Shown here one piece after another: positions 1 to 64,000 of a stretch of DNA of 64,000 bases; the stretch's first letter is position 1, and every line of letters begins with the position of its first letter. The notes under the pieces were generated by a model. It saw nothing but the letters and a program-made list of their open reading frames with translations. It was not told where the DNA came from and did not search any database. The position numbers were made by a program, and so were the translations under genes. This DNA is from Escherichia phage vB_EcoP_PhAPEC7: the sequence record NC_024790.1. One strand, written 5' to 3'.

Positions 1-654
1 AAAAACCCTGCTGAAGAAGGCTTCTGGCCTAACAACATTGTGGACATGCAGTCGGTCACTATCGACATGCAAGCTACCCCACGATTGACTGTTGCTACCA
101 AACTGCCTCGTGTAGTCTCCACCATCGAAGGCGAAGACATTAACTGGCATATTGATGTGGCAGGTGGTAAAGCACCATTTACTTATAAGTGGCAATTCAA
201 AGCTGATACTGCTGGTGCAGTATTCGCTGATATTGATTCTGGTGATAACGCATCTGCTGCTACTGCAACATTGACCATTAGTAATGTAACAGCTACTTCT
301 GCTGGTACTTATAAAGTGATTGTTACTGATGCTAATGGAACCACGGTAGAAGATACCTCGTTGCTGGCTGTAGGCTATTACGAAGCAAGCTCACTGGTAG
401 CTACCCCTGCTTCACTGACTCTATCTGTTGCTGAAGATACTGCTGCTGGTAAGACTGTAACCATTGCTGCTATACCTGTTGGTTCATCTGCTGGTACTTT
501 ATCTATTAAGACTGCTCCAGATTCCGGTCGTGCTACAGCTACCATTACTGGTAACGTACTGACAGTTAAACCTGTGGCTGCTGGTGAAGCTACTTCTGTA
601 GTAGTTACCAATGGTACTGTCGATGTAACCATCGCTATTACTGTTGCAGAGTAA
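1..654 (+). CDS. Ig-like/BIG2-like domain protein, 5-prime partial (frame is open to the window start)
   Basis: Reading frame has no stop back to position 1. Repeated Thr/Ala/Val-rich beta-strand segments of immunoglobulin-like type (YKWQF...TLTISNVTATSAGTYKVIVTDANG). Confidence 0.45.
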   Translation, partial: KNPAEEGFWPNNIVDMQSVTIDMQATPRLTVATKLPRVVSTIEGEDINWHIDVAGGKAPFTYKWQFKADTAGAVFADIDSGDNASAATATLTISNVTATSAGTYKVIVTDANGTTVEDTSLLAVGYYEASSLVATPASLTLSVAEDTAAGKTVTIAAIPVGSSAGTLSIKTAPDSGRATATITGNVLTVKPVAAGEATSVVVTNGTVDVTIAITVAE

Positions 655-704
655 GGGTATCCCTTATTTGGGGTTATAAACCCCGAAATGAAACCCTCAA
701 GTTT

Positions 705-734
705 GACCTCCCTACTAATGGGAGGTCTTTTTTT
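705..734 (+). terminator. Rho-independent terminator
   Basis: Hairpin GACCTCCC-tactaat-GGGAGGTC followed by TTTTTTT, just after the stop at 654. Confidence 0.6.
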
Positions 735-759
735 GACTTAAACAAACTGGAGCCAGGAA

Positions 760-948
760 ATGTATAAAGAGATTGCACTCTTCTCGTTCATATTAGGTGG
801 GTTCATTGGTGCAGGAATTGTAGCTATTTCTAATACCTACTTTGGTTCTACTCCAAATTCTGTAACACAAACCCTCAAGCATGAATGTGAATTGAATATC
901 CCTCGTAATCAAAACTGCGTAATGCAGTTCGTACCGGAGAAGAAATGA
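760..948 (+). CDS. Small hydrophobic hypothetical protein
   Basis: ORF with hydrophobic N-terminus (FSFILGGFIGAGIVAI); the upstream ACTGGAG motif supplies a GGAG ribosome-binding site. Confidence 0.35.
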   Translation: MYKEIALFSFILGGFIGAGIVAISNTYFGSTPNSVTQTLKHECELNIPRNQNCVMQFVPEKK

Positions 949-1130
949 AACTTACCCAGTCCCAAGCAATTTTCCTTCGCATGGTTCAAGGTGGTTCTGC
1001 CACCAGCAACCGTAATAACAAAACCGCACAGTCTCTTAAGAAGCTGGGCTTAGTACAGTTCAATGCTGGTCTTGGGTGGTCATTAACCCCTACCGGAGTA
1101 CTTCAACTCGACACGTTAAAAGGTAACTAA
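945..1130 (+). CDS. Hypothetical protein
   Basis: ORF overlapping the previous stop by 4 nt (operon-style coupling). Confidence 0.3.
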   Translation: MKLTQSQAIFLRMVQGGSATSNRNNKTAQSLKKLGLVQFNAGLGWSLTPTGVLQLDTLKGN

Positions 1131-1457
1131 ATGAAAACTTTATTTGCTGTTGTTCTAGTAGCTTTATCAGTTATGTCATTCGGTGCTCAGGCATCTAGTC
1201 GTGCAACCTTATTGGAAGCTGCTGCTGATTACAAAGCCGATAAGGGAAACTTTTTGAACCAGGGTTACTTCATGGGCATGGTTACCATGGGTGTAGAAGC
1301 AGGAAATAACTGTGTACCTGACAATATGAAGTTAGGGCACATTTTTGACAAAGTGGCCTCTATTATTCTGTATGACCGAAAGGTTAATGCAGTAAAAATA
1401 CCATCAGACATGGTTCTGCTAGCGATTGATACAGCGTATCCATGCGTTAAATCTTAA
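1131..1457 (+). CDS. Hypothetical secreted protein
   Basis: N-terminal signal-peptide-like segment MKTLFAVVLVALSVMSFGAQASS. Confidence 0.4.
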   Translation: MKTLFAVVLVALSVMSFGAQASSRATLLEAAADYKADKGNFLNQGYFMGMVTMGVEAGNNCVPDNMKLGHIFDKVASIILYDRKVNAVKIPSDMVLLAIDTAYPCVKS

Positions 1458-1491
1458 TTAGTAATTCCATTAACTTTAGGAGAGTAAGTAA

Positions 1492-2544
1492 ATGGCGAGC
1501 ATTGACTCCTTGACTGTATGTAATACACGCCAAGCCCGTAATTTTATTATCCGTGCCCTGCAAGCAGGTAACGTACCGTTCCTGACTTCATCACCAGGCA
1601 TGGGTAAATCTGCAATTATCCGTTCTGTTGCAGAAGAATTTGGCATGAAGCTGATTGACCATCGTCTGTCTACTTCTGCCCCGGAAGACCTGTCTGGTCT
1701 ACCATTCCGTAATGGTGACCGTGCAGAATTTATCCCATTCGCTGACTTATTCCCTATCGAGGGAGATGAAGTACCGGAAGGTTATAATGGCTGGCTCCTG
1801 TTCCTTGATGAGTTCAACTCAGCTAAGAAAGAAGTAGTAGCTGCAGCATACAAACTGATTTTAGACCGCATGACTGGACAGAAGAAACTTCACCCTAATG
1901 TGATGATTATCTGTGCCGGTAACAAAGCTACTGACCGTGCTATCGTTAACCCACTGGGTACTGCAATGCAGTCTCGTGTTGTCCACTTCGAAATGGAACT
2001 TAACTTCGACATCTTTGTTGAAGACGTAATGATTCCGCAGGAATGGGATGAACGTCTGGTTGCATTCTTACATGCTAACCCTGGCTATCTGCATGACTTC
2101 GATCCTGCCCACAAGAACAAAACGTTCTGTTGTCCTCGTACCTGGGACTTTGTTAACAAAGACCTCAAGAATCGACCAGAAGGTGCTCTGCCTGATGAAG
2201 ATTCCCTATACTACAGTGGATTTGTTACACCAGGTAAGGCTGTAGAGTTTGTTCAGTTCACTCAGGTATACAATCGTATGATTACGATTGAGAAGGTAGT
2301 CAAAGACCCGCTGGGCTGTGCACTGCCTGAAGATAATAACCTGTGCTGGGCTACCGTTAACCATCTGGCTAACAAGACTACTGAAGATAACTTCGCTGAT
2401 GTACTTCAGTATATTGAACGCTTTAAAACGTTCACTCATAAGATTCTGTACTTCCGTACAGTAGGCAGAGCATTACCAGAAATTCAGGCTACCCCTGAAT
2501 GGCGTAAGGCTGCTGCCAATATCTCTCGTTACATTCACGGATAA
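1492..2544 (+). CDS. AAA+ ATPase (MoxR-like)
   Basis: Walker A SPGMGKSA and Walker B LLFLDEFN; strong RBS AGGAG upstream; followed by a VWA protein, the usual MoxR/VWA pairing. Confidence 0.6.
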   Translation: MASIDSLTVCNTRQARNFIIRALQAGNVPFLTSSPGMGKSAIIRSVAEEFGMKLIDHRLSTSAPEDLSGLPFRNGDRAEFIPFADLFPIEGDEVPEGYNGWLLFLDEFNSAKKEVVAAAYKLILDRMTGQKKLHPNVMIICAGNKATDRAIVNPLGTAMQSRVVHFEMELNFDIFVEDVMIPQEWDERLVAFLHANPGYLHDFDPAHKNKTFCCPRTWDFVNKDLKNRPEGALPDEDSLYYSGFVTPGKAVEFVQFTQVYNRMITIEKVVKDPLGCALPEDNNLCWATVNHLANKTTEDNFADVLQYIERFKTFTHKILYFRTVGRALPEIQATPEWRKAAANISRYIHG

Positions 2545-2551
2545 TCACAAC

Positions 2552-3727
2552 ATGAACCAGATACCTCAGCACACACTTAGTGATGAACAACTCATGCGTG
2601 AGTATGACCGTATTCAGGCGCAGGCATTCCTTGGACGTAGTGCAGCGTTTTTTGGTTCATTGCTGTGTAGTCTTAAGTTCTCATGGAAACGCGAGGACTG
2701 CCCTACTGCATGTACTGACGGGATAGAACTCCATTTCAATCCAGACTTCTTTATCTGGATGTGCCCTGATGCGAGAGAAACAGTGCTAATGCACGAACTC
2801 TGGCATGTGGCATATCTACATGGCATCCGCTGTGGAAGCCGTGACCCGGAAATCTGGAACCAGGCATGTGACCACTTCATTAACCTTCAGTTAGAGGAAG
2901 ATGGATACAAGTTCACTGGTATCGACAAAGGCATTTGCAAAGACCCTCAATATAAAGGTTGGGTCGAAGAAGACATCTACGATGACCTGATGAAGAACCC
3001 TCAGAAAAGGCAGAAGCCGTCAGGGGGTGCTGGAGCAGGTCTTGCTGGCGACATGAAAGCTCCCTCTTCGGGGCAGTCCCAGGGTGCTGTTGTCAACAAC
3101 GTAGTACGTGCAATGCAAAGCCAGAAGATGGCTGGTGGAATGATGCCCGGTAAAGGTGCTGGTCGTATGGAAGAGGTAATTACCCAATTCCTTAAGCCAG
3201 TGGTTCCATGGCAGGAAGTCCTGCTGAACTTCTTTACCGACATTGATGACTCACACTATACGTGGGCCAGACCTAACCGTCGTTTTACTGACATCTATCT
3301 ACCATCTCTGGAAGATGATGAAGGACGCTTACGACACTTAGCTTACTTTGAAGATGTATCTGGTTCCATTAGTAGTGCTGACTCTCTACGTTTTAACTCA
3401 GAGGTTGCCTACGTTAAGAGCCAGTTCAATCCTAAGAAGATGACCCTTATTACCTTCGACGATATTATCCAAGAAGAAATAGACATCACTGAAGAAGATA
3501 CTTTTGAAGAAATTAAGATTACTGGTCGTGGTGGTACAAACCTTGAACCAGTGCGTGAATGGATTATTAAGAATAAGCCAACCGCTGCAATCATATTCTC
3601 CGATATGTATGTTCGTCCAATGGAAGAATTACCATTTGATATCCCTATCATCTGGTGTGTTCTGAATAATCCCAATGCTACCGTACCTTTTGGGGAGGTA
3701 GTTCATATCCCTAAAGGAATGAAATAA
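2552..3727 (+). CDS. VWA domain protein with N-terminal HExxH metallopeptidase-like motif
   Basis: HELWH motif near the N-terminus; MIDAS-like DVSGS motif in the C-terminal half; adjacent to the AAA ATPase. Confidence 0.55.
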   Translation: MNQIPQHTLSDEQLMREYDRIQAQAFLGRSAAFFGSLLCSLKFSWKREDCPTACTDGIELHFNPDFFIWMCPDARETVLMHELWHVAYLHGIRCGSRDPEIWNQACDHFINLQLEEDGYKFTGIDKGICKDPQYKGWVEEDIYDDLMKNPQKRQKPSGGAGAGLAGDMKAPSSGQSQGAVVNNVVRAMQSQKMAGGMMPGKGAGRMEEVITQFLKPVVPWQEVLLNFFTDIDDSHYTWARPNRRFTDIYLPSLEDDEGRLRHLAYFEDVSGSISSADSLRFNSEVAYVKSQFNPKKMTLITFDDIIQEEIDITEEDTFEEIKITGRGGTNLEPVREWIIKNKPTAAIIFSDMYVRPMEELPFDIPIIWCVLNNPNATVPFGEVVHIPKGMK

Positions 3728-4233
3728 TGGTTGTTAATGGTAATTCTCTATACCGTTCATCCCAATTGCTGGATGTTCCGGACCATAAGGTATCGGAACA
3801 TGGCGTAAGCTACGGACTAGGTGAAGCTGGTTATGATATTCGTATTAAGCAAGATATCACCTTCTATCGCTTATTTGGGTTGATTCCAATGGTGAAGACT
3901 GTCGATGCTGGGGTTGTTAAACGCCACTTCGGTAAATTCGCATTGGCTTCGGCAATTGAGAAGTTCAACATGTCTCCGTCCTGTGTAGCTATCGTTCACG
4001 ATAAGTCTACATGGGCAAGACGTGCATTATCAGTGTTCAATACCGTAATAGAACCAGGATGGAAAGGGCATCTTACCCTCGAACTGGTCTATCACGGTCG
4101 TAAGAAACTGCATATCCCGGCAGGTGCTGGGATAGCTCAAGTATTATTTCATCTGGTTCAAGAACCTGCTAATTACAATGGCAAGTATCAGAACCAGGAA
4201 GACAAACCAGTATCTGCTAGACCTTCAAAATAA
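3727..4233 (+). CDS. dCTP deaminase / dUTPase-like protein
   Basis: 168 aa; start overlaps the upstream stop; sequence resembles the dCTP deaminase/dUTPase fold. Not verified by search. Confidence 0.4.
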   Translation: MVVNGNSLYRSSQLLDVPDHKVSEHGVSYGLGEAGYDIRIKQDITFYRLFGLIPMVKTVDAGVVKRHFGKFALASAIEKFNMSPSCVAIVHDKSTWARRALSVFNTVIEPGWKGHLTLELVYHGRKKLHIPAGAGIAQVLFHLVQEPANYNGKYQNQEDKPVSARPSK

Positions 4234-4263
4234 AAGGCTATCCAGATTAACCAAGGAAACAAC

Positions 4264-4449
4264 ATGTCAGTATTTCAAGTAACTCCTGTTGATAGTACCC
4301 AGCGTAAAACTATTGTTGCAACTAACGTAGTAGACGTAGATGAAACTCCGGCTGGTGCTGTAATTCATCTCATTGATGGGCGAACTATAACTGTAAAAGA
4401 AAGCTACCGTTCGGTACGCGGTTACATTCGCAAAGCTTTAGCTGAGTAA
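4264..4449 (+). CDS. Hypothetical protein
   Basis: 61-aa ORF with RBS-like AGGAAAC upstream. Confidence 0.3.
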   Translation: MSVFQVTPVDSTQRKTIVATNVVDVDETPAGAVIHLIDGRTITVKESYRSVRGYIRKALAE

Positions 4450-4486
4450 GTAGCTGCCTAAATAGCCCAGCATAGTTGGGCTATTT

Positions 4487-4765
4487 GTGAAGAAACTAAC
4501 TCAACCCCACATAGGAACCATCATGGAATCTTTAGCAGCAATCCTTATTCTGTTATTTGCACTAGCTGTATACCTTATCCCTACTATTATTGCTTTTGCA
4601 CGAGGCCATGCCTCTAAGTGGGGCATTGGTGTACTCAATATCGTATTAGGCTGGTCTTTAGTCTTCTGGGTAGTAGCACTGATCTGGTCACTGTCCAACA
4701 AAGGTCAGAACCAAGTTACAAATGTAACTGTTGTTCAAACCAATGGTGGCAGTAAAGCAGAGTAA
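4487..4765 (+). CDS. Small two-pass membrane protein, superinfection-immunity-like
   Basis: Two hydrophobic helices with the motif IIAFARGH...NIVLGWSLVFWVVALIWS, resembling the Imm superinfection-immunity family. Confidence 0.4.
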   Translation: MKKLTQPHIGTIMESLAAILILLFALAVYLIPTIIAFARGHASKWGIGVLNIVLGWSLVFWVVALIWSLSNKGQNQVTNVTVVQTNGGSKAE

Positions 4766-4840
4766 CTAACTTAAGCATCATTGCATAGTGGTGCTTGTGG
4801 AAGTTACTTCCAGCTCATTGCTTATCCATCTCCTAATCCA

Positions 4841-4866
4841 AGCCCACCTAACCCGTGGGCTTTTTT
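4841..4866 (+). terminator. Rho-independent terminator
   Basis: Hairpin AGCCCAC-ctaaccc-GTGGGCT followed by TTTTTT. It lies inside the computed ORF 4781..5263, so that gene more likely starts at 4883. Confidence 0.55.
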
Positions 4867-4882
4867 AATTACAGGTACTCTT

Positions 4883-5263
4883 ATGTCAAACAGACAAAAT
4901 GGTAAGTCTATCTTATATGGACTGGACTTAAGTAAACTGGAACAAACTGCAATGCTTACTTTAGGCAAAACTATACATGACCAAGTAGAGAATGAAATAG
5001 AATCAGATGTTTATGCAGCAATGCAAGCTACTATTCTGAAAGGATGGAATATTAGATCATTTAATGCTTTCCCATACATCCCTCCCGAACCTCATCTGAA
5101 ATCTAAGGTAGACCGTATCATAGATAAGTTCTGGCTTAGCCCGTGTGACGAAATGCATCTTTACCTGGCTCAAATACAAAAGAATCCTCGTACTAAGGAT
5201 GTGTTCAAAAGCAAGAGCACTACCCATCATTACCCTTGGTATAGAAGAGGTAGCAAATATTAA
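4883..5263 (+). CDS. Hypothetical protein (start trimmed to the ATG after the terminator)
   Basis: In-frame ATG at 4883 (MSNRQNGK...) downstream of the terminator. Confidence 0.35.
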   Translation: MSNRQNGKSILYGLDLSKLEQTAMLTLGKTIHDQVENEIESDVYAAMQATILKGWNIRSFNAFPYIPPEPHLKSKVDRIIDKFWLSPCDEMHLYLAQIQKNPRTKDVFKSKSTTHHYPWYRRGSKY

Positions 5264-5706
5264 TGCGTATTCCATTCCTAAGAAAAAGGGAACGAAATCC
5301 TGTTCTTTATAATAAAGGCATAGAGGATGAGTATGAACTCAACCGTAAAGCCCGTTCCTACGCAACAAAATTGTTCATGGGTACTAACACCCCAGATAGA
5401 TTACTGGACTTTGTTTTCGAACAAGTCTTTATCATATACAGCTTAGCTATGTCTGCTGGTTCACAAGAAGTAAGTGATAAGGCAAGATATGCTCTCTGTA
5501 TGCTCCGTAAAGAGTATGAAGCCCTCATGTATGAAGACTTGTACTCCTTTAAAAAAGAAACCGCTGTAGCGTGTTCTGTGGCTCTTACTGAAGGTATAGC
5601 AGTATTACAGGAACTACCTCGTAGTGAGTTTAAGCTGGTATATGTTCAGGCCAAGAGGATTACAGAAAACCGTAGTGGTATTACCAACTATCTAAGGTCA
5701 TTCTAA
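5263..5706 (+). CDS. Hypothetical protein
   Basis: 147-aa ORF, coupled start/stop with its neighbours. Confidence 0.3.
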   Translation: MRIPFLRKRERNPVLYNKGIEDEYELNRKARSYATKLFMGTNTPDRLLDFVFEQVFIIYSLAMSAGSQEVSDKARYALCMLRKEYEALMYEDLYSFKKETAVACSVALTEGIAVLQELPRSEFKLVYVQAKRITENRSGITNYLRSF

Positions 5707-6650
5707 TGATTAAGGCAACTGTCATTGCAGATTCCGTTCATCATGCAACGGGTACTCGTATTACTACCTTTGAATTGGTTTATCCCCGATTCATCCACAG
5801 TGAGTTTATGACTCACCGTGTATTCAACCGCAATGCTTCAAGTAGTCGTGCTATCCCTACTTCTAAGTTCATCGAACAGGTTCGTAATGAACCAGTGATG
5901 CCAAGTCATTGGGGCAAGAACCAGAAAGGTATGCAAGCAGATGAAGAACTCACTCCTAAAGAGATTGAGGATGCTAAGTTTATCTGGGATAACGCTGCAT
6001 CTGCTGCTGCTGTATACGCTGAGCAACTGCGTCGTGGACAAGTACATAAGCAGATTGTTAACCGTATTCTGGAACCATTCACACATATTCGTGTGGTGGT
6101 AACTTCAACTAGCTGGGCTAACTTCTATGGCTTACGTGACCACGAAGATGCCCAACCAGAGATTCGTGAACTGGCTCAAGCAATGCGTAAGGCACATAAT
6201 GAAAGCACTCCGAGAGCACTCCCACAAGGGGAATGGCATTTACCGTATATTGCTCATATTGATCGTGTCGGGGCTTATAATTACTGCAAACATCAGCGAA
6301 TTACTCGTGATGAGCCAAGTAGTGAAGAAGTGTATGGCTTACTTCTTAAAGTAAGTGCTGCTCGTTGTGCTCGTGCTTCTTACAACAACTTCGAAGGCCG
6401 TCCTTCTACTATTGAAGAGGACTTAGGATTGTTTGCTAAGTTAGTTGAGAACCAACCTATTCATGCATCCCCTACAGAACACCAGGCAACTCCTATGTTG
6501 TTCGGTGATAAGTTCATTAACAACCAGAATCCATTAACATGGGAACAGGGTGTTACCTCTATGGATAGAGAAGGTAAGTTGTATTCAGGCAACTTACTGG
6601 ATTTCATCCAATTTAGGAAACTAATCCCCGGAGAAACAATTACAGAATGA
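5706..6650 (+). CDS. thyX: Flavin-dependent thymidylate synthase (ThyX)-like
   Basis: Segment HSEFMTHRVFNRNASSSRAIP resembles the ThyX RHR-x7-S signature region; nucleotide-metabolism context. Needs an HMM check. Confidence 0.45.
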   Translation: MIKATVIADSVHHATGTRITTFELVYPRFIHSEFMTHRVFNRNASSSRAIPTSKFIEQVRNEPVMPSHWGKNQKGMQADEELTPKEIEDAKFIWDNAASAAAVYAEQLRRGQVHKQIVNRILEPFTHIRVVVTSTSWANFYGLRDHEDAQPEIRELAQAMRKAHNESTPRALPQGEWHLPYIAHIDRVGAYNYCKHQRITRDEPSSEEVYGLLLKVSAARCARASYNNFEGRPSTIEEDLGLFAKLVENQPIHASPTEHQATPMLFGDKFINNQNPLTWEQGVTSMDREGKLYSGNLLDFIQFRKLIPGETITE

Positions 6651-6886
6651 AACGTTTAGCTATCCAAGCAATGATTATAAGTATCATCCTGGTTCTGGAA
6701 TTTGTATTTGCACTACATGGTGCACAGAGCCTGGAAGAGATGTTCTTCGTAGTAGCCCGTTTCTCTGCGTGTGTTCTTAACCTATGGTGTGTGTATTACT
6801 ATGCACGCGACTATGTAGCTATCAAGGAACAGGATGATGCTAAGGAACGTCTATTACAATTCTTCGTAGGACGGAATCGTAAGTAA
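6647..6886 (+). CDS. Small membrane protein
   Basis: Hydrophobic N-terminal helix (AIQAMIISIILVLEFVFAL). Confidence 0.3.
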   Translation: MKRLAIQAMIISIILVLEFVFALHGAQSLEEMFFVVARFSACVLNLWCVYYYARDYVAIKEQDDAKERLLQFFVGRNRK

Positions 6887-6892
6887 ACCTAA

Positions 6893-6917
6893 GACCTCCT
6901 CCGGGAGGTCTTTTTTT
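6893..6917 (+). terminator. Rho-independent terminator
   Basis: Hairpin GACCTCC-tccg-GGAGGTC followed by TTTTTTT; near-identical stem to the terminator at 705. Confidence 0.6.
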
Positions 6918-6945
6918 GATTCTATTAACTCTTTTAGGAGGGCAT

Positions 6946-7161
6946 ATGCCTGCTAAATACCGTATCAAAGACACGCCTGTAATGGACTCACAAGTCAATA
7001 AAGGTGATGTTGTTTATGCCTGTACACAGGATGATTTCGACACTGCTATCAGCATGTCCCAGATTACTGGTATTCATCATGTGTCCGTAACCCTAGACCC
7101 CACAGGGGATTATCCATTCTTCCCCATCCCCACTCATAACCTGGAGCAAATCCATGATTAA
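6946..7161 (+). CDS. Hypothetical protein
   Basis: ATG at 6946 preceded by AGGAGGG; the computed ORF start at 6916 is a TTG inside the terminator T-run. Confidence 0.35.
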   Translation: MPAKYRIKDTPVMDSQVNKGDVVYACTQDDFDTAISMSQITGIHHVSVTLDPTGDYPFFPIPTHNLEQIHD

Positions 7162-7480
7162 TCCTGAAGTTATTCATAGTAAAACTGGTAAGGCTGTTCC
7201 ACTTAGCGATATTGCAGTTACTGGTGATATTGCTGCTTGTCCGGCTAACATCGCTTCCCTGTGTATGTGCATTGCTGCACTAGCAGAGGAACGTAAATTA
7301 TGGCTGGAACCAAGCAAAGAGATGATTCAGGCTGGTTTGGCAGAAGTACAAAGAACCGTAGACCAGTGGCATGAAGAGTCATTCGCTGGCTTATGTATGC
7401 CAGAAGATTTAACTGATGATATGGCATCAGATATGGCTGTATTCGTCCTTCAAGCAATGGCAGGTAAACGCAATGGCTAA
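7154..7480 (+). CDS. Hypothetical protein
   Basis: 108-aa ORF, overlapping starts and stops. Confidence 0.3.
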   Translation: MINPEVIHSKTGKAVPLSDIAVTGDIAACPANIASLCMCIAALAEERKLWLEPSKEMIQAGLAEVQRTVDQWHEESFAGLCMPEDLTDDMASDMAVFVLQAMAGKRNG

Positions 7481-7664
7481 TGTAAACATCGCCTCAGAGA
7501 AAACGTATAGCATTCAGATTAATGGCTTAACCGAATATCAGGTCTTATTCCTAATGAATGCTTTTCAAAACAGTCCAGTGGGTCACCACCCTAATGATGA
7601 ACCGCTGGAAGAAGCTGAACTTCGCAAAGCTATTTTTGATAAGTGCAAACAAGTTCTACTTTAA
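7473..7664 (+). CDS. Hypothetical protein
   Basis: ATG at 7473 overlapping the upstream stop. Confidence 0.3.
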   Translation: MANVNIASEKTYSIQINGLTEYQVLFLMNAFQNSPVGHHPNDEPLEEAELRKAIFDKCKQVLL

Positions 7665-7691
7665 GCAACATTTAAACTGGAGAGTAAATAA

Positions 7692-10253
7692 ATGTTAGTT
7701 GCAGATACCAATCAATCAGCCACTTCAGCGACACTGGGTGGCAAAGAAGCAATCGCCTTTGGCATCTCTGATGACCCGGCATTCTTTCACGTATTAAGTA
7801 CTTCCCTGTATAACAACCCAACTCTGGCAGTAGTCCGTGAGACTATCTGTAACAGTTGGGATGCTCACATTGAATCAGGTAAGACTGATACTCCTATTCG
7901 TATCACTATTGATACTGACAACTTTATTACCTTCCGTGACTTTGGTAACGGTATCCCGGATGAACTCATTGGTTCCATTTATGGTGTCTATGGTGCATCT
8001 ACTAAGAAGTCCAACAGTAGTGTTACTGGTGGCTTTGGCCTGGGATGTAAATCCCCATTTGCTTATACAGATAGCTTCCAGGTTACATCATGGAACCAAG
8101 GAAAGATGTCGGTATATAACGTAGCTAAGGCTGCAATTGAAAATGATGGCAAACCGGGTATTGTTCCTATTGTTACTGGTATTCCTACTGAGGAATCCGG
8201 TCTGGAAGTTAAATTCCAATTAGGTAAACATGATTTAGATACTTTTATTCGTTATATCAAATCAATTGTATTTAATGGGGAGATTAAGGCTGAGCTTAGT
8301 ATCCCCAAACTCACTCGTGAAGAAACGGGTAATATTATTGCCCAGGGTGACTACACTCTACTGAATACACTAGGTATGTCATTTGAACCTGGTTCATATG
8401 ATTTGTCTGATAGCTGGTATCAGAACTATATGGGTAGCAGTAACATCTTTGTTCGCTACGGTAACGTAATGTACCCAATAGTATCTAGTCCAGCTAGTGA
8501 AGAGGCTGTAGGTCTTATCCTCAACTTCATGAACATCGTTGGTGCCGGTACTTTAGTAGTTCAGGCTGCACCAGATACCTTAGCTATTGCCCCTAGTCGT
8601 GAAACTCTGTCTAACCAGAAGCTAACCGACGATGGTATTACTACTCTATGTGTAGATTTAGTAGACCGGATGGAGAAAGAGATTAAGACTAAGATTCCTG
8701 AAGCTATTAAGCAGGTTGAAGAGTATGCCTCTGAAGCCACTACTCGCTACTGGGAATATCCATCTTTCTTGGGTGCTGTTACAGACAGAACTGTTCAACG
8801 CTATATGTCCTCTAGCTTGTGGGCTAAGCAACGTAAGCATCATATTAAGCACTGGCGTAATCTATCCAATAAGGCATTATTGGCTCGCCCTGAATATGCA
8901 GGTCTTAAGAAACTGTATAGTAAAGCTATGAGTGCTCTTAAGGATACTCGTACAGATGGTACTTCCACATTCCATGAATTAGTATATCGCCATCTGCACC
9001 TACCTCGGCTTGCTGATTTAAAAGCTACTGGTATTAAGTGGTCTGGTTACATAATGAACCAGGGTAACCGTGTTGACCTGGTGAAAGGTAAACTTACTGA
9101 TTACTTTAAGATGGGCTATAACAGCCATTTGGGTATCGGTATATTCACTACCAAGAACGTTGTAGTTACTCGACGTTTATCTGACTGTGCAGACTCTTTC
9201 TCATACTTCCCAGAATACAACCGAGGTGACCTGGAGCGTACAGCTTTTGTTCACGTCGTTGGTCCTAAGAAGGGTGAAGCAGAGAAAGCTGTAGCTAAGT
9301 TCACTGCTATGGGTTATCGGGTCATTGACCTTACTCAATATAATGAGTGGGACAAGCCAACTAACTTCCGCAGAGAACAAGCTAAGATAGCTGCTGAGAA
9401 ACGTGCTAAGACAATAGCTGCCAATAAAACCAAAGCAGGAGGTAAAACTAATGCACTGGTTTCATTGAATGCTGTACTAGGTACTACCCCTGTACGGGAT
9501 AAAAGTGGTGATTGGGTATCTAAGCCGTATATCCAGAAGGAATTTGCTGACCCGAGCTACCATGAGAAATCTGGTTTCATTGAAGTGGAACTGCCTAAGT
9601 ACTACGTTCTAGCCAATCAGGTTGGTTCTGGTAGACCAGAAACTGCCAAGATTGGAACCATGTGGAAATGGTATGAACTGTCCGATGAGATGAAAGCAGA
9701 GACTGTTGTCTGTCGTAATCAAATCGAAGTTAACAAGGCCAAACGCCGTGGTGCTATTCACATTGACGATATTCGTCTTAATGAATTGATGTCTGTTATT
9801 ACCAGCAAGGGATTCAAGAAGTATGCCAGTGAACAGCGTATTGGTGTTCTGGAATACGTAGGGCTGGATGACAGGGAATATTGGGAAATTCTCGATATTC
9901 TGGGACTAACATTCAAACCATTGCAGAACCTGGTTCTTAAACCAGAATACGAGTGGGCATGTGACTTCCTAAGAAGTCATTCACGTAACAAAGAGAAACT
10001 CGTTGAGATGGGCCTCATTAAGTCAGTAGATGACTTGGAACCATATGTAAGAATGGTTATTCCTCGTATGCATAAGCATTTCGAAGTACTTAACGAGTAC
10101 AAAGGACTATTCAGTTACAACTGGAGTGCTGGCGACATTCTACAGAACCTGGACTTAGGTAGTTTAGTCAAACATCTCAAGAAGAATCCAGAGGATATTC
10201 CTGGGTTTAAGTCCCTCTACCGTAATCGTCTAAATAAACTGAAAGGTAAATAA
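7692..10253 (+). CDS. rIIA: rIIA-like protein
   Basis: 853 aa; N-terminal GHKL ATPase-like motifs (ICNSWDAH, FRDFGNGIP, GGFGLG) as in rIIA; followed by a second large ORF (rIIB-like), the arrangement seen in N4-like and T4-like phages. Confidence 0.55.
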   Translation: MLVADTNQSATSATLGGKEAIAFGISDDPAFFHVLSTSLYNNPTLAVVRETICNSWDAHIESGKTDTPIRITIDTDNFITFRDFGNGIPDELIGSIYGVYGASTKKSNSSVTGGFGLGCKSPFAYTDSFQVTSWNQGKMSVYNVAKAAIENDGKPGIVPIVTGIPTEESGLEVKFQLGKHDLDTFIRYIKSIVFNGEIKAELSIPKLTREETGNIIAQGDYTLLNTLGMSFEPGSYDLSDSWYQNYMGSSNIFVRYGNVMYPIVSSPASEEAVGLILNFMNIVGAGTLVVQAAPDTLAIAPSRETLSNQKLTDDGITTLCVDLVDRMEKEIKTKIPEAIKQVEEYASEATTRYWEYPSFLGAVTDRTVQRYMSSSLWAKQRKHHIKHWRNLSNKALLARPEYAGLKKLYSKAMSALKDTRTDGTSTFHELVYRHLHLPRLADLKATGIKWSGYIMNQGNRVDLVKGKLTDYFKMGYNSHLGIGIFTTKNVVVTRRLSDCADSFSYFPEYNRGDLERTAFVHVVGPKKGEAEKAVAKFTAMGYRVIDLTQYNEWDKPTNFRREQAKIAAEKRAKTIAANKTKAGGKTNALVSLNAVLGTTPVRDKSGDWVSKPYIQKEFADPSYHEKSGFIEVELPKYYVLANQVGSGRPETAKIGTMWKWYELSDEMKAETVVCRNQIEVNKAKRRGAIHIDDIRLNELMSVITSKGFKKYASEQRIGVLEYVGLDDREYWEILDILGLTFKPLQNLVLKPEYEWACDFLRSHSRNKEKLVEMGLIKSVDDLEPYVRMVIPRMHKHFEVLNEYKGLFSYNWSAGDILQNLDLGSLVKHLKKNPEDIPGFKSLYRNRLNKLKGK

Positions 10254-10257
10254 TCTG

Positions 10258-12318
10258 ATGAAAATCGAATTGATTTCTATCATCGCACTGGCAGTTGACA
10301 GTCGTAACCTCACACTGTGGAAGCCTGATGGCTCCACGGTTGTATATCCACAGAGCGACCCACGGGTTGCTCGCATTGTATCTGAAGCACAGACTAAAGG
10401 TCTTGGTACTACCCAGGACCAAATAGAAGTAAACATTGCACCAGAAGTAGAACTTCATACTGAATACCTGGAAGCAGAGAAGAACACCAACGGATTCGTT
10501 CGTTTCTTCAAGGTAGCTAAAGCTAAACTCAAAGAGTTCTTCGAAGATGGTACAAGTGTTCAACCAGCCCGTACCATCCCAGAAATTAAACTAGGTAATC
10601 CCACTAAGACATTGGTGTCTAAAGCTATGGATACCTTCCTGGCTGTTCAGGCTAATGAACCAGAGGTAACGGTAGCAGACGGTTGTTATGACAAACGTGA
10701 CAATCTGATGTGGGTTACTGGTTGGGACAAAGACCATAACCATCCTGCACTGGTTCGCTTTATTAACGACGTACTAGGCTGGGGATATGCCCATACCGAT
10801 CGTATTCTTAGACAGGAATGGCCTATTGGAATTCGTGCAGTATCTGACGATGAAATGGGTGAGTTTGCTAAACAAGCCCAATGCATCAAAGGCGTACACG
10901 TTGTATTTACCAATCGTGGGGAAACACCACTGCCTTATGTGGAAGTAGTTAAAACTACGAACAAGGATAAGCTGGCTGCTGCTTCAGAGAAGCTAGCTGC
11001 ATTAGGTGCTATCAGTACCGATGATGCTAACTTCCACACTGATGTGAAGGAAGATGAAGTGGTTGTTGCTGTTACTAACAATGGGGTTATCCCTGGAGTT
11101 GAGAACCTGCAACGTCACCTGCGTCAGTCTGCCAAGCTGAAAGACTACAAGGGCTTTACTAAGTTCCTTGAGCGTCTGGCTCCGGTTATTAAAGACCGTT
11201 TGCACTCAGTGGAAGACCTGATGAAGTTCATGGAAACTGCTGAACTGCCCATCGCTGATGATGGCTCTATCCTGTTCCTGAAACGACTTAAGTTCAGAGG
11301 TACAGAAGATGGTAAACGTGTATTCGTTGACTGTCACTCAGGCAACATCCGTCAGTGGGTAGGCTGTAAAGTACAGGTACGAGAAGACCTGGTAGACCCT
11401 GACCGACGTCAGGACTGCTCTAACGGTCTGCATGTGGCATCCATGAGCTACATTCGTCACTTCGGTGGTAACGTAACTATCCTTGGTAAAGTAGCACCAG
11501 AAGATGTTTTTGCTGTTCCTGAGTACAACACTAATAAGATGCGTGTAGCTGCGTATCACATTATTGCTGAACTTCCAGAAGAGGAACGTTGCAACGTTAA
11601 CAGTGGTATCTACCTGTCTAAGACAGAAGTAGGTAAGAAGTTGCTTAATGATGCCATCGTTGGGAACCATAGTTCACCTACTACACTTATTATGGTTGGT
11701 GGTCACTATGGTACTAACCTCAAATACACTAATCTCTCATCTGGTTCTGTAGAACAATTCCGTATAGTTGCTAATAAAGAGGCACTGAATATGGAAGAGT
11801 CACTGAATGAAGCTTTAGCTGCTGAACCAGTGAAGGCTACTGACCTTAAACCTATTAGTAAGAAGGCTCCTACTGTGAAAGAACAAATCCAGGAACTGGT
11901 TAAAGAGTTCCTCAATGCAACAACTCCATATGATAAGTTAGCTGCTGCTGATTTGCTTGTGGAAATACGAGGTAAGGCTCGTAAGCCGTGGGCTGCTTTA
12001 GGTGTAGGTAATGATGTAGTAGCTAAGATTGCTGATGTACGTGCTACCTATACAGCTAAGTCTATTGGTAAACCTAAAGCTGTTAAGCAGGATAAGACAG
12101 TTAAGCCTACACGTTCTGCTGCTGCCACTAAAGTAGCTCCATCTGGTAAACACGTTGATAACCTGCGTAGCATTCTGAACGATACGTCATATTCTGACTA
12201 TCAGAAAGGTCATGCTCTGCAAGACTATAAGCGTCATGCCAAGAAGTCATTCACTGCAATGGGTCTGACTGAAGAAGAAGCTAAGTTAGCTACCAAGCTA
12301 GTTAAAGCTGCTAAGTAA
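10258..12318 (+). CDS. rIIB: rIIB-like protein
   Basis: 686-aa ORF immediately after rIIA-like gene; assignment by synteny and size only. Confidence 0.4.
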   Translation: MKIELISIIALAVDSRNLTLWKPDGSTVVYPQSDPRVARIVSEAQTKGLGTTQDQIEVNIAPEVELHTEYLEAEKNTNGFVRFFKVAKAKLKEFFEDGTSVQPARTIPEIKLGNPTKTLVSKAMDTFLAVQANEPEVTVADGCYDKRDNLMWVTGWDKDHNHPALVRFINDVLGWGYAHTDRILRQEWPIGIRAVSDDEMGEFAKQAQCIKGVHVVFTNRGETPLPYVEVVKTTNKDKLAAASEKLAALGAISTDDANFHTDVKEDEVVVAVTNNGVIPGVENLQRHLRQSAKLKDYKGFTKFLERLAPVIKDRLHSVEDLMKFMETAELPIADDGSILFLKRLKFRGTEDGKRVFVDCHSGNIRQWVGCKVQVREDLVDPDRRQDCSNGLHVASMSYIRHFGGNVTILGKVAPEDVFAVPEYNTNKMRVAAYHIIAELPEEERCNVNSGIYLSKTEVGKKLLNDAIVGNHSSPTTLIMVGGHYGTNLKYTNLSSGSVEQFRIVANKEALNMEESLNEALAAEPVKATDLKPISKKAPTVKEQIQELVKEFLNATTPYDKLAAADLLVEIRGKARKPWAALGVGNDVVAKIADVRATYTAKSIGKPKAVKQDKTVKPTRSAAATKVAPSGKHVDNLRSILNDTSYSDYQKGHALQDYKRHAKKSFTAMGLTEEEAKLATKLVKAAK

Positions 12319-12331
12319 TAGCCTGTTCAAA

Positions 12332-12365
12332 TAGCCTCACTTATAATAAAGTGAGGCTATCTTTG
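12332..12365 (+). terminator. Hairpin terminator after rIIB-like gene
   Basis: 9-bp stem TAGCCTCAC/GTGAGGCTA with a 10-nt loop, followed by TCTTT. Confidence 0.4.
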
Positions 12366-12380
12366 AAGAGGAAATAAGCT

Positions 12381-12776
12381 ATGTCTAAAGTATTCAGAAG
12401 TAATCGCAAAGCAACTGATGAAGACATCATTCGTATGAATGCTGTTGGTCTGTCCCTCGCAACTATCGCTAAGACGTTGGGGGTTCACCCCACTACGGTT
12501 ACTTTGCGATTGCGTTCTCTAAACATTGAACCAGCTGACACACGTCGGACGTTCATGGAGAATGTACTCCGTCCATTACCAACCCATGTGGCAGATTGGC
12601 TATCAGAACAAGTTGGTCCTGCTTATGAGATTCGCTCATATGTAAGAGACTTGATTCTGGAGGCTTATAATAATCGCCACCTTAACCAAGAGAGTGAGCA
12701 TGACAAGTTCATCCGTTTGTACGCTGGCAAATACGGAAGCCTGGTTCCGGAAAGCAGTACCAAATCCGACGAGTAA
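12381..12776 (+). CDS. Putative helix-turn-helix DNA-binding protein
   Basis: N-terminal segment MNAVGLSLATIAKTLGVHPTTV is HTH-like. Confidence 0.3.
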   Translation: MSKVFRSNRKATDEDIIRMNAVGLSLATIAKTLGVHPTTVTLRLRSLNIEPADTRRTFMENVLRPLPTHVADWLSEQVGPAYEIRSYVRDLILEAYNNRHLNQESEHDKFIRLYAGKYGSLVPESSTKSDE

Positions 12777-13164
12777 GAATATTAGTACCCAGATTGGTTG
12801 CCATCTGGAAGAAGTGGTGGAAATGCTGGATGTACTCCAGACTAAATATCCTGGTTACAAAAATAAGTTAGATGATGCCCGTAAGCATTTACGCTTCATT
12901 TCTAACTTACTTAAGCAGGAAGAGGGCAGTTTCTTCATTCAAGAAGAAGACCGTCAAGAACTACTGGATGCACTGGCAGACCAGATTGTTACAGCAACTG
13001 GCGTCGGTACTTTCCTTGGGATGAATGTCCCTGGAGCATTGGCTGAAGTCAATCGCTCAAACTATTCTAAGTTCGACGAAGACGGTAATCCTATCTTCAA
13101 TGAGAATATGAAAGTAATGAAAGGCCCACATTACACCAAGCCTGACCTCAAACCATACATCTAA
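12694..13164 (+). CDS. MazG-like nucleotide pyrophosphohydrolase
   Basis: MazG-like segments (IGCHLEEVVEMLDVL; ALAEVNRSNYSKF). The 5-prime end overlaps the upstream ORF in another frame, so the true start is uncertain. Confidence 0.4.
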   Translation: MSMTSSSVCTLANTEAWFRKAVPNPTSKNISTQIGCHLEEVVEMLDVLQTKYPGYKNKLDDARKHLRFISNLLKQEEGSFFIQEEDRQELLDALADQIVTATGVGTFLGMNVPGALAEVNRSNYSKFDEDGNPIFNENMKVMKGPHYTKPDLKPYI

Positions 13165-13184
13165 CCCTCTACGGAGGGTTTTTT
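13165..13184 (+). terminator. Rho-independent terminator
   Basis: Hairpin CCCTC-tacg-GAGGG followed by TTTTTT. Confidence 0.55.
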
Positions 13185-13197
13185 ACTGGAGATTTAA

Positions 13198-14508
13198 ATG
13201 TTTTCCAAACCTACCAAAGCCCCATTGAACCAGGGGCAAGAAGCGGTTGCGAAGGAGTTCTTCGACTTCCTGCTCGACCCTAATGCCTCAGAATTCAATA
13301 TTAGTGGACCTGGGGGAACTGGTAAGACATTCCTGATGTCGCACCTTATTGATGACACTATGCCTGCATATATGGAAACCTGTTCTCTGATGGGAACCAA
13401 GCCTCTGTATAACGAAGTTGTCATGACAGCGACCACGAACAAAGCTGCTGAAGTTCTGGCTCAAGCTACAGGGCGTCCAACGTCTACCTATCATTCCTTC
13501 CAGGGGCTGATTGTTAAGAATGACTTTAAGACTGGTGAGGCTAATGTTGTACCGTCTAAGTCATTCACCATTAAGAAGAACAAGATTATCTTCGTAGATG
13601 AAGCATCCATGATTGACCGTCAGTTACTTAAGTATGCTCGTGAAGGTACTCACCAGTGCAAACTGGTATTCGTGGGTGATGCTTCCCAGCTTCTGCCTGT
13701 TAAAGAGAGTAAGTCTCCAGTGTATGCAGGTAATATCCCAACACACTATCTGACTGAACAGATGCGTACCGATACACCAGAACTCAAGGCATTGCATCAG
13801 CAATTGCGTGATACGGTGGAAGGTAAGACAGGCTTCCTGCCTATTAAATGTATTCCAGGCATCATTGACTGGGTACAGGAGGAAGAGATGGAGAAACTGG
13901 TTCTCAGTCACTTCACTCAACCCACCAATAGTCGTATTGTTGCTTACACAAATGACCAGGTTATTAATTACAATAACTACATTCGTGAAGCTAATGGCTA
14001 CGTGGGTGAATACTCCATTGGTGAGCAGCTTGTTTCTAACTCAGCCGTTCGCTTGGGTGTGGATGACCGTCTGTCTATCGAGCAGGACGTAAAACTTATC
14101 GACCAGGATAGTAGTACTCGCATGATTAAAGTTACAGGTGACCTGGAACTAGAAGTCCGTGATAGTACTCTAGACCTTGGTTATGGTGGTATTGTTAGTG
14201 AAGTTCCAATTCCTACCGACCCAGACTACTTCAACCGTTTGGTTAAGTGGTTAGGTAAAGAAAAGAACTGGGAACCATACTTCCGTCTTAAAGAAACCAT
14301 TCCAGACCTTCGTGCTACACATGCATGTACTGTTCATAAATCACAAGGCTCTACTTACGACACAATCTTCATTGACGCAAATGACCTCTCAAGCTGTCGC
14401 CAACCTGATATGGTTGCCCGTCTGCTTTACGTCGCTGTGTCTCGTGCTCGTAAGCGTGTAGTGTTCTATGGCAATCTTGCCAGTAAGTATGGTGGTCTAA
14501 CTTTCTAA
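13198..14508 (+). CDS. Dda/RecD-like superfamily 1 DNA helicase
   Basis: Walker A GPGGTGKT, Walker B IFVDEASM, C-terminal motif VHKSQGSTYDTIFI. Confidence 0.7.
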   Translation: MFSKPTKAPLNQGQEAVAKEFFDFLLDPNASEFNISGPGGTGKTFLMSHLIDDTMPAYMETCSLMGTKPLYNEVVMTATTNKAAEVLAQATGRPTSTYHSFQGLIVKNDFKTGEANVVPSKSFTIKKNKIIFVDEASMIDRQLLKYAREGTHQCKLVFVGDASQLLPVKESKSPVYAGNIPTHYLTEQMRTDTPELKALHQQLRDTVEGKTGFLPIKCIPGIIDWVQEEEMEKLVLSHFTQPTNSRIVAYTNDQVINYNNYIREANGYVGEYSIGEQLVSNSAVRLGVDDRLSIEQDVKLIDQDSSTRMIKVTGDLELEVRDSTLDLGYGGIVSEVPIPTDPDYFNRLVKWLGKEKNWEPYFRLKETIPDLRATHACTVHKSQGSTYDTIFIDANDLSSCRQPDMVARLLYVAVSRARKRVVFYGNLASKYGGLTF

Positions 14509-14518
14509 GGGAGGGTAT

Positions 14519-15049
14519 ATGCCTCAGATTGGTTCAGCGACTATTGGTCAGGTTGCCAATAGTAGTGAGATAGTCAAGCACCTGTTCTTAGCAGAACTAG
14601 TTCGTCTTGATGGTGTGTTAAATGGCATTATTGATAAGAATGATCGTATCAATGGTGTAGACGTATCGGCTGGATTCCTTCATCAAGGAGAGTTCTATCA
14701 GCGTTCTAATGCTTCCAGACCCCCAACCTATGGTGAACGATTAACGCTTAATCCAGAACTCTGGCCTGCAATGGACAAGTATCTGAAAGCCTCCAGTCGT
14801 CTGATTATGGAAGTACACCTTGTGAACCAGACTGTATATCGACTGGTTCGTGGTTGTATGTCCTATCAGGATGTACGTGATGCTCTACCCGAATGTCTGG
14901 TAGCACAAGACCAGACTGGTCAGTACAAAGGGCTACCCCGTACTCGTGAAGCAGCTTGGACTCTTGCTGGCGATGCTATGGCAATCAAACAGTATGAGAA
15001 GATTCTACCTTCTATTGAGTACTATGCAGCTTCACATTTGATTTTCTAA
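14519..15049 (+). CDS. Hypothetical protein
   Basis: 176-aa ORF between helicase and polymerase. Confidence 0.3.
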   Translation: MPQIGSATIGQVANSSEIVKHLFLAELVRLDGVLNGIIDKNDRINGVDVSAGFLHQGEFYQRSNASRPPTYGERLTLNPELWPAMDKYLKASSRLIMEVHLVNQTVYRLVRGCMSYQDVRDALPECLVAQDQTGQYKGLPRTREAAWTLAGDAMAIKQYEKILPSIEYYAASHLIF

Positions 15050-15058
15050 GGTAAAGCT

Positions 15059-16729
15059 ATGCGTTACATCACCTCTCAGGATACTGGTAAGTATCCTATT
15101 GCTATCCTCGGTCATCAAATCCGAAGGGAGGAGATGATTAAAACCTACCTGCTGCCTTATGACCTAAGCATGGAAGATTTCATCTTCCTTGAACTTCATT
15201 CTGCCCCCGGCAAGAAGAAAACTCCTGCAAGGGAGATTAAGGAGTTCATTCAGCAGGAACTGCAACAAGTACTGGATGATGCAGAGACTCAGTACATTAT
15301 CTGTACCGATTCTGATTACTTTAAAATACTGACTAAAGAAGCTAAAGCAGAGGCTAACCTCGGCTATGTTTGTGACTCAGTATGGGGTAAGCAGAAGGTT
15401 ATCTATACACCTAGCTACAGACAGGTCTTTTATGATCCACCTGTAGTGAAAGCTAAGATTGCTCAGGGTATGGATGCATTACTTAACCACATTCGTGGGC
15501 AGTATGCTGAACCAGGACAGGGAATCATTGAGTTTGAAGCCTATCCGGATACACCAGAAAAGATTAAAGCCTGGCTAGACCAGTTGCTTGAGATGAATAA
15601 GCCTCTGGCTATAGACATCGAATCATTCGGTTTAAAGCACTATAACGCTGGTATAGGGACGATTACGTTCTGTTGGAGTAAGACACAAGGTATAGCCTTT
15701 AATGTGGACTACGAGCCAATTAAGGGGGCTACTGAAGCACCCTATGGGCGTATCAACAGGAATGATGTTGTTCGTAACCTGTTACGTGAGTTCTTCATTA
15801 AGTACACTCAACGGCAGATGTATCACAACATTAGCTATGACGTGTACGTGCTTATCTATCAGTTATTCATGGATAACCTGATTGATACGGAAGGCTTACT
15901 GCACGGCATGGAAATCATGCTACGTAATTGGGACTGTACTAAGTTAATTACCTATCTGGCTACTAACAGCTGTGCCGGTAATCACCTTAGTCTGAAAGAA
16001 CAGGCTCAGGAATATGCTGGTAACTATGCTCAGGATGACATTAAAGACATTCGTCTTATTCCTAATGAGCAACTGTTACGCTACAACCTCATTGATGGTT
16101 TGTGTACGTGGTACACCTACGAGAAGCACTGGGATACTCTCATTGCTGATGACCAATTAGATGTTTACAACAATATCTTTAAACCAGCCTGTGAAGACAT
16201 TATTCAGATGCAGTTAACCGGTATGCCCATGAATATGGAAACCGTTAACCAAGTAGCTGAGGAGATGGAAACTGACAGGAACCAGGCTCTGAAAACTATT
16301 CGTGAGTCTAAGCTCATGAAGAACTTCACCCTGATGCTTCGTCAGGAATGGGTAGACGATAAGAATGCTAAGCTAAAGAAGAAGCAAGTAACACTGGCTG
16401 ATTGTGACATAGTGTTTAATCCTAATTCAGGGCCACAATTACAGAAACTGTTATTTGATTACATTGGCTTACCGGTTCTTGGTCTTACTAAGAGCAAGCA
16501 ACCTGCTACTGACGGAGACACTATTAAAGCACTGCGTACACATACGCAGAGTGAAGATGTTAAGGAACTGCTCAATGCACTTATCGACTATAAACTCGTG
16601 GATAAGATTATCACTAGTTTTATACCAGCTTTCAGGAATGCCCAGCCGGGGCCGGATGGCTGGCACTACCTATTCGGCAACCTCAATCTTGGAGGCACAG
16701 TCTCCGGTAGGCTATCGGCTTCAGAGCCT
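15059..16729 (+). CDS. DNA polymerase I (family A), exon 1 with 3-5 exonuclease domain
   Basis: Exo I LAIDIESFG and Exo II YHNISYDVYVL motifs; ends inside the conserved GRLSASEP|NLQTIP motif. The computed ORF runs on into intron sequence to a stop at 16750. Confidence 0.85.
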
Positions 16730-17435
16730 AAAATAAATTGGGCTATTTAAACCATGTGAATTCAGGGGAAACCCAGACCGGGCAATCCTGAGCCAAATCA
16801 ACCATACCTGCCTTAGGAGGCACATGATGGATATCAAGAATCTGTACGAGAATACTGACCTATCTCAAGCAGAAATATCAAAGCGTTTGGGTATTAATTA
16901 CAAAAAAGTCTCTAAATATATTAGGGAGAACTACAGTAAAGAATACCGCCAAAGCAGAAATGCAAAGTCTTACCGACGCTCCAAGCTGGGGAAAAATAAC
17001 CCCATGCTCGGTAAATTCGGCAAAGACCATCACAACTACAAAGGTTTAGTATCCGATAGTAAGGGCTACTTAATGGTACTTAAACCCGATTGGTATACTG
17101 CACGCAAAGGTAGCAAACATGTTTTTGCTCACCATGTAGTGGTATGTGAGGCACTTAATATCAGTGAAATACCTAAGGGCTGGTGTGTGCACCATTGTGA
17201 TGAAAATCCATACAACAACGACTTTGATAATCTTGTATTGCTAAGTGTTCCTGACCACGCTCGGTTACACTCAGCATTGAAAGGTGCAACGACTATCTCG
17301 AAAGAGAGTACACTCATGTGGGTGGAAGCGCATGGCACGCCTTACTATCTGGCGTGATGATATAGTCTGCTCTGCATAGGAATATGCAGCAGTCGAAAGA
17401 CGGGCATGGATTAACGACCCATGCTGAACAACAGG
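16730..17435 (+). mobile_element. Group I intron in the DNA polymerase gene, carrying an HNH homing endonuclease gene
   Basis: 5-prime exon ends in U (..GAGCCU); internal guide GGGCU can pair with it. P/Q-like core elements (TGAATTCAGGGGAAACCC, GGGCAATCCTGAGCC) at 16755-16795, R-like AAGGTGCAACGACTATC at about 17281 and S-like GATATAGTC at about 17359. Intron ends in G at 17435; joining the exons restores GRLSASEP-NLQTIPSGSKY in frame. Confidence 0.75.
16824..17357 (+). CDS. HNH homing endonuclease (intron-encoded)
   Basis: Own RBS AGGAGG; HNH motif HHVVVCEALNISEIPKGWCVHHCDENPYNNDFDNLVLLSVPDHARLH; N-terminal HTH-like segment. The 3-prime coding end overlaps the intron R-like element. Confidence 0.75.
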   Translation: MMDIKNLYENTDLSQAEISKRLGINYKKVSKYIRENYSKEYRQSRNAKSYRRSKLGKNNPMLGKFGKDHHNYKGLVSDSKGYLMVLKPDWYTARKGSKHVFAHHVVVCEALNISEIPKGWCVHHCDENPYNNDFDNLVLLSVPDHARLHSALKGATTISKESTLMWVEAHGTPYYLA

Positions 17436-18344
17436 AATCTACAAACAATTCCATCCGGTTCTAAATATGCCAAGAAGATTAAGAAATGCTTCGAAGCCCC
17501 ACCTGGCTGGGTATTTTGCGGTTTGGACTTCGCCTCGCTGGAAGACAGAATATCTGCATTGACTACTAAAGACCCCCAGAAACTTAAGGTATATACCGAT
17601 GGTTACGATGGTCATAGTCTTCGTGCGTATGCTTACTTTGGTGAGCAGATGCCAGACATTGTAGACACAGTTGAGTCAATTAATTCTATTCAGACGAAGT
17701 ATAAGCACCTGCGTAGTGATTCTAAAGCCCCAACCTTCTTGCTTACCTATGGTGGTACGTATATGGGCTTGATGAAAAACTGTGGCTTCTCAGAAGAGAA
17801 AGCTAAAACAACAGAGAAACGTTATCACGATCTCTATGTAGTTAGTGATATGTGGGTTCAGGCTAAGCTAGATGAAGCTGCCAAGACTGGTTATGTAACT
17901 GCTGCATTTGGTTTGAGAGTGCGTACTCCTTTACTGGCTCAGGTATTACGTGGGACATGTAAGACTCCATATGAAGCAGAAGCTGAAGGTAGAACTGCTG
18001 GCAATGCTTTAGGGCAAAGCTGGTGTCTATTGAATAACCGTGCTGGTTCAGAGTTTATGCGTAAAGTCAGAGCCAGTGAGTTCAGGTTAGATATACGCCC
18101 TAGTATTCACATTCATGATGCTCAATACTTCATGATTCGTGACAACATGGATACCTTGCAGTACACGAACAAGCATTTGGTTGAAGCCGTTAACTGGCAA
18201 GACCATCCTGATATTGCTCATCCAGAAGTTGGTTTGGGTGGGGAACTATCCTTGTTTTACCCAACGTGGGCTAACGAGATTGAGATTCCAAATCACGCTA
18301 CCCCAGAAGAAGTTAATCAAATAATTCAAAAGGCATTCGCATGA
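17436..18344 (+). CDS. DNA polymerase I (family A), exon 2 with polymerase motifs A, B and C
   Basis: Motif A DFASLEDR, motif B KAPTFLLTYGGTYMG, motif C HIHDA. The computed ORF 17421..18344 starts a few codons upstream in intron sequence. Confidence 0.85.
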   Translation, partial: NLQTIPSGSKYAKKIKKCFEAPPGWVFCGLDFASLEDRISALTTKDPQKLKVYTDGYDGHSLRAYAYFGEQMPDIVDTVESINSIQTKYKHLRSDSKAPTFLLTYGGTYMGLMKNCGFSEEKAKTTEKRYHDLYVVSDMWVQAKLDEAAKTGYVTAAFGLRVRTPLLAQVLRGTCKTPYEAEAEGRTAGNALGQSWCLLNNRAGSEFMRKVRASEFRLDIRPSIHIHDAQYFMIRDNMDTLQYTNKHLVEAVNWQDHPDIAHPEVGLGGELSLFYPTWANEIEIPNHATPEEVNQIIQKAFA

Positions 18345-18646
18345 CTAAAAGTACTAAAGAAACCGCCGTCAAAAAATATCATTGGATGGTGGCAGCACAG
18401 GTAATCTTCCAGCTTCCTAAAGCTGATGATGGTTCCCTGCTTACCATGAATACAATGCTGCTCACTGACGAACCTCATGTGACTTATAAAGATTTGGCCC
18501 GTGTTAATCACTCTCTGAAGATTAGTCTGGACCAGCGTTTCGACACCTCAGTTGACTTGAAAGACATTGTTTATCTATCCATCAATAACCTGGGTCTGAT
18601 GTCTGAACCAGAGTTCCAAGCAAACATGATTCCCAAGGGGGAATAA
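18341..18646 (+). CDS. Hypothetical protein
   Basis: 101-aa ORF overlapping the polymerase stop. Confidence 0.3.
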   Translation: MTKSTKETAVKKYHWMVAAQVIFQLPKADDGSLLTMNTMLLTDEPHVTYKDLARVNHSLKISLDQRFDTSVDLKDIVYLSINNLGLMSEPEFQANMIPKGE

Positions 18647-19113
18647 TGACTAAGCTCTCCGGTGGCCTTAATAACTACTATGTAGTTCCAATTAAGAATC
18701 CCCAACGGAAAGAGCAAGAGCCATATCAAGCAGAGTGTGAGGATATTATCCAAGCACTTGGCATGACCTTCGATGAAGGTTGTGCCTTTAAAGCTCTATG
18801 GCGAAATGCTGCTGCCCGTATGGGTAATGGTAAACCTGGTAACAAAGCCCTGTATGACTGTGAGAAGCTGGTTCATTACGCTAATCGTATTCTAGCTAAA
18901 GAAAGGTTAGCAGATGAATTACTTAACCGGAATAACACCACTATTGGAAGATGCTGGCATTACCCAGGAAAGGATAAACCTTACATAACAACGAACTTTC
19001 AATTCATTGAGGTAGCATACAAGGGTGAGTTGGATAATGTAGTCAGCTATAACTTCGATGAGATAGATGGTATTCGCTGGAACCAAGTTCACAGATACAG
19101 GATTACTTACTGA
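18646..19113 (+). CDS. DUF3310-like phage protein
   Basis: Segment YQAECEDIIQALGMTFDEGCAFKALWRNAAARMGNGKPGNKALYDCEKLVHYA resembles the DUF3310 signature (recalled, not searched). Confidence 0.35.
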   Translation: MTKLSGGLNNYYVVPIKNPQRKEQEPYQAECEDIIQALGMTFDEGCAFKALWRNAAARMGNGKPGNKALYDCEKLVHYANRILAKERLADELLNRNNTTIGRCWHYPGKDKPYITTNFQFIEVAYKGELDNVVSYNFDEIDGIRWNQVHRYRITY

Positions 19114-20093
19114 TGAAGATAACCAACAACCATGATGTCTCGCTGGCCCTGGCTGTATGGCTATTACATGACGAATATGATTACGTAGACAATCCTAAGT
19201 ACCTGTCTGCTACTACATTGCTTAAGCCTATTAAGCAAATCGTCATGAAGCATCGTGTAGATTTTAGTGACCAGTCAATTGATGTTATGGATTTCGTCTC
19301 CACATCAATGGGTACTGGCTTACATGACTCTATTGAGAAAGCCTGGAAGCTAGGTCATAAGACTGCATTGAAGAAGCTAGGTTATCCTCAGCGAGTAATT
19401 GATGCAGTAGTCATTAACCCAACCAAAGCAGACTTTGCTGCTAACCCTGACCTTATCCCAATCTACATTGAACAGCGTGGAACCAAGGTAGTTAAGGGTT
19501 GGACCATCGGTGGTAAGTTTGACATCGTAACGGAAGGTCTGTTGCAAGACTTCAAGTCTACCTCAACCTATTCTTGGGTTGCTGGTTCCCGTGATGATGA
19601 ACACAAGATGCAAGGCAGCTTGTACCGTTGGATTCACAACGACATCATTACTGAGGATGTAATTCGTATTAACTACATCTTCACCGACTTCATGAAACAC
19701 ATGGCTAATAGCAATCCAAACTATCCTGCTAATCGTATTATGCATAAGGATATTCCGTTGCTGTCTGCTGAGAAGACTGAACGTTGGGTGGAAGAGAAGA
19801 TTCACTTCATCGAAAAGTACTGGGATGCACCTGAAGAGGAAATCCCTGAATGTACTGATGAGGAGTTGTGGCGAACAGAGCCACAGTTCAAATACTTCTC
19901 TGATGCTTCTAAGGTAGATGTACCTGGAGCCAGGAGTACCAAAAACTTTGACGATATGGCATCTGCCCGTATCTTCATGGCTGAAAAAGGTGGCAAGGGT
20001 GCTATCAAGGTCGTGGAGGGGCAGGTTAAACGTTGTTTATATTGCCCTGTCGCGTCCATTTGCAAACAAAGAGAGAGATATTTTCCATCATGA
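19113..20093 (+). CDS. Putative nuclease with C-terminal cysteine cluster (Cas4/RecB-like)
   Basis: C-terminal CLYCPVASIC (C-x2-C-x5-C); replication-module position. Confidence 0.4.
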   Translation: MKITNNHDVSLALAVWLLHDEYDYVDNPKYLSATTLLKPIKQIVMKHRVDFSDQSIDVMDFVSTSMGTGLHDSIEKAWKLGHKTALKKLGYPQRVIDAVVINPTKADFAANPDLIPIYIEQRGTKVVKGWTIGGKFDIVTEGLLQDFKSTSTYSWVAGSRDDEHKMQGSLYRWIHNDIITEDVIRINYIFTDFMKHMANSNPNYPANRIMHKDIPLLSAEKTERWVEEKIHFIEKYWDAPEEEIPECTDEELWRTEPQFKYFSDASKVDVPGARSTKNFDDMASARIFMAEKGGKGAIKVVEGQVKRCLYCPVASICKQRERYFPS

Positions 20094-22243
20094 GTATTGA
20101 CCTTACCGGAGTAGTGCACCATCCAGCGATTGAAGAAATCGTAGATGTGCTCTGCAATAAAACCCAGAATAACGACCGGGGATTCTTCCGTGTCGAAGTG
20201 GCCTACTTCTTGGCTAAAATGGCATCCTGCATGGGTGCAACCATCGTAACTAAAGACCGTGGTGACCTGCCAGTAAACATCTACGCTATGGCGTTGGCTA
20301 CATCTGGTTTCGGTAAAGGTCACTCGGTAAATATCATTGAAGACGGGTTCATGACTGGCTTCCGTAAGCGTTTTATGGAAGACACCATGCCCGTCATTGC
20401 AAATGACCGTCTATGGAAGATTGCTAACGAACGTGCTGCTCGTCAAGGCACAGACCAGAATGATGAGTTCGATAAAGTTGAAGCAGAGTATAAACGTGCT
20501 GGGGCATTCCCATTCACATTCGACTCTGGTACAGCACCTGCTGTAAAACAGCTTCGTCACAAACTACTTATGGCTGGTTGTGGTGCTATTAACTTACAGA
20601 TTGATGAGATTGGTTCCAACCTCATTGCCAACGTTGAAGTGCTTAACCTGTTCCTTGAGTTGTATGACCAGGGGAAAGTAAAACAGAAGTTAACCAAGAA
20701 CACTGCTGAAAGTGTTCGTGGTGAAGAACTGGATGGTAAGACTCCCGCTAACCTGCTGCTGTTCGGTACTCCGAGTAAGCTGCTGGATGGTGGTCAGACT
20801 GAAGACCAGTTCTATGACTTCCTCGATACAGGGTATGCACGTCGTTGTCTGTTTGCCATTGGGCACTTAGACAAGCGAGCACATGCAACGCTGACTCCGG
20901 AAGAAATCTACCGTAACCTGATTAAGCAGGATAACGTTCAGTCTCTTGGTAAGTGGGCTAACCACTTCCATAGTCTGGCTGACCCAAACCTGTTTGGCTT
21001 TAAGATGATTGTGGAAGATGCAGTGGGTATTGCTCTGATTACTTACAAAATTGATTGTGAGAAAAAAGCAGAAGCTATGGCTGACCACGAAGAAATTCGT
21101 AAGGCTGAAATCTCTCATCGTTACTTCAAAGCTCTTAAACTGGCAGGTGCACTGGCGTTTGTTGATCAGAGTTCATTCATTGAGATGTCTCACCTTAAAC
21201 AAGCAATCCTGCTAGTAGAAGAATCCGGGGCAGCATTCCAAGGTATTCTCAATCGTGAGAAAGCCTATGTGAAGCTGGCTAAGTACATTGCATCCGTAGG
21301 TAAAGAAGTGACTCATGCTGACTTGCTGGAGTCGTTGCCGTTCTATAAGAGTGGCAATGCAGCTCGCAATGAGATGATGACTCTTGCTACAGCATGGGGT
21401 TACAAACAGCACATCATTATTAAGAAGACATTCAATGAAGGTATTGAGTTCTTCCGTGGTGAGACTCTGAAAGAGACTAACACCAATGAGATGCTGGTGG
21501 CATATAGTGATAGCTTTGCTTATGACTATGTTGGTGAACGTGTACCGTTTGACCAGCTACATGTATTAACCCAAGCTCACGGTATGCACTGGGTGAACCA
21601 TCACATGAAGAATGGGCATCGTTCTGAAGAGAACGTTATCCCAGGATTTAACATGATTGTTATTGACTGTGATGGTGGAGTACCACTGCATACGTGCCAT
21701 GAGCTGATGAAGGAATATAAGTTCATGACCTATACCACTAAGCGTCATACCGACGAAGAGAACCGCTTCCGTCTGATTATTCCAATGAACTATGAGTTAC
21801 ACCTCGATACCGAGGAATACAAAGAGTTCATGAATAACGTTATGGCTTGGCTACCATTCGAAACGGATGAGTCTGCTAACCAACGAGCCAAGAAGTGGAT
21901 GTCCTGTGAGACTGGTTCCTATCATTACAACCTTGATGCGAATCTGTTGGATGTACGTGACTTTATTCCTCGTACCAGTAAGAACGAGCAGTTCCAGAAC
22001 CAGATGAAGGAAGTTCAGTCGTTGGACAATCTGGAGCGTTGGTTCGCTGGTCGTATTGCCTCCGGTAATCGTAATAATCAAATGATTAAGTACGCACTGG
22101 CATTAGTAGACAGTGGTTGGGACTTTGCTCAAGTACAGCAAGCCGTCTACTCATTCAATAAGAAACTGGCTAATCCATTACCAGATGATGAATTGAATGC
22201 AACTGTAATGGTCACCGTGGCTAAACGCTTCGCTGGCAAGTAA
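20090..22243 (+). CDS. Putative DNA primase (N4 gp43-like by size and position)
   Basis: About 717 aa from the ATG at 20090, which overlaps the upstream stop; sits between nuclease and ATPase as in N4-like replication modules. No motif confirmed. Confidence 0.35.
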   Translation: MSIDLTGVVHHPAIEEIVDVLCNKTQNNDRGFFRVEVAYFLAKMASCMGATIVTKDRGDLPVNIYAMALATSGFGKGHSVNIIEDGFMTGFRKRFMEDTMPVIANDRLWKIANERAARQGTDQNDEFDKVEAEYKRAGAFPFTFDSGTAPAVKQLRHKLLMAGCGAINLQIDEIGSNLIANVEVLNLFLELYDQGKVKQKLTKNTAESVRGEELDGKTPANLLLFGTPSKLLDGGQTEDQFYDFLDTGYARRCLFAIGHLDKRAHATLTPEEIYRNLIKQDNVQSLGKWANHFHSLADPNLFGFKMIVEDAVGIALITYKIDCEKKAEAMADHEEIRKAEISHRYFKALKLAGALAFVDQSSFIEMSHLKQAILLVEESGAAFQGILNREKAYVKLAKYIASVGKEVTHADLLESLPFYKSGNAARNEMMTLATAWGYKQHIIIKKTFNEGIEFFRGETLKETNTNEMLVAYSDSFAYDYVGERVPFDQLHVLTQAHGMHWVNHHMKNGHRSEENVIPGFNMIVIDCDGGVPLHTCHELMKEYKFMTYTTKRHTDEENRFRLIIPMNYELHLDTEEYKEFMNNVMAWLPFETDESANQRAKKWMSCETGSYHYNLDANLLDVRDFIPRTSKNEQFQNQMKEVQSLDNLERWFAGRIASGNRNNQMIKYALALVDSGWDFAQVQQAVYSFNKKLANPLPDDELNATVMVTVAKRFAGK

Positions 22244-22299
22244 GCAAACAGGAGTCTTTCTTTGGTTTGAAGGACTCCTAAACTAAACGAGGAAAAATA

Positions 22300-22632
22300 A
22301 TGTCCGAAGAAATCTCCAACGATATGAACACTCAGCTAATCCTGATTGCAGGATTCTCAGCTAGTGGTAAATCAGCATCACTGCGTAATATCCGGAACCA
22401 GGAACGCTGGCTGTATCTGAATACAGAAGCGGGTAAACGTCTACCTTTCCGTAATAAGTTCAACACCTACAATATCGAAGACCCATACCAGATTTGGGAA
22501 GCATTCGATGTTGCATCTCCTGGTGGTGAAATGGCAGACGATGTTGATGGCATCATTATCGACTCTGCTACCTTCATGATGGACATGCTGGAATCCCAGT
22601 ATGTATTACCATCTGCTAATACCCAAAAGGCT
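22300..22632 (+). CDS. RecA-like (AAA_24/Sak4-type) ATPase, exon 1
   Basis: Walker A GFSASGKSAS. Exon is exactly 111 codons and ends in U (..AAGGCU), which can pair with an internal guide GGCC 10 nt into the intron. Confidence 0.55.
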
Positions 22633-23404
22633 TAACTACTAAGGCCCGTTAGTCAGTAATGATTAATGATAACTGATTGAATTCAGGGAAACCCCTAACG
22701 TAAAGACGAGGGCAATCCTGAGCCAAGACTTAATCTTTCTCCGGTTTTTATTAACGGAGTTACAAACATGAGTAAGAAAAGATTCGGTAATGAATTACAT
22801 CCTCTGTATTACACATGGTTAACCATTAAACAGAGATGTGACAACCCTAAGCACGCTAGTTATAAAAACTATGGGGCTAGGGGGATAACTAGAGCAGAAG
22901 AGTTCTCTGACTTCAAAGTGTTTGCTGCCTATCTAGAATCATTAGATGGTTACGCAGACAGGGAGAGACTGGGTCTTACTTTAGATAGAATAGGTGGTTC
23001 ACTTGGCTATGTGCCAGGAAATCTGAGATAGGCAACTAGAACAACTCAGACCATTAATTCCAGAAAAAGAAGAACCAGTAAAGCTACCTACTTAGGGATA
23101 GGTTTAAACACCACTAAGAAAAAATGGTCAGCAAGAATCTGCAACGGTAATGAAAGAATCTTTGTAGGTAATTTTGATTCCGAGATTGAAGCTCTGAAAG
23201 CTAGAAATGCCTACATTATTGAGCATGGTTTACCTCATGCCATTCAAAAGATTAAGTAAGGTGCAACGACTATCCAGTAATGGAGTAGGGCAGAAGCTAA
23301 TGCTGCTCGAAGCGGTCAGCATCCTATCGTAATTAACGAGGATGAAGATATAGTCTGGACTGCATGGAAACATGCAGATGCAGGTAATGCTGCTGGGAGT
23401 GTAG
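22633..23404 (+). mobile_element. Group I intron in the ATPase gene, carrying a degenerate homing endonuclease gene
   Basis: Shares core elements with the polymerase intron: TTGAATTCAGGGAAACCC and GGGCAATCCTGAGCCAA (22676-22728), AAGGTGCAACGACTATC (about 23259-23277), GATATAGTCTGG plus a CTGCATGG..ATGCAG hairpin (about 23348-23380). Ends in G at 23404 just before exon 2. Boundaries inferred by analogy, plus or minus a few nt. Confidence 0.65.
22768..23258 (+). pseudogene. Homing endonuclease with AP2-like DNA-binding domain, interrupted by an in-frame TAG
   Basis: RBS GGAG then ATG at 22768. N-terminal half YYTWLTIKQRCDNPKHASYKNYGARGI...LDRIGGSLGYVPGNLR. TAG at 23029-23031 falls where related endonucleases have Trp. 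Frame then continues through an AP2-like segment (YLGIGLNTTKKKWSARICNGNERIFVGNFDSEIEALKARNAYIIEHG) to TAA at 23256-23258. Confidence 0.5.
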
Positions 23405-23848
23405 TTGCGTACACTCTTGAACGTATCGTGGGGAGACTTTGCACAGTTCTTTAAAGTACTGCTGCAACAGAAAGTCGTTAAGTTTGGTAAGCCGGTAATC
23501 ATTACTGCCCATGCCAAAGATGAACTCGACGAAGCTGCTGGTGTAATGAAAACATTCATCCCGGTCAAGGGTTCACTGAAGAACAATGGCCTTGAGGCTT
23601 ACTTTTCTACAGTGGTTTACGCAGAACGTGTAGACATTAAAGAACTGGAGAAGTACGGCAACAAGATGCTTGATATTACGGAAGAAGAACGTGACTTAGG
23701 CTATAAGCACGTATTCCAGACACGTCCAACCAAGAAGTCTGTTGGTAAACGTCTTCGCTCACCAATGGGTATGTTCGATAAGTCTCAGACTTACATTGAT
23801 AATGATGCCCAAAAACTCTTAGACCATCTGGCTGAATACTACGCTTAA
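23405..23848 (+). CDS. RecA-like (AAA_24/Sak4-type) ATPase, exon 2
   Basis: Frame is open immediately after the intron terminal G; preceded in frame by TAG at 23402-23404, so it cannot extend upstream. Spliced product would be about 259 aa. Confidence 0.5.
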   Translation: MRTLLNVSWGDFAQFFKVLLQQKVVKFGKPVIITAHAKDELDEAAGVMKTFIPVKGSLKNNGLEAYFSTVVYAERVDIKELEKYGNKMLDITEEERDLGYKHVFQTRPTKKSVGKRLRSPMGMFDKSQTYIDNDAQKLLDHLAEYYA

Positions 23849-23888
23849 GCGTTTGCCTGGTTGTTAATCACTTATTAGGAAAAATATT

Positions 23889-24692
23889 ATGTCACTGTTC
23901 GGTAACTTGAAAGAAAAGACCAAAAACGTTGAAGCTGCAAAAGACTCCCTTGGTGGTGGTGGCTTCGGTGCAAAAGAATCTGATATCTATACCGGTACTG
24001 TAAAAGTAGCTTACGTAGGTAAAGCTGACTCTGGTGCAGACTGGATGCAGTTAATCATCGAAAACCTGAAAGGTTCTGACGGCAATGATGCTGGTGAGTT
24101 CCGTGCCCAGGTATACTTTACTTCCGGTAATACTAAGGGCAATAAGCCAACTTACGAGAAGAACGGTAAAGAGTACTTCCTGCCTGGTTACACTGTCATT
24201 AATGACATGATGCTTATGGCTACTGGTTGTGAACTGCCAGATGCAGACTTCGAAGAGAAGATTGTTAAAGTCTATGACTTCGACCTGAAAGCTGAAACCA
24301 ATAAGTCTGTCATGGTTCCAGTTGATCTGGTTGGTCAGACTGTTACCTTCGCTCTGGAAAAGGTTCTGGAAGCTAAACAGGTTAAAGGTGACAACGGTTA
24401 CGTTGACTCCGGAGAAACTCGTGAAGTAAACGAGATTCAGAAAGTGTTTCACCCGGAACTGCTGGTCACAGTCGTCGAGGCTCAGGAAGCAGAGAAGGCT
24501 GAGAAAGAACTGACTCCGGAACTGGCTGTATTCTATGCAGCATGGTTGGAAAAGAACAAAGGTAAAACCCGTGATAAGACCAAGGGTTCTGCTGGTGGTA
24601 ATGGTAAAGGTGGCTTGCCTCCTAAACCAGGTGCAGGTGCTGGCACAGGTACTACTCCTGCCGGTGGTAAATCACTGTTCGGTAAGAAGTAA
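23889..24692 (+). CDS. Putative single-stranded DNA-binding protein (N4 gp45-like by size and position)
   Basis: 267 aa with Gly-rich C-terminal tail; position after the ATPase and before the resolvase. No motif confirmed. Confidence 0.3.
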   Translation: MSLFGNLKEKTKNVEAAKDSLGGGGFGAKESDIYTGTVKVAYVGKADSGADWMQLIIENLKGSDGNDAGEFRAQVYFTSGNTKGNKPTYEKNGKEYFLPGYTVINDMMLMATGCELPDADFEEKIVKVYDFDLKAETNKSVMVPVDLVGQTVTFALEKVLEAKQVKGDNGYVDSGETREVNEIQKVFHPELLVTVVEAQEAEKAEKELTPELAVFYAAWLEKNKGKTRDKTKGSAGGNGKGGLPPKPGAGAGTGTTPAGGKSLFGKK

Positions 24693-25273
24693 TGAAAATC
24701 CCAATTGTCGGTGCAGACATTAGTCTCCGCAATTGGGGATTGGCTCGTGGGATGCTGGACATTGAGTCTGGCGTCTTCGAGCAGGTCGAACTTAAACTGG
24801 TTCAAACTGAAGTTGACCACAACAAACAAGTTCGAACCAACTCCAAAGATATACAAGCCTCTCATGATTTGTTTCTTGGTTGTGAGGAATGGTTACGGTC
24901 TGCTAAAGCAGTATTCGTAGAAGTACCAGTAGGCTCTCAGTCTGCTAATGGTATGAAGTCCTATGGCGTATGCGTAGGATTAATCGGTGCATTTCGTGCA
25001 TTGGGTTGTCCAATCTTTGAAGTATCCCCAATTGAAAACAAACTTGCACTGGTAGGTGATAAAACTGCATCCAAAGACACGATGATTCGTGCTGCTCATG
25101 CCATCTATCCTGAAGCCAACTGGCTCATGGATAAGAAGGGCAAGCTTCTGAATAAGAATGAGCACTTAGCTGATGCAATCGGTGCAATCCACGCTGGTGT
25201 AAATCTCCCAGCTTTCCAGAATCTCCTTAAATTAATAGAGACACAATATGCAAATCGTTCTGAATCAGTCTGA
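24692..25273 (+). CDS. RuvC-like Holliday junction resolvase
   Basis: N-terminal IVGADISLRNWGLA with catalytic-type Asp; internal VFVEVP; C-terminal NEHLADAIGAIHAG. Confidence 0.5.
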   Translation: MKIPIVGADISLRNWGLARGMLDIESGVFEQVELKLVQTEVDHNKQVRTNSKDIQASHDLFLGCEEWLRSAKAVFVEVPVGSQSANGMKSYGVCVGLIGAFRALGCPIFEVSPIENKLALVGDKTASKDTMIRAAHAIYPEANWLMDKKGKLLNKNEHLADAIGAIHAGVNLPAFQNLLKLIETQYANRSESV

Positions 25274-25697
25274 AGTAGAAGCTGCTATTGAAGCTTATGT
25301 AAATGAACAAGTTAATCTTGCCGGGGACATTAATATCCTGGTGAATGCAGATGGTACTGCCACTATTGGTATCAACGAAGAGGTCGGTCATAGTGATGAC
25401 ACTCCACCCTTGGTAGAGAAGAAGACTCGCCGTCCTCGTAAGAACCCTCAAGAAGCCAAACACCGTCCGGTAGAACCGGAACCGGTTGTTGAGGATGAAG
25501 CCGAAGAAGAGGTAAAGGAAGAAGAAATCCAGACCTCTACTGGTGGACCGAGCGAGAGTTCTACGCCGGAACCTGAAGAAGCAGTAGCTGAACCAGAAGC
25601 ACAAGAAGAAGTTGTGCAGGAGGATGTTAAGGCTGAAGAACCAGCAGAGAAACCTGCTGCGAAGCCTTCACTGTTCGCTGGCCTGAAACGTAGTTAA
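25248..25697 (+). CDS. Acidic low-complexity protein
   Basis: C-terminal half is highly Glu/Pro/Ala-rich (PEPVVEDEAEEEVKEEE...); overlaps the resolvase 3-prime end. Confidence 0.35.
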   Translation: MQIVLNQSEVEAAIEAYVNEQVNLAGDINILVNADGTATIGINEEVGHSDDTPPLVEKKTRRPRKNPQEAKHRPVEPEPVVEDEAEEEVKEEEIQTSTGGPSESSTPEPEEAVAEPEAQEEVVQEDVKAEEPAEKPAAKPSLFAGLKRS

Positions 25698-25928
25698 TCT
25701 GGTAGGTGGCTCAGAAGCTGCTGCTAGGTGTGGTAGTGTTTATAGTCCTGATGCTATTACTGGTCAGGATTATAGACGTGTCGGCTCCATACATAGCTTT
25801 TATCATCACTGTCATTATCCTGTGGAAATGCAGTGGTAAACACGGTGGTGACAAGCCGCCAGAATAACAACAACCGAACCAGTGGGCTTTAATACTCTCC
25901 GAAGTCCATTGGTTCAACCGGGGTTAAT

Positions 25929-26099
25929 ATGAACAAATTTACTATTCACTGGCTCAATGGAAAGGTTAGTTCTTTCATGGGTGGAGAACCTGCTGAAGGA
26001 AACAAAGCATTCCACATTGATTCAGAAGGCTGCAAAATCTTAATACCGTATGTTTGGTATAAAGAGGGTGAAGTTGAAGCATTGAAAAAGAGTAGTTAA
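25929..26099 (+). CDS. Small hypothetical ORF (56 aa), not in the supplied track
   Basis: ATG..TAA frame read manually (MNKFTIHWLNGKVSSFMGGEPAEG...). Confidence 0.2.
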   Translation: MNKFTIHWLNGKVSSFMGGEPAEGNKAFHIDSEGCKILIPYVWYKEGEVEALKKSS

Positions 26100-26781
26100 T
26101 ATCGTGAAGGGTTCTGTCAGAATCCTTTGAGATAGGAACTCCTATCATAACCTTTCTTAACTTAATCTTTGCCGTATGGCACTGACGCTAGGGGTGGCCC
26201 CCCATCCGTCAGACAGACTATTTTAAGAATGGGTTATCTCAGAAAATGTAAAGCAACATTCGGGTTAATCAATGGCCTCTCCCTATAGGGGCCATTTCTG
26301 AATCTTAGGCTATATCCCAAAGGTTAGTATCTTTGGGATAAGGCTTCAGATCCCTTATCAAACTAACTGCTCAATGTTGAGTATATTAATTAACCCAGCC
26401 CACTAAGGGGGCGGGAGTTTAATGCCGGTAAGCATAAGCCCATCCGACTACAACATCGAAGTGTTAGGTCTTACATGCAATATAGGGTATAAAGGGAGGA
26501 TTCGTCCCCTCCCTCCTATTATGAACTATCGGAGAGTGCATTAGTTGATTAGCTGTGGAAGGTAGGCCGATGTCCACAAGTGTGGCCCAGAGCTAGTGTA
26601 CTCCCCGATAGTTTTCGTAGCGATTATGCGGTTTTTTAGAAACGAACCAATAACATAAATGCAAACGAAGAAGCGTATCTGATGGTCGCCTAACAGCGTA
26701 ACCTCAGTCAGGAGTGAGTCGTCCTGATTATCAAACGACCGTGGAGTTCTCCCGTCCATGTATTAGAAACGGGGGACCAAC

Positions 26782-27113
26782 TACCAGTTGCACGAGATGG
26801 CTTGATATGTTCAAGTTTGGACTAAGTGTGACACCGCTAGATTGGAGGGCTGCTGCGGTAAGCTATAGACTCCAACCGGAGGTTCGAATCCTTCACTGGT
26901 AACCAATTCAAAGTAGCACTGGCTCATATTAGTGGAACTCGAACCCATTGAGCAGACGAGATTAGCTAACTCTCAGTGCTACCCCTAATTGGAAGAATTA
27001 AGACGGGTCTGGTGAAGTAGATGGGGTTCAATTCCCCCCGGTGGAGTAATCCACTAGCGTGCTTGGTGCACGTATAAGACTTAGTACTGGTGGTTCGATT
27101 CCATCCCCCGTTA
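26782..27113 (+). other. Cluster of tRNA-like T-arm motifs and stable hairpins that do not fold into canonical tRNAs by hand
   Basis: Three GGTTC(G/A)A(A/T)TCC T-loop-like hairpins at 26878-26894, 27022-27038 and 27089-27105. The first is followed by ACTGGTA-A-CCA, and a perfect 7-nt partner TACCAGT lies at 26782-26788 (121 nt span). No anticodon arm found upstream of any of them. Also a GNRA-type tetraloop hairpin at 27041-27054 and a hairpin at 27058-27072. Confidence 0.3.
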
Positions 27114-27307
27114 CCTGAAGTCGCCAGGTACTTATGGCAAACGGGTAGTAACGAACTAGTCATTCGTCAAACGCCCACCCAATTATGAGTCAGCAAGAAC
27201 GCCTTCACTTAAACTTAAACAAAAAAGCTTAACGCAATGATTATGTAGGGGTATGTAAGGATTGCGAAGAAGGAGCCAGTTAGAGCCTGGCATGACTCAC
27301 CTATTAT

Positions 27308-27381
27308 GTCCGCTTAGCTTAGACTGGGAAAGCAACCGACTAATAATCGGAAGGTCACTGGTTCAAATCCAGTAGTGGACA
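27308..27381 (+). tRNA. tRNA, anticodon AAT (formally Ile); 74 nt, CCA not encoded
   Basis: Manual cloverleaf: acceptor GTCCGCT/AGTGGAC (one G-U), U8, D-stem GCTT/AAGC with G18G19, anticodon stem CCGA/TCGG with loop CTAATAA (U33, A37), T-stem ACTGG/CCAGT with loop TTCAAAT, discriminator A. Confidence 0.6.
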
Positions 27382-27840
27382 CCCATTCAGCAGTAACATA
27401 GTCCTGATTGCATAGCACTCTAAAGACAACACTGGTAAGACAGTCCAGTGGCTGCTAATGTATTGTTATTCCCCTCGACGGGAATTTCGCTGGAGAATAG
27501 GAACTACTTAAATCCTAGCCTGAGTATTGCAATATGTGACTATCAATCACGAGAGACGGGACGACCAGACCCCTGAAGCTGGCAATATTGCATATTCATA
27601 CAAGCCTCCCAGCTATGGGTAAATAGTACTAAGTCCCTCAGAGCCGTCACTCTGGGGGACTTTTTTATTTGAGCATTAATAATTGGATAATCAATATGAT
27701 TGATCTAATCTTAACCCCGTATGCCTATGAGGTAACGGATAACCGAGGATGTAAGTCTTTGGTATTTGCAGGTAGCGTAGCCTATAACAACGCAGTTATG
27801 TTTAAGTACAAACTCAAACCACTCTATGAGGCTAATAATG

Positions 27841-28218
27841 GCAACAGTAAGTAAAGAATCAATCGAAGATAAGATTAAGAGCGTCTACTATTTCAATGGT
27901 GCTGATGCAGTAAAGTCTGCATTCGTTGACCCTTCTGCACTCCCGGCAGACGATCTGGCTAACCTGGGCCTGGTAACCTACTGTATTATCATCCTGGAAA
28001 ACGGCTTCAAAGTTGAAGGCGTATCTGCCTGTGTTGACCCAACCATCTATGATGAGTGGAAAGGCCGTCAGTATGCATATGAAAATGCATTCGATAAGAT
28101 TTGGGAAATGGAGGGTTACCTCCTACGTCAGGCATTACATGAGAAAGAGGAGACTGCTAAGGCTCTGGCTTCCTTTGCAGAAAACAACACCTGTGATGGT
28201 GGTGGTTGCACCATTTAA
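27841..28218 (+). CDS. Small phage protein of unknown function (gp49-family-like assignment is a guess)
   Basis: ATG at 27841; position immediately upstream of the vRNAP block. Confidence 0.35.
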   Translation, partial: ATVSKESIEDKIKSVYYFNGADAVKSAFVDPSALPADDLANLGLVTYCIIILENGFKVEGVSACVDPTIYDEWKGRQYAYENAFDKIWEMEGYLLRQALHEKEETAKALASFAENNTCDGGGCTI

Positions 28219-28309
28219 CAAATAAGAGTAAGGTGGTTTTTACCGAAAGGTACTGAACTACCCGACATGTGGTAAGGCTCATGAAGCCAAAACAAAACAA
28301 GCCCTCTTA

Positions 28310-28825
28310 GTGAGGGCTTTATCATTTGAGGTAGTTATGTCAGAAGAAATTAAAGTTCACTTCACCAACAACATTGGAACCAAGTGTGTAAATAGATTCC
28401 GGATTAACAAGGAAACATATTGCAAACTACGTGGCTGGGATGTGCCTGCTAATGAAGACCCATTAGAAGTAGGTTACTTAGTAGTATACCCAGATTCTAA
28501 ACCTAACCATGAGCATTTCCGTGGTTATATTAGCTGGTTACCAAGGGCTGCATTTGAAGCTGCATATTGTGATGTAGATAAGGGTTGTACTTTTGGTCAC
28601 GCCGTAGAGCTTCTCAAAGCAGGCTTCAAACTAGCCCGTAAAGGTTGGAACGGTAAGGGAATGTATATCACCTTAGTAACCGGTGAAAATTGGGCTATAG
28701 ATAAACATGAGAATACTGTTTGTGAGAAACGGGATTGGCTGGGTATTAAGACCGTTGATAACCAATTTATGCCATGGGTTCCATCCCAATCGGATGTATT
28801 AGCTGAAGACTGGGTATTAGTCTAG
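28310..28825 (+). CDS. Hypothetical phage protein with DUF2829-like C-terminal segment
   Basis: C-terminal FGHAVELLKAGFKLARKGWNGKGMYITLV...DVLAEDWVLV pattern; unverified. Confidence 0.3.
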   Translation: MRALSFEVVMSEEIKVHFTNNIGTKCVNRFRINKETYCKLRGWDVPANEDPLEVGYLVVYPDSKPNHEHFRGYISWLPRAAFEAAYCDVDKGCTFGHAVELLKAGFKLARKGWNGKGMYITLVTGENWAIDKHENTVCEKRDWLGIKTVDNQFMPWVPSQSDVLAEDWVLV

Positions 28826-28833
28826 TAAGAATT

Positions 28834-28860
28834 AAAGCCCCTCATTAGAGGGGCTTTTTT
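28834..28860. terminator. Terminator hairpin between convergent gene blocks
   Basis: AGCCCCTC-atta-GAGGGGCT followed by TTTTTT on the plus strand and a weaker T-run on the minus strand; sits between the plus-strand stop at 28825 and the vRNAP stop at 28864. Confidence 0.6.
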
Positions 28861-28863
28861 ATT

Positions 28864-31800
28864 TTAGTTTACTAAGTTCATCCAAGGGTTCAGGTTGTGA
28901 GCACGAAGCCCTTGACCAAAGCCCCATGAGTAATCCAGCCCACCCTTAGCAGCAATGCTAAAGATGTTGTCCTGAATAGGTAAGCCAACATTACCAAACA
29001 TGGTAGGAGTTGGAGCCAGCATTGCCATTGCTGCATGTACCGGGTTGTTACGAATCATGGATACTGCAACTTTTGCAGAACGGATCTTAAAGTTGTAGAA
29101 CCACATTAAACCAACGCTTTCCATATACCCACGGAAGCGACCCGGCAGACGGTCATAGTTAATGAACTCTTCAGTTACACGTCCCAGTGCTTCTTCACGA
29201 GTCTTACCTTTACGCTGGGTCAGCTCATCATAGATGATTGCTTTAGCGATAAAGTCAGAGTACTCAACTGTCTTCTGGATACCCTGGAACAGAGCAGTAT
29301 CCTTAGTAATAAGTGCATAGCGACCAGCAGTACGTACAGACTTAGGTAACTTATCAGCCAGTTTCTCCATGTATTCGTGAAGTTTACCTTCGGTAATCAG
29401 GATGTCATCACGACCGATACCAGCATCTGCAATTGAAGAGAACTCACCTGCTTCTAACAGAGGCCATATACTCATACGCTTATGACTATCAGTAATGGAC
29501 TGAATCTCAGCCTTAAGTTTACGAATCTGGTTCGGGTTAGTAGCTGCACGTAATTCTGCTTCTGCATCTACCTGACGCAGACGAGATTTAAGGTACTGGT
29601 TAATCTCAGCAGTTTTCTGTGGAATGCTCTTAGCAATGTTCTTAACCGGTACACCACGAGCAACCATTTGGTAAAGGTTAGCCAAGAAGTTAACGGCAGG
29701 TACGACTACTGACTTAACTACAATCAGAGTCTTAGCTTCTTTAACTAAGTTCTGAACCAGGTTCTCACCACCCATTGTGTACTTATAAGCACGGTTGCCA
29801 AATACACCCAGCATAGCTTTCTTGAAGGTATCCAGTGTTTCCGGGGACCAACGAGAATTACCAGACCAAGCATCACCTACAGAAGCTGCACGATAACCAA
29901 GTGCATCATTAAGCATGTCACGACGCACCCACAATTCACCCTCACCGAACAAACTCTCTGCTTTCTGACGTGTTTCACTGTTCATCAGCTTAAGAGCATC
30001 AGCAGTTACTGGGTCCAGTTTAGAACCAAGAAGGTTAACGTACTGGGACTTATTAGAGGCAGACATCTTAATGTCATTCTCATACATGCTATGCAGGTTC
30101 TCAATCAGCATATCGTTGAAACGCTGAGCCTTAGCTTCTTCCACCTGACGACCACGCCATATACCAATTGCACGGGCAAGATGGTTCTCACCTTCAATAT
30201 GCTTCAGCATGTTAGGGTCAATGGATTGCTCATAGGCAACCACATTACCTTTATCATCATATACAGGCAGGAGTGGTTCATTACCACGTTCACCACGAGC
30301 CAGTGCTTTAGTGATACGGTCTACGGAAGGCTTGTCAGTGATACGACCAGCTACCATGGAACCCATCGTAAAGCCTGTGCCGAGGTCTACGCCACCAGCA
30401 GTATCACGAACGTTCTGTAGGATACCCTGTGAGAATGGAGCCTGTGCCTGTACCGGTGCGAAGTAGTAGCTACGTGCCGGACCACGGTTAGCAGAGCTAC
30501 CCTGATAAGTACCCAGACGTACATAAGATTTCTCAATCAAATCAGCAAACTGATTATCTTCAGCAACAATCAGATTAACACCCTGTTTGTTCTCACTAGG
30601 GATATGCCCTTTGTACTGGTTCAGGGTTGCACGCATATCAGATTTGGCTTTAGCCATTTCATCTTTACGTTGACCAACTAGATAAGAGGTAGCAAAGTCC
30701 ATCCCATCAACTTCTGTCTGAGCCAGTGAAGATAACATCTCACGGTCGGACTTGTTCATTGCTTCCAGTGCATACAAAGTAATCAGCTTATCCAGTTGAG
30801 CTACATCTACAGTAGAGCGAGCAGCCTGACGTTCACCCAGCATACGAGAGATTGCAGTAGCATTACGCAGCAGGTTATTACCGACTGTACCGTTAATCAT
30901 GTACTGAGCCAGTTGCTTAGATTTACGGTTAATCAGGGGCCAGTTACGACCAGCTTGCTTCTGCAAATCTGCTTCCAGCTTGTTCACTTCACGGTCAACA
31001 ATCTTCTGGTCAGATAGCAGGTCACGGATTTCAGCCAGAGACATGGTGTCACGCAGAACAGCTAAGTCAGTTTTACCCATACCAGTGTGCATTGCTTTCC
31101 ACTCATCGTTAGTCAGCTTACGGCTGAATTTAGATGCGATAGTAGTAGGCAGGTGTTCACGGAATTGCTGACGGTCTGCCTGTACCTGTGCACGAACTGC
31201 TTTAATCAAATCGTATACAGAAGCATTGCTCTTAGTACGACCGGTTAAGTCATTAATCAAGTCGTGGAAAGGTTGCCATACCTTACCCTGGTTCATTGCA
31301 GCCATAACACCTTCAGCTACGATTGCACCATTCTTCTCTGTAGCAATGGCAGCTACCAGTTGTGCAGCATGAGCAGCACCTTTTACTAATGGATTCTTGG
31401 TATTGGCTGCAACTTCACGAGCACTTTCTAAAGCACGGGTAGACAGTGCATCAATAGAATCCACCAGATACTGGTTAGCACGGTCGATAGCATTACCACT
31501 AGGAGTAGCAACGGAATCATAGAATGACTGTGCATTAAGGCTAGTCTGCATGATTGTCTGAGCCAGTGCATCCATACCTTCCTGTACGTTGGTAGCTTTG
31601 GTATCACCTGCTACACGGGCATTCAAACTAGACATTGCAGCAGTACCGATGTTAGTCAGCATTGCATCAACGGTATTCCCAGATTTCTTATCTGCTTTCA
31701 TAACAGGAATGTTAGCCAGTACATTACGCACCTCTTCACTTACCATTGCCAGACCAACAAAAGTAGGCAGTAAGGAAGAACGACCCTGTGCGTCAAACTC

Positions 31801-34800
31801 AATATTGTTAGCACCCATGATGGTATCGAACTTCTGTTGAGCATAGTAACGGTCAGCAGGGTTAGTACTATCTGGGTCAGCCATGAATGATTCAACGGTC
31901 AGGTTCTTAGTGACGTGTGCATAGTATTCCTGTGCACGAGAAAGAGCAGCCGGACTAATAGCAGCTTCAGTAGCCAGTGCAGCAACGATATTAGTGAACA
32001 GTCGCTGTTCCTGCATATTCATAGTGAAGCCATGAGCCTGAACATCACGAGTTACTTTAGTTGCATTCACTACTGCATCAGAGAACTTACCTTTACGAAT
32101 TACTTGCTGTACTGGTTCAGAACCAATGTAGTTAATAATCAGCTTATCAAAGGTCTGTCCCAGCTCTTCCAGACGAGTATTGTCACCATACGCCTTGTTA
32201 TGGAACAAGGTAGTGTCTTTGGATACAGCAGCCGTAGGAGCCTGTCCACGCATAACCACAGATGAGTTAAACAGTAAGCCAGAGAACATATCATCTGCAT
32301 TAGCAGGTGCTTTCTTGCGACCAAATACCAGACGTTTGATTGCCTCATATACAGACTGAACCATAGTTTTCAGTGCTGTGGTTTTCTTCTGCTTACCAAT
32401 CAGTTCACGGTTAGTTAAGCCCCAAGCCATATACTCATTCAGTGCAGCAGCTTTAGCCATTGCTGGTTCAATAAAGCCATTAGACAAGTGACCGTTAATA
32501 GTATTAAGTGCATCAGCATATGCTTCACGTACTGCCGGAGATTCATTCTTAACATCCAGAGTACGGAACTGGTTCATCAAGTCTTCAATATTCTGGATTG
32601 CTTCATTAGGAGTACCCTCATAGTGAGCCAGTACGGATTCAAAAGTGGAAGCATGTACCAATTCATGAACCAGAGTCTCTAAGGAAGAGGTAACTAAGTA
32701 GATGGTCTTATCATCAAAGTTAGTCCAGCCATATGCATTACCAGCTTCGGCAGCTTCAATATCTTTTGGTGCTGGGCGAGTAATGTTCTTCTCAATAGCA
32801 TAAGCATCCAGTTGAGCAGGAGTACCGTAAACAACCTTATAGTCTTTGGCAGCAAGGGATTTCTGTACTTCTTTCAATACTGCTTGCTGTTCAGGAGTCA
32901 TCTCTTTAGCCAGTTTAGAAATGGCAGTATTGGACAACAGACGTACACCAGACTTAAGTACACGACCAACCTGTTCCATCGCTGGTACTTCTTTCACTGG
33001 TTCTGCTTTAGCAGCACGTACTGCATTACGACGCTTATTTAATTCAGCATCAAACAGCTCGTTCAGCTTAGCTACTTGCTGGTCTACAGTCAGACCTTCC
33101 AGAGAAATTTTACCGTTATTCACATATGGAGCACCTACAGCAGCCATCTGGTCAACAGTGGTCTGTACCTGGTTCATTACTTTGTGGCGAATATCTACAC
33201 CCAGAGCAATATTACGTAGGTTACGTTCAATCTGTTCAGCACCTGCACGAAGTAAGTCATCGGTAGCACCCTCACGTTGGTCATATTCCAGAGCAGACTT
33301 AGCGATAGCCTGTTTGGTTTCATCTGACAGTTTGCTGAAGTCTACATTCTTCATGAACTTAGCGTAGGAGTCATAAACATTCTTGATAGGGTTCCCCTGC
33401 CAGGAAGTGTATACAGCCTCATTTGCTTTACGACTCGCATCAGTGATGTCGTTGATACCAATGTTCATACCATCAAAGATTTTCAGGGTATTCTTCGGTG
33501 CACCTTTCATAGTAGAAAGAGTCTGCATCATCATGCCATCACCAGTACCGATGGTCATAAATGGAATACCTGCAACACCTGCTTGTGAAGGAGCATAGAT
33601 GCTCATTGGCACACGCATACGGTCATCTAAGTTGGTAGCCAGTACTTGGTTAGCAACATCAGTATTCTCACTACCAGCAATGTAGAAAGTCTGTGAACCA
33701 GTCTCAATCATTGGAGCCAGTGGAGATAATGATTCCTGGATTTCATTCAGTTCTTTCTGTGTTAAGAAATCACCCTTCTTCCAGGTTGGGTCTTTTTCTT
33801 TTTCTGCCAACTTAGTCTGTACTGCTTGCTGGAACATATCCTGCAATACCAGAGACTGAATCTGAGTAGCCTTCTGCAAGTTCTCGGTAGAGTGCATCAG
33901 ACCTTCACCAACAGTATTACGAATACCAGTTCGCATTGGTTCAACGAACAGGTGGAGCATGTTCTCCTGTAAGTTCTTCAGGGCATTACCAGATACGGTA
34001 AATTTCTGAGGGTCTAACTTACCAGTCAGAGCACCATCTACCTGCTGAATAGACAATTCACCTTTACGCATAACTGGAACATTGCCTGTCAGTGCTTCCA
34101 TAGAAGTAAGGAAAGTATCCAGCATAGCCTGAGCATCAGCCTCAGACGCAGCCTCCTTACCAAACATTGCCATAGCTGGGGAAATGCTAGGGTCAGCAGC
34201 CCGTGCTTGCAGAACGTCACTGAAGCGTTCGTAGATGGTGTCAGTAATTGCACTGACCATCTTCCCAGCAATACCACGAGCACCGGAACCATAGATGGTA
34301 ATGGTCAGTGGGTTTTTAGCGATACCACGTTTCAGGTCCAGAGTACCATCTTCATTCAGATTAAAGTCTTTAATGAACAGGTCCATTAACTTCTGAAGAT
34401 GATTCATCTGGCTCATAACCGGAACGTTGTTACGGTAAGTAGTACGTAACTCATTTAGTGCTTGTTGCAGACCATTAGTAGATGCTTCATACAGGTCAAC
34501 ACTGTCATCCTGTGAACGATGTTCGTTCATAGTCTTACCGGCTTTACCGAAGAACAGACCACCTTTAGCAGTATTCTTAATCCAGTCTGGAGTGAACTTA
34601 CCCCCAGTCATTAATACCATTGCGTTAATCGGGCCGTTGGTTACACCATCAGCTTCAACGTACAGTGGAGTAGTAAAGTTGGCACGGTCATCACTGTTCA
34701 GGTAACGGGCATATTCCATCAGAGCCATGAGAGCTACGAAGGATTTGTCACCACCCAGGGAGGTCTTCAGAATATCTACTGCATCAGCAGGTAAGTGACC

Positions 34801-37800
34801 AGACTTATCGAACTCAACCATCATATCAACAGCAGGTTTCAGATTACCTTCCAGAGCCTTGGTCAACTTTTCAGACATAGCTTCACGGGACATGTTATGT
34901 ACCTTGATGCCTAATGCCTGAGCCAGTCCTAACTGGAAGTCAGAGACTGCTTGGCTGTTTTCATTACTCAAGTCAATAGTAGAGAAGGTTGGCAGAATTG
35001 CTTCACGAACCAGCTTACTGGATTGTGGGTTATTCTTACCTAGCATCTGCATACGACCTACACGGGTCATGTTGTAACCATAGTGAATAGGAGTATCCAG
35101 ACCATTCTCTTGTTCCCGTATCTGGCTGATTACACCAAACAAGGAATCATATGCCATAGACACGGACAGGTTTTTACCCTCCAGTGACTTAGCAGTGTTC
35201 ATATTCAACAGTTCTGGATTAAGAGAACCAGCACCCATCAGTTCCAGAATGTTGTCACGACCTAAAGCTTCATAGAAGTTAACCATCGGCATGTGTACAC
35301 GGAACTCAGTAGCTTGTTCAGCTTTCAGTGCAGCTTTCTGTTCCGGGGTATTTTTAACAGCAGGGTTACGTAACTGAGTTTGAGCCACGGAAGGAATGTC
35401 GTCACCGAAGTACATTTTCTCTTCTGGTTCTAAGAGGACAGCTTCCTCAATAGCAGTAGGGAATTTGTTAATGGCATCATTGTCATCCAGCTTCTCAATG
35501 GTATACAGACCAACAGTCTTATTAGAGTCTGGGTCAATCTCAGACACATCCAGCATAGACTCTTTAACTTCACCCATTTCAATGAGGGAAGACAGAATCT
35601 CTGTAGCCATTGCCATTGGGATACCTTTTGTGTAACCCAGTGGTGCATTAGGATTACGATTCAAACCCCAATAAGATTCAATCTTCTGAGCCAGTGAGTT
35701 AGTAGCTTCGACCAGAGTCTGGGCATTCTCAAACTCAGCCAGAATACCTTCTGGTAACAGAGATGCTTCCACACCAGTAATAGCAGCTACGTCTTTCATG
35801 TCTTTAATGGCAGCATTCTGTGTAGCAGTCAGTCGCCATTGCAGTCCGGCAAGTACAGCAGTCTCTAACAACTGATCATTGAACTTAAAGGTGTCACCAT
35901 CTCGTTCAACGATATTCAGCAATTTGCCACCTACCCAACGGTTAGCTTCAGTACCTTCTGCAAAACGTTTACCAACGTTCTTATTAGCAAGGAACTTAAC
36001 CAGACGTTCAGACAAAGTAGTCTTCAGAGTTTCCCCAAAGTCCATCAAGTCCTGATAACGTTTCATCACATCACTAGTGAGAGCGTTATTTTCTTTTTGA
36101 GTGAATGCCTCAAAGCGAGCAGCAGAAGACAGTGCTTGCTTAATATCAGCCAAAGGAGATTCAGAACCAATGGTACGGGACTTAGGTTCTTCCGGTAGGG
36201 TAAATGCTTTCAGGAACTGGTTCGGTGTCTTTTCATTGTTATAGACAGGGAACACTGTTTCCATTTCTGTTTTAGTTTCAGCTACTTCCTGGATGGTATC
36301 CTCATTAGTGAGGGTAGCTTCTACTGTTTCGGGCTTAGTAGTAGAGACTTCTTCTGCTTTTGGACTAGTCTCCTTAGTAGGAGCAGTCTTATTTTCTACC
36401 ACTGGTTTAGCTTTAGGCTGTACAGTAGTAGTGTCCTCTTGCACTGGTGCAGGAGTTTCATCAACCTGATTCACTGGTTCATTAGTCTGTTGAGACTGAG
36501 TGGCATCAAGACCACCTTGACGGAACTCTTTAACTACCTGGGCAACTGGCTTGTTCAGACGTGAATCCAACGAGGTAACTTTCACATGAGAAACATTAAG
36601 CTCCGGGTAAGCCGTAGCAAGTGCGTTAGCAATATCAGCTACGGTTTTGGCCTCCAGTCCTACTTGCTGGGCAAACTTAACAGACTTGGTATCGTAAGGA
36701 TTGACACCGAGGCCAGTACGACTACGTACCCATTCACGGGAAGGCGAGAGAGCCTGATAATGGACAGACTTATTCTTATCCGCATTCCCCGAAATCAGAT
36801 GCTCATTCAACGCTCCGACCTTATTCTGCATGTGCTGGGCGAACTTCATAAAGTCGCTCAGATAAGCGGAGGCCAAATCGAAGTTACCAGAGTTATACGC
36901 AGAACGAATGCGTTTCGCATGTTGCAACGCAGAGTACTGTCCTTCATTAGAACGAGACTCATCGGTTTTAATCTGTTTACTAACAATGTCCTGAGGACGT
37001 AAGCCCAGTTCTTCTGCTTTAGCGTCGAACTCACGTGCACCCTGTAACAAGGCAGCAGCAGATTGCAGGGCAGCACGTTGACGATTCCCTAATGTAATCT
37101 TACCTTCACTTGCATGTTTAAGAACCATGTTCACTGAATCTGCATCCAGTACTTCTGGAGACACATCAGCAGCCATAGCAATGTTGTTTGCTTGGGCTTG
37201 GTTAGCTTCTTCAGTAGCTTTCAGTTTACCTGCCTCAGCCTGTTCCTGAATCATGGAATGGATAGCACGGAATGCACGAAGTACTTTAGGGGTATTCTGT
37301 ACGTTAGCCATCAGGCCGGAGAACTGGTCTACGATTGCAGCAGCAGGGGAACCTTGTTCCAGATTAGCCAGAGCACCTGGGTCACGGTTAATGAAGTTAT
37401 CCATAGACATGATGTTGTCATACATCTGAATTGCAGCTTCCATTTGAACGTTAGGGTCTTCGGCAGTATTAACCAAGTCAGCCATCTTCTGAATAGCTTC
37501 TACACGGTTAGTGGAACCAGAAACAGCTTCACGGATTACTGGGTTAACTTGTTCCAATTCTACTGGGTCAAACTTCATTGCCTGAGTTAAATCAGCAGCA
37601 TACTGGGTAGCAGCAGCTTTCTCTTCTGGAGTGATATCCATTGCATCTACTGCTTCTTGTACAGTTGCTTGTGCTTGCTCTGCTTGAGCAGCAGCTTCCT
37701 GTGCAGCAGCATTAACCGTAGCATCAGCTACAGGGGATGCTTGTTCATTACGCTTAGCAACTTCTTCACCACGTTGAACCAGGATGTTAGTAAGGGGAGA

Positions 37801-39234
37801 TGTAGCTTTTGCTAATGTTTTACCAACCAGAGAAGCACCAGCCAGAGTAGTACGAAGAGTAGGACCAGCAGCAGCACCGGCAGCTTTAACAGTTGCACCA
37901 GGAGCCTGAGCAACACCAGCACTACCGAAGCCATAGAGTGCACCCAGACCTGCTTGCTCACCGACTCCCTTGAGGGTATCTCGGGATGCATCAACATTCT
38001 CTTTGATTGCAGTGTTTTGTGCGAACTGACCAAAGCCTGACTGAATACCTTCCTCTACAGTTTCACGCAGCATATTAGAACCAGCACCAGCCAGTGAACC
38101 TACCTTAAGTGGGTTAAGTTCAAATCGAGATACCAGTGGACCGGTAGCAGCAGCAACTGGAGCAGTTAAGCCAGCAGCAGTAATACCTGTTTCAGATGCA
38201 GTCTGACGACGTGCTTCATCAGGAGATAAACCATCAGCAATATGTTGTTGGTAAACAGGAGACTTACTTGCCAGTTCTTGATGGGACATCTTCATGATTT
38301 CAGAAGCAGTCTGTTGGTATGCACCACCAGCTTCCATGCCACCGATTGCAATAGCAGGTGCAACAACACGACCAGCAGACAATGCAACCTGTGCAGGGCG
38401 TGAACCTAATCCAGCAGCTAAGGTAATACCCTTAACAGCTTTATCACCACCTACCATTACTTTACCGAGTGCAGATACACCACGGATAAGTGGACCACCA
38501 GTAAAGAGGGAACCAACACCTTCACTAAGTCCGTCGGAAGCAGCCATACCATTATCAAGTGTATTAGCAACAGAATCGAAAGCATCACGACCAATACGAG
38601 ACAGGGAGGCAACCAAATCGCTCTCCCCGTTTTTGACATCTTGTTCATAGAGTTTCTGGTTCTTTTGAGCAGAAATCTGGTTCTGATTCTGAACAACTTT
38701 ACGAGTAGCATTCAGTGCATCAGATTGTAGATTGTGTACACCTTCATTCAACCAATCCATCCCGGAAGCAATGGATGCCCCGGCATTATCATTGACCAGA
38801 CCTGTGCCAAGAGCAGCAATGCCCCCAAGGGTATTAGCAACACCAAGACCAACACCAGAAAGAGTATCGCCAAATGCTTCTGCGTTAGTACGTTGTTTAG
38901 ATAAGTCCTGACGTACAACATCAGCAGCATTAGCTCGGCTATTAAGAATTTGTAGACCTTGCTCATTACCGTATTTATTAATGATTTCTAATGGGGAGGC
39001 TTGAGTGAAATCTGCCTGAAGTGAACCTGGTTCGAATGCACCGATTCCAAGATTACCTACTCGTCCAGTCTGGAGATTGTAAGCGTTCTCTGGGGTTAAT
39101 TGGAAAGGGCTTTGCCCTTGTGCAGCTTGCTTCTGGGAGGTTGCAGTAGAGACATCGACTTGCTTAGCATTAGTGATGCTGTCTGCGAAACCTGCCAGAC
39201 GGTCAAATGTTGACATAGCATGTTTCCTGTTCAA
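28864..39234 (-). CDS. Virion-encapsidated RNA polymerase (N4 gp50-like, 3456 aa)
   Basis: Giant ORF of N4 vRNAP size at the start of the late block. Contains a T7-like single-subunit RNAP motif B, R-x3-K-x7-YG (RGIAKNPLTITIYGSG, encoded at about 34283-34330), and a motif A-like YVEADGVTNGP. Confidence 0.85.
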   Translation of the reverse strand: MNRKHAMSTFDRLAGFADSITNAKQVDVSTATSQKQAAQGQSPFQLTPENAYNLQTGRVGNLGIGAFEPGSLQADFTQASPLEIINKYGNEQGLQILNSRANAADVVRQDLSKQRTNAEAFGDTLSGVGLGVANTLGGIAALGTGLVNDNAGASIASGMDWLNEGVHNLQSDALNATRKVVQNQNQISAQKNQKLYEQDVKNGESDLVASLSRIGRDAFDSVANTLDNGMAASDGLSEGVGSLFTGGPLIRGVSALGKVMVGGDKAVKGITLAAGLGSRPAQVALSAGRVVAPAIAIGGMEAGGAYQQTASEIMKMSHQELASKSPVYQQHIADGLSPDEARRQTASETGITAAGLTAPVAAATGPLVSRFELNPLKVGSLAGAGSNMLRETVEEGIQSGFGQFAQNTAIKENVDASRDTLKGVGEQAGLGALYGFGSAGVAQAPGATVKAAGAAAGPTLRTTLAGASLVGKTLAKATSPLTNILVQRGEEVAKRNEQASPVADATVNAAAQEAAAQAEQAQATVQEAVDAMDITPEEKAAATQYAADLTQAMKFDPVELEQVNPVIREAVSGSTNRVEAIQKMADLVNTAEDPNVQMEAAIQMYDNIMSMDNFINRDPGALANLEQGSPAAAIVDQFSGLMANVQNTPKVLRAFRAIHSMIQEQAEAGKLKATEEANQAQANNIAMAADVSPEVLDADSVNMVLKHASEGKITLGNRQRAALQSAAALLQGAREFDAKAEELGLRPQDIVSKQIKTDESRSNEGQYSALQHAKRIRSAYNSGNFDLASAYLSDFMKFAQHMQNKVGALNEHLISGNADKNKSVHYQALSPSREWVRSRTGLGVNPYDTKSVKFAQQVGLEAKTVADIANALATAYPELNVSHVKVTSLDSRLNKPVAQVVKEFRQGGLDATQSQQTNEPVNQVDETPAPVQEDTTTVQPKAKPVVENKTAPTKETSPKAEEVSTTKPETVEATLTNEDTIQEVAETKTEMETVFPVYNNEKTPNQFLKAFTLPEEPKSRTIGSESPLADIKQALSSAARFEAFTQKENNALTSDVMKRYQDLMDFGETLKTTLSERLVKFLANKNVGKRFAEGTEANRWVGGKLLNIVERDGDTFKFNDQLLETAVLAGLQWRLTATQNAAIKDMKDVAAITGVEASLLPEGILAEFENAQTLVEATNSLAQKIESYWGLNRNPNAPLGYTKGIPMAMATEILSSLIEMGEVKESMLDVSEIDPDSNKTVGLYTIEKLDDNDAINKFPTAIEEAVLLEPEEKMYFGDDIPSVAQTQLRNPAVKNTPEQKAALKAEQATEFRVHMPMVNFYEALGRDNILELMGAGSLNPELLNMNTAKSLEGKNLSVSMAYDSLFGVISQIREQENGLDTPIHYGYNMTRVGRMQMLGKNNPQSSKLVREAILPTFSTIDLSNENSQAVSDFQLGLAQALGIKVHNMSREAMSEKLTKALEGNLKPAVDMMVEFDKSGHLPADAVDILKTSLGGDKSFVALMALMEYARYLNSDDRANFTTPLYVEADGVTNGPINAMVLMTGGKFTPDWIKNTAKGGLFFGKAGKTMNEHRSQDDSVDLYEASTNGLQQALNELRTTYRNNVPVMSQMNHLQKLMDLFIKDFNLNEDGTLDLKRGIAKNPLTITIYGSGARGIAGKMVSAITDTIYERFSDVLQARAADPSISPAMAMFGKEAASEADAQAMLDTFLTSMEALTGNVPVMRKGELSIQQVDGALTGKLDPQKFTVSGNALKNLQENMLHLFVEPMRTGIRNTVGEGLMHSTENLQKATQIQSLVLQDMFQQAVQTKLAEKEKDPTWKKGDFLTQKELNEIQESLSPLAPMIETGSQTFYIAGSENTDVANQVLATNLDDRMRVPMSIYAPSQAGVAGIPFMTIGTGDGMMMQTLSTMKGAPKNTLKIFDGMNIGINDITDASRKANEAVYTSWQGNPIKNVYDSYAKFMKNVDFSKLSDETKQAIAKSALEYDQREGATDDLLRAGAEQIERNLRNIALGVDIRHKVMNQVQTTVDQMAAVGAPYVNNGKISLEGLTVDQQVAKLNELFDAELNKRRNAVRAAKAEPVKEVPAMEQVGRVLKSGVRLLSNTAISKLAKEMTPEQQAVLKEVQKSLAAKDYKVVYGTPAQLDAYAIEKNITRPAPKDIEAAEAGNAYGWTNFDDKTIYLVTSSLETLVHELVHASTFESVLAHYEGTPNEAIQNIEDLMNQFRTLDVKNESPAVREAYADALNTINGHLSNGFIEPAMAKAAALNEYMAWGLTNRELIGKQKKTTALKTMVQSVYEAIKRLVFGRKKAPANADDMFSGLLFNSSVVMRGQAPTAAVSKDTTLFHNKAYGDNTRLEELGQTFDKLIINYIGSEPVQQVIRKGKFSDAVVNATKVTRDVQAHGFTMNMQEQRLFTNIVAALATEAAISPAALSRAQEYYAHVTKNLTVESFMADPDSTNPADRYYAQQKFDTIMGANNIEFDAQGRSSLLPTFVGLAMVSEEVRNVLANIPVMKADKKSGNTVDAMLTNIGTAAMSSLNARVAGDTKATNVQEGMDALAQTIMQTSLNAQSFYDSVATPSGNAIDRANQYLVDSIDALSTRALESAREVAANTKNPLVKGAAHAAQLVAAIATEKNGAIVAEGVMAAMNQGKVWQPFHDLINDLTGRTKSNASVYDLIKAVRAQVQADRQQFREHLPTTIASKFSRKLTNDEWKAMHTGMGKTDLAVLRDTMSLAEIRDLLSDQKIVDREVNKLEADLQKQAGRNWPLINRKSKQLAQYMINGTVGNNLLRNATAISRMLGERQAARSTVDVAQLDKLITLYALEAMNKSDREMLSSLAQTEVDGMDFATSYLVGQRKDEMAKAKSDMRATLNQYKGHIPSENKQGVNLIVAEDNQFADLIEKSYVRLGTYQGSSANRGPARSYYFAPVQAQAPFSQGILQNVRDTAGGVDLGTGFTMGSMVAGRITDKPSVDRITKALARGERGNEPLLPVYDDKGNVVAYEQSIDPNMLKHIEGENHLARAIGIWRGRQVEEAKAQRFNDMLIENLHSMYENDIKMSASNKSQYVNLLGSKLDPVTADALKLMNSETRQKAESLFGEGELWVRRDMLNDALGYRAASVGDAWSGNSRWSPETLDTFKKAMLGVFGNRAYKYTMGGENLVQNLVKEAKTLIVVKSVVVPAVNFLANLYQMVARGVPVKNIAKSIPQKTAEINQYLKSRLRQVDAEAELRAATNPNQIRKLKAEIQSITDSHKRMSIWPLLEAGEFSSIADAGIGRDDILITEGKLHEYMEKLADKLPKSVRTAGRYALITKDTALFQGIQKTVEYSDFIAKAIIYDELTQRKGKTREEALGRVTEEFINYDRLPGRFRGYMESVGLMWFYNFKIRSAKVAVSMIRNNPVHAAMAMLAPTPTMFGNVGLPIQDNIFSIAAKGGLDYSWGFGQGLRAHNLNPWMNLVN

Positions 39235-39282
39235 ACTTATATCGTATATAGGTAACTTACTCTACAGTAAGCCAGTTAAAGA

Positions 39283-39304
39283 AAAAAGCCCCGTAGGGCT
39301 TTTA
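39283..39304 (-). terminator. Minus-strand rho-independent terminator just upstream of the vRNAP gene
   Basis: On the minus strand: hairpin AGCCC-tacg-GGGCT followed by TTTTTTC; between the upstream stop at 39311 and the vRNAP start at 39234. Confidence 0.5.
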
Positions 39305-39310
39305 TTAGTA

Positions 39311-41275
39311 TTACCGATTTTGTCTTGGTTGCATATACTCAGGCAGTCCTTGTGCCTGACGAAGGTATCGTTCAGCACGCTCCTTGTTTTCTTTCTCAAC
39401 TGCCCGGTCTACAGAGGCCTGAGATTGAAAGTTACGTGGAGCCAGGTTAGTTGGGTCAGTCTGTACTTGTGCCTGTGCAGCTTGGAGCATTGCAGCAGCT
39501 TTAGTAACAGCCTCCTGTCGTGCAGGTAACAATGCAGTAAGACCAGTTTGTCCGGTGTTAATCTTATTCTGAGTATTTGTCAGTGCAGCTACGGCAGCAT
39601 CATATGCAGTCTGTGCTGCTTGAATATTCTGCATAGCCTGAGCACGACCAAGGTTACGTACACTACCCTCCAGTGGTTCTCCCCGTTTCACACCCTCAAT
39701 TAACTGTTCTACCTGACGGTCATTAAGACGCATACCATTACCGGCTTCATTGGTAATGAATGGGTTAACTGCATCAATAGCACGACTAATATAACCCTCC
39801 GGTACACCAGTCTGTGCACGTTGCATAACAGCAGCAGCCATAGCTGGCGACATATTCCCACGTTGGGAAATATCGTTCAGTCGGTTCAGTACCCAGTTAC
39901 GGTCAGCACCTTTAAAATCACCTTCCAGCAGACGGTTAGCAATCTCGCCTACTGGGGTATTATCAGTGACTGTACCAAGGAAGTCAGTATTAAGACTACC
40001 GGTATTATCCTGCATAGAACGTGTGCCAATCATACCCTGAGCCAGAGTAGATACTGCCTGATTACCTTGGTTATTCTGAACCATAGCGAGTGGGTCAGCC
40101 CCTACTTCAGCTTGGGCAATAACAGGTTTAATCTGTTCCCAAGTCATATCCTTATAAGCACCTGGGGTAGAGTTAGGCAGAGCAGCCCAGGTATCTTTAA
40201 GGTTGCCATTCTTACGAGCCTCGAAGATAGCCTTACCAATCTTATCCTGGTTCTCAGGAGAAAGAGGCTGGCTTTGCCAGTCTGAACCAAGAACTTTGGG
40301 AGCGAAATCTTTCAGAGTAGCTTGGTTAATCTGGAATGCCCCAACAGGCGAAGCACCTTGGTTCGTCTTCATACCATCCTGGTGTTTAATTACATCACCA
40401 ATACTCATTTGAGTAATAGGAGTAGATGTACCAGCAAACTGGTAGGTAACATCGTAAGGGGAACCCTGTCGTGTACCAGCAGTACCCGGAGCAGACGTAG
40501 CACCAACATTATTACCGTAAACACCCGGGTATGCTCGTGCAAGCATTTCCTGCAAACGTGCCTGTGCAACCGGGGACAGGTTCTTACTATATGCTTCTGC
40601 CAACAGACGGGCATCATTAGGGTTCTCAGCACCACGAGTAATCTGTGACATTACGCCCATAGCTGCCTGACTATCGGCATCATTACGCTGAGCAACACCC
40701 AAATCAAAACGGTTCTGTGCCTGATTAATAGCCTGACCACCTTGGCCTTGAAGACGACCCAGCATGTCCAATTGCTGGTCAGCAGGGAGTGCAGACAGTG
40801 CATCACGGGTCTGACTTAATGCAGCATTAATACGGTTCTGGTCACCGGACTGATAAGCCTCAGACAGTAAACGAATAGCTGGGGAAGCATTATCTAATGC
40901 AGTGTTAGTATCCTGTAAACGACCAAAGCGATATGCATTGTAGTCATTGGTTCCCTGCTGTCCTTGTTGCGTCAGTAATGTACCTGCTCGCTCATCCAGA
41001 TTCTGGAGAGTACGCTGATTTACCAGTGAAGGATCAACCCCCTGAAACAGTGCACCAGATGCCAAAGCATTACGGTATTCATTCGGGTCTTGGTACTGCA
41101 TAGCATTCATCATGACGGCATTGCCAGCCTCCTGCTTGGCAGCGTTCTGGAAATTACCCAGTGCATCACTTAAGCCGGAGGTGGCGTTACCAATCATGCT
41201 GCCAAATGTGCGAATGCTGTCACCTACTCCAGAGAAGTTAGGTGCATCAACATTACGCCATGTAATTTGAGCCAT
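39311..41275 (-). CDS. Virion structural protein (N4 gp51/52-like by position)
   Basis: 654 aa, Gln/Asn/Ala-rich; synteny only. Confidence 0.4.
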   Translation of the reverse strand: MAQITWRNVDAPNFSGVGDSIRTFGSMIGNATSGLSDALGNFQNAAKQEAGNAVMMNAMQYQDPNEYRNALASGALFQGVDPSLVNQRTLQNLDERAGTLLTQQGQQGTNDYNAYRFGRLQDTNTALDNASPAIRLLSEAYQSGDQNRINAALSQTRDALSALPADQQLDMLGRLQGQGGQAINQAQNRFDLGVAQRNDADSQAAMGVMSQITRGAENPNDARLLAEAYSKNLSPVAQARLQEMLARAYPGVYGNNVGATSAPGTAGTRQGSPYDVTYQFAGTSTPITQMSIGDVIKHQDGMKTNQGASPVGAFQINQATLKDFAPKVLGSDWQSQPLSPENQDKIGKAIFEARKNGNLKDTWAALPNSTPGAYKDMTWEQIKPVIAQAEVGADPLAMVQNNQGNQAVSTLAQGMIGTRSMQDNTGSLNTDFLGTVTDNTPVGEIANRLLEGDFKGADRNWVLNRLNDISQRGNMSPAMAAAVMQRAQTGVPEGYISRAIDAVNPFITNEAGNGMRLNDRQVEQLIEGVKRGEPLEGSVRNLGRAQAMQNIQAAQTAYDAAVAALTNTQNKINTGQTGLTALLPARQEAVTKAAAMLQAAQAQVQTDPTNLAPRNFQSQASVDRAVEKENKERAERYLRQAQGLPEYMQPRQNR

Positions 41276-41287
41276 GATGGGTTCCTA

Positions 41288-41752
41288 TTAACGAGTTAGT
41301 TCATTAGCTGCAATGTAAGCATCAGCCGAAGACTGGTCACGATTCTCTGCTGTAGCACGACTACGAGCACGGTCTTCCAGTGCAGTGTTATAAGACTTAA
41401 TCTGGTTATTCAGGTTAGTGTTAGTAACACTCTTAGTGAAGTTCAACTGGTCTTTGGCTAACTTGTTAGCCTGGAAACCACCGTAGATATTCGCTAAGGA
41501 ACCAATTGCACCAAGTCCTAGTTGGAAAGTAGGTACGTTCATACCCAACTGATTAGCTGAACCAGATAAGAAGGAAGTTGGGGAAGCCACTCCTGTACCT
41601 GCATTCATACCAATAGCTGCACCTGGGTTATAGTTCATAGCTGGGGTATTAAAGTTCTGATTGTTATTAGACATCCAAGACATAGCAGCTGGCTGTGGGG
41701 TTTGGTTGCCTGTTAAGAATGACAAATCCATGGGGATTCTCCTGTTAAACAA
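41288..41752 (-). CDS. Hypothetical virion protein
   Basis: 154-aa ORF in the structural block. Confidence 0.35.
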   Translation of the reverse strand: MFNRRIPMDLSFLTGNQTPQPAAMSWMSNNNQNFNTPAMNYNPGAAIGMNAGTGVASPTSFLSGSANQLGMNVPTFQLGLGAIGSLANIYGGFQANKLAKDQLNFTKSVTNTNLNNQIKSYNTALEDRARSRATAENRDQSSADAYIAANELTR

Positions 41753-44399
41753 GGTCAGTATTAAGAGTCATATCAGAGTAGCTGCCAACCATGTTTAAAG
41801 ACATGTCAGCTATATCCGAACCAGTCATGAGAGTACGTGATAGAAATGAATCCATCGACTCCATTGACACAAATTGCATAGGGTCAATTACACCCTGTCC
41901 AGCAGTACCAAACATTTCTTCATACTGCTTATTGATTGCCATCATATCAGTATTGTACTGCTGCATTACATTCTCTGCTTTCTGAATAGTAGCAGCCGTA
42001 GATGCATTAATATACTGGCTAATACCATTACCTACTGAACTGGTAAGCTGCATGATGTTCTGAGCATTCATCATTTCACCAACTAAAGTAGACATAGATG
42101 CACCTGTAGACATGGCAGTACCAACGTTCATGGCCACCATTGAAGCAATAGCAGCAATGATAAAACCTAGCTTATCACCAAACAGTGAAGTGGATACTTT
42201 AGTGATAATAGATACCAGAATCATTGCAGCAATGGCGTTTGCTACAGCACCCACTATTACAGCAGCTAACCCAACAAAGCCAAGCGATGCACCAACTGCA
42301 CCGTATGCCCCAAGGATACCTGCACCACCAGCACCCATAGTGAATACGGATACAACAACAGCAACTACAACAACCACAATCTTAAAGGCAGACGATGTAT
42401 ACCACTTCTGTTTAACCTTCTTATATGAGTTCATCACTAAGTAGGAACAGGCAGTAGACAGCTGTGTACTACGAGTCAGTGACATTGAACGGTAGATGTT
42501 AGTGTGTAGTGGAATAATGAATCCACTCTCCTCTGCATCACCCATTGCTTCGGCAACATCAATGTTTACTGACTTATTTTTATATACCCTGTTGTTGTGG
42601 TTTAGCCCCAGTACCCTAAGTTTACGGTAGGTGTTGTTACCATCCTGCCAAAGCAACTCATACTCCTGCATAGAGTAAAACGTAGTAGTAACTTCCAGTT
42701 TCTTAGTCGAACCAGAGTTACTGGCAGTACGTATGTTCTTACGGGTAAGAGTTATATCTCCTGCATACCTGGCTCGAAGTTGTCCTTGTTTAGCACCAGT
42801 CCATGCTTCACCGGAATGAGTAGTTTCAGACACATAGTTCCAACCAATGGTCATGTCGTATTTGTACTGCTTATTACTATGTACCCTAAACTCTCGCTTA
42901 GGTATAACGGGGTATTCTGGCAAGGGTGGAGGTGTTCCAACAGTTTGACCTTCATGCCTGTTCCACCATTCTACGTATGCATCGACTGCATCATTTGCTG
43001 CCTGATAACCTGCAATCACTGCTTCCAGTGTGGGGTAGGTTGGGTCAGGTGGGAATGCTTCAGTAGCCATTTGAAAGAAACGGTAGATGTATTCCTTAGC
43101 AGTATCTTCCGGAGTATTAAGAGATACACCGAATGTGCCATAGATGTACTGAATATCACCTATGTCCTCATTCTTCTTAAGCTCGGTTACTACTTTATCA
43201 AGTTTACCGCCTGTAGCTTTATAGAGTGCTTTCTTACAGTGGGGGTAGATTGGGTCATTCTCCACCCATTGTTTATCATTCCTGATTGGAATGAAGGGGT
43301 AAAATCGGTTATCAGTAGCTTCAGTCTCAAACAGTGAATCGAGTGCAACGTTGCCTGAGTTCTGCTTATAGATAAGCATCTTAGGTGTACCAACAGCAGT
43401 CATCTCAGTATCCGTACGAGTAGTCTGAGATGAGTACTTACGAACCAGTGTCTCTGTAGTTGTGGTGATTGTATCTGTGCGAGTAACACCACCACCTAAA
43501 TCAACAACATTGGTTGTTACAGTAGTACTGGATTGAATCTCACCAAACTTTGTATGAGTCATTACCCTATCAGATATAACTACAGTTATATCATCTGGTT
43601 TCTCAGTGAATCCTCTGCGATAAACCTTAACGTAGGAGTTCCAGTTATCCACACTTGGTTCAGTAACAGTGCTGTCTTCATCCGGTCTACCATCAGAGTA
43701 AACAGAATGAGTCTGTATAGTCTTAGTAAGATTGGCTGTATTAGCTGTCGTATCACTTGAGATGGTAGTCCACAACAAAGTAGATGGTAAGTCATCTTCA
43801 TCATCGTAGACAGTAATCGGCCCTACTACAGGTGGGTTGGTAGTAGGGGACTTATAGAATGAGTAATCAGCATAGAGATACAAAGCACCTGGTTCAAAGT
43901 TAGTAGGTGTGAATGTAATGGTAGAACCTCCATCCAGGGAGGTCATAGTAATTTCATTGGTATCTTCATCAATGTCTACGTCGAATCGTTCCATGATTCG
44001 ACTTGGGGCATTCTCATAAAGATACTGGTCACACCATTGCTCAAAGTCAGCAAAGCCAATCTCTGCTGCCTGAACATAGACAGATTCCCCAGCAGGTGGG
44101 GTAATTTGACCCTCTATAACAGTAGGGTCAATCTTAGCCAGTACACCTAAAGAAGAACCAGCCATACCAACTTCTGAGTCATAGTGGTTCTTACTCCAGC
44201 TGGAGAACAGTCGCATACGAATACCCGGCCCATTCAGATAACTATCGGAGATAGTGTCTGCCATAGTGAATCCTGTATCAGCAACAATCTTACCGATGAC
44301 TACAGTCTTCATATAGTTTGGACGTTTGTGTATATCCCCTGCCATGTTATAGACAGAGGATGCTACGTATACTTTGGTCTTCCCACTGAATAAGCCCAT
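41745..44399 (-). CDS. Large virion protein with C-terminal multi-pass membrane segment
   Basis: 884 aa; C-terminal third has several Gly/Ala/Val-rich hydrophobic helices (KIVVVVVAVVVSVFTMGAGGAGILGAYGAVGASLGFVGLAAVIVGAV...). Confidence 0.4.
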   Translation of the reverse strand: MGLFSGKTKVYVASSVYNMAGDIHKRPNYMKTVVIGKIVADTGFTMADTISDSYLNGPGIRMRLFSSWSKNHYDSEVGMAGSSLGVLAKIDPTVIEGQITPPAGESVYVQAAEIGFADFEQWCDQYLYENAPSRIMERFDVDIDEDTNEITMTSLDGGSTITFTPTNFEPGALYLYADYSFYKSPTTNPPVVGPITVYDDEDDLPSTLLWTTISSDTTANTANLTKTIQTHSVYSDGRPDEDSTVTEPSVDNWNSYVKVYRRGFTEKPDDITVVISDRVMTHTKFGEIQSSTTVTTNVVDLGGGVTRTDTITTTTETLVRKYSSQTTRTDTEMTAVGTPKMLIYKQNSGNVALDSLFETEATDNRFYPFIPIRNDKQWVENDPIYPHCKKALYKATGGKLDKVVTELKKNEDIGDIQYIYGTFGVSLNTPEDTAKEYIYRFFQMATEAFPPDPTYPTLEAVIAGYQAANDAVDAYVEWWNRHEGQTVGTPPPLPEYPVIPKREFRVHSNKQYKYDMTIGWNYVSETTHSGEAWTGAKQGQLRARYAGDITLTRKNIRTASNSGSTKKLEVTTTFYSMQEYELLWQDGNNTYRKLRVLGLNHNNRVYKNKSVNIDVAEAMGDAEESGFIIPLHTNIYRSMSLTRSTQLSTACSYLVMNSYKKVKQKWYTSSAFKIVVVVVAVVVSVFTMGAGGAGILGAYGAVGASLGFVGLAAVIVGAVANAIAAMILVSIITKVSTSLFGDKLGFIIAAIASMVAMNVGTAMSTGASMSTLVGEMMNAQNIMQLTSSVGNGISQYINASTAATIQKAENVMQQYNTDMMAINKQYEEMFGTAGQGVIDPMQFVSMESMDSFLSRTLMTGSDIADMSLNMVGSYSDMTLNTDLV

Positions 44400-44400
44400 A

Positions 44401-45243
44401 TTAGTTCAGCCCGTTGTTAGACTTCAGCTTGGTCAGAATGGTATCAATACTTGCATTAGTGAAACCATTAGGTGGGTTCAAGCCTTCATCAATAGTCTTC
44501 TGTGTAATCCATGCATCAGTAAACAGCTTAGATGCTTTAACTTCTGCATCACGTTGGTAAGAAGTAATCTGTTGAGAGTACAACTCTTTCTGCTTACCTA
44601 CGGAACCAGTAACAGTAGCTCCATCGCTTCGGGTATCCAGTGTCTGTGCACGCTGTGCTTCAGTCTGCTCAGTAATCAGTTTAAGCTGTTGAGGTAACAT
44701 CTGGTCAGCGTTAAACAATGCAGCACAGTATGTTTCAGACTCAGTAGCAATCTTCATCTTAGTGAGAGCATATTCACTCTTAGCAGACAGTGCCTGAATC
44801 TTAGCCAGTACAAACTGTGCCTTAGAGGTTGCCAGTTGAACACGTGCAGTAACTGCCTGAATCTGTGCCATAGCAGCAGCCCAGTATGCCTGGTCACGAC
44901 CAAGTAAGAACTGAACAGCATTACTCATGCATGATTCCATCATAGCAATGTATGCTTTGGTGTATTCACCACCGGTAATACGGTTAGCTTTAAACTCAGC
45001 TTTAAGGTGATTGTGTGCAGATTCCATTAATGCATCAAACGTACCACTACCACCTACTTCACGGGTAGTAAGTGATTCATTTGTTACTTTAGTAATAGCA
45101 TCAAAGATTGGGGAATTATCACCACCAGGGATATCCCATTCAGGACCAGACATATCAATGTCAGGGAGGGTAAAGTCATCACCCTTAGTTAACTCTTCTA
45201 GGAGTCGGTTAGCTTCTACCTCAGCAGAACAAGACATAATCAT
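44401..45243 (-). CDS. Hypothetical structural protein
   Basis: 280 aa, coiled-coil-like; synteny. Confidence 0.35.
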
Positions 45244-45313
45244 TCCTCTTGGTTCAAAAAGAAACGGCCCACGGAGTTACCCCAGTGAGCCGTGTTGAAC
45301 TGTAGCTTATACG

Positions 45314-45955
45314 TTAATCGTTCAGGCTACCAGCAGCAATCTGTGCTTGAGCCAGTTGAGCCAATTCTGCTTCAGTCAGCGGAGGCAATACTTCAATGGA
45401 GAACTCGCGTGCTTCTGTTGCACGAATATCCGGTAAGCCATTCTTACCTTTACGAGTCGTAATGTTGATGAACTTACGCTCTTTAAGGAACTCGTAGATA
45501 CAGTACGGAATATGATAACCATTGTCAGTGACTTCACCGAATGGAACAAACTTACGTACAGTACCCATATATTCGTTAGCTACGGTGATAATCTCACCAG
45601 GCAGGTCTTTCTTCTTGGGGTCAAGGTTCTGGATACGTACACGAATCAGTCGAGTCTGTTCTGCACGAATCTTCTGACCCAGAGTCATTTTCTTAACACC
45701 TGCTTCTTGTTTTTCACCCAAAGGATTAACAGCAGCTTCTTTTACTTCTGGTTCATCTTTTGCTTGTGCAGCTTCAATCTTCTCACGAAGTTTCTCAACG
45801 GAGATGTTGTTAGAGAACTTAATATTCATCAATGTTGCACGTTGCTTAAGAACATCAAGTTCGCTAGGCATTGCAATATCGTTAACGGTATCTTCGTTGC
45901 CCTGTACGTCCAGTTCTACGTCAGTGGTCGGTTTATCGTTAATGCTCATGTTCAT
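45314..45955 (-). CDS. Hypothetical structural protein
   Basis: 213-aa ORF immediately upstream (in transcript order) of the capsid gene. Confidence 0.35.
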   Translation of the reverse strand: MNMSINDKPTTDVELDVQGNEDTVNDIAMPSELDVLKQRATLMNIKFSNNISVEKLREKIEAAQAKDEPEVKEAAVNPLGEKQEAGVKKMTLGQKIRAEQTRLIRVRIQNLDPKKKDLPGEIITVANEYMGTVRKFVPFGEVTDNGYHIPYCIYEFLKERKFINITTRKGKNGLPDIRATEAREFSIEVLPPLTEAELAQLAQAQIAAGSLND

Positions 45956-46022
45956 ATTTCCTGTGGTTCAACTAGTTTTATTAAGAGGGGGACTTATGTC
46001 CCCCTTGTTTTATTTAGGACTA

Positions 46023-47225
46023 TTACAGAGGAGCAACAGTCTTAATCAGAGCCAGACGTTCTGGACGTTTAACCAGAATACCGTAGTACCACTTGATGGA
46101 ACTGAAGCCAGTCTCACCATACGGGTCATTACGGTCAGCAGTTTCTCGACCAGGCATCTTAGTCATAATGGAGAACTTAACAGACTTACCATCAGTCTGG
46201 AAGCCAATGGTAGAGAAGGAGTCATCACCAACTACCAGCATCGGGAATACGTCGTAGTGTTCTTGGCCACTAACCATAGAAGAACGGTAACCTGGGTTAG
46301 TAGTAACCTGAGCACCAGCACCTGCCCAATGAAGCATCTCAGGAACCTGGATAATACGGAACTTGTCGATACAACCAATTTCGCCGTTCATCAGAGTACC
46401 AGCATCAGCATAGTGCTGAACCTCAATGAATGCTTTGTTGCCGAACAGGTCTTTCATCGCTTTCAGTTCTGGAACCAGTTCAGAACCAACATACATTACA
46501 CGAGTACCACCAAGTACTTTGGTATCAGTAAGTTTAGAACCAGTGATAATAGTAGTCTGAGTCGGGGTACGGTTCTCAGTAAGAATCTGGTCAAGACGCA
46601 TCAGGTTCTTATAAGAAACTACAGAAGGGGTAGCACCTTCACCAGTGATAGTAGCATCGGAAGTAGCAGCACCTGCATACAGTACAGTACCGGCAGCAGC
46701 CAACAGGTCTTTCTGGAGAACAGCTTCAGTCAACTGTACAGCACCGTTCATCAGTTCACGAGACAGGTGTTCTTTAAGTTGGTCATCAGAATCAAAGTCC
46801 AGAGACTCTTGAGTAAATTCGTAGAAGAAACCGAACTTATGGATGGAACCTTCACGAGACAGACGAGTAAAGCCTACACGGTTAACACGACCACCGTTCT
46901 CTGTCAGCAGAGGCAGTTTAGAGGTGATGTTACCAACGTCTCTGGAAGAACCATACAGGTTACCGTTAACGATGGTAGCACCATTAGCATCAATACCCTG
47001 GTCGTTGATGTTCTTATCGTCGAGCAGTGGAACGTACTCATACACCTTAACAGTCTTACCGTAGTTCTTCGGCATGTTAATGGTGTTAGCCAATGGCATG
47101 AAGTACTGATCTTTACGGGACTGAATAATAGCTTTCTTCAGCCAGTAATAGGTATTCATCTGGTCGGAACCAGCACCATCAATGCTAGATTTCTGACCGT
47201 CAATTGGGGCGTTATAGTTTAACAT
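46023..47225 (-). CDS. Major capsid protein (N4 gp56-like)
   Basis: 400 aa (N4 major capsid protein is about 401 aa) at the expected position between vRNAP-side virion genes and the portal. The overlapping 472-aa plus-strand ORF has antisense-like composition. Confidence 0.7.
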
Positions 47226-47241
47226 ATCATCTTATTCCTGT

Positions 47242-48462
47242 TTAAAGACTACCCGGTACTGGGAGTTTAGCGAAATCTTCATCACTCATAGCTAGTGGGT
47301 TTACAATAGGTGTTGCTTTACGTGTAGCAGCCCGATTAAGGGAAGCTGCTTTAGCTTGCTCGCTGTTAGCCAGAGTCTGCTTAGGTTGTGCTACACGCAC
47401 TACCGGCTGAACTACTGGTTTAACTGCTTGTACCGGTTCAGGCTTAGTCACTCGGTTAAATGCCCCTTGTTGTGCAAGGAGGTTACCGACGTGGTTATAA
47501 GCCTGAATGAACGGAGTACCTACCGGAATCTGGCCTAACATCTGAAGACGGTTCACTTCGTTTGCAATGGTGTCATAAATACCATTCTCACGTTGTTCGT
47601 GAATAGTCTGGAGTAGGCCACGATTCTGGTAAAGAGCATCTTTACTGGCAGCATCCCATGTCGAGCCGATAACACCTAATGTAGCTTGTCCTTCTTGAGT
47701 AGACTTTAAGTCGTCAATTTCGGTTGCAAAATCTGCTTCGGTGTCGGTAACACGGTGATTGCCACCCTGGTAGTTAATTTCCTCATCTGGGTTAAAATCC
47801 AGAGGGTCTGTACCAGAGTCTTTGAGCAACTTCTTAATGGCTTCGGGATTCTTTTTATCCAGGTCAATCAGGAAAGAAAGTTTATCCTCATCCATTAAAC
47901 CGTTGTTCTGTAACATCAGCATTACCTTACGGTAAGGCTTTAGTTCTTGCATCTTACGAGTATAGTTAGCACCCATCTGCATCAGGCTAATGGCCTCCTC
48001 CGGTGAACGGGGAGTAATCACTTTGCCGTTAGCTTTAAAAGGAGCCATCAACTTTTCGTAACTTTCCTTATAGTTGAAGTCAGCAGGCAGACCTTCAGAC
48101 TGTTTGCCTTCTTCTTTCTGTTCCTGGCCTGGTTCAGTAGTAGAAGGTTCAGCTTTAGTAATCGGCTCGCCGTTACTATCAACTTCTGTGTCAACAACTT
48201 TATCATCAACTTTATCAGAAGTTAAAGGATTTGCTGAATCTTCTTCATCTGGTTCGGCTTCAGGGGGGGTTTCTTCGGTTGGTGGGTCTTCAACAGCAGG
48301 GGTGTCAACTTCTTCATCAGGAGTCTGTACGCCGTTGGTTTCTGGGTTGTTCTGAGTGGAAGTGTCTTCCTCAGCAATAATTGCTGGGGCTTCCATATTC
48401 AGAATCTCATCATCCGACATTGCGAGAATGTCGGAAGCTGTGGTTGCAGCTTCCGTAGTCAT
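47242..48462 (-). CDS. Putative scaffolding/assembly protein
   Basis: 406 aa with acidic Pro/Glu-rich N-terminus; between portal and capsid genes. Confidence 0.35.
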   Translation of the reverse strand: MTTEAATTASDILAMSDDEILNMEAPAIIAEEDTSTQNNPETNGVQTPDEEVDTPAVEDPPTEETPPEAEPDEEDSANPLTSDKVDDKVVDTEVDSNGEPITKAEPSTTEPGQEQKEEGKQSEGLPADFNYKESYEKLMAPFKANGKVITPRSPEEAISLMQMGANYTRKMQELKPYRKVMLMLQNNGLMDEDKLSFLIDLDKKNPEAIKKLLKDSGTDPLDFNPDEEINYQGGNHRVTDTEADFATEIDDLKSTQEGQATLGVIGSTWDAASKDALYQNRGLLQTIHEQRENGIYDTIANEVNRLQMLGQIPVGTPFIQAYNHVGNLLAQQGAFNRVTKPEPVQAVKPVVQPVVRVAQPKQTLANSEQAKAASLNRAATRKATPIVNPLAMSDEDFAKLPVPGSL

Positions 48463-48481
48463 AGGAAATATCTCCGGTTAA

Positions 48482-48826
48482 TTATTCGTCTTCAGGTTCA
48501 GCACGAACTGCATCGAGTTCTTCTTCTACCTGTAGAATAACGTCAGCTTCGTTTTCGCCCATACGAATAGCGAGGTCGAGCCAACGACGTAAGTGCCCAG
48601 CAGCTTGAGCCATGTTCAATGCATCTGCACGGTTGTTGGCTTCAAGCAGTGGGTCACCAGACTCTTGCACGTAACGTGCACAATCTTCAGTACAGAACTG
48701 GCGAAGGATTACTTTACGGAACAGTGGATTCTCCAGAAGTTTACGTACATCTTCTGCATGTGCAACTGCACCTTTAGCAGCTTCTAGTCGATGTTCCAGT
48801 CCAGCGATTGTTGATTCTTTACTCAT
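48482..48826 (-). CDS. Hypothetical protein
   Basis: 114-aa ORF in the head module. Confidence 0.3.
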   Translation of the reverse strand: MSKESTIAGLEHRLEAAKGAVAHAEDVRKLLENPLFRKVILRQFCTEDCARYVQESGDPLLEANNRADALNMAQAAGHLRRWLDLAIRMGENEADVILQVEEELDAVRAEPEDE

Positions 48827-48839
48827 GTGAAGGTCTGCC

Positions 48840-51110
48840 TTACAGGTTCATGCCAAGAGCCGATGCTGGGTCTTGGCTAGGGTCATAGTATTGGGAACTA
48901 AGTGAATAAGCCGGGTCTTGTTGAGCAGCTAAATCACGTTCTGGTATAGAGTTCCCGTTAGTCAAAGTATTATATCCAACAGCTGCAGATATGTTGGGGG
49001 TAGTTTCCCCTTCTTTAATAGGTGTTGTCAATGCCTTAGTTATCTGAAGATTCTGGTTTCCTTGAGATTGTGCTTTTTGTTTTTCCATATCACGGGCATG
49101 TTTAGTACCAGATTCCTGTTCCAGATAATCCAGGTCTTTAAGGTCACCAGCAGAAGCAGCCTCTTTAGCCTTAGCCATATTGAGTGCAATCTTGCTTTGT
49201 AACTCTTCATTCTCAAGCTGTGCTTTCTGAATTGCCAATTGCTTAAGCTGCTCTTCCATAGGGTCTGGCTGTGGTTGCCAAGTACGTAATTCATGAGCCA
49301 AGTCAGGCATACGTTTAAGTTCTGCAATCTTAGCTACGAGAGATAACGTAATAGTCTGGTCAACCGTATTACCCAATGTTTGAACCATGAAGCTCAAATC
49401 CTGGGATTTCTGGTTATCAATTTCAGCAGTGTTAATATCAACTTCAATATCGAAGTTACCTTTAAGGTCTTCACGGTTAATCTCTACGTACTGCTCGTTA
49501 GTAATACGTACTACTTCCTTCTCAGATAAGAACACGGCATTCATTGCACAAATCTTAGTGCCAATGTCTGCCATACCCTTAGCTAATCGGCGAAGGATTG
49601 CCATCTCACGTTTGGATGCTGCATCAAGTGCACCACGAATACCAGCAGCCACGTCTCCATAAGCTGAACCAGTTACACCACCAGAGAATGCTTTAACACC
49701 AGTTAGGGATTCTGCTTCCTGGTTTTGCATCTGGGTCATTACTATTGCTGACTGAGGTAACTCAGGGAACTTATGTTCCATAATGGCCTGACTAGGATTG
49801 CCCTGCATTGGGTTATATTCATAGTCTTGTCCATCGTCATATCGACGTCGGTTTAGTGTATCCAGCATCCCTTTAGGATAACCACGTTGACCATTTGCAC
49901 TTCGACCTAACAGGTCAATCATCCCACGCATAGTTGCACCAAGAATTGCTTGGTTATCTCCTAATAGTTCAGCATCAGCTTCGCCAAAGAGTTCACGTTT
50001 ACGTGGCATGTAAGGAACAACTACTAAAGGTAACTTACCATCCGGGAATGGGTTCTTCTCCATACGAATAAGAGTAGAACCAATCCAGGTAGCAACAATA
50101 GGTTCCAGAGAACCATCATCATTGATGTCGTAAAATCCCCAGTATTCATAAGCGACAACTTTCTTGCGAAGTGCATCCTTAAACTGGAAGTCACTTGGAG
50201 TTTTACTTTCATGGTCTGGGTCAGTCATAGGACTGGAACTTTCCCAGTCAATCTTATCTAAATTGTGATAACGGTCCTTGTTCTTCATGAGGTCTGCTTT
50301 GCATGTCTCAAATGAAATAACTGCATACAGAGCCTTATCCAAATCACCATTACAGCTTGGGTCAATAACTACGTTATTGGGATTAAGCATTTCAACGGTA
50401 GGTCTGTTAACCAGTGCCTTCTCTACTTCTACTTCAGTAACCCCAGTCTGGATTGCATAAGTAGCTTCCCCAGTTTCATTGAAGTAGTTAACAGCTTCCT
50501 TAATATCTTCCGGCATAGTTTCATCATACTCACGAGGATTCTCTGCCTGAAGCTGTAAAGCCTGCTGTAGAACATCTGCCTGTTCCTGGTTCTCAATTGG
50601 ATACAACTGGAAGACTGGTGTTTCTGTTTTAATCTTAACAGTCTTACGTTCCCAACCAATACGAGCAATACCAGTACCATCATCTACGACACTGTGTACG
50701 TAATCATCTATCAGTTTCACTTTATTAAGCTGGGTACGGAATTGGTAGTTAAGAACTAATTCATTCTGTCGTGCAGCCAACTCATCTTCAAAAGTAACCG
50801 GAGTTACTTTAAAAAGTTTATTAGACGAAAGGAACGGCTCAGACAATGGAGCGTATCGCCACTCTGCCTGACGACGAACCAGTCTGGGCTGGACTTGTGA
50901 ACGGCCTTTAACCTTTGGGGGTTTAGCCTTACCCTTGACTTCCATCAGGTCATTCCACTCACGAATCTGTGCCATAATCGCTTCGTGAGCAGGTTTAGCT
51001 GATTCCAAATCACCCTTCAGTAATTGGATACTTGGTTCCTTCTTCCAGTCCGTTAGCTTCTCTGATTGAGCCGGGTCTGGTAAAGGCTTAAAAGTGTCTT
51101 GGTGTTCCAT
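48840..51110 (-). CDS. Portal protein (N4 gp59-like)
   Basis: 756 aa (N4 portal is about 763 aa); position between lysis cassette and capsid genes. Confidence 0.6.
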
Positions 51111-51118
51111 AGTTAATC

Positions 51119-51619
51119 CTATTCAAAAAGTTTACGGTCAGCCTGAATTTGTTTACCCAACTCAATTAGTTGGTTGTCACGGAGTCTAACAGTTGCCCTG
51201 AGTTCTTCAACCAAACGTCTGCCTTCTTCAAGACTGCTGTCGAGTCTGGCTGCATGGCTTGCAAGACTTCTGCACTCAAGGGTTCCGGCTTCGGCTTGAC
51301 GTTTATATACCGATGCTCGTCTTTCAGACTGTTGCATCCGGCTGTCGTAATCACTGCTAACGCGAGCAAGCTCGCTTGCGTAATTACTCTCAGCCGTCTG
51401 CAACCGGGAAGTGAGTAACCCGACTTCATAACTATGGTTTCTTTGGAGAGCATTGTATTTGTCCTGTAATTTTTGCGTTGCCTTCTGGTCTTCAACCTTT
51501 TGGGCATCCCACTTCTTTTGAACAGTAGACTGTCCATTGGAATTGCCCCAAAAGTAAATGGTGGCCCCGAGGACCACCACCAGAAGATAAGGCCAACCCT
51601 TAGAGATTAGCATCTTCAT
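51119..51619 (-). CDS. i-spanin (Rz-like)
   Basis: N-terminal transmembrane helix ([16 protein letters not shown]) followed by coiled-coil-like sequence; next to the endolysin; contains an embedded lipoprotein ORF. Start chosen at the internal Met. Confidence 0.5.
51166..51429 (-). CDS. o-spanin (Rz1-like) embedded in the i-spanin gene in another frame
   Basis: Signal sequence with lipobox ([12 protein letters not shown]) then a short Pro-containing domain; lies entirely inside the i-spanin ORF. Confidence 0.45.
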   Translation of the reverse strand: MKSGYSLPGCRRLRVITQASLLALAVITTAGCNSLKDEHRYINVKPKPEPLSAEVLQAMQPDSTAVLKKADVWLKNSGQLLDSVTTN

Positions 51620-52235
51620 TACATGCCTCCAGTGGCACATTACCGATTCGGTTAGCTACCCAACCATACGTAAAGTCTGGCATGTTCAATGAGGTGTAGT
51701 GGTTCAGCTGTTTAGCATCAAGTAACTTAATCATTACCTTACATGCTGCAACTTTGCCTCGTTTTTTCTGCAATGCTTTATATGCATTAACAGTACCTGC
51801 ACCGACTTTACCATCAACTTGTACTTTAGGGTAGTCTTTGCCATTACGGGACATTTCATTAAGGGATTGCTGCAACCATTTAGCCGGTCTGGTTACACCA
51901 GTATTAACACCAGCATCAACCAGTTTGTGTGTTACAGCAGGAGATATATCAGCGAAGGCTACGAAGTTAGGCTTAAGAACGTAGTCATCAATGTATATCT
52001 CAGCAGCCATTTCTTTCGATAAACCCTTCATGGAACCATCCCAACCATACTCAGTAGCCAAAACTTCTTTATGAGACTTAGCTACTGATTGAGTAATACC
52101 ATGATTAGTTTCCCCACCTGGGTCACGAGGATTGTTTACGTACCCTCCTTCCATATAGAACACTGCCCCCAGAATAGCAGCGACAACTCCTCCCACTGCA
52201 CCACCTTTTGCAGCAAGTTTTTGTTTAGCTTTCAT
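51600..52235 (-). CDS. Endolysin, N-acetylmuramidase (GH108-like) with SAR-like N-terminus
   Basis: GH108-type motif EGGYVNNPRDPGGETNHGIT; Gly/Ala-rich weakly hydrophobic N-terminal helix (GGAVGGVVAAILGAVFY), typical of signal-anchor-release endolysins. Confidence 0.75.
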   Translation of the reverse strand: MKAKQKLAAKGGAVGGVVAAILGAVFYMEGGYVNNPRDPGGETNHGITQSVAKSHKEVLATEYGWDGSMKGLSKEMAAEIYIDDYVLKPNFVAFADISPAVTHKLVDAGVNTGVTRPAKWLQQSLNEMSRNGKDYPKVQVDGKVGAGTVNAYKALQKKRGKVAACKVMIKLLDAKQLNHYTSLNMPDFTYGWVANRIGNVPLEACNEDANL

Positions 52236-52551
52236 GAGAATCTTCCTTTGGATGGAATCGTATTAGTCTGCCTACAATGTTTAAGGCAAATAGTGCGATT
52301 GTAATACTGGAACCATGTGGAATATCTTCAAGGATGTGACGAGGTAGTCCTGTCAGCATTGGTTGGATAATATCTACAGCAGAAAACAGAATTAATCCAA
52401 ATGCACTAATCTGAACAGATGCCCACTTCCAGGACTTCTTCCAGTTAGGTACTAACCCTATCTTTCTTTTTAGCTTGCAAACCATGCGAATATCTCCCGT
52501 CTTGCAGCAGCCAATACACCAATAAATGCACCTGCTCCAGCCCATACCCAC
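52225..52551 (-). CDS. Putative holin (two transmembrane helices)
   Basis: Two hydrophobic helices (ISAFGLILFSAV; ITIALFALNIVGRLI) directly upstream of the endolysin; true start may be the internal Met near 52485. Confidence 0.35.
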   Translation of the reverse strand: MGMGWSRCIYWCIGCCKTGDIRMVCKLKRKIGLVPNWKKSWKWASVQISAFGLILFSAVDIIQPMLTGLPRHILEDIPHGSSITIALFALNIVGRLIRFHPKEDSHES

Positions 52552-52802
52552 TTACCAAAAATTCCAGCACCGGCAACTTTATGTTTAATAGTGATGAACT
52601 CTTCGATGGTAGGTTCAGACTTAGTGATGCTCTCCTCTACCCGTTTAAGCCGGGTACTAAGGTCGCCCATAGACTCACTTAGCTTTTTAATAGACTCTTC
52701 CATTTTCTCCCTTTCCCTCGATTCACGGGTTTGGTTTTCGAAAATGTTTCTCAGTCTCTCTTCGAGTCTGGCTAGAGTTACGTTATCCGGTTCATTTCCC
52801 AT
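52470..52802 (-). CDS. Membrane-anchored coiled-coil protein (lysis-associated?)
   Basis: Charged helical N-terminal part and one C-terminal transmembrane helix (GIFGKWVWAGAGAFIGVLAA). Confidence 0.3.
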   Translation of the reverse strand: MGNEPDNVTLARLEERLRNIFENQTRESREREKMEESIKKLSESMGDLSTRLKRVEESITKSEPTIEEFITIKHKVAGAGIFGKWVWAGAGAFIGVLAAARREIFAWFAS

Positions 52803-53059
52803 AGGGGATTTCTCAGGTTAGTTAAGTCAGGATTGACTGAAACAGTCTACATAAAGGATTGTTTGCGGTACAACAAAAACCCACCCCTACAGCCTAGTTG
52901 GCAGGTTGGAACCTGAAACATCGAGTAGCAATTGGGTCAACAGCAGTGAACACCAAAACAGTAAAACCCACATGGAGGCAATGAGCCTACGATGGGTCCC
53001 GATAATTCAATACCCTTCTGATGATAAAACTAGCCCCACTTCGGTGGGGCTAGTTTTAA

Positions 53060-55195
53060 TTAAATCAATCCGTAAATGGTATTGTGTATTACGACGCCAC
53101 CAACAACAGAGGAAACGTTGAAATTAATTTCAGCTTTGTAAGCTCCTTGCGGAACGCAATCCACCAAAGCATAAAAGTTGAACGTGTTCCCTACTGGGAT
53201 GATGTACCCTATGGAATCTGCTACAGCATTCCCCAGCTGGTCCAAGAATCTCAATGACACCAGGGTGGTTGTTGTACTCTTAGACCAAAAACCAAATTGA
53301 AAGTAACGCCCAGGTTCACAGTCAATAATTGTTTGGGTGAAGTTAGCTGCTGCGTCAACCGATGGCACAGATAAAACAAAAGAAGTTGAAAACATTAAAT
53401 CATTAGGGACATCGTTTCCTACAGTAGCAGTGACAATGCCGGTTCCGGTTTGCGAGAGTGTCCAGTTAGATATGTTATTAAACTGCCCAGACCCATTACT
53501 AATACTATTAATATAGGGGCTTACAATGCTTCCTAGATTCCAGTTAGTTGTGATGAATCCTGCACGGGGGAAGCACCCACGTGATGTAATCTTCTTACTA
53601 GAGCCACCTACTAACTGACGGGTTGGAAATCCAGTACCTACAGTAGTGTTACCATACAGTGGAAGTGAGCAGTTATTAAAACTAACTACCCCGTCACCGT
53701 TACTAACAATAGGCACTGTACTGTAGCCTTCCGGAAGCAGAAGCGTAGAATCTTTAATACTGAGTCGGGAGCTTCCATTCACAGTAAAGCCTACAAAACT
53801 CTGCCCAGGTTGATACTCAATATTACCGTTAGCAAACACCAAGGTAGCATTATCACCCAATGCCATTACCGGGTCGAAGTAGCCTGCCTTTTTACCTGCT
53901 GGCAATGAGCATGAATCAAAGATGAACTGCCCATTCTCAAAGGTAAATGGACCTCCATTATCAACCATCCAGCAGTGGTTGAACTTTATAACCTCACCTG
54001 CATTAGCCGGGGAATTAAAGATTACAGAGTTAGTAAAACTACGAGAAATGATGCACTTATCAAACAGGACACGATATGCATTATCTTTAAACTCAATACC
54101 CGCAGTAGATATAAACCCGCAGTTAGCTATACGTAATTCTGCTACCTCCCCTGAGGTGCTACCACCCAAACACATCTTTCGAGCACCTTTACCTACAAAG
54201 GAGATTCCTGTTAATAAGGCGGTAGCATTAATGGCATCACGGGCTGTGTAATCTGTATTAGAGTTGGTTACGATTAAGTAATACTCCCCTGTTAAACCTT
54301 CCACTTCCGTAAGGGTACACTTATTAGCTCCTACTAAAGATCCCTTAGCCACATCCAGTACGATAGGTGCACTAATGGTCCCTGAGGTAGGTACAAGACA
54401 GTCGTAACCGGCAGAGTTTACCTTGTTAATGAACGGAGCAATATCCCCCGTACCGGTATACCCAGCATCATACACGTCCACGGTGCCGTTGAAGAATTTC
54501 CTTTTCCATACCACCCCACTTCCTAAGAAGGTAACAATATTGTCTATAGTGGTATCCTCACTAACAGCTACCATAATACCACCACCAAGATTAAACCCGC
54601 TCACATACGAATCAAGGATTATGGAATCGCCGATTGATCCTGATAATGATGATAACTCAGAAACCGATGATGCAGTTCCTATATAAGATAAGCCATTTGG
54701 TTTATTTAAATCACTCCTAAGAGCGTCAACACCAACACTTAACCATGCACCTAAACCAATGTCACCAGTGGTTTTAGGAGTCGAGTTAGCAAGAACTTCT
54801 TTAGGTAGCGTACCATCCCAACGGTATTTACCATCCGTAAAGACAACCAGTTCATTCTTAGTATTAACAGTTACACCAGTAGTAAATGAACCAGGTAAGG
54901 TTACATACTCTTCTCGCGTAACAGCAAGTGCACCTAAGTCTACACTACCAGCAGAGTGAACTAATACCCCAGCAGGACTAAGGCTTACAGCAGTAACCCC
55001 TGGACCAATGTCAGCAGGTAAGGAATAAGCACGTTGTGACGCTTTGTCATAGATGACTTTGTAACCAGTAAGTAGAGCACCCACTGAGAAGTAAACAACA
55101 TCTGATTGCTTAACCCCAAAGTGACGGGCTACTGCTTGTTTATTGGTTAAGATTCCGGTTGAACCTTTACCACCTTGTGAGAACATTTCGTTCAT
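53060..55195 (-). CDS. Tail protein / putative tailspike
   Basis: 711 aa, Gly/Asn/Thr/Ser-rich beta-type composition; in the tail module between lysis genes and the terminase. Confidence 0.4.
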   Translation of the reverse strand: MNEMFSQGGKGSTGILTNKQAVARHFGVKQSDVVYFSVGALLTGYKVIYDKASQRAYSLPADIGPGVTAVSLSPAGVLVHSAGSVDLGALAVTREEYVTLPGSFTTGVTVNTKNELVVFTDGKYRWDGTLPKEVLANSTPKTTGDIGLGAWLSVGVDALRSDLNKPNGLSYIGTASSVSELSSLSGSIGDSIILDSYVSGFNLGGGIMVAVSEDTTIDNIVTFLGSGVVWKRKFFNGTVDVYDAGYTGTGDIAPFINKVNSAGYDCLVPTSGTISAPIVLDVAKGSLVGANKCTLTEVEGLTGEYYLIVTNSNTDYTARDAINATALLTGISFVGKGARKMCLGGSTSGEVAELRIANCGFISTAGIEFKDNAYRVLFDKCIISRSFTNSVIFNSPANAGEVIKFNHCWMVDNGGPFTFENGQFIFDSCSLPAGKKAGYFDPVMALGDNATLVFANGNIEYQPGQSFVGFTVNGSSRLSIKDSTLLLPEGYSTVPIVSNGDGVVSFNNCSLPLYGNTTVGTGFPTRQLVGGSSKKITSRGCFPRAGFITTNWNLGSIVSPYINSISNGSGQFNNISNWTLSQTGTGIVTATVGNDVPNDLMFSTSFVLSVPSVDAAANFTQTIIDCEPGRYFQFGFWSKSTTTTLVSLRFLDQLGNAVADSIGYIIPVGNTFNFYALVDCVPQGAYKAEINFNVSSVVGGVVIHNTIYGLI

Positions 55196-55244
55196 ATAAA
55201 CCTCTTTGTTTTTCTAGGAAACCCCTCCGAAGAGGGGCCGTATA

Positions 55245-57989
55245 TTAACGCTCTGCAAAAATAGTAATACCCTCTAAATCGCCACCATTCGCTGTAGTAT
55301 CAGCAGAAGCTGTAGCTCGTACATCAATAACCTGACCAGCATTAAGATTACCAAGGAATACACGAACAGTTGCAGAAATTGCATTAGGAGCACCAAGTGT
55401 CTTAACTGCACTATCTACATATACATCTAACTGTACGTTGCCTGCTGCTACGCGAATGTTAGCTAATACCTCTACATCTCTTAGACCACCAGCAGGAACA
55501 GTGAAACGACCTGCTGAATAATTAGAAGTCCAACGATACATGTCATCAGACGTCTGTGGTGTAACGTAGTTAACTACACCTGGTGAAGTACCAATTGCCT
55601 GCCCATTACTGTTATACGCACGATACACAGCACGACGTGGGAACAGAAGAATACCTCCGGATACTGCCTGTAAACCGGGTACAAACTGCCAACCAAATCC
55701 AGATGGGTCATAGTCAACAAGGGTATTAGCACCAGCAACGATATTTGCTTGGTTACGAACAACCCCACAATAAAGTTGAATATCTTTGGTAGTAATTTTA
55801 CCTGCATACTCAGATGCAGAGGAATGAACAGTAATCATCCCACCATTGTTTTGACTATGATACCCACGGATATTAGTAAAGCTTACTCCAGTACGATTAC
55901 TTATTGTAGAGGTAACCTCATCAAGATTAGCAATCATACATAGCTGTGCAGCAGTTTCTACATGGCAGTTAGCAACACCAACGCTACCATAGCTATTACC
56001 ATAGTTATTCTCATCACCATCGGTAATATCCGTTACTGGTTCAACAAGGATAGTAGCACCACTAATATTGTCATTATGCTGTAACTCACCACCAATGAAC
56101 ATGACATTTGCACCCTTGGTATGCAGGGTGTACTGAGTAGCTACAGACAGTCCACCGGGAGCACCAGATACAGCATTAAATCCAATGAAGTTGATATAAG
56201 TCTGATTACCAATTGCACGGATAGCACACGGAGTCCCAACAGTATAACCACCATGGAAAGTCAGTTCTGAAATCAATGCATGAGGGTAGGCAATATCACC
56301 AAGAGTAATACCTGTTAATGCATCAGATGCACAAATACCATAAAAATCACAGAAGCTGAATCCATTTGAGTTATCAGACCAGAACTTAAATGCACTCTTA
56401 ATACCAATTTTGCTTTGTCCTGATACTTCTAATCGACCATACGTTCTAACACCCTGTGCGTTACGAATACCAAATATGTAGTCACCGGTATCATAAGTAG
56501 GGTAGATATAACATTGAGCATAAATACTTAATCCAGTCAGATTACTAAACTGAATTGGGGCACTTGTTTTAAAAATGCCTTTAATTTCAGCAGTAGCCCA
56601 GGGAACAGAAGCACATGCATCAGCCCATGCCTGTAAAGCGGCATATGAGTCAACATTACCAGTAGGGTCAGCACCAAAGTCTGCAACAGCATCCAATGTA
56701 CGAGCATATCTGGCTGAGAGAGTATTTATTGCACTCCCGATAACTCCTGCTTTTTTGTACCTGATTAAATCAAAACCAGTATCACTTAGTAAGCTTGCTT
56801 TGAATGCATCAAGTGAAGCGTTAGCTGAATTGATGGCATCATTGCCTGAAATGATATCAATCAAATCAACATTAACATTCCCAGGAGAATAGGTTAACTG
56901 ACCATTGGATACAGCGTTAATGTAAACATTGGTGGGTAAGATAGGTAATCCATAGATTCGCTGAGTAACTACATCAAAAATCACCTTCTTACTATTAAGT
57001 ACTTGAGTAGTATCCGTACTGAGGATTACCTCAGAATCTTTTACGTTAGCTGAGCGAGCCACTTCCTGAATAGTATGGTCTACTATTTCAAGTATCTTAG
57101 CTTCACCACCCAACTGAACAATCAGACAGTCATTGGTTGCCAATGGTTCGGTAAGAATGATTCGGTTATTATCTGAGTCAATAGTATAAGAATTATTAGT
57201 TAACCCTTTGTAGAAACGTAAACCATTCTTATATACAGCAGGCACAGACTGGAAGGTATATGGAATATCAATTACCTGTTCTCCACCAACAGCAGCACCT
57301 TGGTTATACAACCAGTTAATGGTTACCCAATCAGAAACATTAGGATTATCCGGAGTTGCGGGAACACCGGTACGCATAACTACAACAAAGTCGCCAGGTT
57401 CCAGTGGGGTAGTGAAGCTAACCTCAAAAGCTACCGGGTCATACTCAAAGTCATATCCTTCAGTCTGCCAATCACCATTAACAATCATGAATGGTGCACC
57501 AGCCGTTTCATCCGGGATACGAATGGTAGTCTCGCCACCATTAGCAGAACCAGAGTTATAAATCCACGGGATGTATCCACCATCACTAGTAGACTCACCA
57601 CCACCAGATGAACCAGATGTAGCTACCTTAACCCAAGAACCAGTTGCAGCGATATCGTCAGGTAGAATACCGGTACGGTCACCCTCTACATACAGGTAGT
57701 CAGTAACACGACGGTCACCAGCAGGGGTCTTATCATAGATACGAGCAAAGGTAGCCTTAGTAGTTAACGCCTTAAGCTCTGCTTCAGACTGTACACCAAG
57801 AACCATTCCATATTGGTTCAGGAAATCATAAATAAGTTTCAGGTTACCTAAGTTACAGTAGACAGTACGAACCACGTGGTAAGCATTACCAAGTAATGCA
57901 TCTACCATTGGGTCATTGGAACTATTCTGGCAGTAAGGATTGGTCCAATCCTGATTTGCATCGAAGGGGGTATGTGCGTTCATCGCCAT
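55245..57989 (-). CDS. Tail fiber / receptor-binding protein
   Basis: 914 aa, Gly/Asn/Thr-rich; tail module position. Confidence 0.4.
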   Translation of the reverse strand: MAMNAHTPFDANQDWTNPYCQNSSNDPMVDALLGNAYHVVRTVYCNLGNLKLIYDFLNQYGMVLGVQSEAELKALTTKATFARIYDKTPAGDRRVTDYLYVEGDRTGILPDDIAATGSWVKVATSGSSGGGESTSDGGYIPWIYNSGSANGGETTIRIPDETAGAPFMIVNGDWQTEGYDFEYDPVAFEVSFTTPLEPGDFVVVMRTGVPATPDNPNVSDWVTINWLYNQGAAVGGEQVIDIPYTFQSVPAVYKNGLRFYKGLTNNSYTIDSDNNRIILTEPLATNDCLIVQLGGEAKILEIVDHTIQEVARSANVKDSEVILSTDTTQVLNSKKVIFDVVTQRIYGLPILPTNVYINAVSNGQLTYSPGNVNVDLIDIISGNDAINSANASLDAFKASLLSDTGFDLIRYKKAGVIGSAINTLSARYARTLDAVADFGADPTGNVDSYAALQAWADACASVPWATAEIKGIFKTSAPIQFSNLTGLSIYAQCYIYPTYDTGDYIFGIRNAQGVRTYGRLEVSGQSKIGIKSAFKFWSDNSNGFSFCDFYGICASDALTGITLGDIAYPHALISELTFHGGYTVGTPCAIRAIGNQTYINFIGFNAVSGAPGGLSVATQYTLHTKGANVMFIGGELQHNDNISGATILVEPVTDITDGDENNYGNSYGSVGVANCHVETAAQLCMIANLDEVTSTISNRTGVSFTNIRGYHSQNNGGMITVHSSASEYAGKITTKDIQLYCGVVRNQANIVAGANTLVDYDPSGFGWQFVPGLQAVSGGILLFPRRAVYRAYNSNGQAIGTSPGVVNYVTPQTSDDMYRWTSNYSAGRFTVPAGGLRDVEVLANIRVAAGNVQLDVYVDSAVKTLGAPNAISATVRVFLGNLNAGQVIDVRATASADTTANGGDLEGITIFAER

Positions 57990-58690
57990 CCTCGTTGTTC
58001 AAATTTAGTTTCGGTAATTGAAATACTTCCATTAGCCAGGTCGTAATCAACAACCTCACCACAGATGCTTTCATACGTTTGCAGATACTCTGCTGCTTTA
58101 GCGTTAGCTTCAGGAGTATTCAAACCAGTGTGGTAACGATAACCCACCCAGTTATGAAGTGCCGTCATTAGCGTATCAGCTAAATCAACTTCCTGTTCTT
58201 CATCACCCGTAAGTACTGGGTGCTTAGCTTGATACGTTATGTTAAGTGCCTCAAAGTGTCGAGGTCGCATACACTGAATAGTATCAGGCCGTGGTGTGAA
58301 AATAGCACGAGGGTCTGAATCGTCGTTCAGTCTACGTCGATTCCCTGAGTTATCAAACACATTTAAGATTTTAATAACATCATCCTGGAAAGGTTTCATG
58401 AACCCATCCATGATATAAGGATATTGAACCTCAAGAGTAGGCTTAGTAAATTTGGAGTAAGCATATTTGGATTGAAGAGGATAATCAGTACGCCCTTCCT
58501 TCATCTCCACAATGCAGCTATTTGTCTTAAGAGGGAAACGACTATGCAGTCGTACCAGCCCCTCATTAATAGCTGCCAGTATCTCCGGCTTACTATCCGG
58601 TTCAATACCCAGCCTGTCATCCGTGACTGCACCAGTACCCTTCAAGGTACTTAGTGCCAAGCCACGATATACTTCCGGTAATTTCTGCAT
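57980..58690 (-). CDS. Hypothetical structural protein (N4 gp67-like by position)
   Basis: 236-aa ORF between terminase and tail genes. Confidence 0.3.
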   Translation of the reverse strand: MQKLPEVYRGLALSTLKGTGAVTDDRLGIEPDSKPEILAAINEGLVRLHSRFPLKTNSCIVEMKEGRTDYPLQSKYAYSKFTKPTLEVQYPYIMDGFMKPFQDDVIKILNVFDNSGNRRRLNDDSDPRAIFTPRPDTIQCMRPRHFEALNITYQAKHPVLTGDEEQEVDLADTLMTALHNWVGYRYHTGLNTPEANAKAAEYLQTYESICGEVVDYDLANGSISITETKFEQRGWR

Positions 58691-58696
58691 GGTTCC

Positions 58697-60307
58697 TCAC
58701 ACAATGTATGAACGTAGTGGGTTAACACTATCTTCTTCTTCCTCATCCCACATCGGGTCACCCTTGTTATCCACCATAGTCATACCTGCTTGTGGCTTCC
58801 AAGGATTGAGATAACCCAGCATGGAGATAGTATCAATACAGTCATCCTTACCTTTGATTCCATTAATGGTAGCTAGTTTAATCTGGCCCATGAACAGACC
58901 CATAATAGTTGTATCTCTCAGCTCTTCCGGGAAGTACATCTTACCAACTTTGAACCATGGAACTACCAGGTTAAAGCGTGACAGCTTAGAGGTTACAGGA
59001 CGGATGCCCGGCTTACCACCCTCAGAGGATGCAAAGTTAAAGAATACATTACGGTTAATCATTTCTTTCTGAAGAAGGGAGATGAATCCACCTTGCTGTC
59101 CTGTGACCTCGACTCCAACGTTTTGAGGTTGGTATTCTTGAACCAGACGGAATAAGTCGTCAAAGTTTTTATCCATAAGCTGACGATTAGCCACACCATC
59201 AACCCAGAACCAATCTCCATTAGAACTATATGCCCAAACTGATATGACACTGTAGTCACTGGTCTGTTTCTCCGAAGTAGCAAAGTCAGTTGTAATGTAA
59301 TAGTTGTAGCAGGACTTCATCCTTAATAGTTGCTGTCTGCTGTACCATTTAATCTCGCTATCCTGAACAAGACGCTCATCTTCAGAACTAATACGAAGCA
59401 TAAGTTCCTGGTAGAAGCCAGCCAGCTTACCAGTCTTAGCTGCCATATCGTATTGGGCTTTGATGTAGTCGTAAGAGAAACGGTCATCCCATGCACCCTG
59501 AAACTCTTCTTCACTGCATGGGAACTTCTCGCATACAGGCCATACGTTCACATCCCATGCACCAGACTCAACTGCTTCTATAATAATGTCTTCCTTATTA
59601 AAGGGAGTACCATTAAAGATTACTTTACGACGGGTAGGGTCAAGAGCATGGTTCACACCTTTATAGACAGTATCCTTAATAGCTTCCATACTCGTCTTAG
59701 AGTTAGCATCACCATCACTAATCAAGTCATCCAGTACACAGAGCGTCGGACGTTTACCATATATCTTCGTACCACGAAGACCTGTCTTAGCACCAAACAA
59801 CTTAACACCCAGTCGATGTCCTTCTGCATTACGGAACTCTAACAGGTTATCTGTAAAGGTAGCTTCAGGTATCCACTGTTGAAGGAACTCACTGTTTTTA
59901 TATCGGAACTCAATGTTCTTACGTGCAGACTTAGCACCGTTATCCATTGAGTCAGATACGTAAATCATTCCTTCTACTTTCCCCAGACTTGGTAAGTGCC
60001 CAAACACTGCCAAGAACAAAGTAAAGTATTCCATGAACACAGCAGTCTTACCTGCACCACGGAAGCACAGATTAACTACATACTGGTTCGGGCTAATCAT
60101 CTTATCCAACATCTTCAGGTGAACTGGGGGTGTTTTGTTGGATTCACCTTCCTTGCCATTAACCAACTTAATAAAGTTGGCAAAGGTAAGAGCAAACTGA
60201 CTAGGAACATAGTTGGAAGAATTAAGGTGGGAGTAATCCACCTGGTCTAGCCATTCATCCAGTTCCTGCTTAATTAACTCAGACATCTGTAATGTCCTCA
60301 TCTGCAC
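58697..60307 (-). CDS. Terminase large subunit (N4 gp68-like)
   Basis: 536 aa; Walker A-like FRGAGKTA; first large gene of the late block. Confidence 0.65.
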   Translation of the reverse strand: MQMRTLQMSELIKQELDEWLDQVDYSHLNSSNYVPSQFALTFANFIKLVNGKEGESNKTPPVHLKMLDKMISPNQYVVNLCFRGAGKTAVFMEYFTLFLAVFGHLPSLGKVEGMIYVSDSMDNGAKSARKNIEFRYKNSEFLQQWIPEATFTDNLLEFRNAEGHRLGVKLFGAKTGLRGTKIYGKRPTLCVLDDLISDGDANSKTSMEAIKDTVYKGVNHALDPTRRKVIFNGTPFNKEDIIIEAVESGAWDVNVWPVCEKFPCSEEEFQGAWDDRFSYDYIKAQYDMAAKTGKLAGFYQELMLRISSEDERLVQDSEIKWYSRQQLLRMKSCYNYYITTDFATSEKQTSDYSVISVWAYSSNGDWFWVDGVANRQLMDKNFDDLFRLVQEYQPQNVGVEVTGQQGGFISLLQKEMINRNVFFNFASSEGGKPGIRPVTSKLSRFNLVVPWFKVGKMYFPEELRDTTIMGLFMGQIKLATINGIKGKDDCIDTISMLGYLNPWKPQAGMTMVDNKGDPMWDEEEEDSVNPLRSYIV

Positions 60308-60968
60308 GTACTAGTTTAGAACCAGCAATCTCTTTGGTAGGTACACCACTATTGATTGCATTGATTTGCTGTTCAGCTAATGCAGCAAGTGTTGCCTTGA
60401 GGTCAGTCAATCCAGAGTTCTCTCTTAAGTCCAGATTGATATTCGTTACCTGGTCTTTCGGTTTAGCTAAGTGAGTGAGGATAGAGTTAGCTGCATCACA
60501 CCTTACTTTCTCACTTGCTGCTGTATTCATTAGTTCAACCTGTACGTTGATAGCCTTCTGATAATTGTCCTGGTTCACAATCCACACTGGAACCAAACTT
60601 TGTTCCATGATTAGGTTAACTAACTTACCTCTGTGATAAGCAGATACGTAAGCACTAATATCTTTCTCACTGGTTCCTCGTGCTACAAGTTCTGCTTGTC
60701 GGTTGGGGAATGTCTTGAAGTAGGCTTCCTTATTCGAGTAGCCCATGTGTTTGTAAGTTACATACTGAACTGCATTCATGTAGTCCTGTGTCTTAAACTT
60801 ACCTTCCTTCATAACACCAGAGTAAGAGATGAAGTTTTCACGGAATGACTCAGCAACCAGTTGGTCTTGGGTTACGTTGTTAATCGTGTCTACCAACTCT
60901 TGGCTCACACTGTTCTTGAAGTTAGCAGGTAAGGCATTAATGATCTGCTGCTTAGTTAGCTCACTCAT
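60279..60968 (-). CDS. Hypothetical protein (N4 gp69-like; possible small terminase subunit)
   Basis: 229-aa ORF upstream of and overlapping the large terminase start. Confidence 0.3.
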   Translation of the reverse strand: MSELTKQQIINALPANFKNSVSQELVDTINNVTQDQLVAESFRENFISYSGVMKEGKFKTQDYMNAVQYVTYKHMGYSNKEAYFKTFPNRQAELVARGTSEKDISAYVSAYHRGKLVNLIMEQSLVPVWIVNQDNYQKAINVQVELMNTAASEKVRCDAANSILTHLAKPKDQVTNINLDLRENSGLTDLKATLAALAEQQINAINSGVPTKEIAGSKLVRADEDITDV

Positions 60969-61111
60969 ACTTATCTCTCTACAAAGTTATGTCTATTAAC
61001 GAAGATTCTTTTCTTGGGGTGAGATACCCCTTGAAGAAACCATACCATACAGTTACACTTTAGTCATGATATAGAAAAAGTTCATGATACTAAATAGTAT
61101 GTAATGTTCCG

Positions 61112-61429
61112 ATGACCCTATTCCCCAAGGAGTACCCCTTGAGAATCTTTATGAGAAGTCCCTCATATGAAGACAACTACTCTGAGCTAGACCACACCAA
61201 GGCTGGCTTCCTGAAGGGTGATATCATTGTCACCCATGACTGGGATACGTTCCATGAGTTATCTGGAATAATGCTATTAGAGAACCGTCCCGGTGTTACC
61301 ATCTTAGAACCACAAGAAACTTACTCTTTAGAAAGATCTATTTCATCTCTTGTGTTCTTCACAAAATTACCTCATAGTGTCTCCATCAAACGAAGCAACG
61401 ATAGCGTTCGGATGACGGTGACGATGTGA
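61112..61429 (+). CDS. Small early-region protein, paralog family member
   Basis: Shares the family motif (..IIVTHDWDTFHELSGIMLL..). Confidence 0.4.
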   Translation: MTLFPKEYPLRIFMRSPSYEDNYSELDHTKAGFLKGDIIVTHDWDTFHELSGIMLLENRPGVTILEPQETYSLERSISSLVFFTKLPHSVSIKRSNDSVRMTVTM

Positions 61430-61578
61430 TTAGTCATACCGCCTAGTAGACAGTGGCGGTACTCGTAAAGAGTTAATAACTTCTACAGTCAGAGTTCCCC
61501 GGCTCCTTTCCTACTCCGTAGGTCTAACGGTACATAAGTACCTAGGGGGATGAACTGACCCGTGATTGAAAACGGTAA

Positions 61579-61614
61579 GGGGTAGAGTCGAGAGGCTCTA
61601 CCCCATTTCTTTTT
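61579..61614 (+). terminator. Rho-independent terminator
   Basis: Hairpin GGGGTAGAG-tcgagagg-CTCTACCCC followed by ATTTCTTTTTC. Confidence 0.55.
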
Positions 61615-61630
61615 CTGGAGGTATGCAATT

Positions 61631-62029
61631 ATGAGCATCTACTTTTTTGATATTGATATTACTGGTGTACTGCGTAGACAAGAACCCCATTACTTGGGAG
61701 AACCAGAAGCAGTAAGTAAGATGCTTGCCCCATGGCAATCAGTATTCTTTCCTGACTGTGAAGAGTCCCATGAGATTATCGGTTCTCTTTTCTTATCCAA
61801 CCTTCAGCTTAACGCTGAGATACTTACTGAACCAAGGGTGTATGATCTCACTCAGTATAGTGATTTCACCAAGTTCTTCCCTGGTGTACGCTTCTATAAG
61901 ATAGACGGTTGGGAATTGATAGCTGACCATAACGTCTTTAACAAGACACTTTCCATTTACTTCAGACCTATTCCTAAAGGAAGGAGAATCAATCATGAAA
62001 TTCATAATGACCATCCCCAGTTTTGCTGA
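61631..62029 (+). CDS. Small early-region protein, paralog family member
   Basis: Family motif (..SVFFPDCEESHEIIGSLFL..). Confidence 0.4.
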   Translation: MSIYFFDIDITGVLRRQEPHYLGEPEAVSKMLAPWQSVFFPDCEESHEIIGSLFLSNLQLNAEILTEPRVYDLTQYSDFTKFFPGVRFYKIDGWELIADHNVFNKTLSIYFRPIPKGRRINHEIHNDHPQFC

Positions 62030-62309
62030 AAGGGCGCCCATGTACACAAATGACTTCACTTTAGAAGAAGTCATGGATAGTAGTTCCCAACGTGTAATAC
62101 TAGTTCCTACCTTAGAGGACTACCATGAAGTAAGGGGCCAACTCTTCTTAGTAGGTAATGACCGTAAGGTTGTATGTATTATTCCTCCTTCCATCTACCC
62201 CGTTAGTAGTGCAGATGACGCTCTACCTTTCATGATGGTGTCCGATGAATACCAGTGGAATACCCGTTATGAGAATGATGAATACCGTTACTATTACGTA
62301 AGGAAGTAA
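61995..62309 (+). CDS. Small early-region protein, paralog family member
   Basis: Family motif (..RVILVPTLEDYHEVRGQLFLVGNDRKVV..); closest to the 63615 ORF. Confidence 0.45.
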   Translation: MKFIMTIPSFAERAPMYTNDFTLEEVMDSSSQRVILVPTLEDYHEVRGQLFLVGNDRKVVCIIPPSIYPVSSADDALPFMMVSDEYQWNTRYENDEYRYYYVRK

Positions 62310-62312
62310 GCC

Positions 62313-62627
62313 ATGCACTTCTACGGTTTAAGTAGTCGTAGTACCTGTCCCCTTAATCTGGGGGTAGGTAAATCACCTTGGTTGGGAATAAGTAAACCCA
62401 TGACCATGTACTATGAACAATGTGAAAAAGCAGATGAGTTCATCGGAACCTGTTTAATGTTAGGTGTACCTATTACCTTTATTAAGATAGATGCTTCCGT
62501 TGAAGTTCCAGAGAATGTCACTGTATATATCTATTCCTCCAGTGAACCTATGGTAGCTACTACTCTTACTGGTAGGCTCATTACCCTCTATCCTTCCTCA
62601 TATTTATCTAGCGACGAGAGTCACTAA
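62313..62627 (+). CDS. Small early-region protein, paralog family member
   Basis: Family motif (..MYYEQCEKADEFIGTCLMLG..). Confidence 0.4.
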   Translation: MHFYGLSSRSTCPLNLGVGKSPWLGISKPMTMYYEQCEKADEFIGTCLMLGVPITFIKIDASVEVPENVTVYIYSSSEPMVATTLTGRLITLYPSSYLSSDESH

Positions 62628-62941
62628 TGAAGCTAAACACATCACCCTATCCGGTACAGTTAGAAGTAGTATTTGACTGGGTTATCTTCTCTAAGAAATA
62701 CAAGAAAGCTAAAGGCATTGAACCAGAGGAACAAAGTAAAGGGGTTACTACATTACTCCCCGACGGTTCGGTACTTATCTATGTACAGAATAGTAACCCT
62801 ATCACCTTGGTTCATGAACTTAATCACTTCTGCATATACACCTTTGGCTTCGTTGGATTACCAATTAATGATGAATCTTCTGAGGCGTACTGTTACTACA
62901 TGGATAGCCTTCTTAAGCAGGTACTAAAGAATGAACATTAG
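62627..62941 (+). CDS. Small early-region protein, possible divergent paralog
   Basis: Weaker match (..LIYVQNSNPITLVHEL..). Confidence 0.3.
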   Translation: MKLNTSPYPVQLEVVFDWVIFSKKYKKAKGIEPEEQSKGVTTLLPDGSVLIYVQNSNPITLVHELNHFCIYTFGFVGLPINDESSEAYCYYMDSLLKQVLKNEH

Positions 62942-63266
62942 ATATCTAGGTGAGAGAGGTTCTGATGTGGTGTACTACTGCTCTGAACCAGAGAAAGCAG
63001 TCATTCTGGTTATGTCCTATGATTCTTACACCTTAATAATGGAACCGGGAGAGTTAGCAGACTTTGCACGAGGGCATAAGCTCCTTACTAATAGCAATAC
63101 AGAGATAGTTATCTTTAACGAGGGGGATAGTTACCTTGCCCCCGAAGGTGATTGTTTCCATATCTTCTTACCAGTAAAAGTAAGAACCAGTATGGTAAGG
63201 GAAGGTAACTCCTTCAGTACTATTCGTATCATCACCAAAGCACCGTCTTACAGGAATGATGTATGA
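62931..63266 (+). CDS. Small early-region protein, possible divergent paralog
   Basis: Shares EPG and VILV segments with the family. Confidence 0.3.
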   Translation: MNIRYLGERGSDVVYYCSEPEKAVILVMSYDSYTLIMEPGELADFARGHKLLTNSNTEIVIFNEGDSYLAPEGDCFHIFLPVKVRTSMVREGNSFSTIRIITKAPSYRNDV

Positions 63267-63299
63267 CTATGATTATCACTCACTTATAAAGGACTAACC

Positions 63300-63593
63300 A
63301 TGTATGTATACTGGGTAGCATCCCCTTATGATGAAAGGATAGGTACATCCTCCATCAGAATGTTATCAGGCACGGACTGGTATAAGTTCGAACCAGGAAT
63401 AGCAACTATCTATGTACACCCCGACATTGATTATCATTTCATACAAGGTGAGTGCATCATCCTTGGTAAGAAAGCCAAGCTAATAGAGTGCCCAGATAAC
63501 TATCATATTAAAGTACGTGGAGTATACATCCTAGCTCGTGATTACAAAGCAGCATTGGAGTTACTACGGCCTAAGTATTCCCCTCCTACTTGA
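63300..63593 (+). CDS. Small early-region protein, paralog family member
   Basis: Family motif (..FEPGIATIYVHPDIDYHFIQGECIILGKKAK..). Confidence 0.45.
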   Translation: MYVYWVASPYDERIGTSSIRMLSGTDWYKFEPGIATIYVHPDIDYHFIQGECIILGKKAKLIECPDNYHIKVRGVYILARDYKAALELLRPKYSPPT

Positions 63594-63614
63594 ATAGGTA
63601 CTAAAGGATATTAA

Positions 63615-63941
63615 ATGAAAATTACTAAGATAGGTTATGCTGATGGACCTAATCCCACTATCCATACAACCTTGCAAGACCTTGAACCAGGTAGACTCAC
63701 TCCTATTATCCTAGTACCAGATGAGCAAACTCTTCATGAAGTGAAAGGTCTAGCTCTAATACTAGGCAGGAAAGTTATTGTAAAACTACAAGAACCAGGA
63801 AAGGAATTACCATGGTCCTCTTCCATGTACTCCCCCTGGCATGTGAACACGGACAAATACACTCTTACCTTCACCATGAGTGATACCCTACAATCCCCTC
63901 ATTTGGTATATGCTCCCTCCTATTTAACTGCTTATAAGTGA
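63615..63941 (+). CDS. Small early-region protein, paralog family member
   Basis: Family motif (..LEPGRLTPIILVPDEQTLHEVKGLALILGRKVIV..). Confidence 0.45.
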   Translation: MKITKIGYADGPNPTIHTTLQDLEPGRLTPIILVPDEQTLHEVKGLALILGRKVIVKLQEPGKELPWSSSMYSPWHVNTDKYTLTFTMSDTLQSPHLVYAPSYLTAYK

Positions 63942-64000
63942 GATAGTTATAATATTTTTGCATGTCAAAATTGTGATAGCTATGTATGGCTACAGTGGTG

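Follow-up and report, generated by a model that had tools for sequence, protein, structure and literature searches.

The 10.4-kb gene of Escherichia phage vB_EcoP_PhAPEC7 almost certainly encodes an N4-type virion RNA polymerase

Introduction

What does a single open reading frame of about 10.4 kb encode in the genome of Escherichia phage vB_EcoP_PhAPEC7, and does it retain what a working, injected polymerase would need? The gene lies in a stretch of 64,000 nucleotides of the sequence record NC_024790.1, and this whole stretch is referred to as the window. In the first-pass annotation, made from the sequence letters, the reading frame was assigned to a virion RNA polymerase (vRNAP) of the N4 type on the basis of its size and a readable T7-like motif. 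Here, the protein is compared with the full-length N4 enzyme, for which cryo-EM structures were published in 2026 (PMC13434306, PMC13492108), with its closest relatives and with the other members of the family.

Results and discussion

The protein is an orthologue of N4 gp50 over its full length

A phmmer search against all PDB sequences aligns the protein end to end with the full-length N4 vRNAP (query 7-3455 against chain 1-3499, 5027 bits), an entry entitled "Virion DNA-directed RNA polymerase". For the central third alone, the mini-vRNAP crystal structures 2PO4, 3C2P and 3Q0A are matched with about 1695 bits. The PHROG 2206 profile, "virion RNA polymerase", is matched with E=0 (query 25-3449, profile positions 5-3405 of 3406). 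Further, four Pfam domains that are specific to N4 vRNAP are found in the central third, vRNAP_dom_2, vRNAP_plug, N4_RNAP_helical and vRNAP_dom, with E-values from 2e-28 to 7e-101 (E=2e-28 for vRNAP_plug, PF21624); the other Pfam identifiers in the polymerase domain are PF21867, PF21894 and PF21769.

In a three-way alignment the protein is 67.0% identical to N4 gp50 and 97.6% identical to gp54 of phage PhAPEC5 (AGV99338.1), which is annotated as "virion RNA polymerase, similar to gp50 of N4" and shares ~95% nucleotide identity over the full length. With 3450 residues and homology along its entire length, the protein lies within the size range of the gp50 family (~3,400-3,600 aa). At the nucleotide level (megablast), the gene is present in 57 phage records at a coverage of at least 80%, and the best matches are Gamaleyaviruses (PhAPEC5, ST4, KKP 3715, SP5M and others) at 93-95.5% identity. 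The vRNAPs of G7C, ST4, SP5M, IME11 and other Gamaleyaviruses are likewise close to the present one, whereas N4 belongs to a different genus, Enquatrovirus.

From these matches, together with the residue-level alignment described below, we conclude that the gene, as had been proposed from the letters alone, almost certainly encodes a virion RNA polymerase, namely the N4 gp50 orthologue, encapsidated and injected, of a G7C/PhAPEC5-like Gamaleyavirus (family Schitoviridae). As far as can be read from the sequence, nothing contradicts this identity. The gene is also already known, through the 97.6%-identical GenBank entry and a well-studied, annotated family.

Two further profile searches can be mentioned for completeness. 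A weak match to phrog_19273 is seen besides PHROG 2206, and an NCBIfam scan of the whole protein gave nothing meaningful.

Strand and translation start

One uninterrupted open reading frame fills positions 28864..39234. It lies on the minus strand, which the first-pass annotation had left unstated, and comprises 3456 codons when counted from a TTG. It can be divided into two parts:

28864..39216, minus strand: predicted vRNAP gene, orthologous to N4 gp50; 3450 aa when read from the ATG; the span includes the stop codon
39217..39234, minus strand: six additional codons gained with the upstream TTG, TTGAACAGGAAACATGCTATG; probably 5' UTR with the ribosome-binding site AGGAAA (39223-39228)

The ATG at 39216 is the seventh codon of the TTG frame and encodes MSTFDRLAG, the counterpart of the N-terminus MSVFDRLAG in N4 gp50. 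The annotated start of the PhAPEC5 vRNAP is the equivalent of the same ATG. Because both N-termini agree and AGGAAA is found six bases 5' of this codon, translation most likely starts at ATG 39216, which would give a product of 3450 aa and ~375 kDa. Initiation at TTG 39234, giving a product of 3456 aa, is very unlikely: this is the earliest start codon of the mechanically defined reading frame, but nothing in N4 or PhAPEC5 corresponds to the extra residues LNRKHA, and the ribosome-binding site would fall inside the six TTG-side codons. The single gene of ~10.4 kb proposed earlier is a single reading frame, although its likely length is 3450 and not 3456 residues. Residue numbers of the present protein are counted below from ATG 39216.

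The domain layout of N4 vRNAP carries over

N4 vRNAP (YP_950528; PDB 2PO4, 3C2P, 3Q0A, 9PNQ-9PNW, 11GP and others) consists of an N-terminal domain (NTD, 1-919), a low-complexity linker (~907-1007), the polymerase domain (Pol, 1008-2104), a second linker and a C-terminal domain (CTD, 2123-3500), which is divided into the subdomains C1 (2124-2375) and C2 (2376-3500) (PMC13434306, PMC13492108). In the alignment this NTD-linker-Pol-linker-CTD layout from cryo-EM is transferred directly to the present protein:

36475..39216, minus strand: N-terminal domain, aa 1-914 (N4 1-919); glycine/alanine-rich, helical; 60.0% identity to the N4 NTD
36268..36474, minus strand: linker 1, aa 915-983; low-complexity, rich in T/E/V/P/K (from composition and alignment gaps); 50% identity to N4
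33004..36267, minus strand: polymerase (mini-vRNAP) domain, aa 984-2071; 71.4% identity to N4 1008-2104
aa 2072-2081: linker 2, between Pol and CTD
aa 2082-3450: CTD as a whole; 69.2% identity to N4
32239..32970, minus strand: CTD subdomain C1, aa 2083-2326, with an HExxH motif
32653-32667, minus strand: the HExxH motif, HELVH, aa 2184-2188
28867..32238, minus strand: CTD subdomain C2, aa 2327-3450; alpha-helical

The polymerase domain is the most conserved third in comparison with N4, and near motif C, 100-aa windows reach identities as high as 97%. In the mapping against the N4 mini-vRNAP that had been suggested as a check, aa 984-2071 align over the domain with the identity and score given above. 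The earlier statement that the N- and C-terminal thirds are without a recognisable motif does not hold. Both are homologous to the corresponding N4 domains, and a low-complexity linker, the HExxH motif and a region homologous to gp16-like internal virion proteins (IVPs) are present.

The NTD of N4 binds lipid, and a role in genome injection has been proposed for it (PMC13434306, PMC13492108). No Pfam family matches the NTD of the present protein, and a Kyte-Doolittle scan of this domain finds no classical transmembrane helix, so the membrane association reported for N4 is not readable from hydropathy here.

The linkers are where the closest relatives differ. In N4, linker 1 is 19 aa and linker 2 is 8 aa longer than here, and there are a few small indels. 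In PhAPEC5, linker 1 contains an insert of 121 aa that is not low-complexity, that is absent from both the present protein and N4, and for which a Pfam scan gives nothing significant. Several relatives whose BLAST matches are split into two to four pieces have the 121-aa insert in linker 1 as well.

Catalytic and promoter-reading residues are retained

Functional residues of the N4 enzyme are numbered in the mini-vRNAP, where residue n corresponds to residue 997+n of full-length N4; this offset was validated by finding each expected residue type in N4. The following positions were obtained from the alignment:

R1084 (N4 R119): reads -11G of the promoter hairpin in N4; identical residue and local context
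W1094 (N4 W129): stacks on -11G in N4; identical residue and local context
35053..35067, minus strand: T/DxxGR motif, TRVGR; R1388 corresponds to N4 mini-vRNAP R424
34630..34662, minus strand: motif A, YVEADGVTNGP; D1523 corresponds to N4 D559
34282..34329, minus strand: motif B, RGIAKNPLTITIYGSG; R1630, K1634 and Y1642 correspond to N4 R666, K670 and Y678
33457..33480, minus strand: motif C, IFDGMNIG; D1915 corresponds to N4 D951

The equivalents of R119, W129, R424, D559, R666, K670, Y678 and D951 are all identical to N4 and stand in the same local context. The two promoter-reading residues are found in the context GTEANRWVGGKLL.

How much weight can be placed on the motif B pattern from which the gene was first recognised? 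The pattern R-x3-K-x7-YG occurs once in the protein, and 82 of 5000 residue shuffles gave any match. Among the six translated frames of the window, motif B of the family A DNA polymerase, at 17712-17759, is matched as well, and the pattern by itself is therefore unspecific for RNA polymerases and weak evidence. What we take as decisive for the motifs is the column-by-column alignment with experimentally defined N4 residues. By this alignment the segment read earlier as motif B is exactly that of N4, although its true span is 34282-34329 and not 34283-34330, which is one base out of frame, and the segment described as motif A-like is motif A itself, aligned on N4 D559.

The T7/mitochondrial single-subunit RNA polymerase family (PF00940) has the same T/DxxGR motif, motifs A, B and C and catalytic residues. 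The generic PF00940 profile reaches only E=0.017 and 14.4 bits against a cut-off of 22, and only in the region of motif A. This sub-threshold score agrees with the limited similarity to T7 RNA polymerase outside the motifs (PMC13492108). The absence of an RNA polymerase profile match had been named beforehand as grounds for rejecting the assignment. The N4 vRNAP profiles do match strongly, but the T7-type profile stays below its threshold, and this test would mislead if T7 profiles alone were used. It is the motifs and the N4 crystal structures that support the kinship with T7 RNA polymerase, and the right-hand fold is established for the N4 orthologue (PMC4496689, PMC13492108). Unlike T7 RNA polymerase, the N4 enzyme requires single-stranded hairpin promoters, is autoinhibited by its plug, motif B loop and CTD, and is delivered pre-made from the virion.

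The hairpin promoters themselves are expected at the left genome end. The window starts at the equivalent of PhAPEC5 position 7297 and runs to the right end of PhAPEC5, and genes 1 and 2, the RNAPII genes and the early promoters fall in the ~7.3 kb to its left. Within the window, which excludes the early region, a search for the N4 P2-type hairpin (GAAGC-GGA-GCTTC, at most 2 mismatches) gave two matches, no more than expected by chance. In N4, the P2 hairpin is located upstream of gp2. Similarly, in PhAPEC5 the template strand contains the GGA-loop hairpins AGACGC-GGA-GCGTCT and GGCTGC-GGA-GCAGCC just upstream of genes 1 and 2. The GGA loops in both phages agree with the conservation here of the residues that read -11G, R119 and W129.

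The C-terminal domain contains an invariant HExxH module

In N4, autoinhibition comes from subdomain C2, which packs against the polymerase, and encapsidation depends on the CTD (PMC13434306, PMC13492108). The clasp residues D2012 and R2279 are conserved in the present protein. Within C2, tblastn finds aa 2654-3397 in 466 phage records; the matches listed are phage records of ~70-78 kb, nearly all annotated as vRNAP, and among them there is no relative from outside the Schitoviridae.

Subdomain C1 was aligned with N4 and with nine vRNAPs from other Schitoviridae genera, at identities down to 28%; the phages of these nine infect Pseudomonas, Burkholderia, Erwinia, Rhizobium, Roseovarius, Dinoroseobacter, Salmonella and Enterobacter. 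The two histidines and the glutamate of HExxH are invariant in all 11 vRNAPs, as are two glutamates located 23 and 73 residues past the second histidine. A tyrosine and an A-x-T are likewise invariant. That the CTD of N4-type vRNAPs contains a conserved HExxH was noted before (PMC13434306).

Among solved proteins, the profile built from the C1 alignment has a single further match (E=2e-7), to residues 420-561 of the 1337-residue chain 9sfn_G, "Internal virion protein". Both sequences contain HExxHAxT as well as a conserved L-E and the block E-(F/L)-x-AWGLT. By tblastn, 9sfn_G is gp37, the "internal virion protein with endolysin domain" of phiKMV/LKD16-type phages, and the reverse search from 9sfn_G returns the Schitoviridae vRNAPs of Possum, CB1 and EcP1 with E-values between 1e-4 and 2e-8. 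This relationship is in line with the earlier description of N4 vRNAP as a polymerase embedded in an IVP-D homologue, in which the CTD is the IVP-D homologue (Hardies et al., PMC4819975). Both the HExxH motif and the phiKMV-type, gp16-like IVP module of the CTD are thus already published.

Could the module be catalytic? In a Pfam scan, C1 has only sub-threshold matches to zincins (Tox-MPTase4 0.018, SprT-like 0.055, eCIS_core 0.14). An AlphaFold2 single-sequence model of C1 has a pLDDT of 47.9, which is too poor for a fold search, and a search for homologous proteins with C1 gave two fragmentary matches, too few for an alignment-based model. It can be speculated that the C1 module, with its invariant HExxH and additional glutamates, is a working metal-dependent hydrolase and not a fossil motif, a reading that we consider unlikely.

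The homology of C1 to the gp16-like internal virion protein of phiKMV-type phages also raises the question whether the protein is kept solely as a structural ejection protein, with an inactive polymerase centre. An ejection role could indeed exist without polymerase activity in a protein built around an IVP-D homologue. However, the equivalents of the catalytic residues (D559, D951, R666, K670, Y678 and R424) as well as those of the promoter-reading residues are intact, and the polymerase domain is better conserved than the domains on either side of it. A purely structural role is therefore highly improbable.

The ejection-gene neighbourhood and virion residence

The vRNAP gene is surrounded by the following features:

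28834..28857, strand not assigned: terminator-like hairpin, bidirectional, located between the vRNAP gene and the gp49 homologue that converges on it; also annotated in PhAPEC5
39284..39303, minus strand: terminator-like hairpin separating the vRNAP gene from the gp51 homologue; the PhAPEC5 annotation has it at the equivalent position
39311..41275, minus strand: gp51 homologue, directly upstream of the vRNAP gene and co-oriented; 48% identity to N4 gp51 over 643 aa; phrog_6126
41288..41752, minus strand: gp52 homologue; 59% identity to N4 gp52; phrog_2646
41745..44399, minus strand: gp53 homologue; 63% identity to N4 gp53 in the C-terminal portion compared; phrog_2220

Downstream of the vRNAP gene, in convergent orientation, is a homologue of gp49 with 85% identity to N4 gp49. 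The homologues of gp49, gp51, gp52 and gp53 flank the gene in the same order as in N4, i.e., the synteny of the ejection genes is intact, and PhAPEC5 has the same neighbours, terminators and orientation. In N4, gp51 is the periplasmic-tunnel ejection protein, gp52 the outer-membrane ejection protein and gp53 the tail plug (PMC13434306). N4 gp50 likewise has the catalytic, plug and promoter-reading elements, the HExxH in C1 and the operon with gp51 and gp52.

From the homology with N4, and from mass spectrometry of Moo19 virions, the protein is expected to reside in the virion. Virion mass spectrometry was positive for vRNAP in Moo19, a phage of the same subfamily, and in B2 (PMC11654681), and the Moo19 vRNAP is 67.1% identical to that of N4. 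As residence in the virion is not directly observable in a sequence, one could also picture a cytoplasmic T7-like polymerase joined to unrelated domains that is synthesised only after infection and never enters the virion, but this deserves hardly any credence given that the gene belongs to the late (minus) strand and directly follows the gp53-gp52-gp51 ejection and structural genes, that the CTD needed for encapsidation in N4 is 69% conserved, that the Moo19 vRNAP was detected in virions, and that PhAPEC5 and N4 have separate RNAPII genes for middle transcription in the left-end region, beyond this window.

A model for the start of infection

For the predicted virion-packaged polymerase, the analysis provides full-length orthology, intact catalytic and promoter-reading residues among those checked, the domain layout and the synteny of the ejection operon, all as read from sequence comparison. 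The mechanism in this phage would then follow the N4 paradigm (PMC13434306, PMC13492108, PMC4496689). A few copies of vRNAP would be packaged in the capsid via the CTD. On infection, once gp52 and gp51 have left through the tail, the protein would follow them with its domains strung on flexible linkers like beads, and the NTD would associate with the inner membrane and anchor it. Until a promoter is bound, plug, motif B loop and CTD would together hold the central T7-like polymerase domain in an inactive state. The promoters would be single-stranded DNA hairpins with a stem of 5-7 bp and a 3-nt loop containing -11G, which supercoiling would extrude at the left end of the genome. Transcription of the early genes by vRNAP would then pull in more of the genome.

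Two other systems help to place this family. T7 gp16 and the phiKMV gp37-type IVP-D, the largest podophage ejection protein, occupy the equivalent place in a three-gene ejection set. These proteins contain a lytic transglycosylase and no polymerase, while the present protein contains a polymerase, and Pfam detects no muralytic domain in it. In the crAss-like phage phi14:2, gp66 is also a giant virion-packaged polymerase that is ejected for early transcription (PMC13434306). However, gp66 has a two-barrel fold akin to RNAi-type and multisubunit RNA polymerases, not a T7-like one, and no sequence relation to it is seen here.

What the gene means for the phage and the family

The finding has little import beyond a correct annotation, as it adds one more 67%-identical N4 orthologue with all functional residues kept. 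The family is of interest in itself, with a 375-kDa enzyme threaded through a tail channel of ~30-35 Å, a biology described for N4. The one wider point touched is the possible function of the invariant HExxH module. If C1 were a hydrolase, its target during ejection or once inside the host might be, for instance, the envelope, the ejectosome or vRNAP itself, whose polymerase would thereby be released or silenced; this would be a property of the whole Schitoviridae vRNAP family and nothing special to this phage. For the genome at hand, the vRNAP gene marks the window as that of a Gamaleyavirus (N4-like), and the phage, like N4, should begin infection with its own injected polymerase, independent of the host RNA polymerase.

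Modules of the C-terminal domain shared (C1) or possibly shared (C2) with other phage proteins

The C1 module of the vRNAP C-terminal domain, which carries HExxH and is encoded at window 32239-32970 (-), has detectable homology to gp37 of phiKMV/LKD16. A C1 profile matched residues 420-561 of PDB 9sfn_G, a central segment of the gp37 internal virion protein, with an E-value of 2e-7, and reciprocal tblastn finds the vRNAPs of Schitoviridae (E from 1e-4 to 2e-8). A relationship to internal virion protein D (IVP-D) has already been published (PMC4819975), and the C1-gp37 homology is consistent with it.

A secondary match of the whole vRNAP was to phrog_19273 (E=7e-25), a profile of 4846 positions whose function is not annotated. 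Here, vRNAP residues 2654-3397 (window 29026-31257, -) align to profile positions 4037-4801. This suggests that the C2 region may be common to vRNAP and another family of giant phage proteins. A tblastn search of residues 2654-3397 against phage genomes gave, among the matches listed, Schitoviridae-sized genomes only.

An insert in linker 1

The vRNAP of PhAPEC5 (KF192075) contains a 121-aa insert within linker 1, at residues ~965-1100, and the same insert is present in the relatives E20, Bas96, F22 and Uz-1, whose BLAST matches to the window vRNAP gene fall into 2-4 pieces. The window protein lacks the insert at residues ~972-982 (window ~36270-36300), as does N4 vRNAP. The insert looks folded and its sequence is not of low complexity; a Pfam scan gave no match for it.

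A split DNA polymerase gene

The gene for the family A DNA polymerase, a homologue of N4 gp39, lies at window 15059-18344 (+) in two ORFs, with a free-standing ORF between them:

15059..16750, +, first part of the DNA polymerase, 563 aa, PF00476 positions 11-128
16824..17357, between both DNA polymerase ORFs, free-standing HNH endonuclease, 177 aa
17421..18344, +, second part of the DNA polymerase, 307 aa, PF00476 positions 124-303

Motif B of family A DNA polymerases, RSDSKAPTFLLTYGGT, is found in the second polymerase ORF. Among Gamaleyavirus-type relatives, the full-length HNH insert is present only in PhAPEC5 and Shigella phage Moonfish; it is 99.9% identical to that of PhAPEC5, and the flanking DNA is about 95% identical. 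Relatives of the insert at 73-76% identity occur in phages of about 41-45 kb from Pectobacterium, Providencia, Klebsiella and Acinetobacter, and in Providencia phage PS3 the match falls under features annotated as DNA polymerase and HNH endonuclease. The insert looks like a sporadic homing element.

tRNA gene and right end

The window has a single tRNA gene, which lies where a gap separates the replication genes from the gp48 homologue; PhAPEC5 has a tRNA gene annotated at the same place:

27307-27385, +, tRNA-Ile with the unusual anticodon AAT

The last ~885 bases (63117-64000) extend beyond the part matching the right end of PhAPEC5. They match some other relatives only (NAN33P5, ST4 and 24-32N), at lower identity; the right end is variable here and consists of small ORFs.

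Probable early promoters

Two template-strand hairpins are found in PhAPEC5 (the corresponding region of PhAPEC7 is outside the window):

PhAPEC5 147-161, template strand, directly upstream of gene 1, 6-bp stem and GGA loop
PhAPEC5 431-445, template strand, directly upstream of gene 2, 6-bp stem and GGA loop

These hairpins, which are analogous to P2 of N4 (N4 559-571), are likely to be the vRNAP early promoters of Gamaleyaviruses.

What the first reader, a model, noticed from the sequence alone, without database searches (positions are those of the whole stretch)
41745..44399. 884-aa virion protein with a Gly/Ala-rich multi-helix membrane domain
The C-terminal third contains several consecutive hydrophobic helices of small-residue composition, unusual for a capsid-associated protein. 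Given that N4-like phages must eject a 3456-aa polymerase with the DNA, a pore- or conduit-forming role is plausible.
Basis: inference. Interest (0 to 1): 0.45.

Follow-up and report, generated by a model that had tools for sequence, protein, structure and literature searches.

The report
N4-type phage tail plug (gp53)
This gene encodes the single-copy protein that corks the tail tube of an N4-like E. coli phage; its oily Gly/Ala/Val-rich helices are the cork itself, a role already solved by cryo-EM for phage N4, so the finding is real but ordinary.

Summary
The ORF is real: 41745..44399 on the minus strand, 884 aa. It carries a strongly hydrophobic, almost charge-free stretch at aa 672-765 (A 19%, V 18%, G 14%), which is far beyond chance and conserved in every homologue examined.

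The protein is the full-length orthologue of phage N4 gp53 (54.6% identity, same gene order). Cryo-EM (PDB 9YFT; Bellis et al. 2026) shows N4 gp53 to be the single-copy tail plug. N4 residues 29-56 and 670-716 map to 29-56 and 674-720 here. They fold into a "hydrophobic knot" of short helices that corks the 12-mer gp54 tail tube. The last ~160 residues lie unresolved in the tube lumen.

So "virion protein with hydrophobic helices" is right, and "membrane pore/conduit" is not supported, though membrane insertion after unplugging has never been tested.

One real difference from N4: this Gamaleyavirus-type phage has no gp64/gp65 sheath, the N4 partner that holds the plug. What retains and releases the plug here is unknown.

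The parts
41745..44399 (-). gp53-type tail plug gene, 884 aa plus stop
   Evidence: ORF listing and translation. phmmer against PDB gives 9yft_FA 'Gp53', E=0, over 1-883. tblastn with N4 gp53 gives 54.6% identity over 1-883. It matches PHROG 2220, labelled 'unknown function'.
44232..44315 (-). aa 29-56: the N-terminal helix pair that forms part of the hydrophobic knot in N4
   Evidence: N4 residues 29-56 map 1:1 onto aa 29-56 here. AF2 predicts helices at 29-40 and 46-55. The knot is defined in PMC13434306.
43398..43850 (-). aa 184-334: the long beta-sheet 'feather', exposed and the most variable part of the protein
   Evidence: AF2 predicts four strands of 24-29 residues at 211-334, with pLDDT 82-93 over aa 211-330. 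This region is deleted in the ~740-aa homologues, matching the published statement that DEV gp74 lacks the feather. It has the lowest identity among relatives, 0.51 against 0.70 overall.
42240..42380 (-). aa 674-720: equivalent of N4 residues 670-716, the C-terminal part of the knot that corks the tail tube
   Evidence: Pairwise mapping to N4 gp53 and the N4 structure description. G694, G697, G703, G707, G710, A713 and G717 are conserved.
   Evidence: Hydropathy and composition, Hessa-scale sums, shuffle test, and conservation in 40 of 40 homologues. Across the 40 homologues its mean identity (0.57) is exceeded only by the flanking aa 601-671 (0.60) and equals aa 1-70. Among the closest relatives it is the most conserved region (0.95), and second (0.83) to aa 601-671 (0.86) in the 66-75% set.
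41748..42104 (-). aa 766-884: Met/Ser/Thr/Asn/Gln-rich C-terminal tail with invariant E847, F852, R855 and T856; the equivalent N4 residues are unresolved in the tail lumen
   Evidence: Composition, invariant columns, AF2 pLDDT mostly below 50, and the published statement that the last ~160 N4 residues are lost in the lumen.
44401..45243 (-). gp54-type tail tube protein (280 aa), the tube that the plug closes; its stop codon is 1 nt before the plug's ATG
   Evidence: 67% identity to N4 gp54. PDB matches 9d80_C (E 8.7e-150) and 9lc0_K/9yft 'Gp54' (E 1.9e-124). The junction reads TAAtATG.
41288..41731 (-). gp52-type ejection protein (147 aa from the ATG at 41731, preceded by AGGAG), the outer-membrane pore former in N4
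   Evidence: 57% identity to N4 gp52, sequence read directly, and bilayer data for N4 gp52.
39311..41275 (-). gp51-type ejection protein (654 aa), the periplasmic tunnel in N4
   Evidence: 48% identity to N4 gp51. It matches PHROG 6126, 'virion structural protein'.
28864..39234 (-). gp50-type virion RNA polymerase (3456 aa as listed; the N4 alignment starts at 39216)
   Evidence: 66% identity to N4 gp50 over 1-3500 and the ORF listing.

Best explanation
The gene encodes the tail plug of a Gamaleyavirus-type (G7C/PhAPEC5-like) schitovirus, the orthologue of N4 gp53.

Proposed arrangement and mechanism:
1. One copy sits at the distal opening of the dodecameric gp54 tail tube.
2. [quoted passage not shown]
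3. The flagged hydrophobic helices (about aa 674-720), together with N-terminal helices 29-56, fold into a compact hydrophobic knot that corks the tube and keeps the DNA and ejection proteins inside.
4. The rest of the hydrophobic stretch and the conserved C-terminal tail (aa ~721-884) run up the tube lumen, probably among the stored copies of gp52.
5. On host recognition the plug is pushed sideways and its C-terminus is pulled out like a ripcord.
6. gp52 (outer-membrane pore), gp51 (periplasmic tunnel), vRNAP and DNA then leave in that order.

What is shown and what is inferred:
- Shown here: homology, synteny, domain layout, fold match, and conservation of the hydrophobic domain.
- Shown in the literature for N4 and DEV, and inferred here: position, copy number and the knot.
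- Hypothesis even for N4: the ripcord step and the fate of the C-terminus.
- Unknown here: what holds and releases the plug, because gp64 and gp65 are absent.
For: - Sequence homology: phmmer to 9yft_FA 'Gp53' gives E=0 over 1-883, and to 9ze4_M 'N4 gp53-like protein' gives E 1.5e-17.
- Synteny: tblastn of N4 proteins on the window finds gp50-gp57, gp59 and gp67 all present and collinear, with gp53 at 54.6% identity. The St11Ph5 record labels the same gene 'gp53'.
- Knot residues: they map 1:1 and are highly conserved. Identity to N4 is 82% over aa 1-40 and 65-78% over aa 601-800, against 30-50% in the exposed parts.
- Hydrophobic domain: present in 40 of 40 homologues and among the most conserved parts of the protein, and also present in other schitovirus subfamilies.
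- C-terminal module: it has 1004 representative clusters, and in the 150 listed it runs to within about 13 residues of the C-terminus, except one split match.
- Published structure and mechanism: PMC13434306 and PMC12892993.
- Single copy: one chain each in 9yft and 9ze4, against 40 chains for gp54.
- Co-expression: the tail-tube stop codon lies 1 nt before this ATG.
Against: - No direct data exist for this phage or its genus. In Moo19, the nearest sheath-less relative with a cryo-EM structure, the tail-tip density was too weak to assign.
- gp65, the N4 partner that anchors the plug, is absent, so the gating geometry must differ.
- AF2 does not model aa 688-884 with confidence, since pLDDT is mostly below 50. 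The knot is therefore transferred from N4, not reproduced here.
- The knot in N4 uses only about half of the hydrophobic stretch. The structure does not explain why aa 721-765 are equally hydrophobic and conserved.
Confidence: 0.9

Rival explanations
1. One reading: the hydrophobic helices form a membrane pore or conduit through which vRNAP and DNA pass.
For: - The segments are as hydrophobic as true transmembrane helices, with a Hessa-scale sum of 0 or below for two 19-aa windows.
- GenBank annotators of relatives called it a '4 transmembrane helical domains containing protein' and a 'membrane protein'.
- Small-xxx-small ladders and GxxxG motifs at 703 and 741 are typical of packed membrane helices.
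- The protein sits at the tip that meets the outer membrane first.
Against: - There is one copy per virion, and a single chain cannot line a ~35 A channel.
- The helices are short and knotted inside the tail tube in the solved virion.
- The plug is still on emptied particles.
- Channel formation is demonstrated for gp52 and gp51 instead, and both are encoded next door.
Confidence: 0.04
2. Dual role: the domain is a cork in the virion, and after unplugging the released hydrophobic tail (aa ~674-765) dips into the outer membrane. There it would anchor the tail tip or seed the gp52 pore. This would resemble the hydrophobic loops of the phi29 tail knob or the hydrophobic segment of T5 pb2, which are stored in the tail lumen and inserted on infection (these analogies come from general knowledge and were not tested here).
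For: - The hydrophobic stretch is about twice as long as the part used in the N4 knot. Its second half is equally conserved, including invariant N721 and G741 and near-invariant K743 and G745, yet has no assigned structure.
- Its hydrophobicity exceeds what a soluble core needs.
- The published model already has the C-terminus pulled out at the membrane surface.
- In this phage no sheath protein covers the plug.
Against: - There is no experimental hint in any paper found.
- The plug re-seals or stays on emptied N4 particles in vitro.
- The conservation could be explained entirely by packing against gp54 and gp52 in the lumen.
Confidence: 0.18
3. Assembly role: the hydrophobic helices anchor gp53 in the infected cell's inner membrane, or to a chaperone, as the nucleus on which the gp54 tube polymerises. 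The corking would then be secondary.
For: - The gene is tightly coupled to the tail-tube gene.
- A single-copy protein at the tube end is well placed to act as an assembly initiator.
- A strongly hydrophobic C-terminal domain must be shielded somehow before it is incorporated (inference).
Against: - There is no evidence for membrane-bound tail assembly in schitoviruses in the papers read.
- In the DEV work, loss of the plug-stabilising fibre gp56 gives DNA leakage from virions, which fits a sealing role for the plug complex.
Confidence: 0.05

Closest known systems
Phage N4 gp53, tail plug of the tail-gating complex (PDB 9YFT; Bellis et al., Nat Commun 2026, PMC13434306; also Zheng et al., Structure 2025, which is not held in the library)
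   Same: - Full-length homology: E=0 and 54.6% identity, 884 against 885 aa.
- The same position between the tail tube gp54 and the ejection protein gp52.
- The same N-terminal helices, feather region, hydrophobic stretch and C-terminal tail.

   Different: N4's plug is clamped by domains D9-D10 of the sheath and receptor-binding protein gp65. This phage has no gp64 or gp65 and carries tailspikes instead. The exposed feather and aa 481-600 are strongly diverged.
Pseudomonas phage DEV gp74, tail plug (PDB 9ZE4; PMC12892993)
   Different: Only 12-13% identity in the structural alignments. DEV gp74 lacks the beta-feather, and the ~740-aa homologue class lacks aa ~184-331. It is held by the gp56-gp55-gp54 receptor-binding fibre.
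Schitovirus ejection proteins gp52 and gp51 (DEV gp73 and gp72; functional analogues of T7 gp14 and gp15)
   Same: They are virion-borne, partly hydrophobic, stored in or near the tail lumen, and encoded in the same gene block.
   Different: They are present in about 12 copies, are ejected, form nonameric or decameric channels, and have measured conductance in bilayers. There is no sequence relationship to gp53.
P22 gp26 and Sf6 tail needles (podovirus tail plugs)
   Same: They have the same job, sealing the tail channel after packaging. The DEV authors themselves drew this analogy.
   Different: They are trimeric coiled-coil needles with no hydrophobic domain and no homology (general knowledge; not tested here).

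Membership tests
N4 gp53 / DEV gp74 tail-plug family (PHROG 2220) | Full-length sequence homology to N4 gp53 | tested here: met
   phmmer to 9yft_FA gives E=0 over 1-883. tblastn gives 54.6% identity. PHROG 2220 matches at E=0 over 1-883.
N4 gp53 / DEV gp74 tail-plug family (PHROG 2220) | [quoted passage not shown] | tested here: met
   The window order on the minus strand is gp56, gp55, gp54, gp53, gp52, gp51, gp50. The same order holds in St11Ph5, N4, Pollock and Vibrio D520.
N4 gp53 / DEV gp74 tail-plug family (PHROG 2220) | Plug core fold | tested here: met
   [not shown]
N4 gp53 / DEV gp74 tail-plug family (PHROG 2220) | Hydrophobic knot elements: N-terminal helices 29-56 plus a C-terminal hydrophobic segment (N4 residues 670-716) | tested here: met
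   Both segments are present and map 1:1. The hydrophobic segment is conserved in 40 of 40 homologues. The knotted 3-D arrangement itself was not reproduced, because AF2 pLDDT is below 50 there.
N4 gp53 / DEV gp74 tail-plug family (PHROG 2220) | [quoted passage not shown] | not testable with these tools
   Shown for N4 and DEV by cryo-EM. A gp53-like protein was detected in Moo19 virions by mass spectrometry, but its density was not assigned.
N4 tail-gating complex (gp53 + gp54 + gp65) | A sheath and receptor-binding protein gp65 (D9-D10) that clamps the plug | tested here: not met
   No gp64 or gp65 homologue is in the window: tblastn finds nothing at E 1e-3 or below, and phmmer --max gives a best E of 0.65. 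The syntenic slot holds a 711-aa tailspike and a 914-aa gp66-like protein. The St11Ph5 annotation lists no gp64 or gp65 in the corresponding gp63-gp67 slot of the stretch shown.
Phage ejection / pore-forming proteins (N4 gp51 and gp52, T7 gp14-gp16 type) | Multi-copy, ejected into the host, and forms membrane channels | not testable with these tools
   The literature on the homologue points the other way: one copy, retained on emptied particles. Channel activity was measured for gp52 and gp51 only.
Transmembrane glycine-zipper motif ((G/A/S)xxxGxxxG or GxxxGxxx(G/S/T)) | A strict motif within the hydrophobic helices | tested here: not met
   There is no strict match in this protein, only GxxxG at 703 and 741 and small-xxx-small ladders. 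32 of 40 homologues do have a strict match.

The most novel reading that the evidence does not exclude
In sheath-less Gamaleyaviruses the gp53 plug is the exposed tip of the tail and has to be released without gp65. Its conserved hydrophobic tail, stored inside the tube, would be a latent membrane-insertion element. After triggering it would enter the outer membrane to anchor the tube and seed assembly of the gp52 pore, making the plug the first component of the ejectosome rather than only a stopper.
Probability: 0.15. Interest if true: 0.55.

Novelty: new member of a known kind. Interest (0 to 1): 0.2.

Why it matters
It lets a gene that GenBank records mostly label 'hypothetical protein', and that PHROGs lists as 'unknown function', be annotated as the tail plug across Gamaleyaviruses, several of which are candidates for therapy or biocontrol.

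It also corrects a tempting misreading. Transmembrane predictors and some annotators call it a membrane protein, whereas the solved homologue shows a proteinaceous cork.

The open point is how the plug is held and released in phages that lack the N4 sheath protein gp65. That bears on how O-antigen-dependent N4-like phages sense the outer membrane, for which secondary receptors are seldom identified. Whether the unexplained second half of the hydrophobic domain ever touches lipid is a small, directly testable question.

Tried and rejected
- Pfam gave no family for this protein or most of its neighbours.
- A strict glycine-zipper motif is not present in this sequence.
- AlphaFold2 with a 40-sequence alignment could not model aa 688-884, where pLDDT is mostly below 50. 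The knot could therefore not be checked independently.
- A search for an N4 gp64 or gp65 (D9-D10) equivalent among all 407 six-frame ORFs of the window found nothing.
- A search with the C-terminal module alone, looking for other protein architectures, found the same C-terminal placement among the 150 listed hits; proteins of ~670-970 aa predominate and the shorter entries look like fragments.
- Zheng et al., Structure 2025, the first N4 paper naming gp53 as the plug according to PMC12892993, is not held in the library.
- A literature search for cryo-tomography of N4 infection showing the fate of the plug found nothing beyond the papers already read.
Full report
**1. The observation**

An ATG-initiated ORF of 884 codons lies at 41745..44399, on the minus strand. 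The plus strand is closed in that frame.

Its hydrophobic part is aa 672-765, window 42105..42386 on the minus strand.
- The Kyte-Doolittle 19-residue maximum is 2.59, against 1.17 anywhere else in the protein.
- A 60-residue run (aa 674-733) has no charged residue or His.
- Composition of aa 672-770 is A 19%, V 18%, G 14%, I 10%.
- One of 20,000 shuffles reaches an uncharged run of that length.
- A simple Hessa-scale sum is 0 or below for two 19-residue windows and +1.95 for a third. Elsewhere the minimum is +9.2.

The sequence would therefore be called three to four transmembrane helices by any predictor. GenBank annotators of two relatives did exactly that.

**2. What the protein is**

Pfam has nothing, and PHROGs places it in family 2220, 'unknown function'. 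The Protein Data Bank, however, holds a full-length homologue: 9yft chain FA, 'Gp53', 885 aa, E=0, aligned 1-883. It also holds a second, 9ze4 chain M, 'N4 gp53-like protein', E 1.5e-17.

The window comes from a Gamaleyavirus-type phage. The protein is 98% identical to a 'hypothetical protein' of phage PhAPEC5 and 93-96% identical to the listed Gamaleyavirus-type relatives, including St11Ph5.

Running the N4 proteins against the window shows complete collinearity for gp50, gp51, gp52, gp53 (54.6% identity), gp54, gp55, gp56, gp57, gp59 and gp67. The St11Ph5 record carries the same N4 numbering.

The tail-tube gene (44401..45243) ends one nucleotide before this gene's ATG. The gp52 homologue starts 14 nt after its stop, behind an AGGAG.

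**3. What is known about gp53**

Bellis et al. (Nat Commun 2026, PMC13434306) identified N4 gp53 by focused cryo-EM and LC-MS as the tail plug. [quoted passage not shown] The plug is clamped by domains D9-D10 of the sheath and receptor-binding protein gp65, giving a 12:6:1 mismatch. It is seen on both full and emptied particles. The authors propose that receptor binding displaces it sideways and that its C-terminus acts as a 'ripcord' for the gp52 copies stored in the lumen.

The DEV paper (PMC12892993) maps the homologous plug gp74. There it is held by the gp56-gp55-gp54 fibre instead.

The conduit is made by other proteins. gp52 and gp51 form channels in planar bilayers, and gp51 forms a decameric tunnel.

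**4. Transfer to this protein**

The N4 knot residues map to aa 29-56 and 674-720 here. They lie in the best-conserved stretches: 82% identity to N4 over aa 1-40 and 65-78% over aa 601-800, against 30-50% in the exposed parts.

An AlphaFold2 model built from 40 homologues has mean pLDDT 72.7.
- The core, and four very long strands at aa 211-334 (the feather), are mostly modelled confidently (pLDDT blocks 73-93).
- aa 688-884 is helical, but pLDDT is mostly below 50.
- The fold is therefore specific to this family.

The shorter (~740 aa) homologues lack exactly aa ~184-331. This agrees with the published remark that DEV gp74 lacks the feather.

**5. Conservation**

The hydrophobic domain is present at the same place in all 40 aligned homologues. 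Identity there is 57%, against 35-47% in the core.

Among closer relatives it is the most conserved region or nearly so, while the feather and aa 481-600 are the most variable. That pattern fits an exposed variable surface and a constrained cork.

Specific small residues are fixed. G707, N721 and G741 are invariant. G694, G697, G703, G710, A713, G717, K743, G745 and G766 are nearly so. This indicates defined helix packing rather than mere greasiness.

The gp53-position proteins of the distant phages Pollock (Humphriesvirinae) and Vibrio D520 have the same layout.

The C-terminal module alone retrieves 1004 representative clusters. In the 150 listed it runs to within about 13 residues of the protein's C-terminus, apart from one split match.

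**6. Verdict on the interpretation**

'Virion protein' is supported by homology: N4 LC-MS and density, and Moo19 virion mass spectrometry.

'Capsid-associated' is wrong, because the protein is at the tail tip. 'Membrane domain' is not what the solved virion shows. 'Pore or conduit' is contradicted by three points: the single copy, retention of the plug on emptied particles, and the demonstrated channel activity of gp52 and gp51, which are encoded next door.

Two things are not excluded.
- Only the first half of the hydrophobic stretch is used in the N4 knot. The second half (aa ~721-765) is equally conserved and has no assigned structure.
- Nobody has tested gp53 on lipids.

I give about 0.15-0.2 to a secondary, transient membrane contact after unplugging.

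**7. What differs from N4**

The window has no homologue of N4 gp64 or gp65.

Their slot holds a 711-aa tailspike. Its N-terminus is of the G7C gp63.1 type, and its body matches tailspike 4 of myophage CBA120. The slot also holds a 914-aa protein sharing only the first ~72-79 residues with N4 gp66 and the first 379 with the Moo19 tail fibre.

The partner that holds the plug, and the trigger that releases it, must therefore be different here, as they are in DEV. [quoted passage not shown] This is the only part of the locus that still holds an open question.

**8. Novelty and score**

The kind is known and structurally solved (2025-2026). This is an unannotated member in a genus where the plug has not been visualised.

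A specialist would not be surprised, so I score interest at 0.2. The most novel reading still open is that the plug doubles as the first membrane-inserting ejectosome element in sheath-less schitoviruses. I give it probability about 0.15 and moderate interest if true.

Noticed in passing
window 53060..57989 (-), and the whole window for gp64/gp65: No homologue of the N4 sheath proteins gp64 or gp65 is present (tblastn; phmmer best E 0.65). The slot is filled by a 711-aa tailspike and a 914-aa gp66-like protein. The protein that clamps the plug in N4 is therefore missing, and the plug-retaining partner in this phage is unknown.
   Followed up: partly
window 53060..55195 (-), 711 aa: This is a mosaic tailspike. 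aa 1-172 match the N-terminal adaptor of the G7C gp63.1-type spikes (4qnl, 4oj5). aa 20-711 match 'tailspike protein 4' of the unrelated myophage CBA120 almost end to end (5w6h_A, E=0, 1238 bits). This suggests exchange of a receptor-binding module between phage families.
   Followed up: no
window 47242..48462 (-), 406 aa: This N4 gp57 homologue (58% identity) falls in PHROG 2120, labelled 'tail length tape measure protein'. The same label is propagated in the N4 and St11Ph5 RefSeq records. That is an odd name for a gene sitting between the portal and the major capsid protein in a short-tailed phage, and is probably a mis-annotation.
   Followed up: no
window 41288..41752 (-): The mechanical ORF call starts the gp52 homologue at a TTG (41752) that overlaps the plug gene. 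The likely true start is the ATG at 41731, preceded by AGGAG, which gives 147 aa and matches where the N4 gp52 alignment begins.
   Followed up: yes
[not shown]
   Followed up: partly
literature: PMC13434306: The abstract says gp51 forms the outer-membrane complex and gp52 the periplasmic tunnel. The results and discussion say the opposite: gp52 is the outer-membrane complex and gp51 the tunnel. I followed the body text.
   Followed up: yes
window 45804..47222 (+), 472 aa: A long open frame lies antisense to the major capsid protein gene (46023..47225, minus strand). It is most likely a non-coding shadow ORF. I did not examine it.
   Followed up: no

Follow-up and report, generated by a model that had tools for sequence, protein, structure and literature searches.

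Bacteriophage T7 carries an incomplete terminator, T-phi, straight after its capsid gene 10. Hairpins located between cistrons are also known to stabilize mRNA, as do the REP sequence in malE-malF and the hairpin of the puf operon, and protection of the 3' end is an established mechanism in other operons, namely malEFG (REP), puf and pap. The late genes of phage N4 are transcribed by the host RNA polymerase. The use of inefficient terminators by T7 was cited in a study of the N4-like Pseudomonas phage LUZ7, in which more than 60% of the termination sites were found to be weak and the operons to be shaped by stepwise read-through; in LUZ7 and LIT1 the late genes are traversed in antisense direction by middle transcripts, and about 20% of the LUZ7 3' ends are antisense to genes (PMC9163698). 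One LUZ7 terminator, T56, was mapped by ONT-cappable-seq to position 59943 on the minus strand, with an average efficiency of 65% (PMC10204088, Table 1), and its published sequence opens with the last capsid codons, ...KTVARL* (PMC10204088). Since the LUZ7 record places the capsid gene at 59978-61171 and a gp55-like gene at 59280-59918, both on the minus strand, T56 lies in the gap between capsid and gp55, the same gap that is described here. The LUZ7 hairpin core GGGGAGGGAAACCUCCCC is found at 59966-59949 and is followed by a U6 tract at 59948-59943, thus the mapped 3' end of T56 is the last U of that tract. No transcript map of an E. coli N4-like phage was found in the literature searched.

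The capsid locus and its neighboring genes

The window, by which the whole 64,000-nucleotide stretch of DNA is meant, shares 97% identity with the Escherichia phages vB_EcoP_G7C, F22 and E20 over the 2 kb around the hairpin described below. On this sequence identity the window phage is a Gamaleyavirus of the Enquatrovirinae, Schitoviridae, a G7C-like member of the N4 family. Plus-strand genes occupy positions 1-28825, and the late structural block spans about 60968 to 28864 of the minus strand, with the gene for the 3456-aa virion RNA polymerase as its last. The gene for the major capsid protein (400 aa), a homologue of N4 gp56, was located on the minus strand at 46023..47225 from the list of open reading frames and the translation; it matches PHROG 1357, "major head protein" (E = 2.7e-151), as well as Pfam Phage_capsid_4, and its DNA is 97% identical to that of G7C, where it is annotated as gp56, as it also is in N4. 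The capsid stop codon TAA (46023-46025) is followed by an in-frame TAG (46020-46022), both on the minus strand. Next on the same strand, at 45314..45955, is a homologue of gp55 according to the list of open reading frames and the G7C annotation; its function is unknown, PHROG 2130 being likewise a family of unknown function. The capsid stop and the gp55 ATG bound a gap of 67 nt (45956-46022), in which UGAACCACAGGAAAU (45956..45970, minus strand) constitutes the gp55 translation-initiation region, with a Shine-Dalgarno AGGA at 45959-45962. Past gp55 the gene order is gp54 (the tail tube in N4), gp53 (the plug), the ejection proteins and the virion RNA polymerase. The G7C record carries no annotation of a hairpin after the capsid gene.

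The interval from the hairpin to the gp55 start is too short for a promoter, and a consensus promoter scan of the minus strand from 45986 to 40964 found no sigma-70-like site; therefore gp55 to gp53, downstream of the hairpin, probably depend on read-through. N4-type late promoters bear a poor resemblance to the sigma-70 consensus, and a promoter of such a poorly matching kind might precede gp55 and have escaped recognition. Sigma-70-like matches were strongly depleted in the region 28000-52000, with 3 found versus 21.2 +/- 4.0 expected in one scan and 10 versus 32.9 +/- 5.7 in a second.

A stable hairpin follows the capsid stop codon

Positions 45986-46005 of the plus strand are AGGGGGAC TTAT GTCCCCCT, a perfect 8-bp stem with six G-C pairs and a 4-nt loop, and the sense RNA made from the minus strand over the same interval (45986..46005) is predicted to fold as AGGGGGAC-AUAA-GUCCCCCU. 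In its sense-strand context, UAA UAG UCCUAAAUAAAACA AGGGGGAC AUAA GUCCCCCU CUUAAUAAAACUAGUUGAACCACAGGAAAU AUG, the stem begins 17 nt past the capsid stop codon TAA on the same strand. Folding of the minus-strand RNA in a 39-nt context gave -16.0 kcal/mol with z = -4.1, and 0 of 200 shuffles folded equally well; the hairpin makes up 76% of the ensemble and is thermodynamically dominant, while in a 101-nt context the hairpin region retained a z of -3.3. When hairpins were defined as perfect stems of at least 8 bp with at least six G-C pairs, the window was found to hold six of them versus 0.19 +/- 0.42 in 200 dinucleotide shuffles, and five of the six are intergenic. The stability of the hairpin far beyond chance, and its reality as a feature, are confirmed. 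The initial annotation had described a GC hairpin in the 67-nt gap after the capsid stop, followed on the minus strand by a weak U-tract only, and both statements are borne out, the first by sequence, fold and shuffle test and the second by the tail CUUAAUAAAAC with three U in its first 8 nt.

Long-range and competing structures were also considered. The minimum-energy fold contains a UCCU:AGGA helix that would hide the gp55 Shine-Dalgarno sequence; it was rejected because the UCCU is mutated in L025, L027, L067 and L085, four relatives that keep all else. An inspection of the flanking sequence by eye for a competing anti-terminator pairing revealed no other run of G5 or C5. Two plus-strand open reading frames, 45804-47222 (472 aa) and 45512-46045 (177 aa), span the hairpin antisense to the capsid gene; neither has an N4 counterpart spanning the gap, and both were set aside as most likely shadow reading frames of codon usage.

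Flanking tracts on the two strands

On the sense strand the stem-loop falls within the range of an intrinsic terminator (GC-rich stem of 5-14 bp, loop of 3-8 nt), and the 3' tail CUUAAUAAAAC (45975..45985, minus strand) is a degenerate U-tract in which three of the 8 nt directly 3' of the stem are U, where an intrinsic terminator has at least five. The tail received a weighted T score of 1.98, and the terminator scan did not call the minus strand at the hairpin site; the call was made on the plus strand only. There the hairpin is followed by UGUUUUAUUUA (46006..46016, plus strand), a canonical U-tract for antisense transcripts, which as read on the sense strand is the A-tract AAAUAAAACA located 5' of the hairpin. 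The antisense arrangement is that of a terminator, GAGGGGGACUUAUGUCCCCCUU and then GUUUUAUUUA, with a weighted T score of 3.68. Neither this canonical plus-strand tract nor the second sense terminator, located 700 nt downstream after gp55, had been mentioned in the initial annotation.

The tail score is a distance-weighted count of T and serves for relative comparison only; its weighting scheme reportedly goes back to d'Aubenton-Carafa in 1990. Sense and antisense scores were 1.98 and 3.68 for the window, 2.56 and 0.89 for N4, and 4.32 and 0.94 for LUZ7. Among the 76 distinct relatives described below, a sense score of at least 3 was reached in only 21, and an antisense score of at least 3 in 11, nine of which are G7C-type sequences, the other two being unrelated loci; all nine Gamaleyavirus-type sequences scored have the antisense value of 3.68. 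The pattern suggests that in the G7C clade the sense tract and a GNRA loop have decayed and the A-tract has been retained, so that the element may terminate weakly in the sense direction, may mostly stabilize, or may also stop antisense transcripts.

Further hairpins are present in the late region at 28834-28857, 39284-39303 and 53025-53058, each flanked on the sense strand by a 5' A-tract of the AAUAAAA type and by a 3' U-tract. All three look bidirectional, and two of them (28834-28857 and 39284-39303) were called on both strands. Among the strong late-region hairpins, a U-tract solely on the antisense side is peculiar to the one after the capsid gene.

Conservation across the Schitoviridae

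The capsid regions of 22 annotated Schitoviridae in GenBank, from at least 15 genera and from hosts that include E. coli, Vibrio, Pseudomonas, Rhizobium and Dinoroseobacter, were combined with 73 IMG/VR loci to give 76 distinct post-capsid sequences. The gap between capsid and gp55 was 53-115 nt in 22 of the 22 annotated genomes, and folding it produced a dominant GC hairpin in every one, whereas the gap between gp57 and capsid measured only about 10-35 nt and that between gp55 and gp54 shrinks to 2-11 nt in many genera. A stable hairpin of -12 to -33 kcal/mol was found 0-37 nt from the capsid stop in all 76 distinct sequences, and the window hairpin, in the same gap and within about 40 nt of the stop, occupies the position seen in the relatives. 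The best hairpin energy in 90 nt separated post-capsid sequences from controls at the level of the medians (-18.8 versus -12.3 kcal/mol, P = 4e-23), but 25% of the control windows in coding sequence reach -15.3 kcal/mol; this measure was dropped owing to its poor discrimination, and the requirement became a perfect stem within 90 nt that has 7 bp or more and five or more G-C pairs. Such a stem was present in 59 of 76 relatives, compared with 9 of 916 control windows within the capsid coding sequence.

The stem sequences diverge widely, with 38 distinct 5' arms among the relatives, and therefore structure rather than sequence has been kept. The sense-strand 5' arm is G-rich in the hairpins of 54 of 57 relatives, and the window hairpin has the same polarity, its G-rich 5' arm being AGGGGGAC and its C-rich 3' arm GUCCCCCU. 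Tetraloops of the GNRA or UNCG type were found in 31 of 57 on the sense strand versus 1 of 57 when read antisense (about 5% would be expected by chance); the sequences are interrelated, so a binomial P-value overstates their independence, and the direction of the effect is unambiguous. Based on the G-rich 5' arm and on these RNA-stabilizing loops, the element acts as a sense-strand RNA across the sampled relatives. The window loop AUAA itself is neither GNRA nor UNCG, and GUAA is found in the sibling L026. An alignment of 18 cross-genus hairpins by MAFFT and RNAalifold failed to match stem with stem and its consensus had no meaning, so that each sequence was folded separately, and conservation was also judged from close relatives that can be aligned. 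By position, fold and arm polarity, the window hairpin is the Gamaleyavirus copy of a stem-loop that every Schitoviridae relative examined carries downstream of its capsid gene. It is a real and conserved element, ordinary in function.

A motif was noticed in a part of the collection. In many soil- and plant-associated relatives, among IMG/VR loci L041-L066 and L092-L094 and GenBank records L005, L007 and L009, the arms or flanks carry GAACCAAGG / CCUUGGUUC, and the 5' copy is sometimes retained without its 3' partner. This motif could reflect shared descent or could have a role of its own.

Variation within the G7C clade

In nine G7C-type sequences both arms of the stem are unchanged and all four loop positions vary, the variants being AUAA, UAGU, GUAA, UAAU and UUAU. 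In the more distant L084, with 93% capsid identity, GGGGGAC/GUCCCCC is replaced by GGGGGAGC/GCUCCCCC with pairing kept, a compensatory change of AC/GT to AGC/GCT. An invariant stem, a variable loop and the change in L084 make up the pattern that would be expected of selection on the stem. The loop is a hotspot, at 45994-45997 in the window and likewise in L001, L023-L027, L067 and L085, where five variants occur in nine gaps that are otherwise nearly identical. The loop ATAA of the window is the exact reverse complement of TTAT in L085; reverse-complement loops would fit an inversion by template switching across the palindrome, and single-base steps also suffice.

Other elements nearby

The gap between gp55 and gp54 contains a second, canonical sense terminator (45255..45293, minus strand), recognized by folding 45244-45313. 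Its bulged, 13-pair GC hairpin ACGGCUCACUGGGGUAACUCCGUGGGCCGU (45264-45293) is followed by UUCUUUUU (45255-45263), and it was missed by the consensus scan because of the bulge. As judged by gap length, a terminator at this place would belong to some genera only, the gap being 2-11 nt in many others.

At the start of the gp57 coding sequence (48413-48455, minus strand), two overlapping perfect hairpins begin 7 nt past the start codon, one of 9 bp (CGGAAGCUG/CAGCUUCCG) and one of 8 bp (UCCGACAU/AUGUCGGA), both within the first 50 nt or so of coding sequence. The record of phage AL25 has a "terminator" annotated at the equivalent place, and the hairpins could be a translation or stability signal for gp57.

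The heptamer TGAACCA (reverse complement TGGTTCA) occurs in 66 copies in the window versus 11.5 +/- 3.4 in dinucleotide shuffles, and it stands directly before the ribosome-binding sites of gp55 and gp54 (45964-45970 and 45250-45256, minus strand). One copy adjoins the post-capsid hairpin; for the core hexamer GAACCA, the excess falls to only about 1.4-fold under a higher-order model. The copies sit in codon frames that avoid an in-frame TGA stop, and the excess is probably driven by codons.

A model for the post-capsid hairpin

We propose, with a probability of roughly 0.65, that the element is a leaky terminator, a hairpin protecting the 3' end, or both, and that it raises capsid mRNA over the mRNA of the downstream genes. 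What was observed here is a hairpin at a fixed place, conserved across the sampled relatives and marked by RNA features of the sense strand, while termination has been demonstrated for the LUZ7 counterpart only; that the window phage terminates or stabilizes transcripts at the hairpin, and to what extent, is inferred. According to the model, the late polymerase would move leftward on the minus strand and cross the capsid stop, upon which the nascent RNA would fold into the 8-bp GC hairpin 17 nt beyond. The position of the hairpin corresponds approximately to the edge of the footprint of a terminating ribosome, by our own estimate of the footprint size. A fraction of the polymerases would terminate at the hairpin, inefficiently because the sense U-tract is only UCUUAAU, and transcripts that end at the hairpin or are trimmed to it would be shielded from 3' exonucleases. 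Capsid mRNA would consequently accumulate above the mRNAs for gp55, the tail tube gp54, the plug gp53, the ejection proteins and the virion RNA polymerase. The remaining polymerases would read through into gp55, which would be the first gene dependent on read-through, and read-through would be reduced again at the canonical terminator after gp55. The hairpins at 39284-39303 and 28834-28857 sit before and after the polymerase gene, and together with those after capsid and after gp55 they might form an attenuator staircase matching the copy numbers of the proteins in the virion, where gp54 of the tail tube is present in 12 copies and the virion RNA polymerase in about 4 (PMC13434306).

The initial annotation had offered a partial terminator or mRNA stabilizer that raises the capsid transcript; this suggestion gained from the comparative evidence, from LUZ7 T56 and from the low copy number of the downstream products, and it lost on the sense U-tract, which falls short of that of an intrinsic terminator. 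Several observations speak against the model: the sense score of 1.98 is below that of the 21 of 76 relatives with a clear tract, AUAA is not a stabilizing tetraloop, and the better U-tract faces antisense. Should the model be right, the hairpin would be a case of routine gene-dosage control in a phage, which needs hundreds of capsid subunits versus a handful of tail and ejection proteins per virion. It would mark a transcript boundary useful for annotating G7C-like therapeutic phages, a practical value that is modest, and constructs for E. coli could draw on it as a candidate part that is short and possibly bidirectional. For the relatives sampled, the universal hairpin, its sense polarity, its GNRA/UUCG loops and its variable U-tract add to the knowledge of N4-like late transcription.

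Alternative explanations

That the hairpin never terminates and is purely an intercistronic stability element appears somewhat improbable. The polycistronic late mRNA would be cleaved within the AU-rich sequence that lies 3' of the hairpin, or its decay would start downstream; 3' exonucleases would be blocked at the hairpin, and only the capsid segment would persist. A single-stranded AU-rich segment, CUUAAUAAAACUAGUU, does lie directly after the stem, the hairpin dominates its ensemble (76%), and it is the hairpin that is conserved while the U-tract is degenerate here and strong in the sense direction in only 21 of 76 relatives; on the other hand, the LUZ7 counterpart behaves as an intrinsic terminator whose RNA stops where U6 ends, and N4, L084 and many relatives retain a recognizable U-tract. 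It is unlikely that the element of this clade mainly terminates antisense transcription or works both ways, such that plus-strand transcripts, whether from the phage middle polymerase or from the host enzyme, stop at the hairpin followed by UUGUUUUAUUUA and antisense RNA over the capsid gene is limited. A hairpin plus a U-tract is found only in the plus orientation, and the excess of the antisense over the sense score (3.68 versus 1.98) is a reversal confined to Gamaleyavirus sequences, two unrelated loci apart; the other strong late-region hairpins (28834-28857, 39284-39303 and 53025-53058) have A- and U-tracts on both sides, and antisense middle transcripts through late genes are documented in LUZ7 and LIT1, as are the roughly 20% of LUZ7 3' ends that are antisense (PMC9163698). 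Yet no plus-strand gene ends at the hairpin, the plus-strand reading frames that span the site are not conserved in N4, and the nearby sequence contains no consensus plus-strand promoter, just weak 9-of-12 matches in numbers below chance. A transcript of the middle operon must first pass the strong terminators at 28834 and 39284, and A-rich sequence on the 5' side is frequent at terminators that work one way only, as it is in AT-rich spacers, while conservation across relatives, arm polarity and the GNRA/UUCG loops all indicate the sense strand.

It is quite unlikely, in our estimate, that the hairpin descends from one ancient RNA element, homologous throughout the family, which serves a conserved purpose other than canonical termination and was re-used antisense in the G7C clade. 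Its conserved job could be to provide a defined end for processing or stability, or a site for a phage factor, and in the G7C clade the hairpin may further have been converted to antisense termination, halting middle-phase transcripts before the capsid gene. The arm polarity and often the exact sequence are kept, as in the 18-nt core common to N4 and LUZ7, yet most members are without a good U-tract, which would suit such a history. Finally, it is highly implausible that the element works at the level of DNA, whether by binding a protein at the palindrome, by extruding a cruciform or by serving the virion RNA polymerase as an N4-type hairpin promoter. The arms do form a perfect DNA palindrome. 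Stems of N4-type hairpin promoters have 5-7 bp. Virion polymerases of the N4 family use DNA hairpin promoters, and those listed for KP8 combine a 5-bp stem and a 3-nt loop with a conserved motif further downstream, which ends in TGGA or TGGG, and are located upstream of early genes (PMC6950046, Table 1). The window stem has 8 bp, its loop has 4 nt, no TGGA/TGGG-type motif is present and the next gene is late; with stem, loop, motif and gene position all differing, a hairpin promoter for the virion polymerase was rejected. Moreover, from one genus to another the sequence is wholly different; what persists is the structure, the polarity of the arms and tetraloops of the RNA type, and such a pattern does not fit a sequence-specific DNA site.

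Comparison with known systems

The leaky terminator or 3'-end protector proposed here resembles LUZ7 T56 in its place between capsid and a gp55-like gene, its G-rich 5' arm, its GC stem of 7-8 bp and its tetraloop. T56 is likewise partial (about 65%), so that its downstream structural genes are reached by read-through. The two differ in that T56 has a GAAA loop and a U6 tract, whereas the window hairpin combines the loop AUAA with the tail CUUAAUAAAAC, and its A-tract reads as a canonical U-tract on the other strand. The record of the Enquatrovirus AL25 places a "terminator" 19-38 nt past the capsid stop and another in the gap between gp55 and gp54, both being predictions only; the window, like AL25, has hairpins at both gaps. 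The core GGGGAGGGAAACCTCCCC and tail UUACUUUAU of N4 and AL25 are directed to the sense strand (2.56 versus 0.89 antisense), and the tracts of the window are reversed. The hairpin cores of N4 (L002) and LUZ7 (L022) are identical over 18 nt, GGGGAGGGAAACCTCCCC, while their capsid proteins are 57% identical, their hosts differ and the flanks of their hairpins are unrelated.

A search of Rfam 15 with both strands of 45200-46800 returned chance-level matches only, the best overlap with the hairpin being ROSE_3, at 15 bits versus a threshold of 43 bits and with E = 5.5. To T-phi of T7 the likeness is one of arrangement, a hairpin terminator after the capsid gene that lets a fraction of the polymerases pass into tail genes of lower copy number. 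T-phi differs in its long stem and clear U-run and is unrelated in sequence and lineage; it acts on T7 RNA polymerase, while the late polymerase of the window phage is presumably the host enzyme, as in N4. With REP and puf the hairpin shares a stable stem-loop without a good U-tract, placed between a strong upstream cistron and weak downstream cistrons. REP sequences, however, are dispersed repeat families, whereas the window hairpin is a single-copy element at a fixed position, inherited with the phage capsid module.
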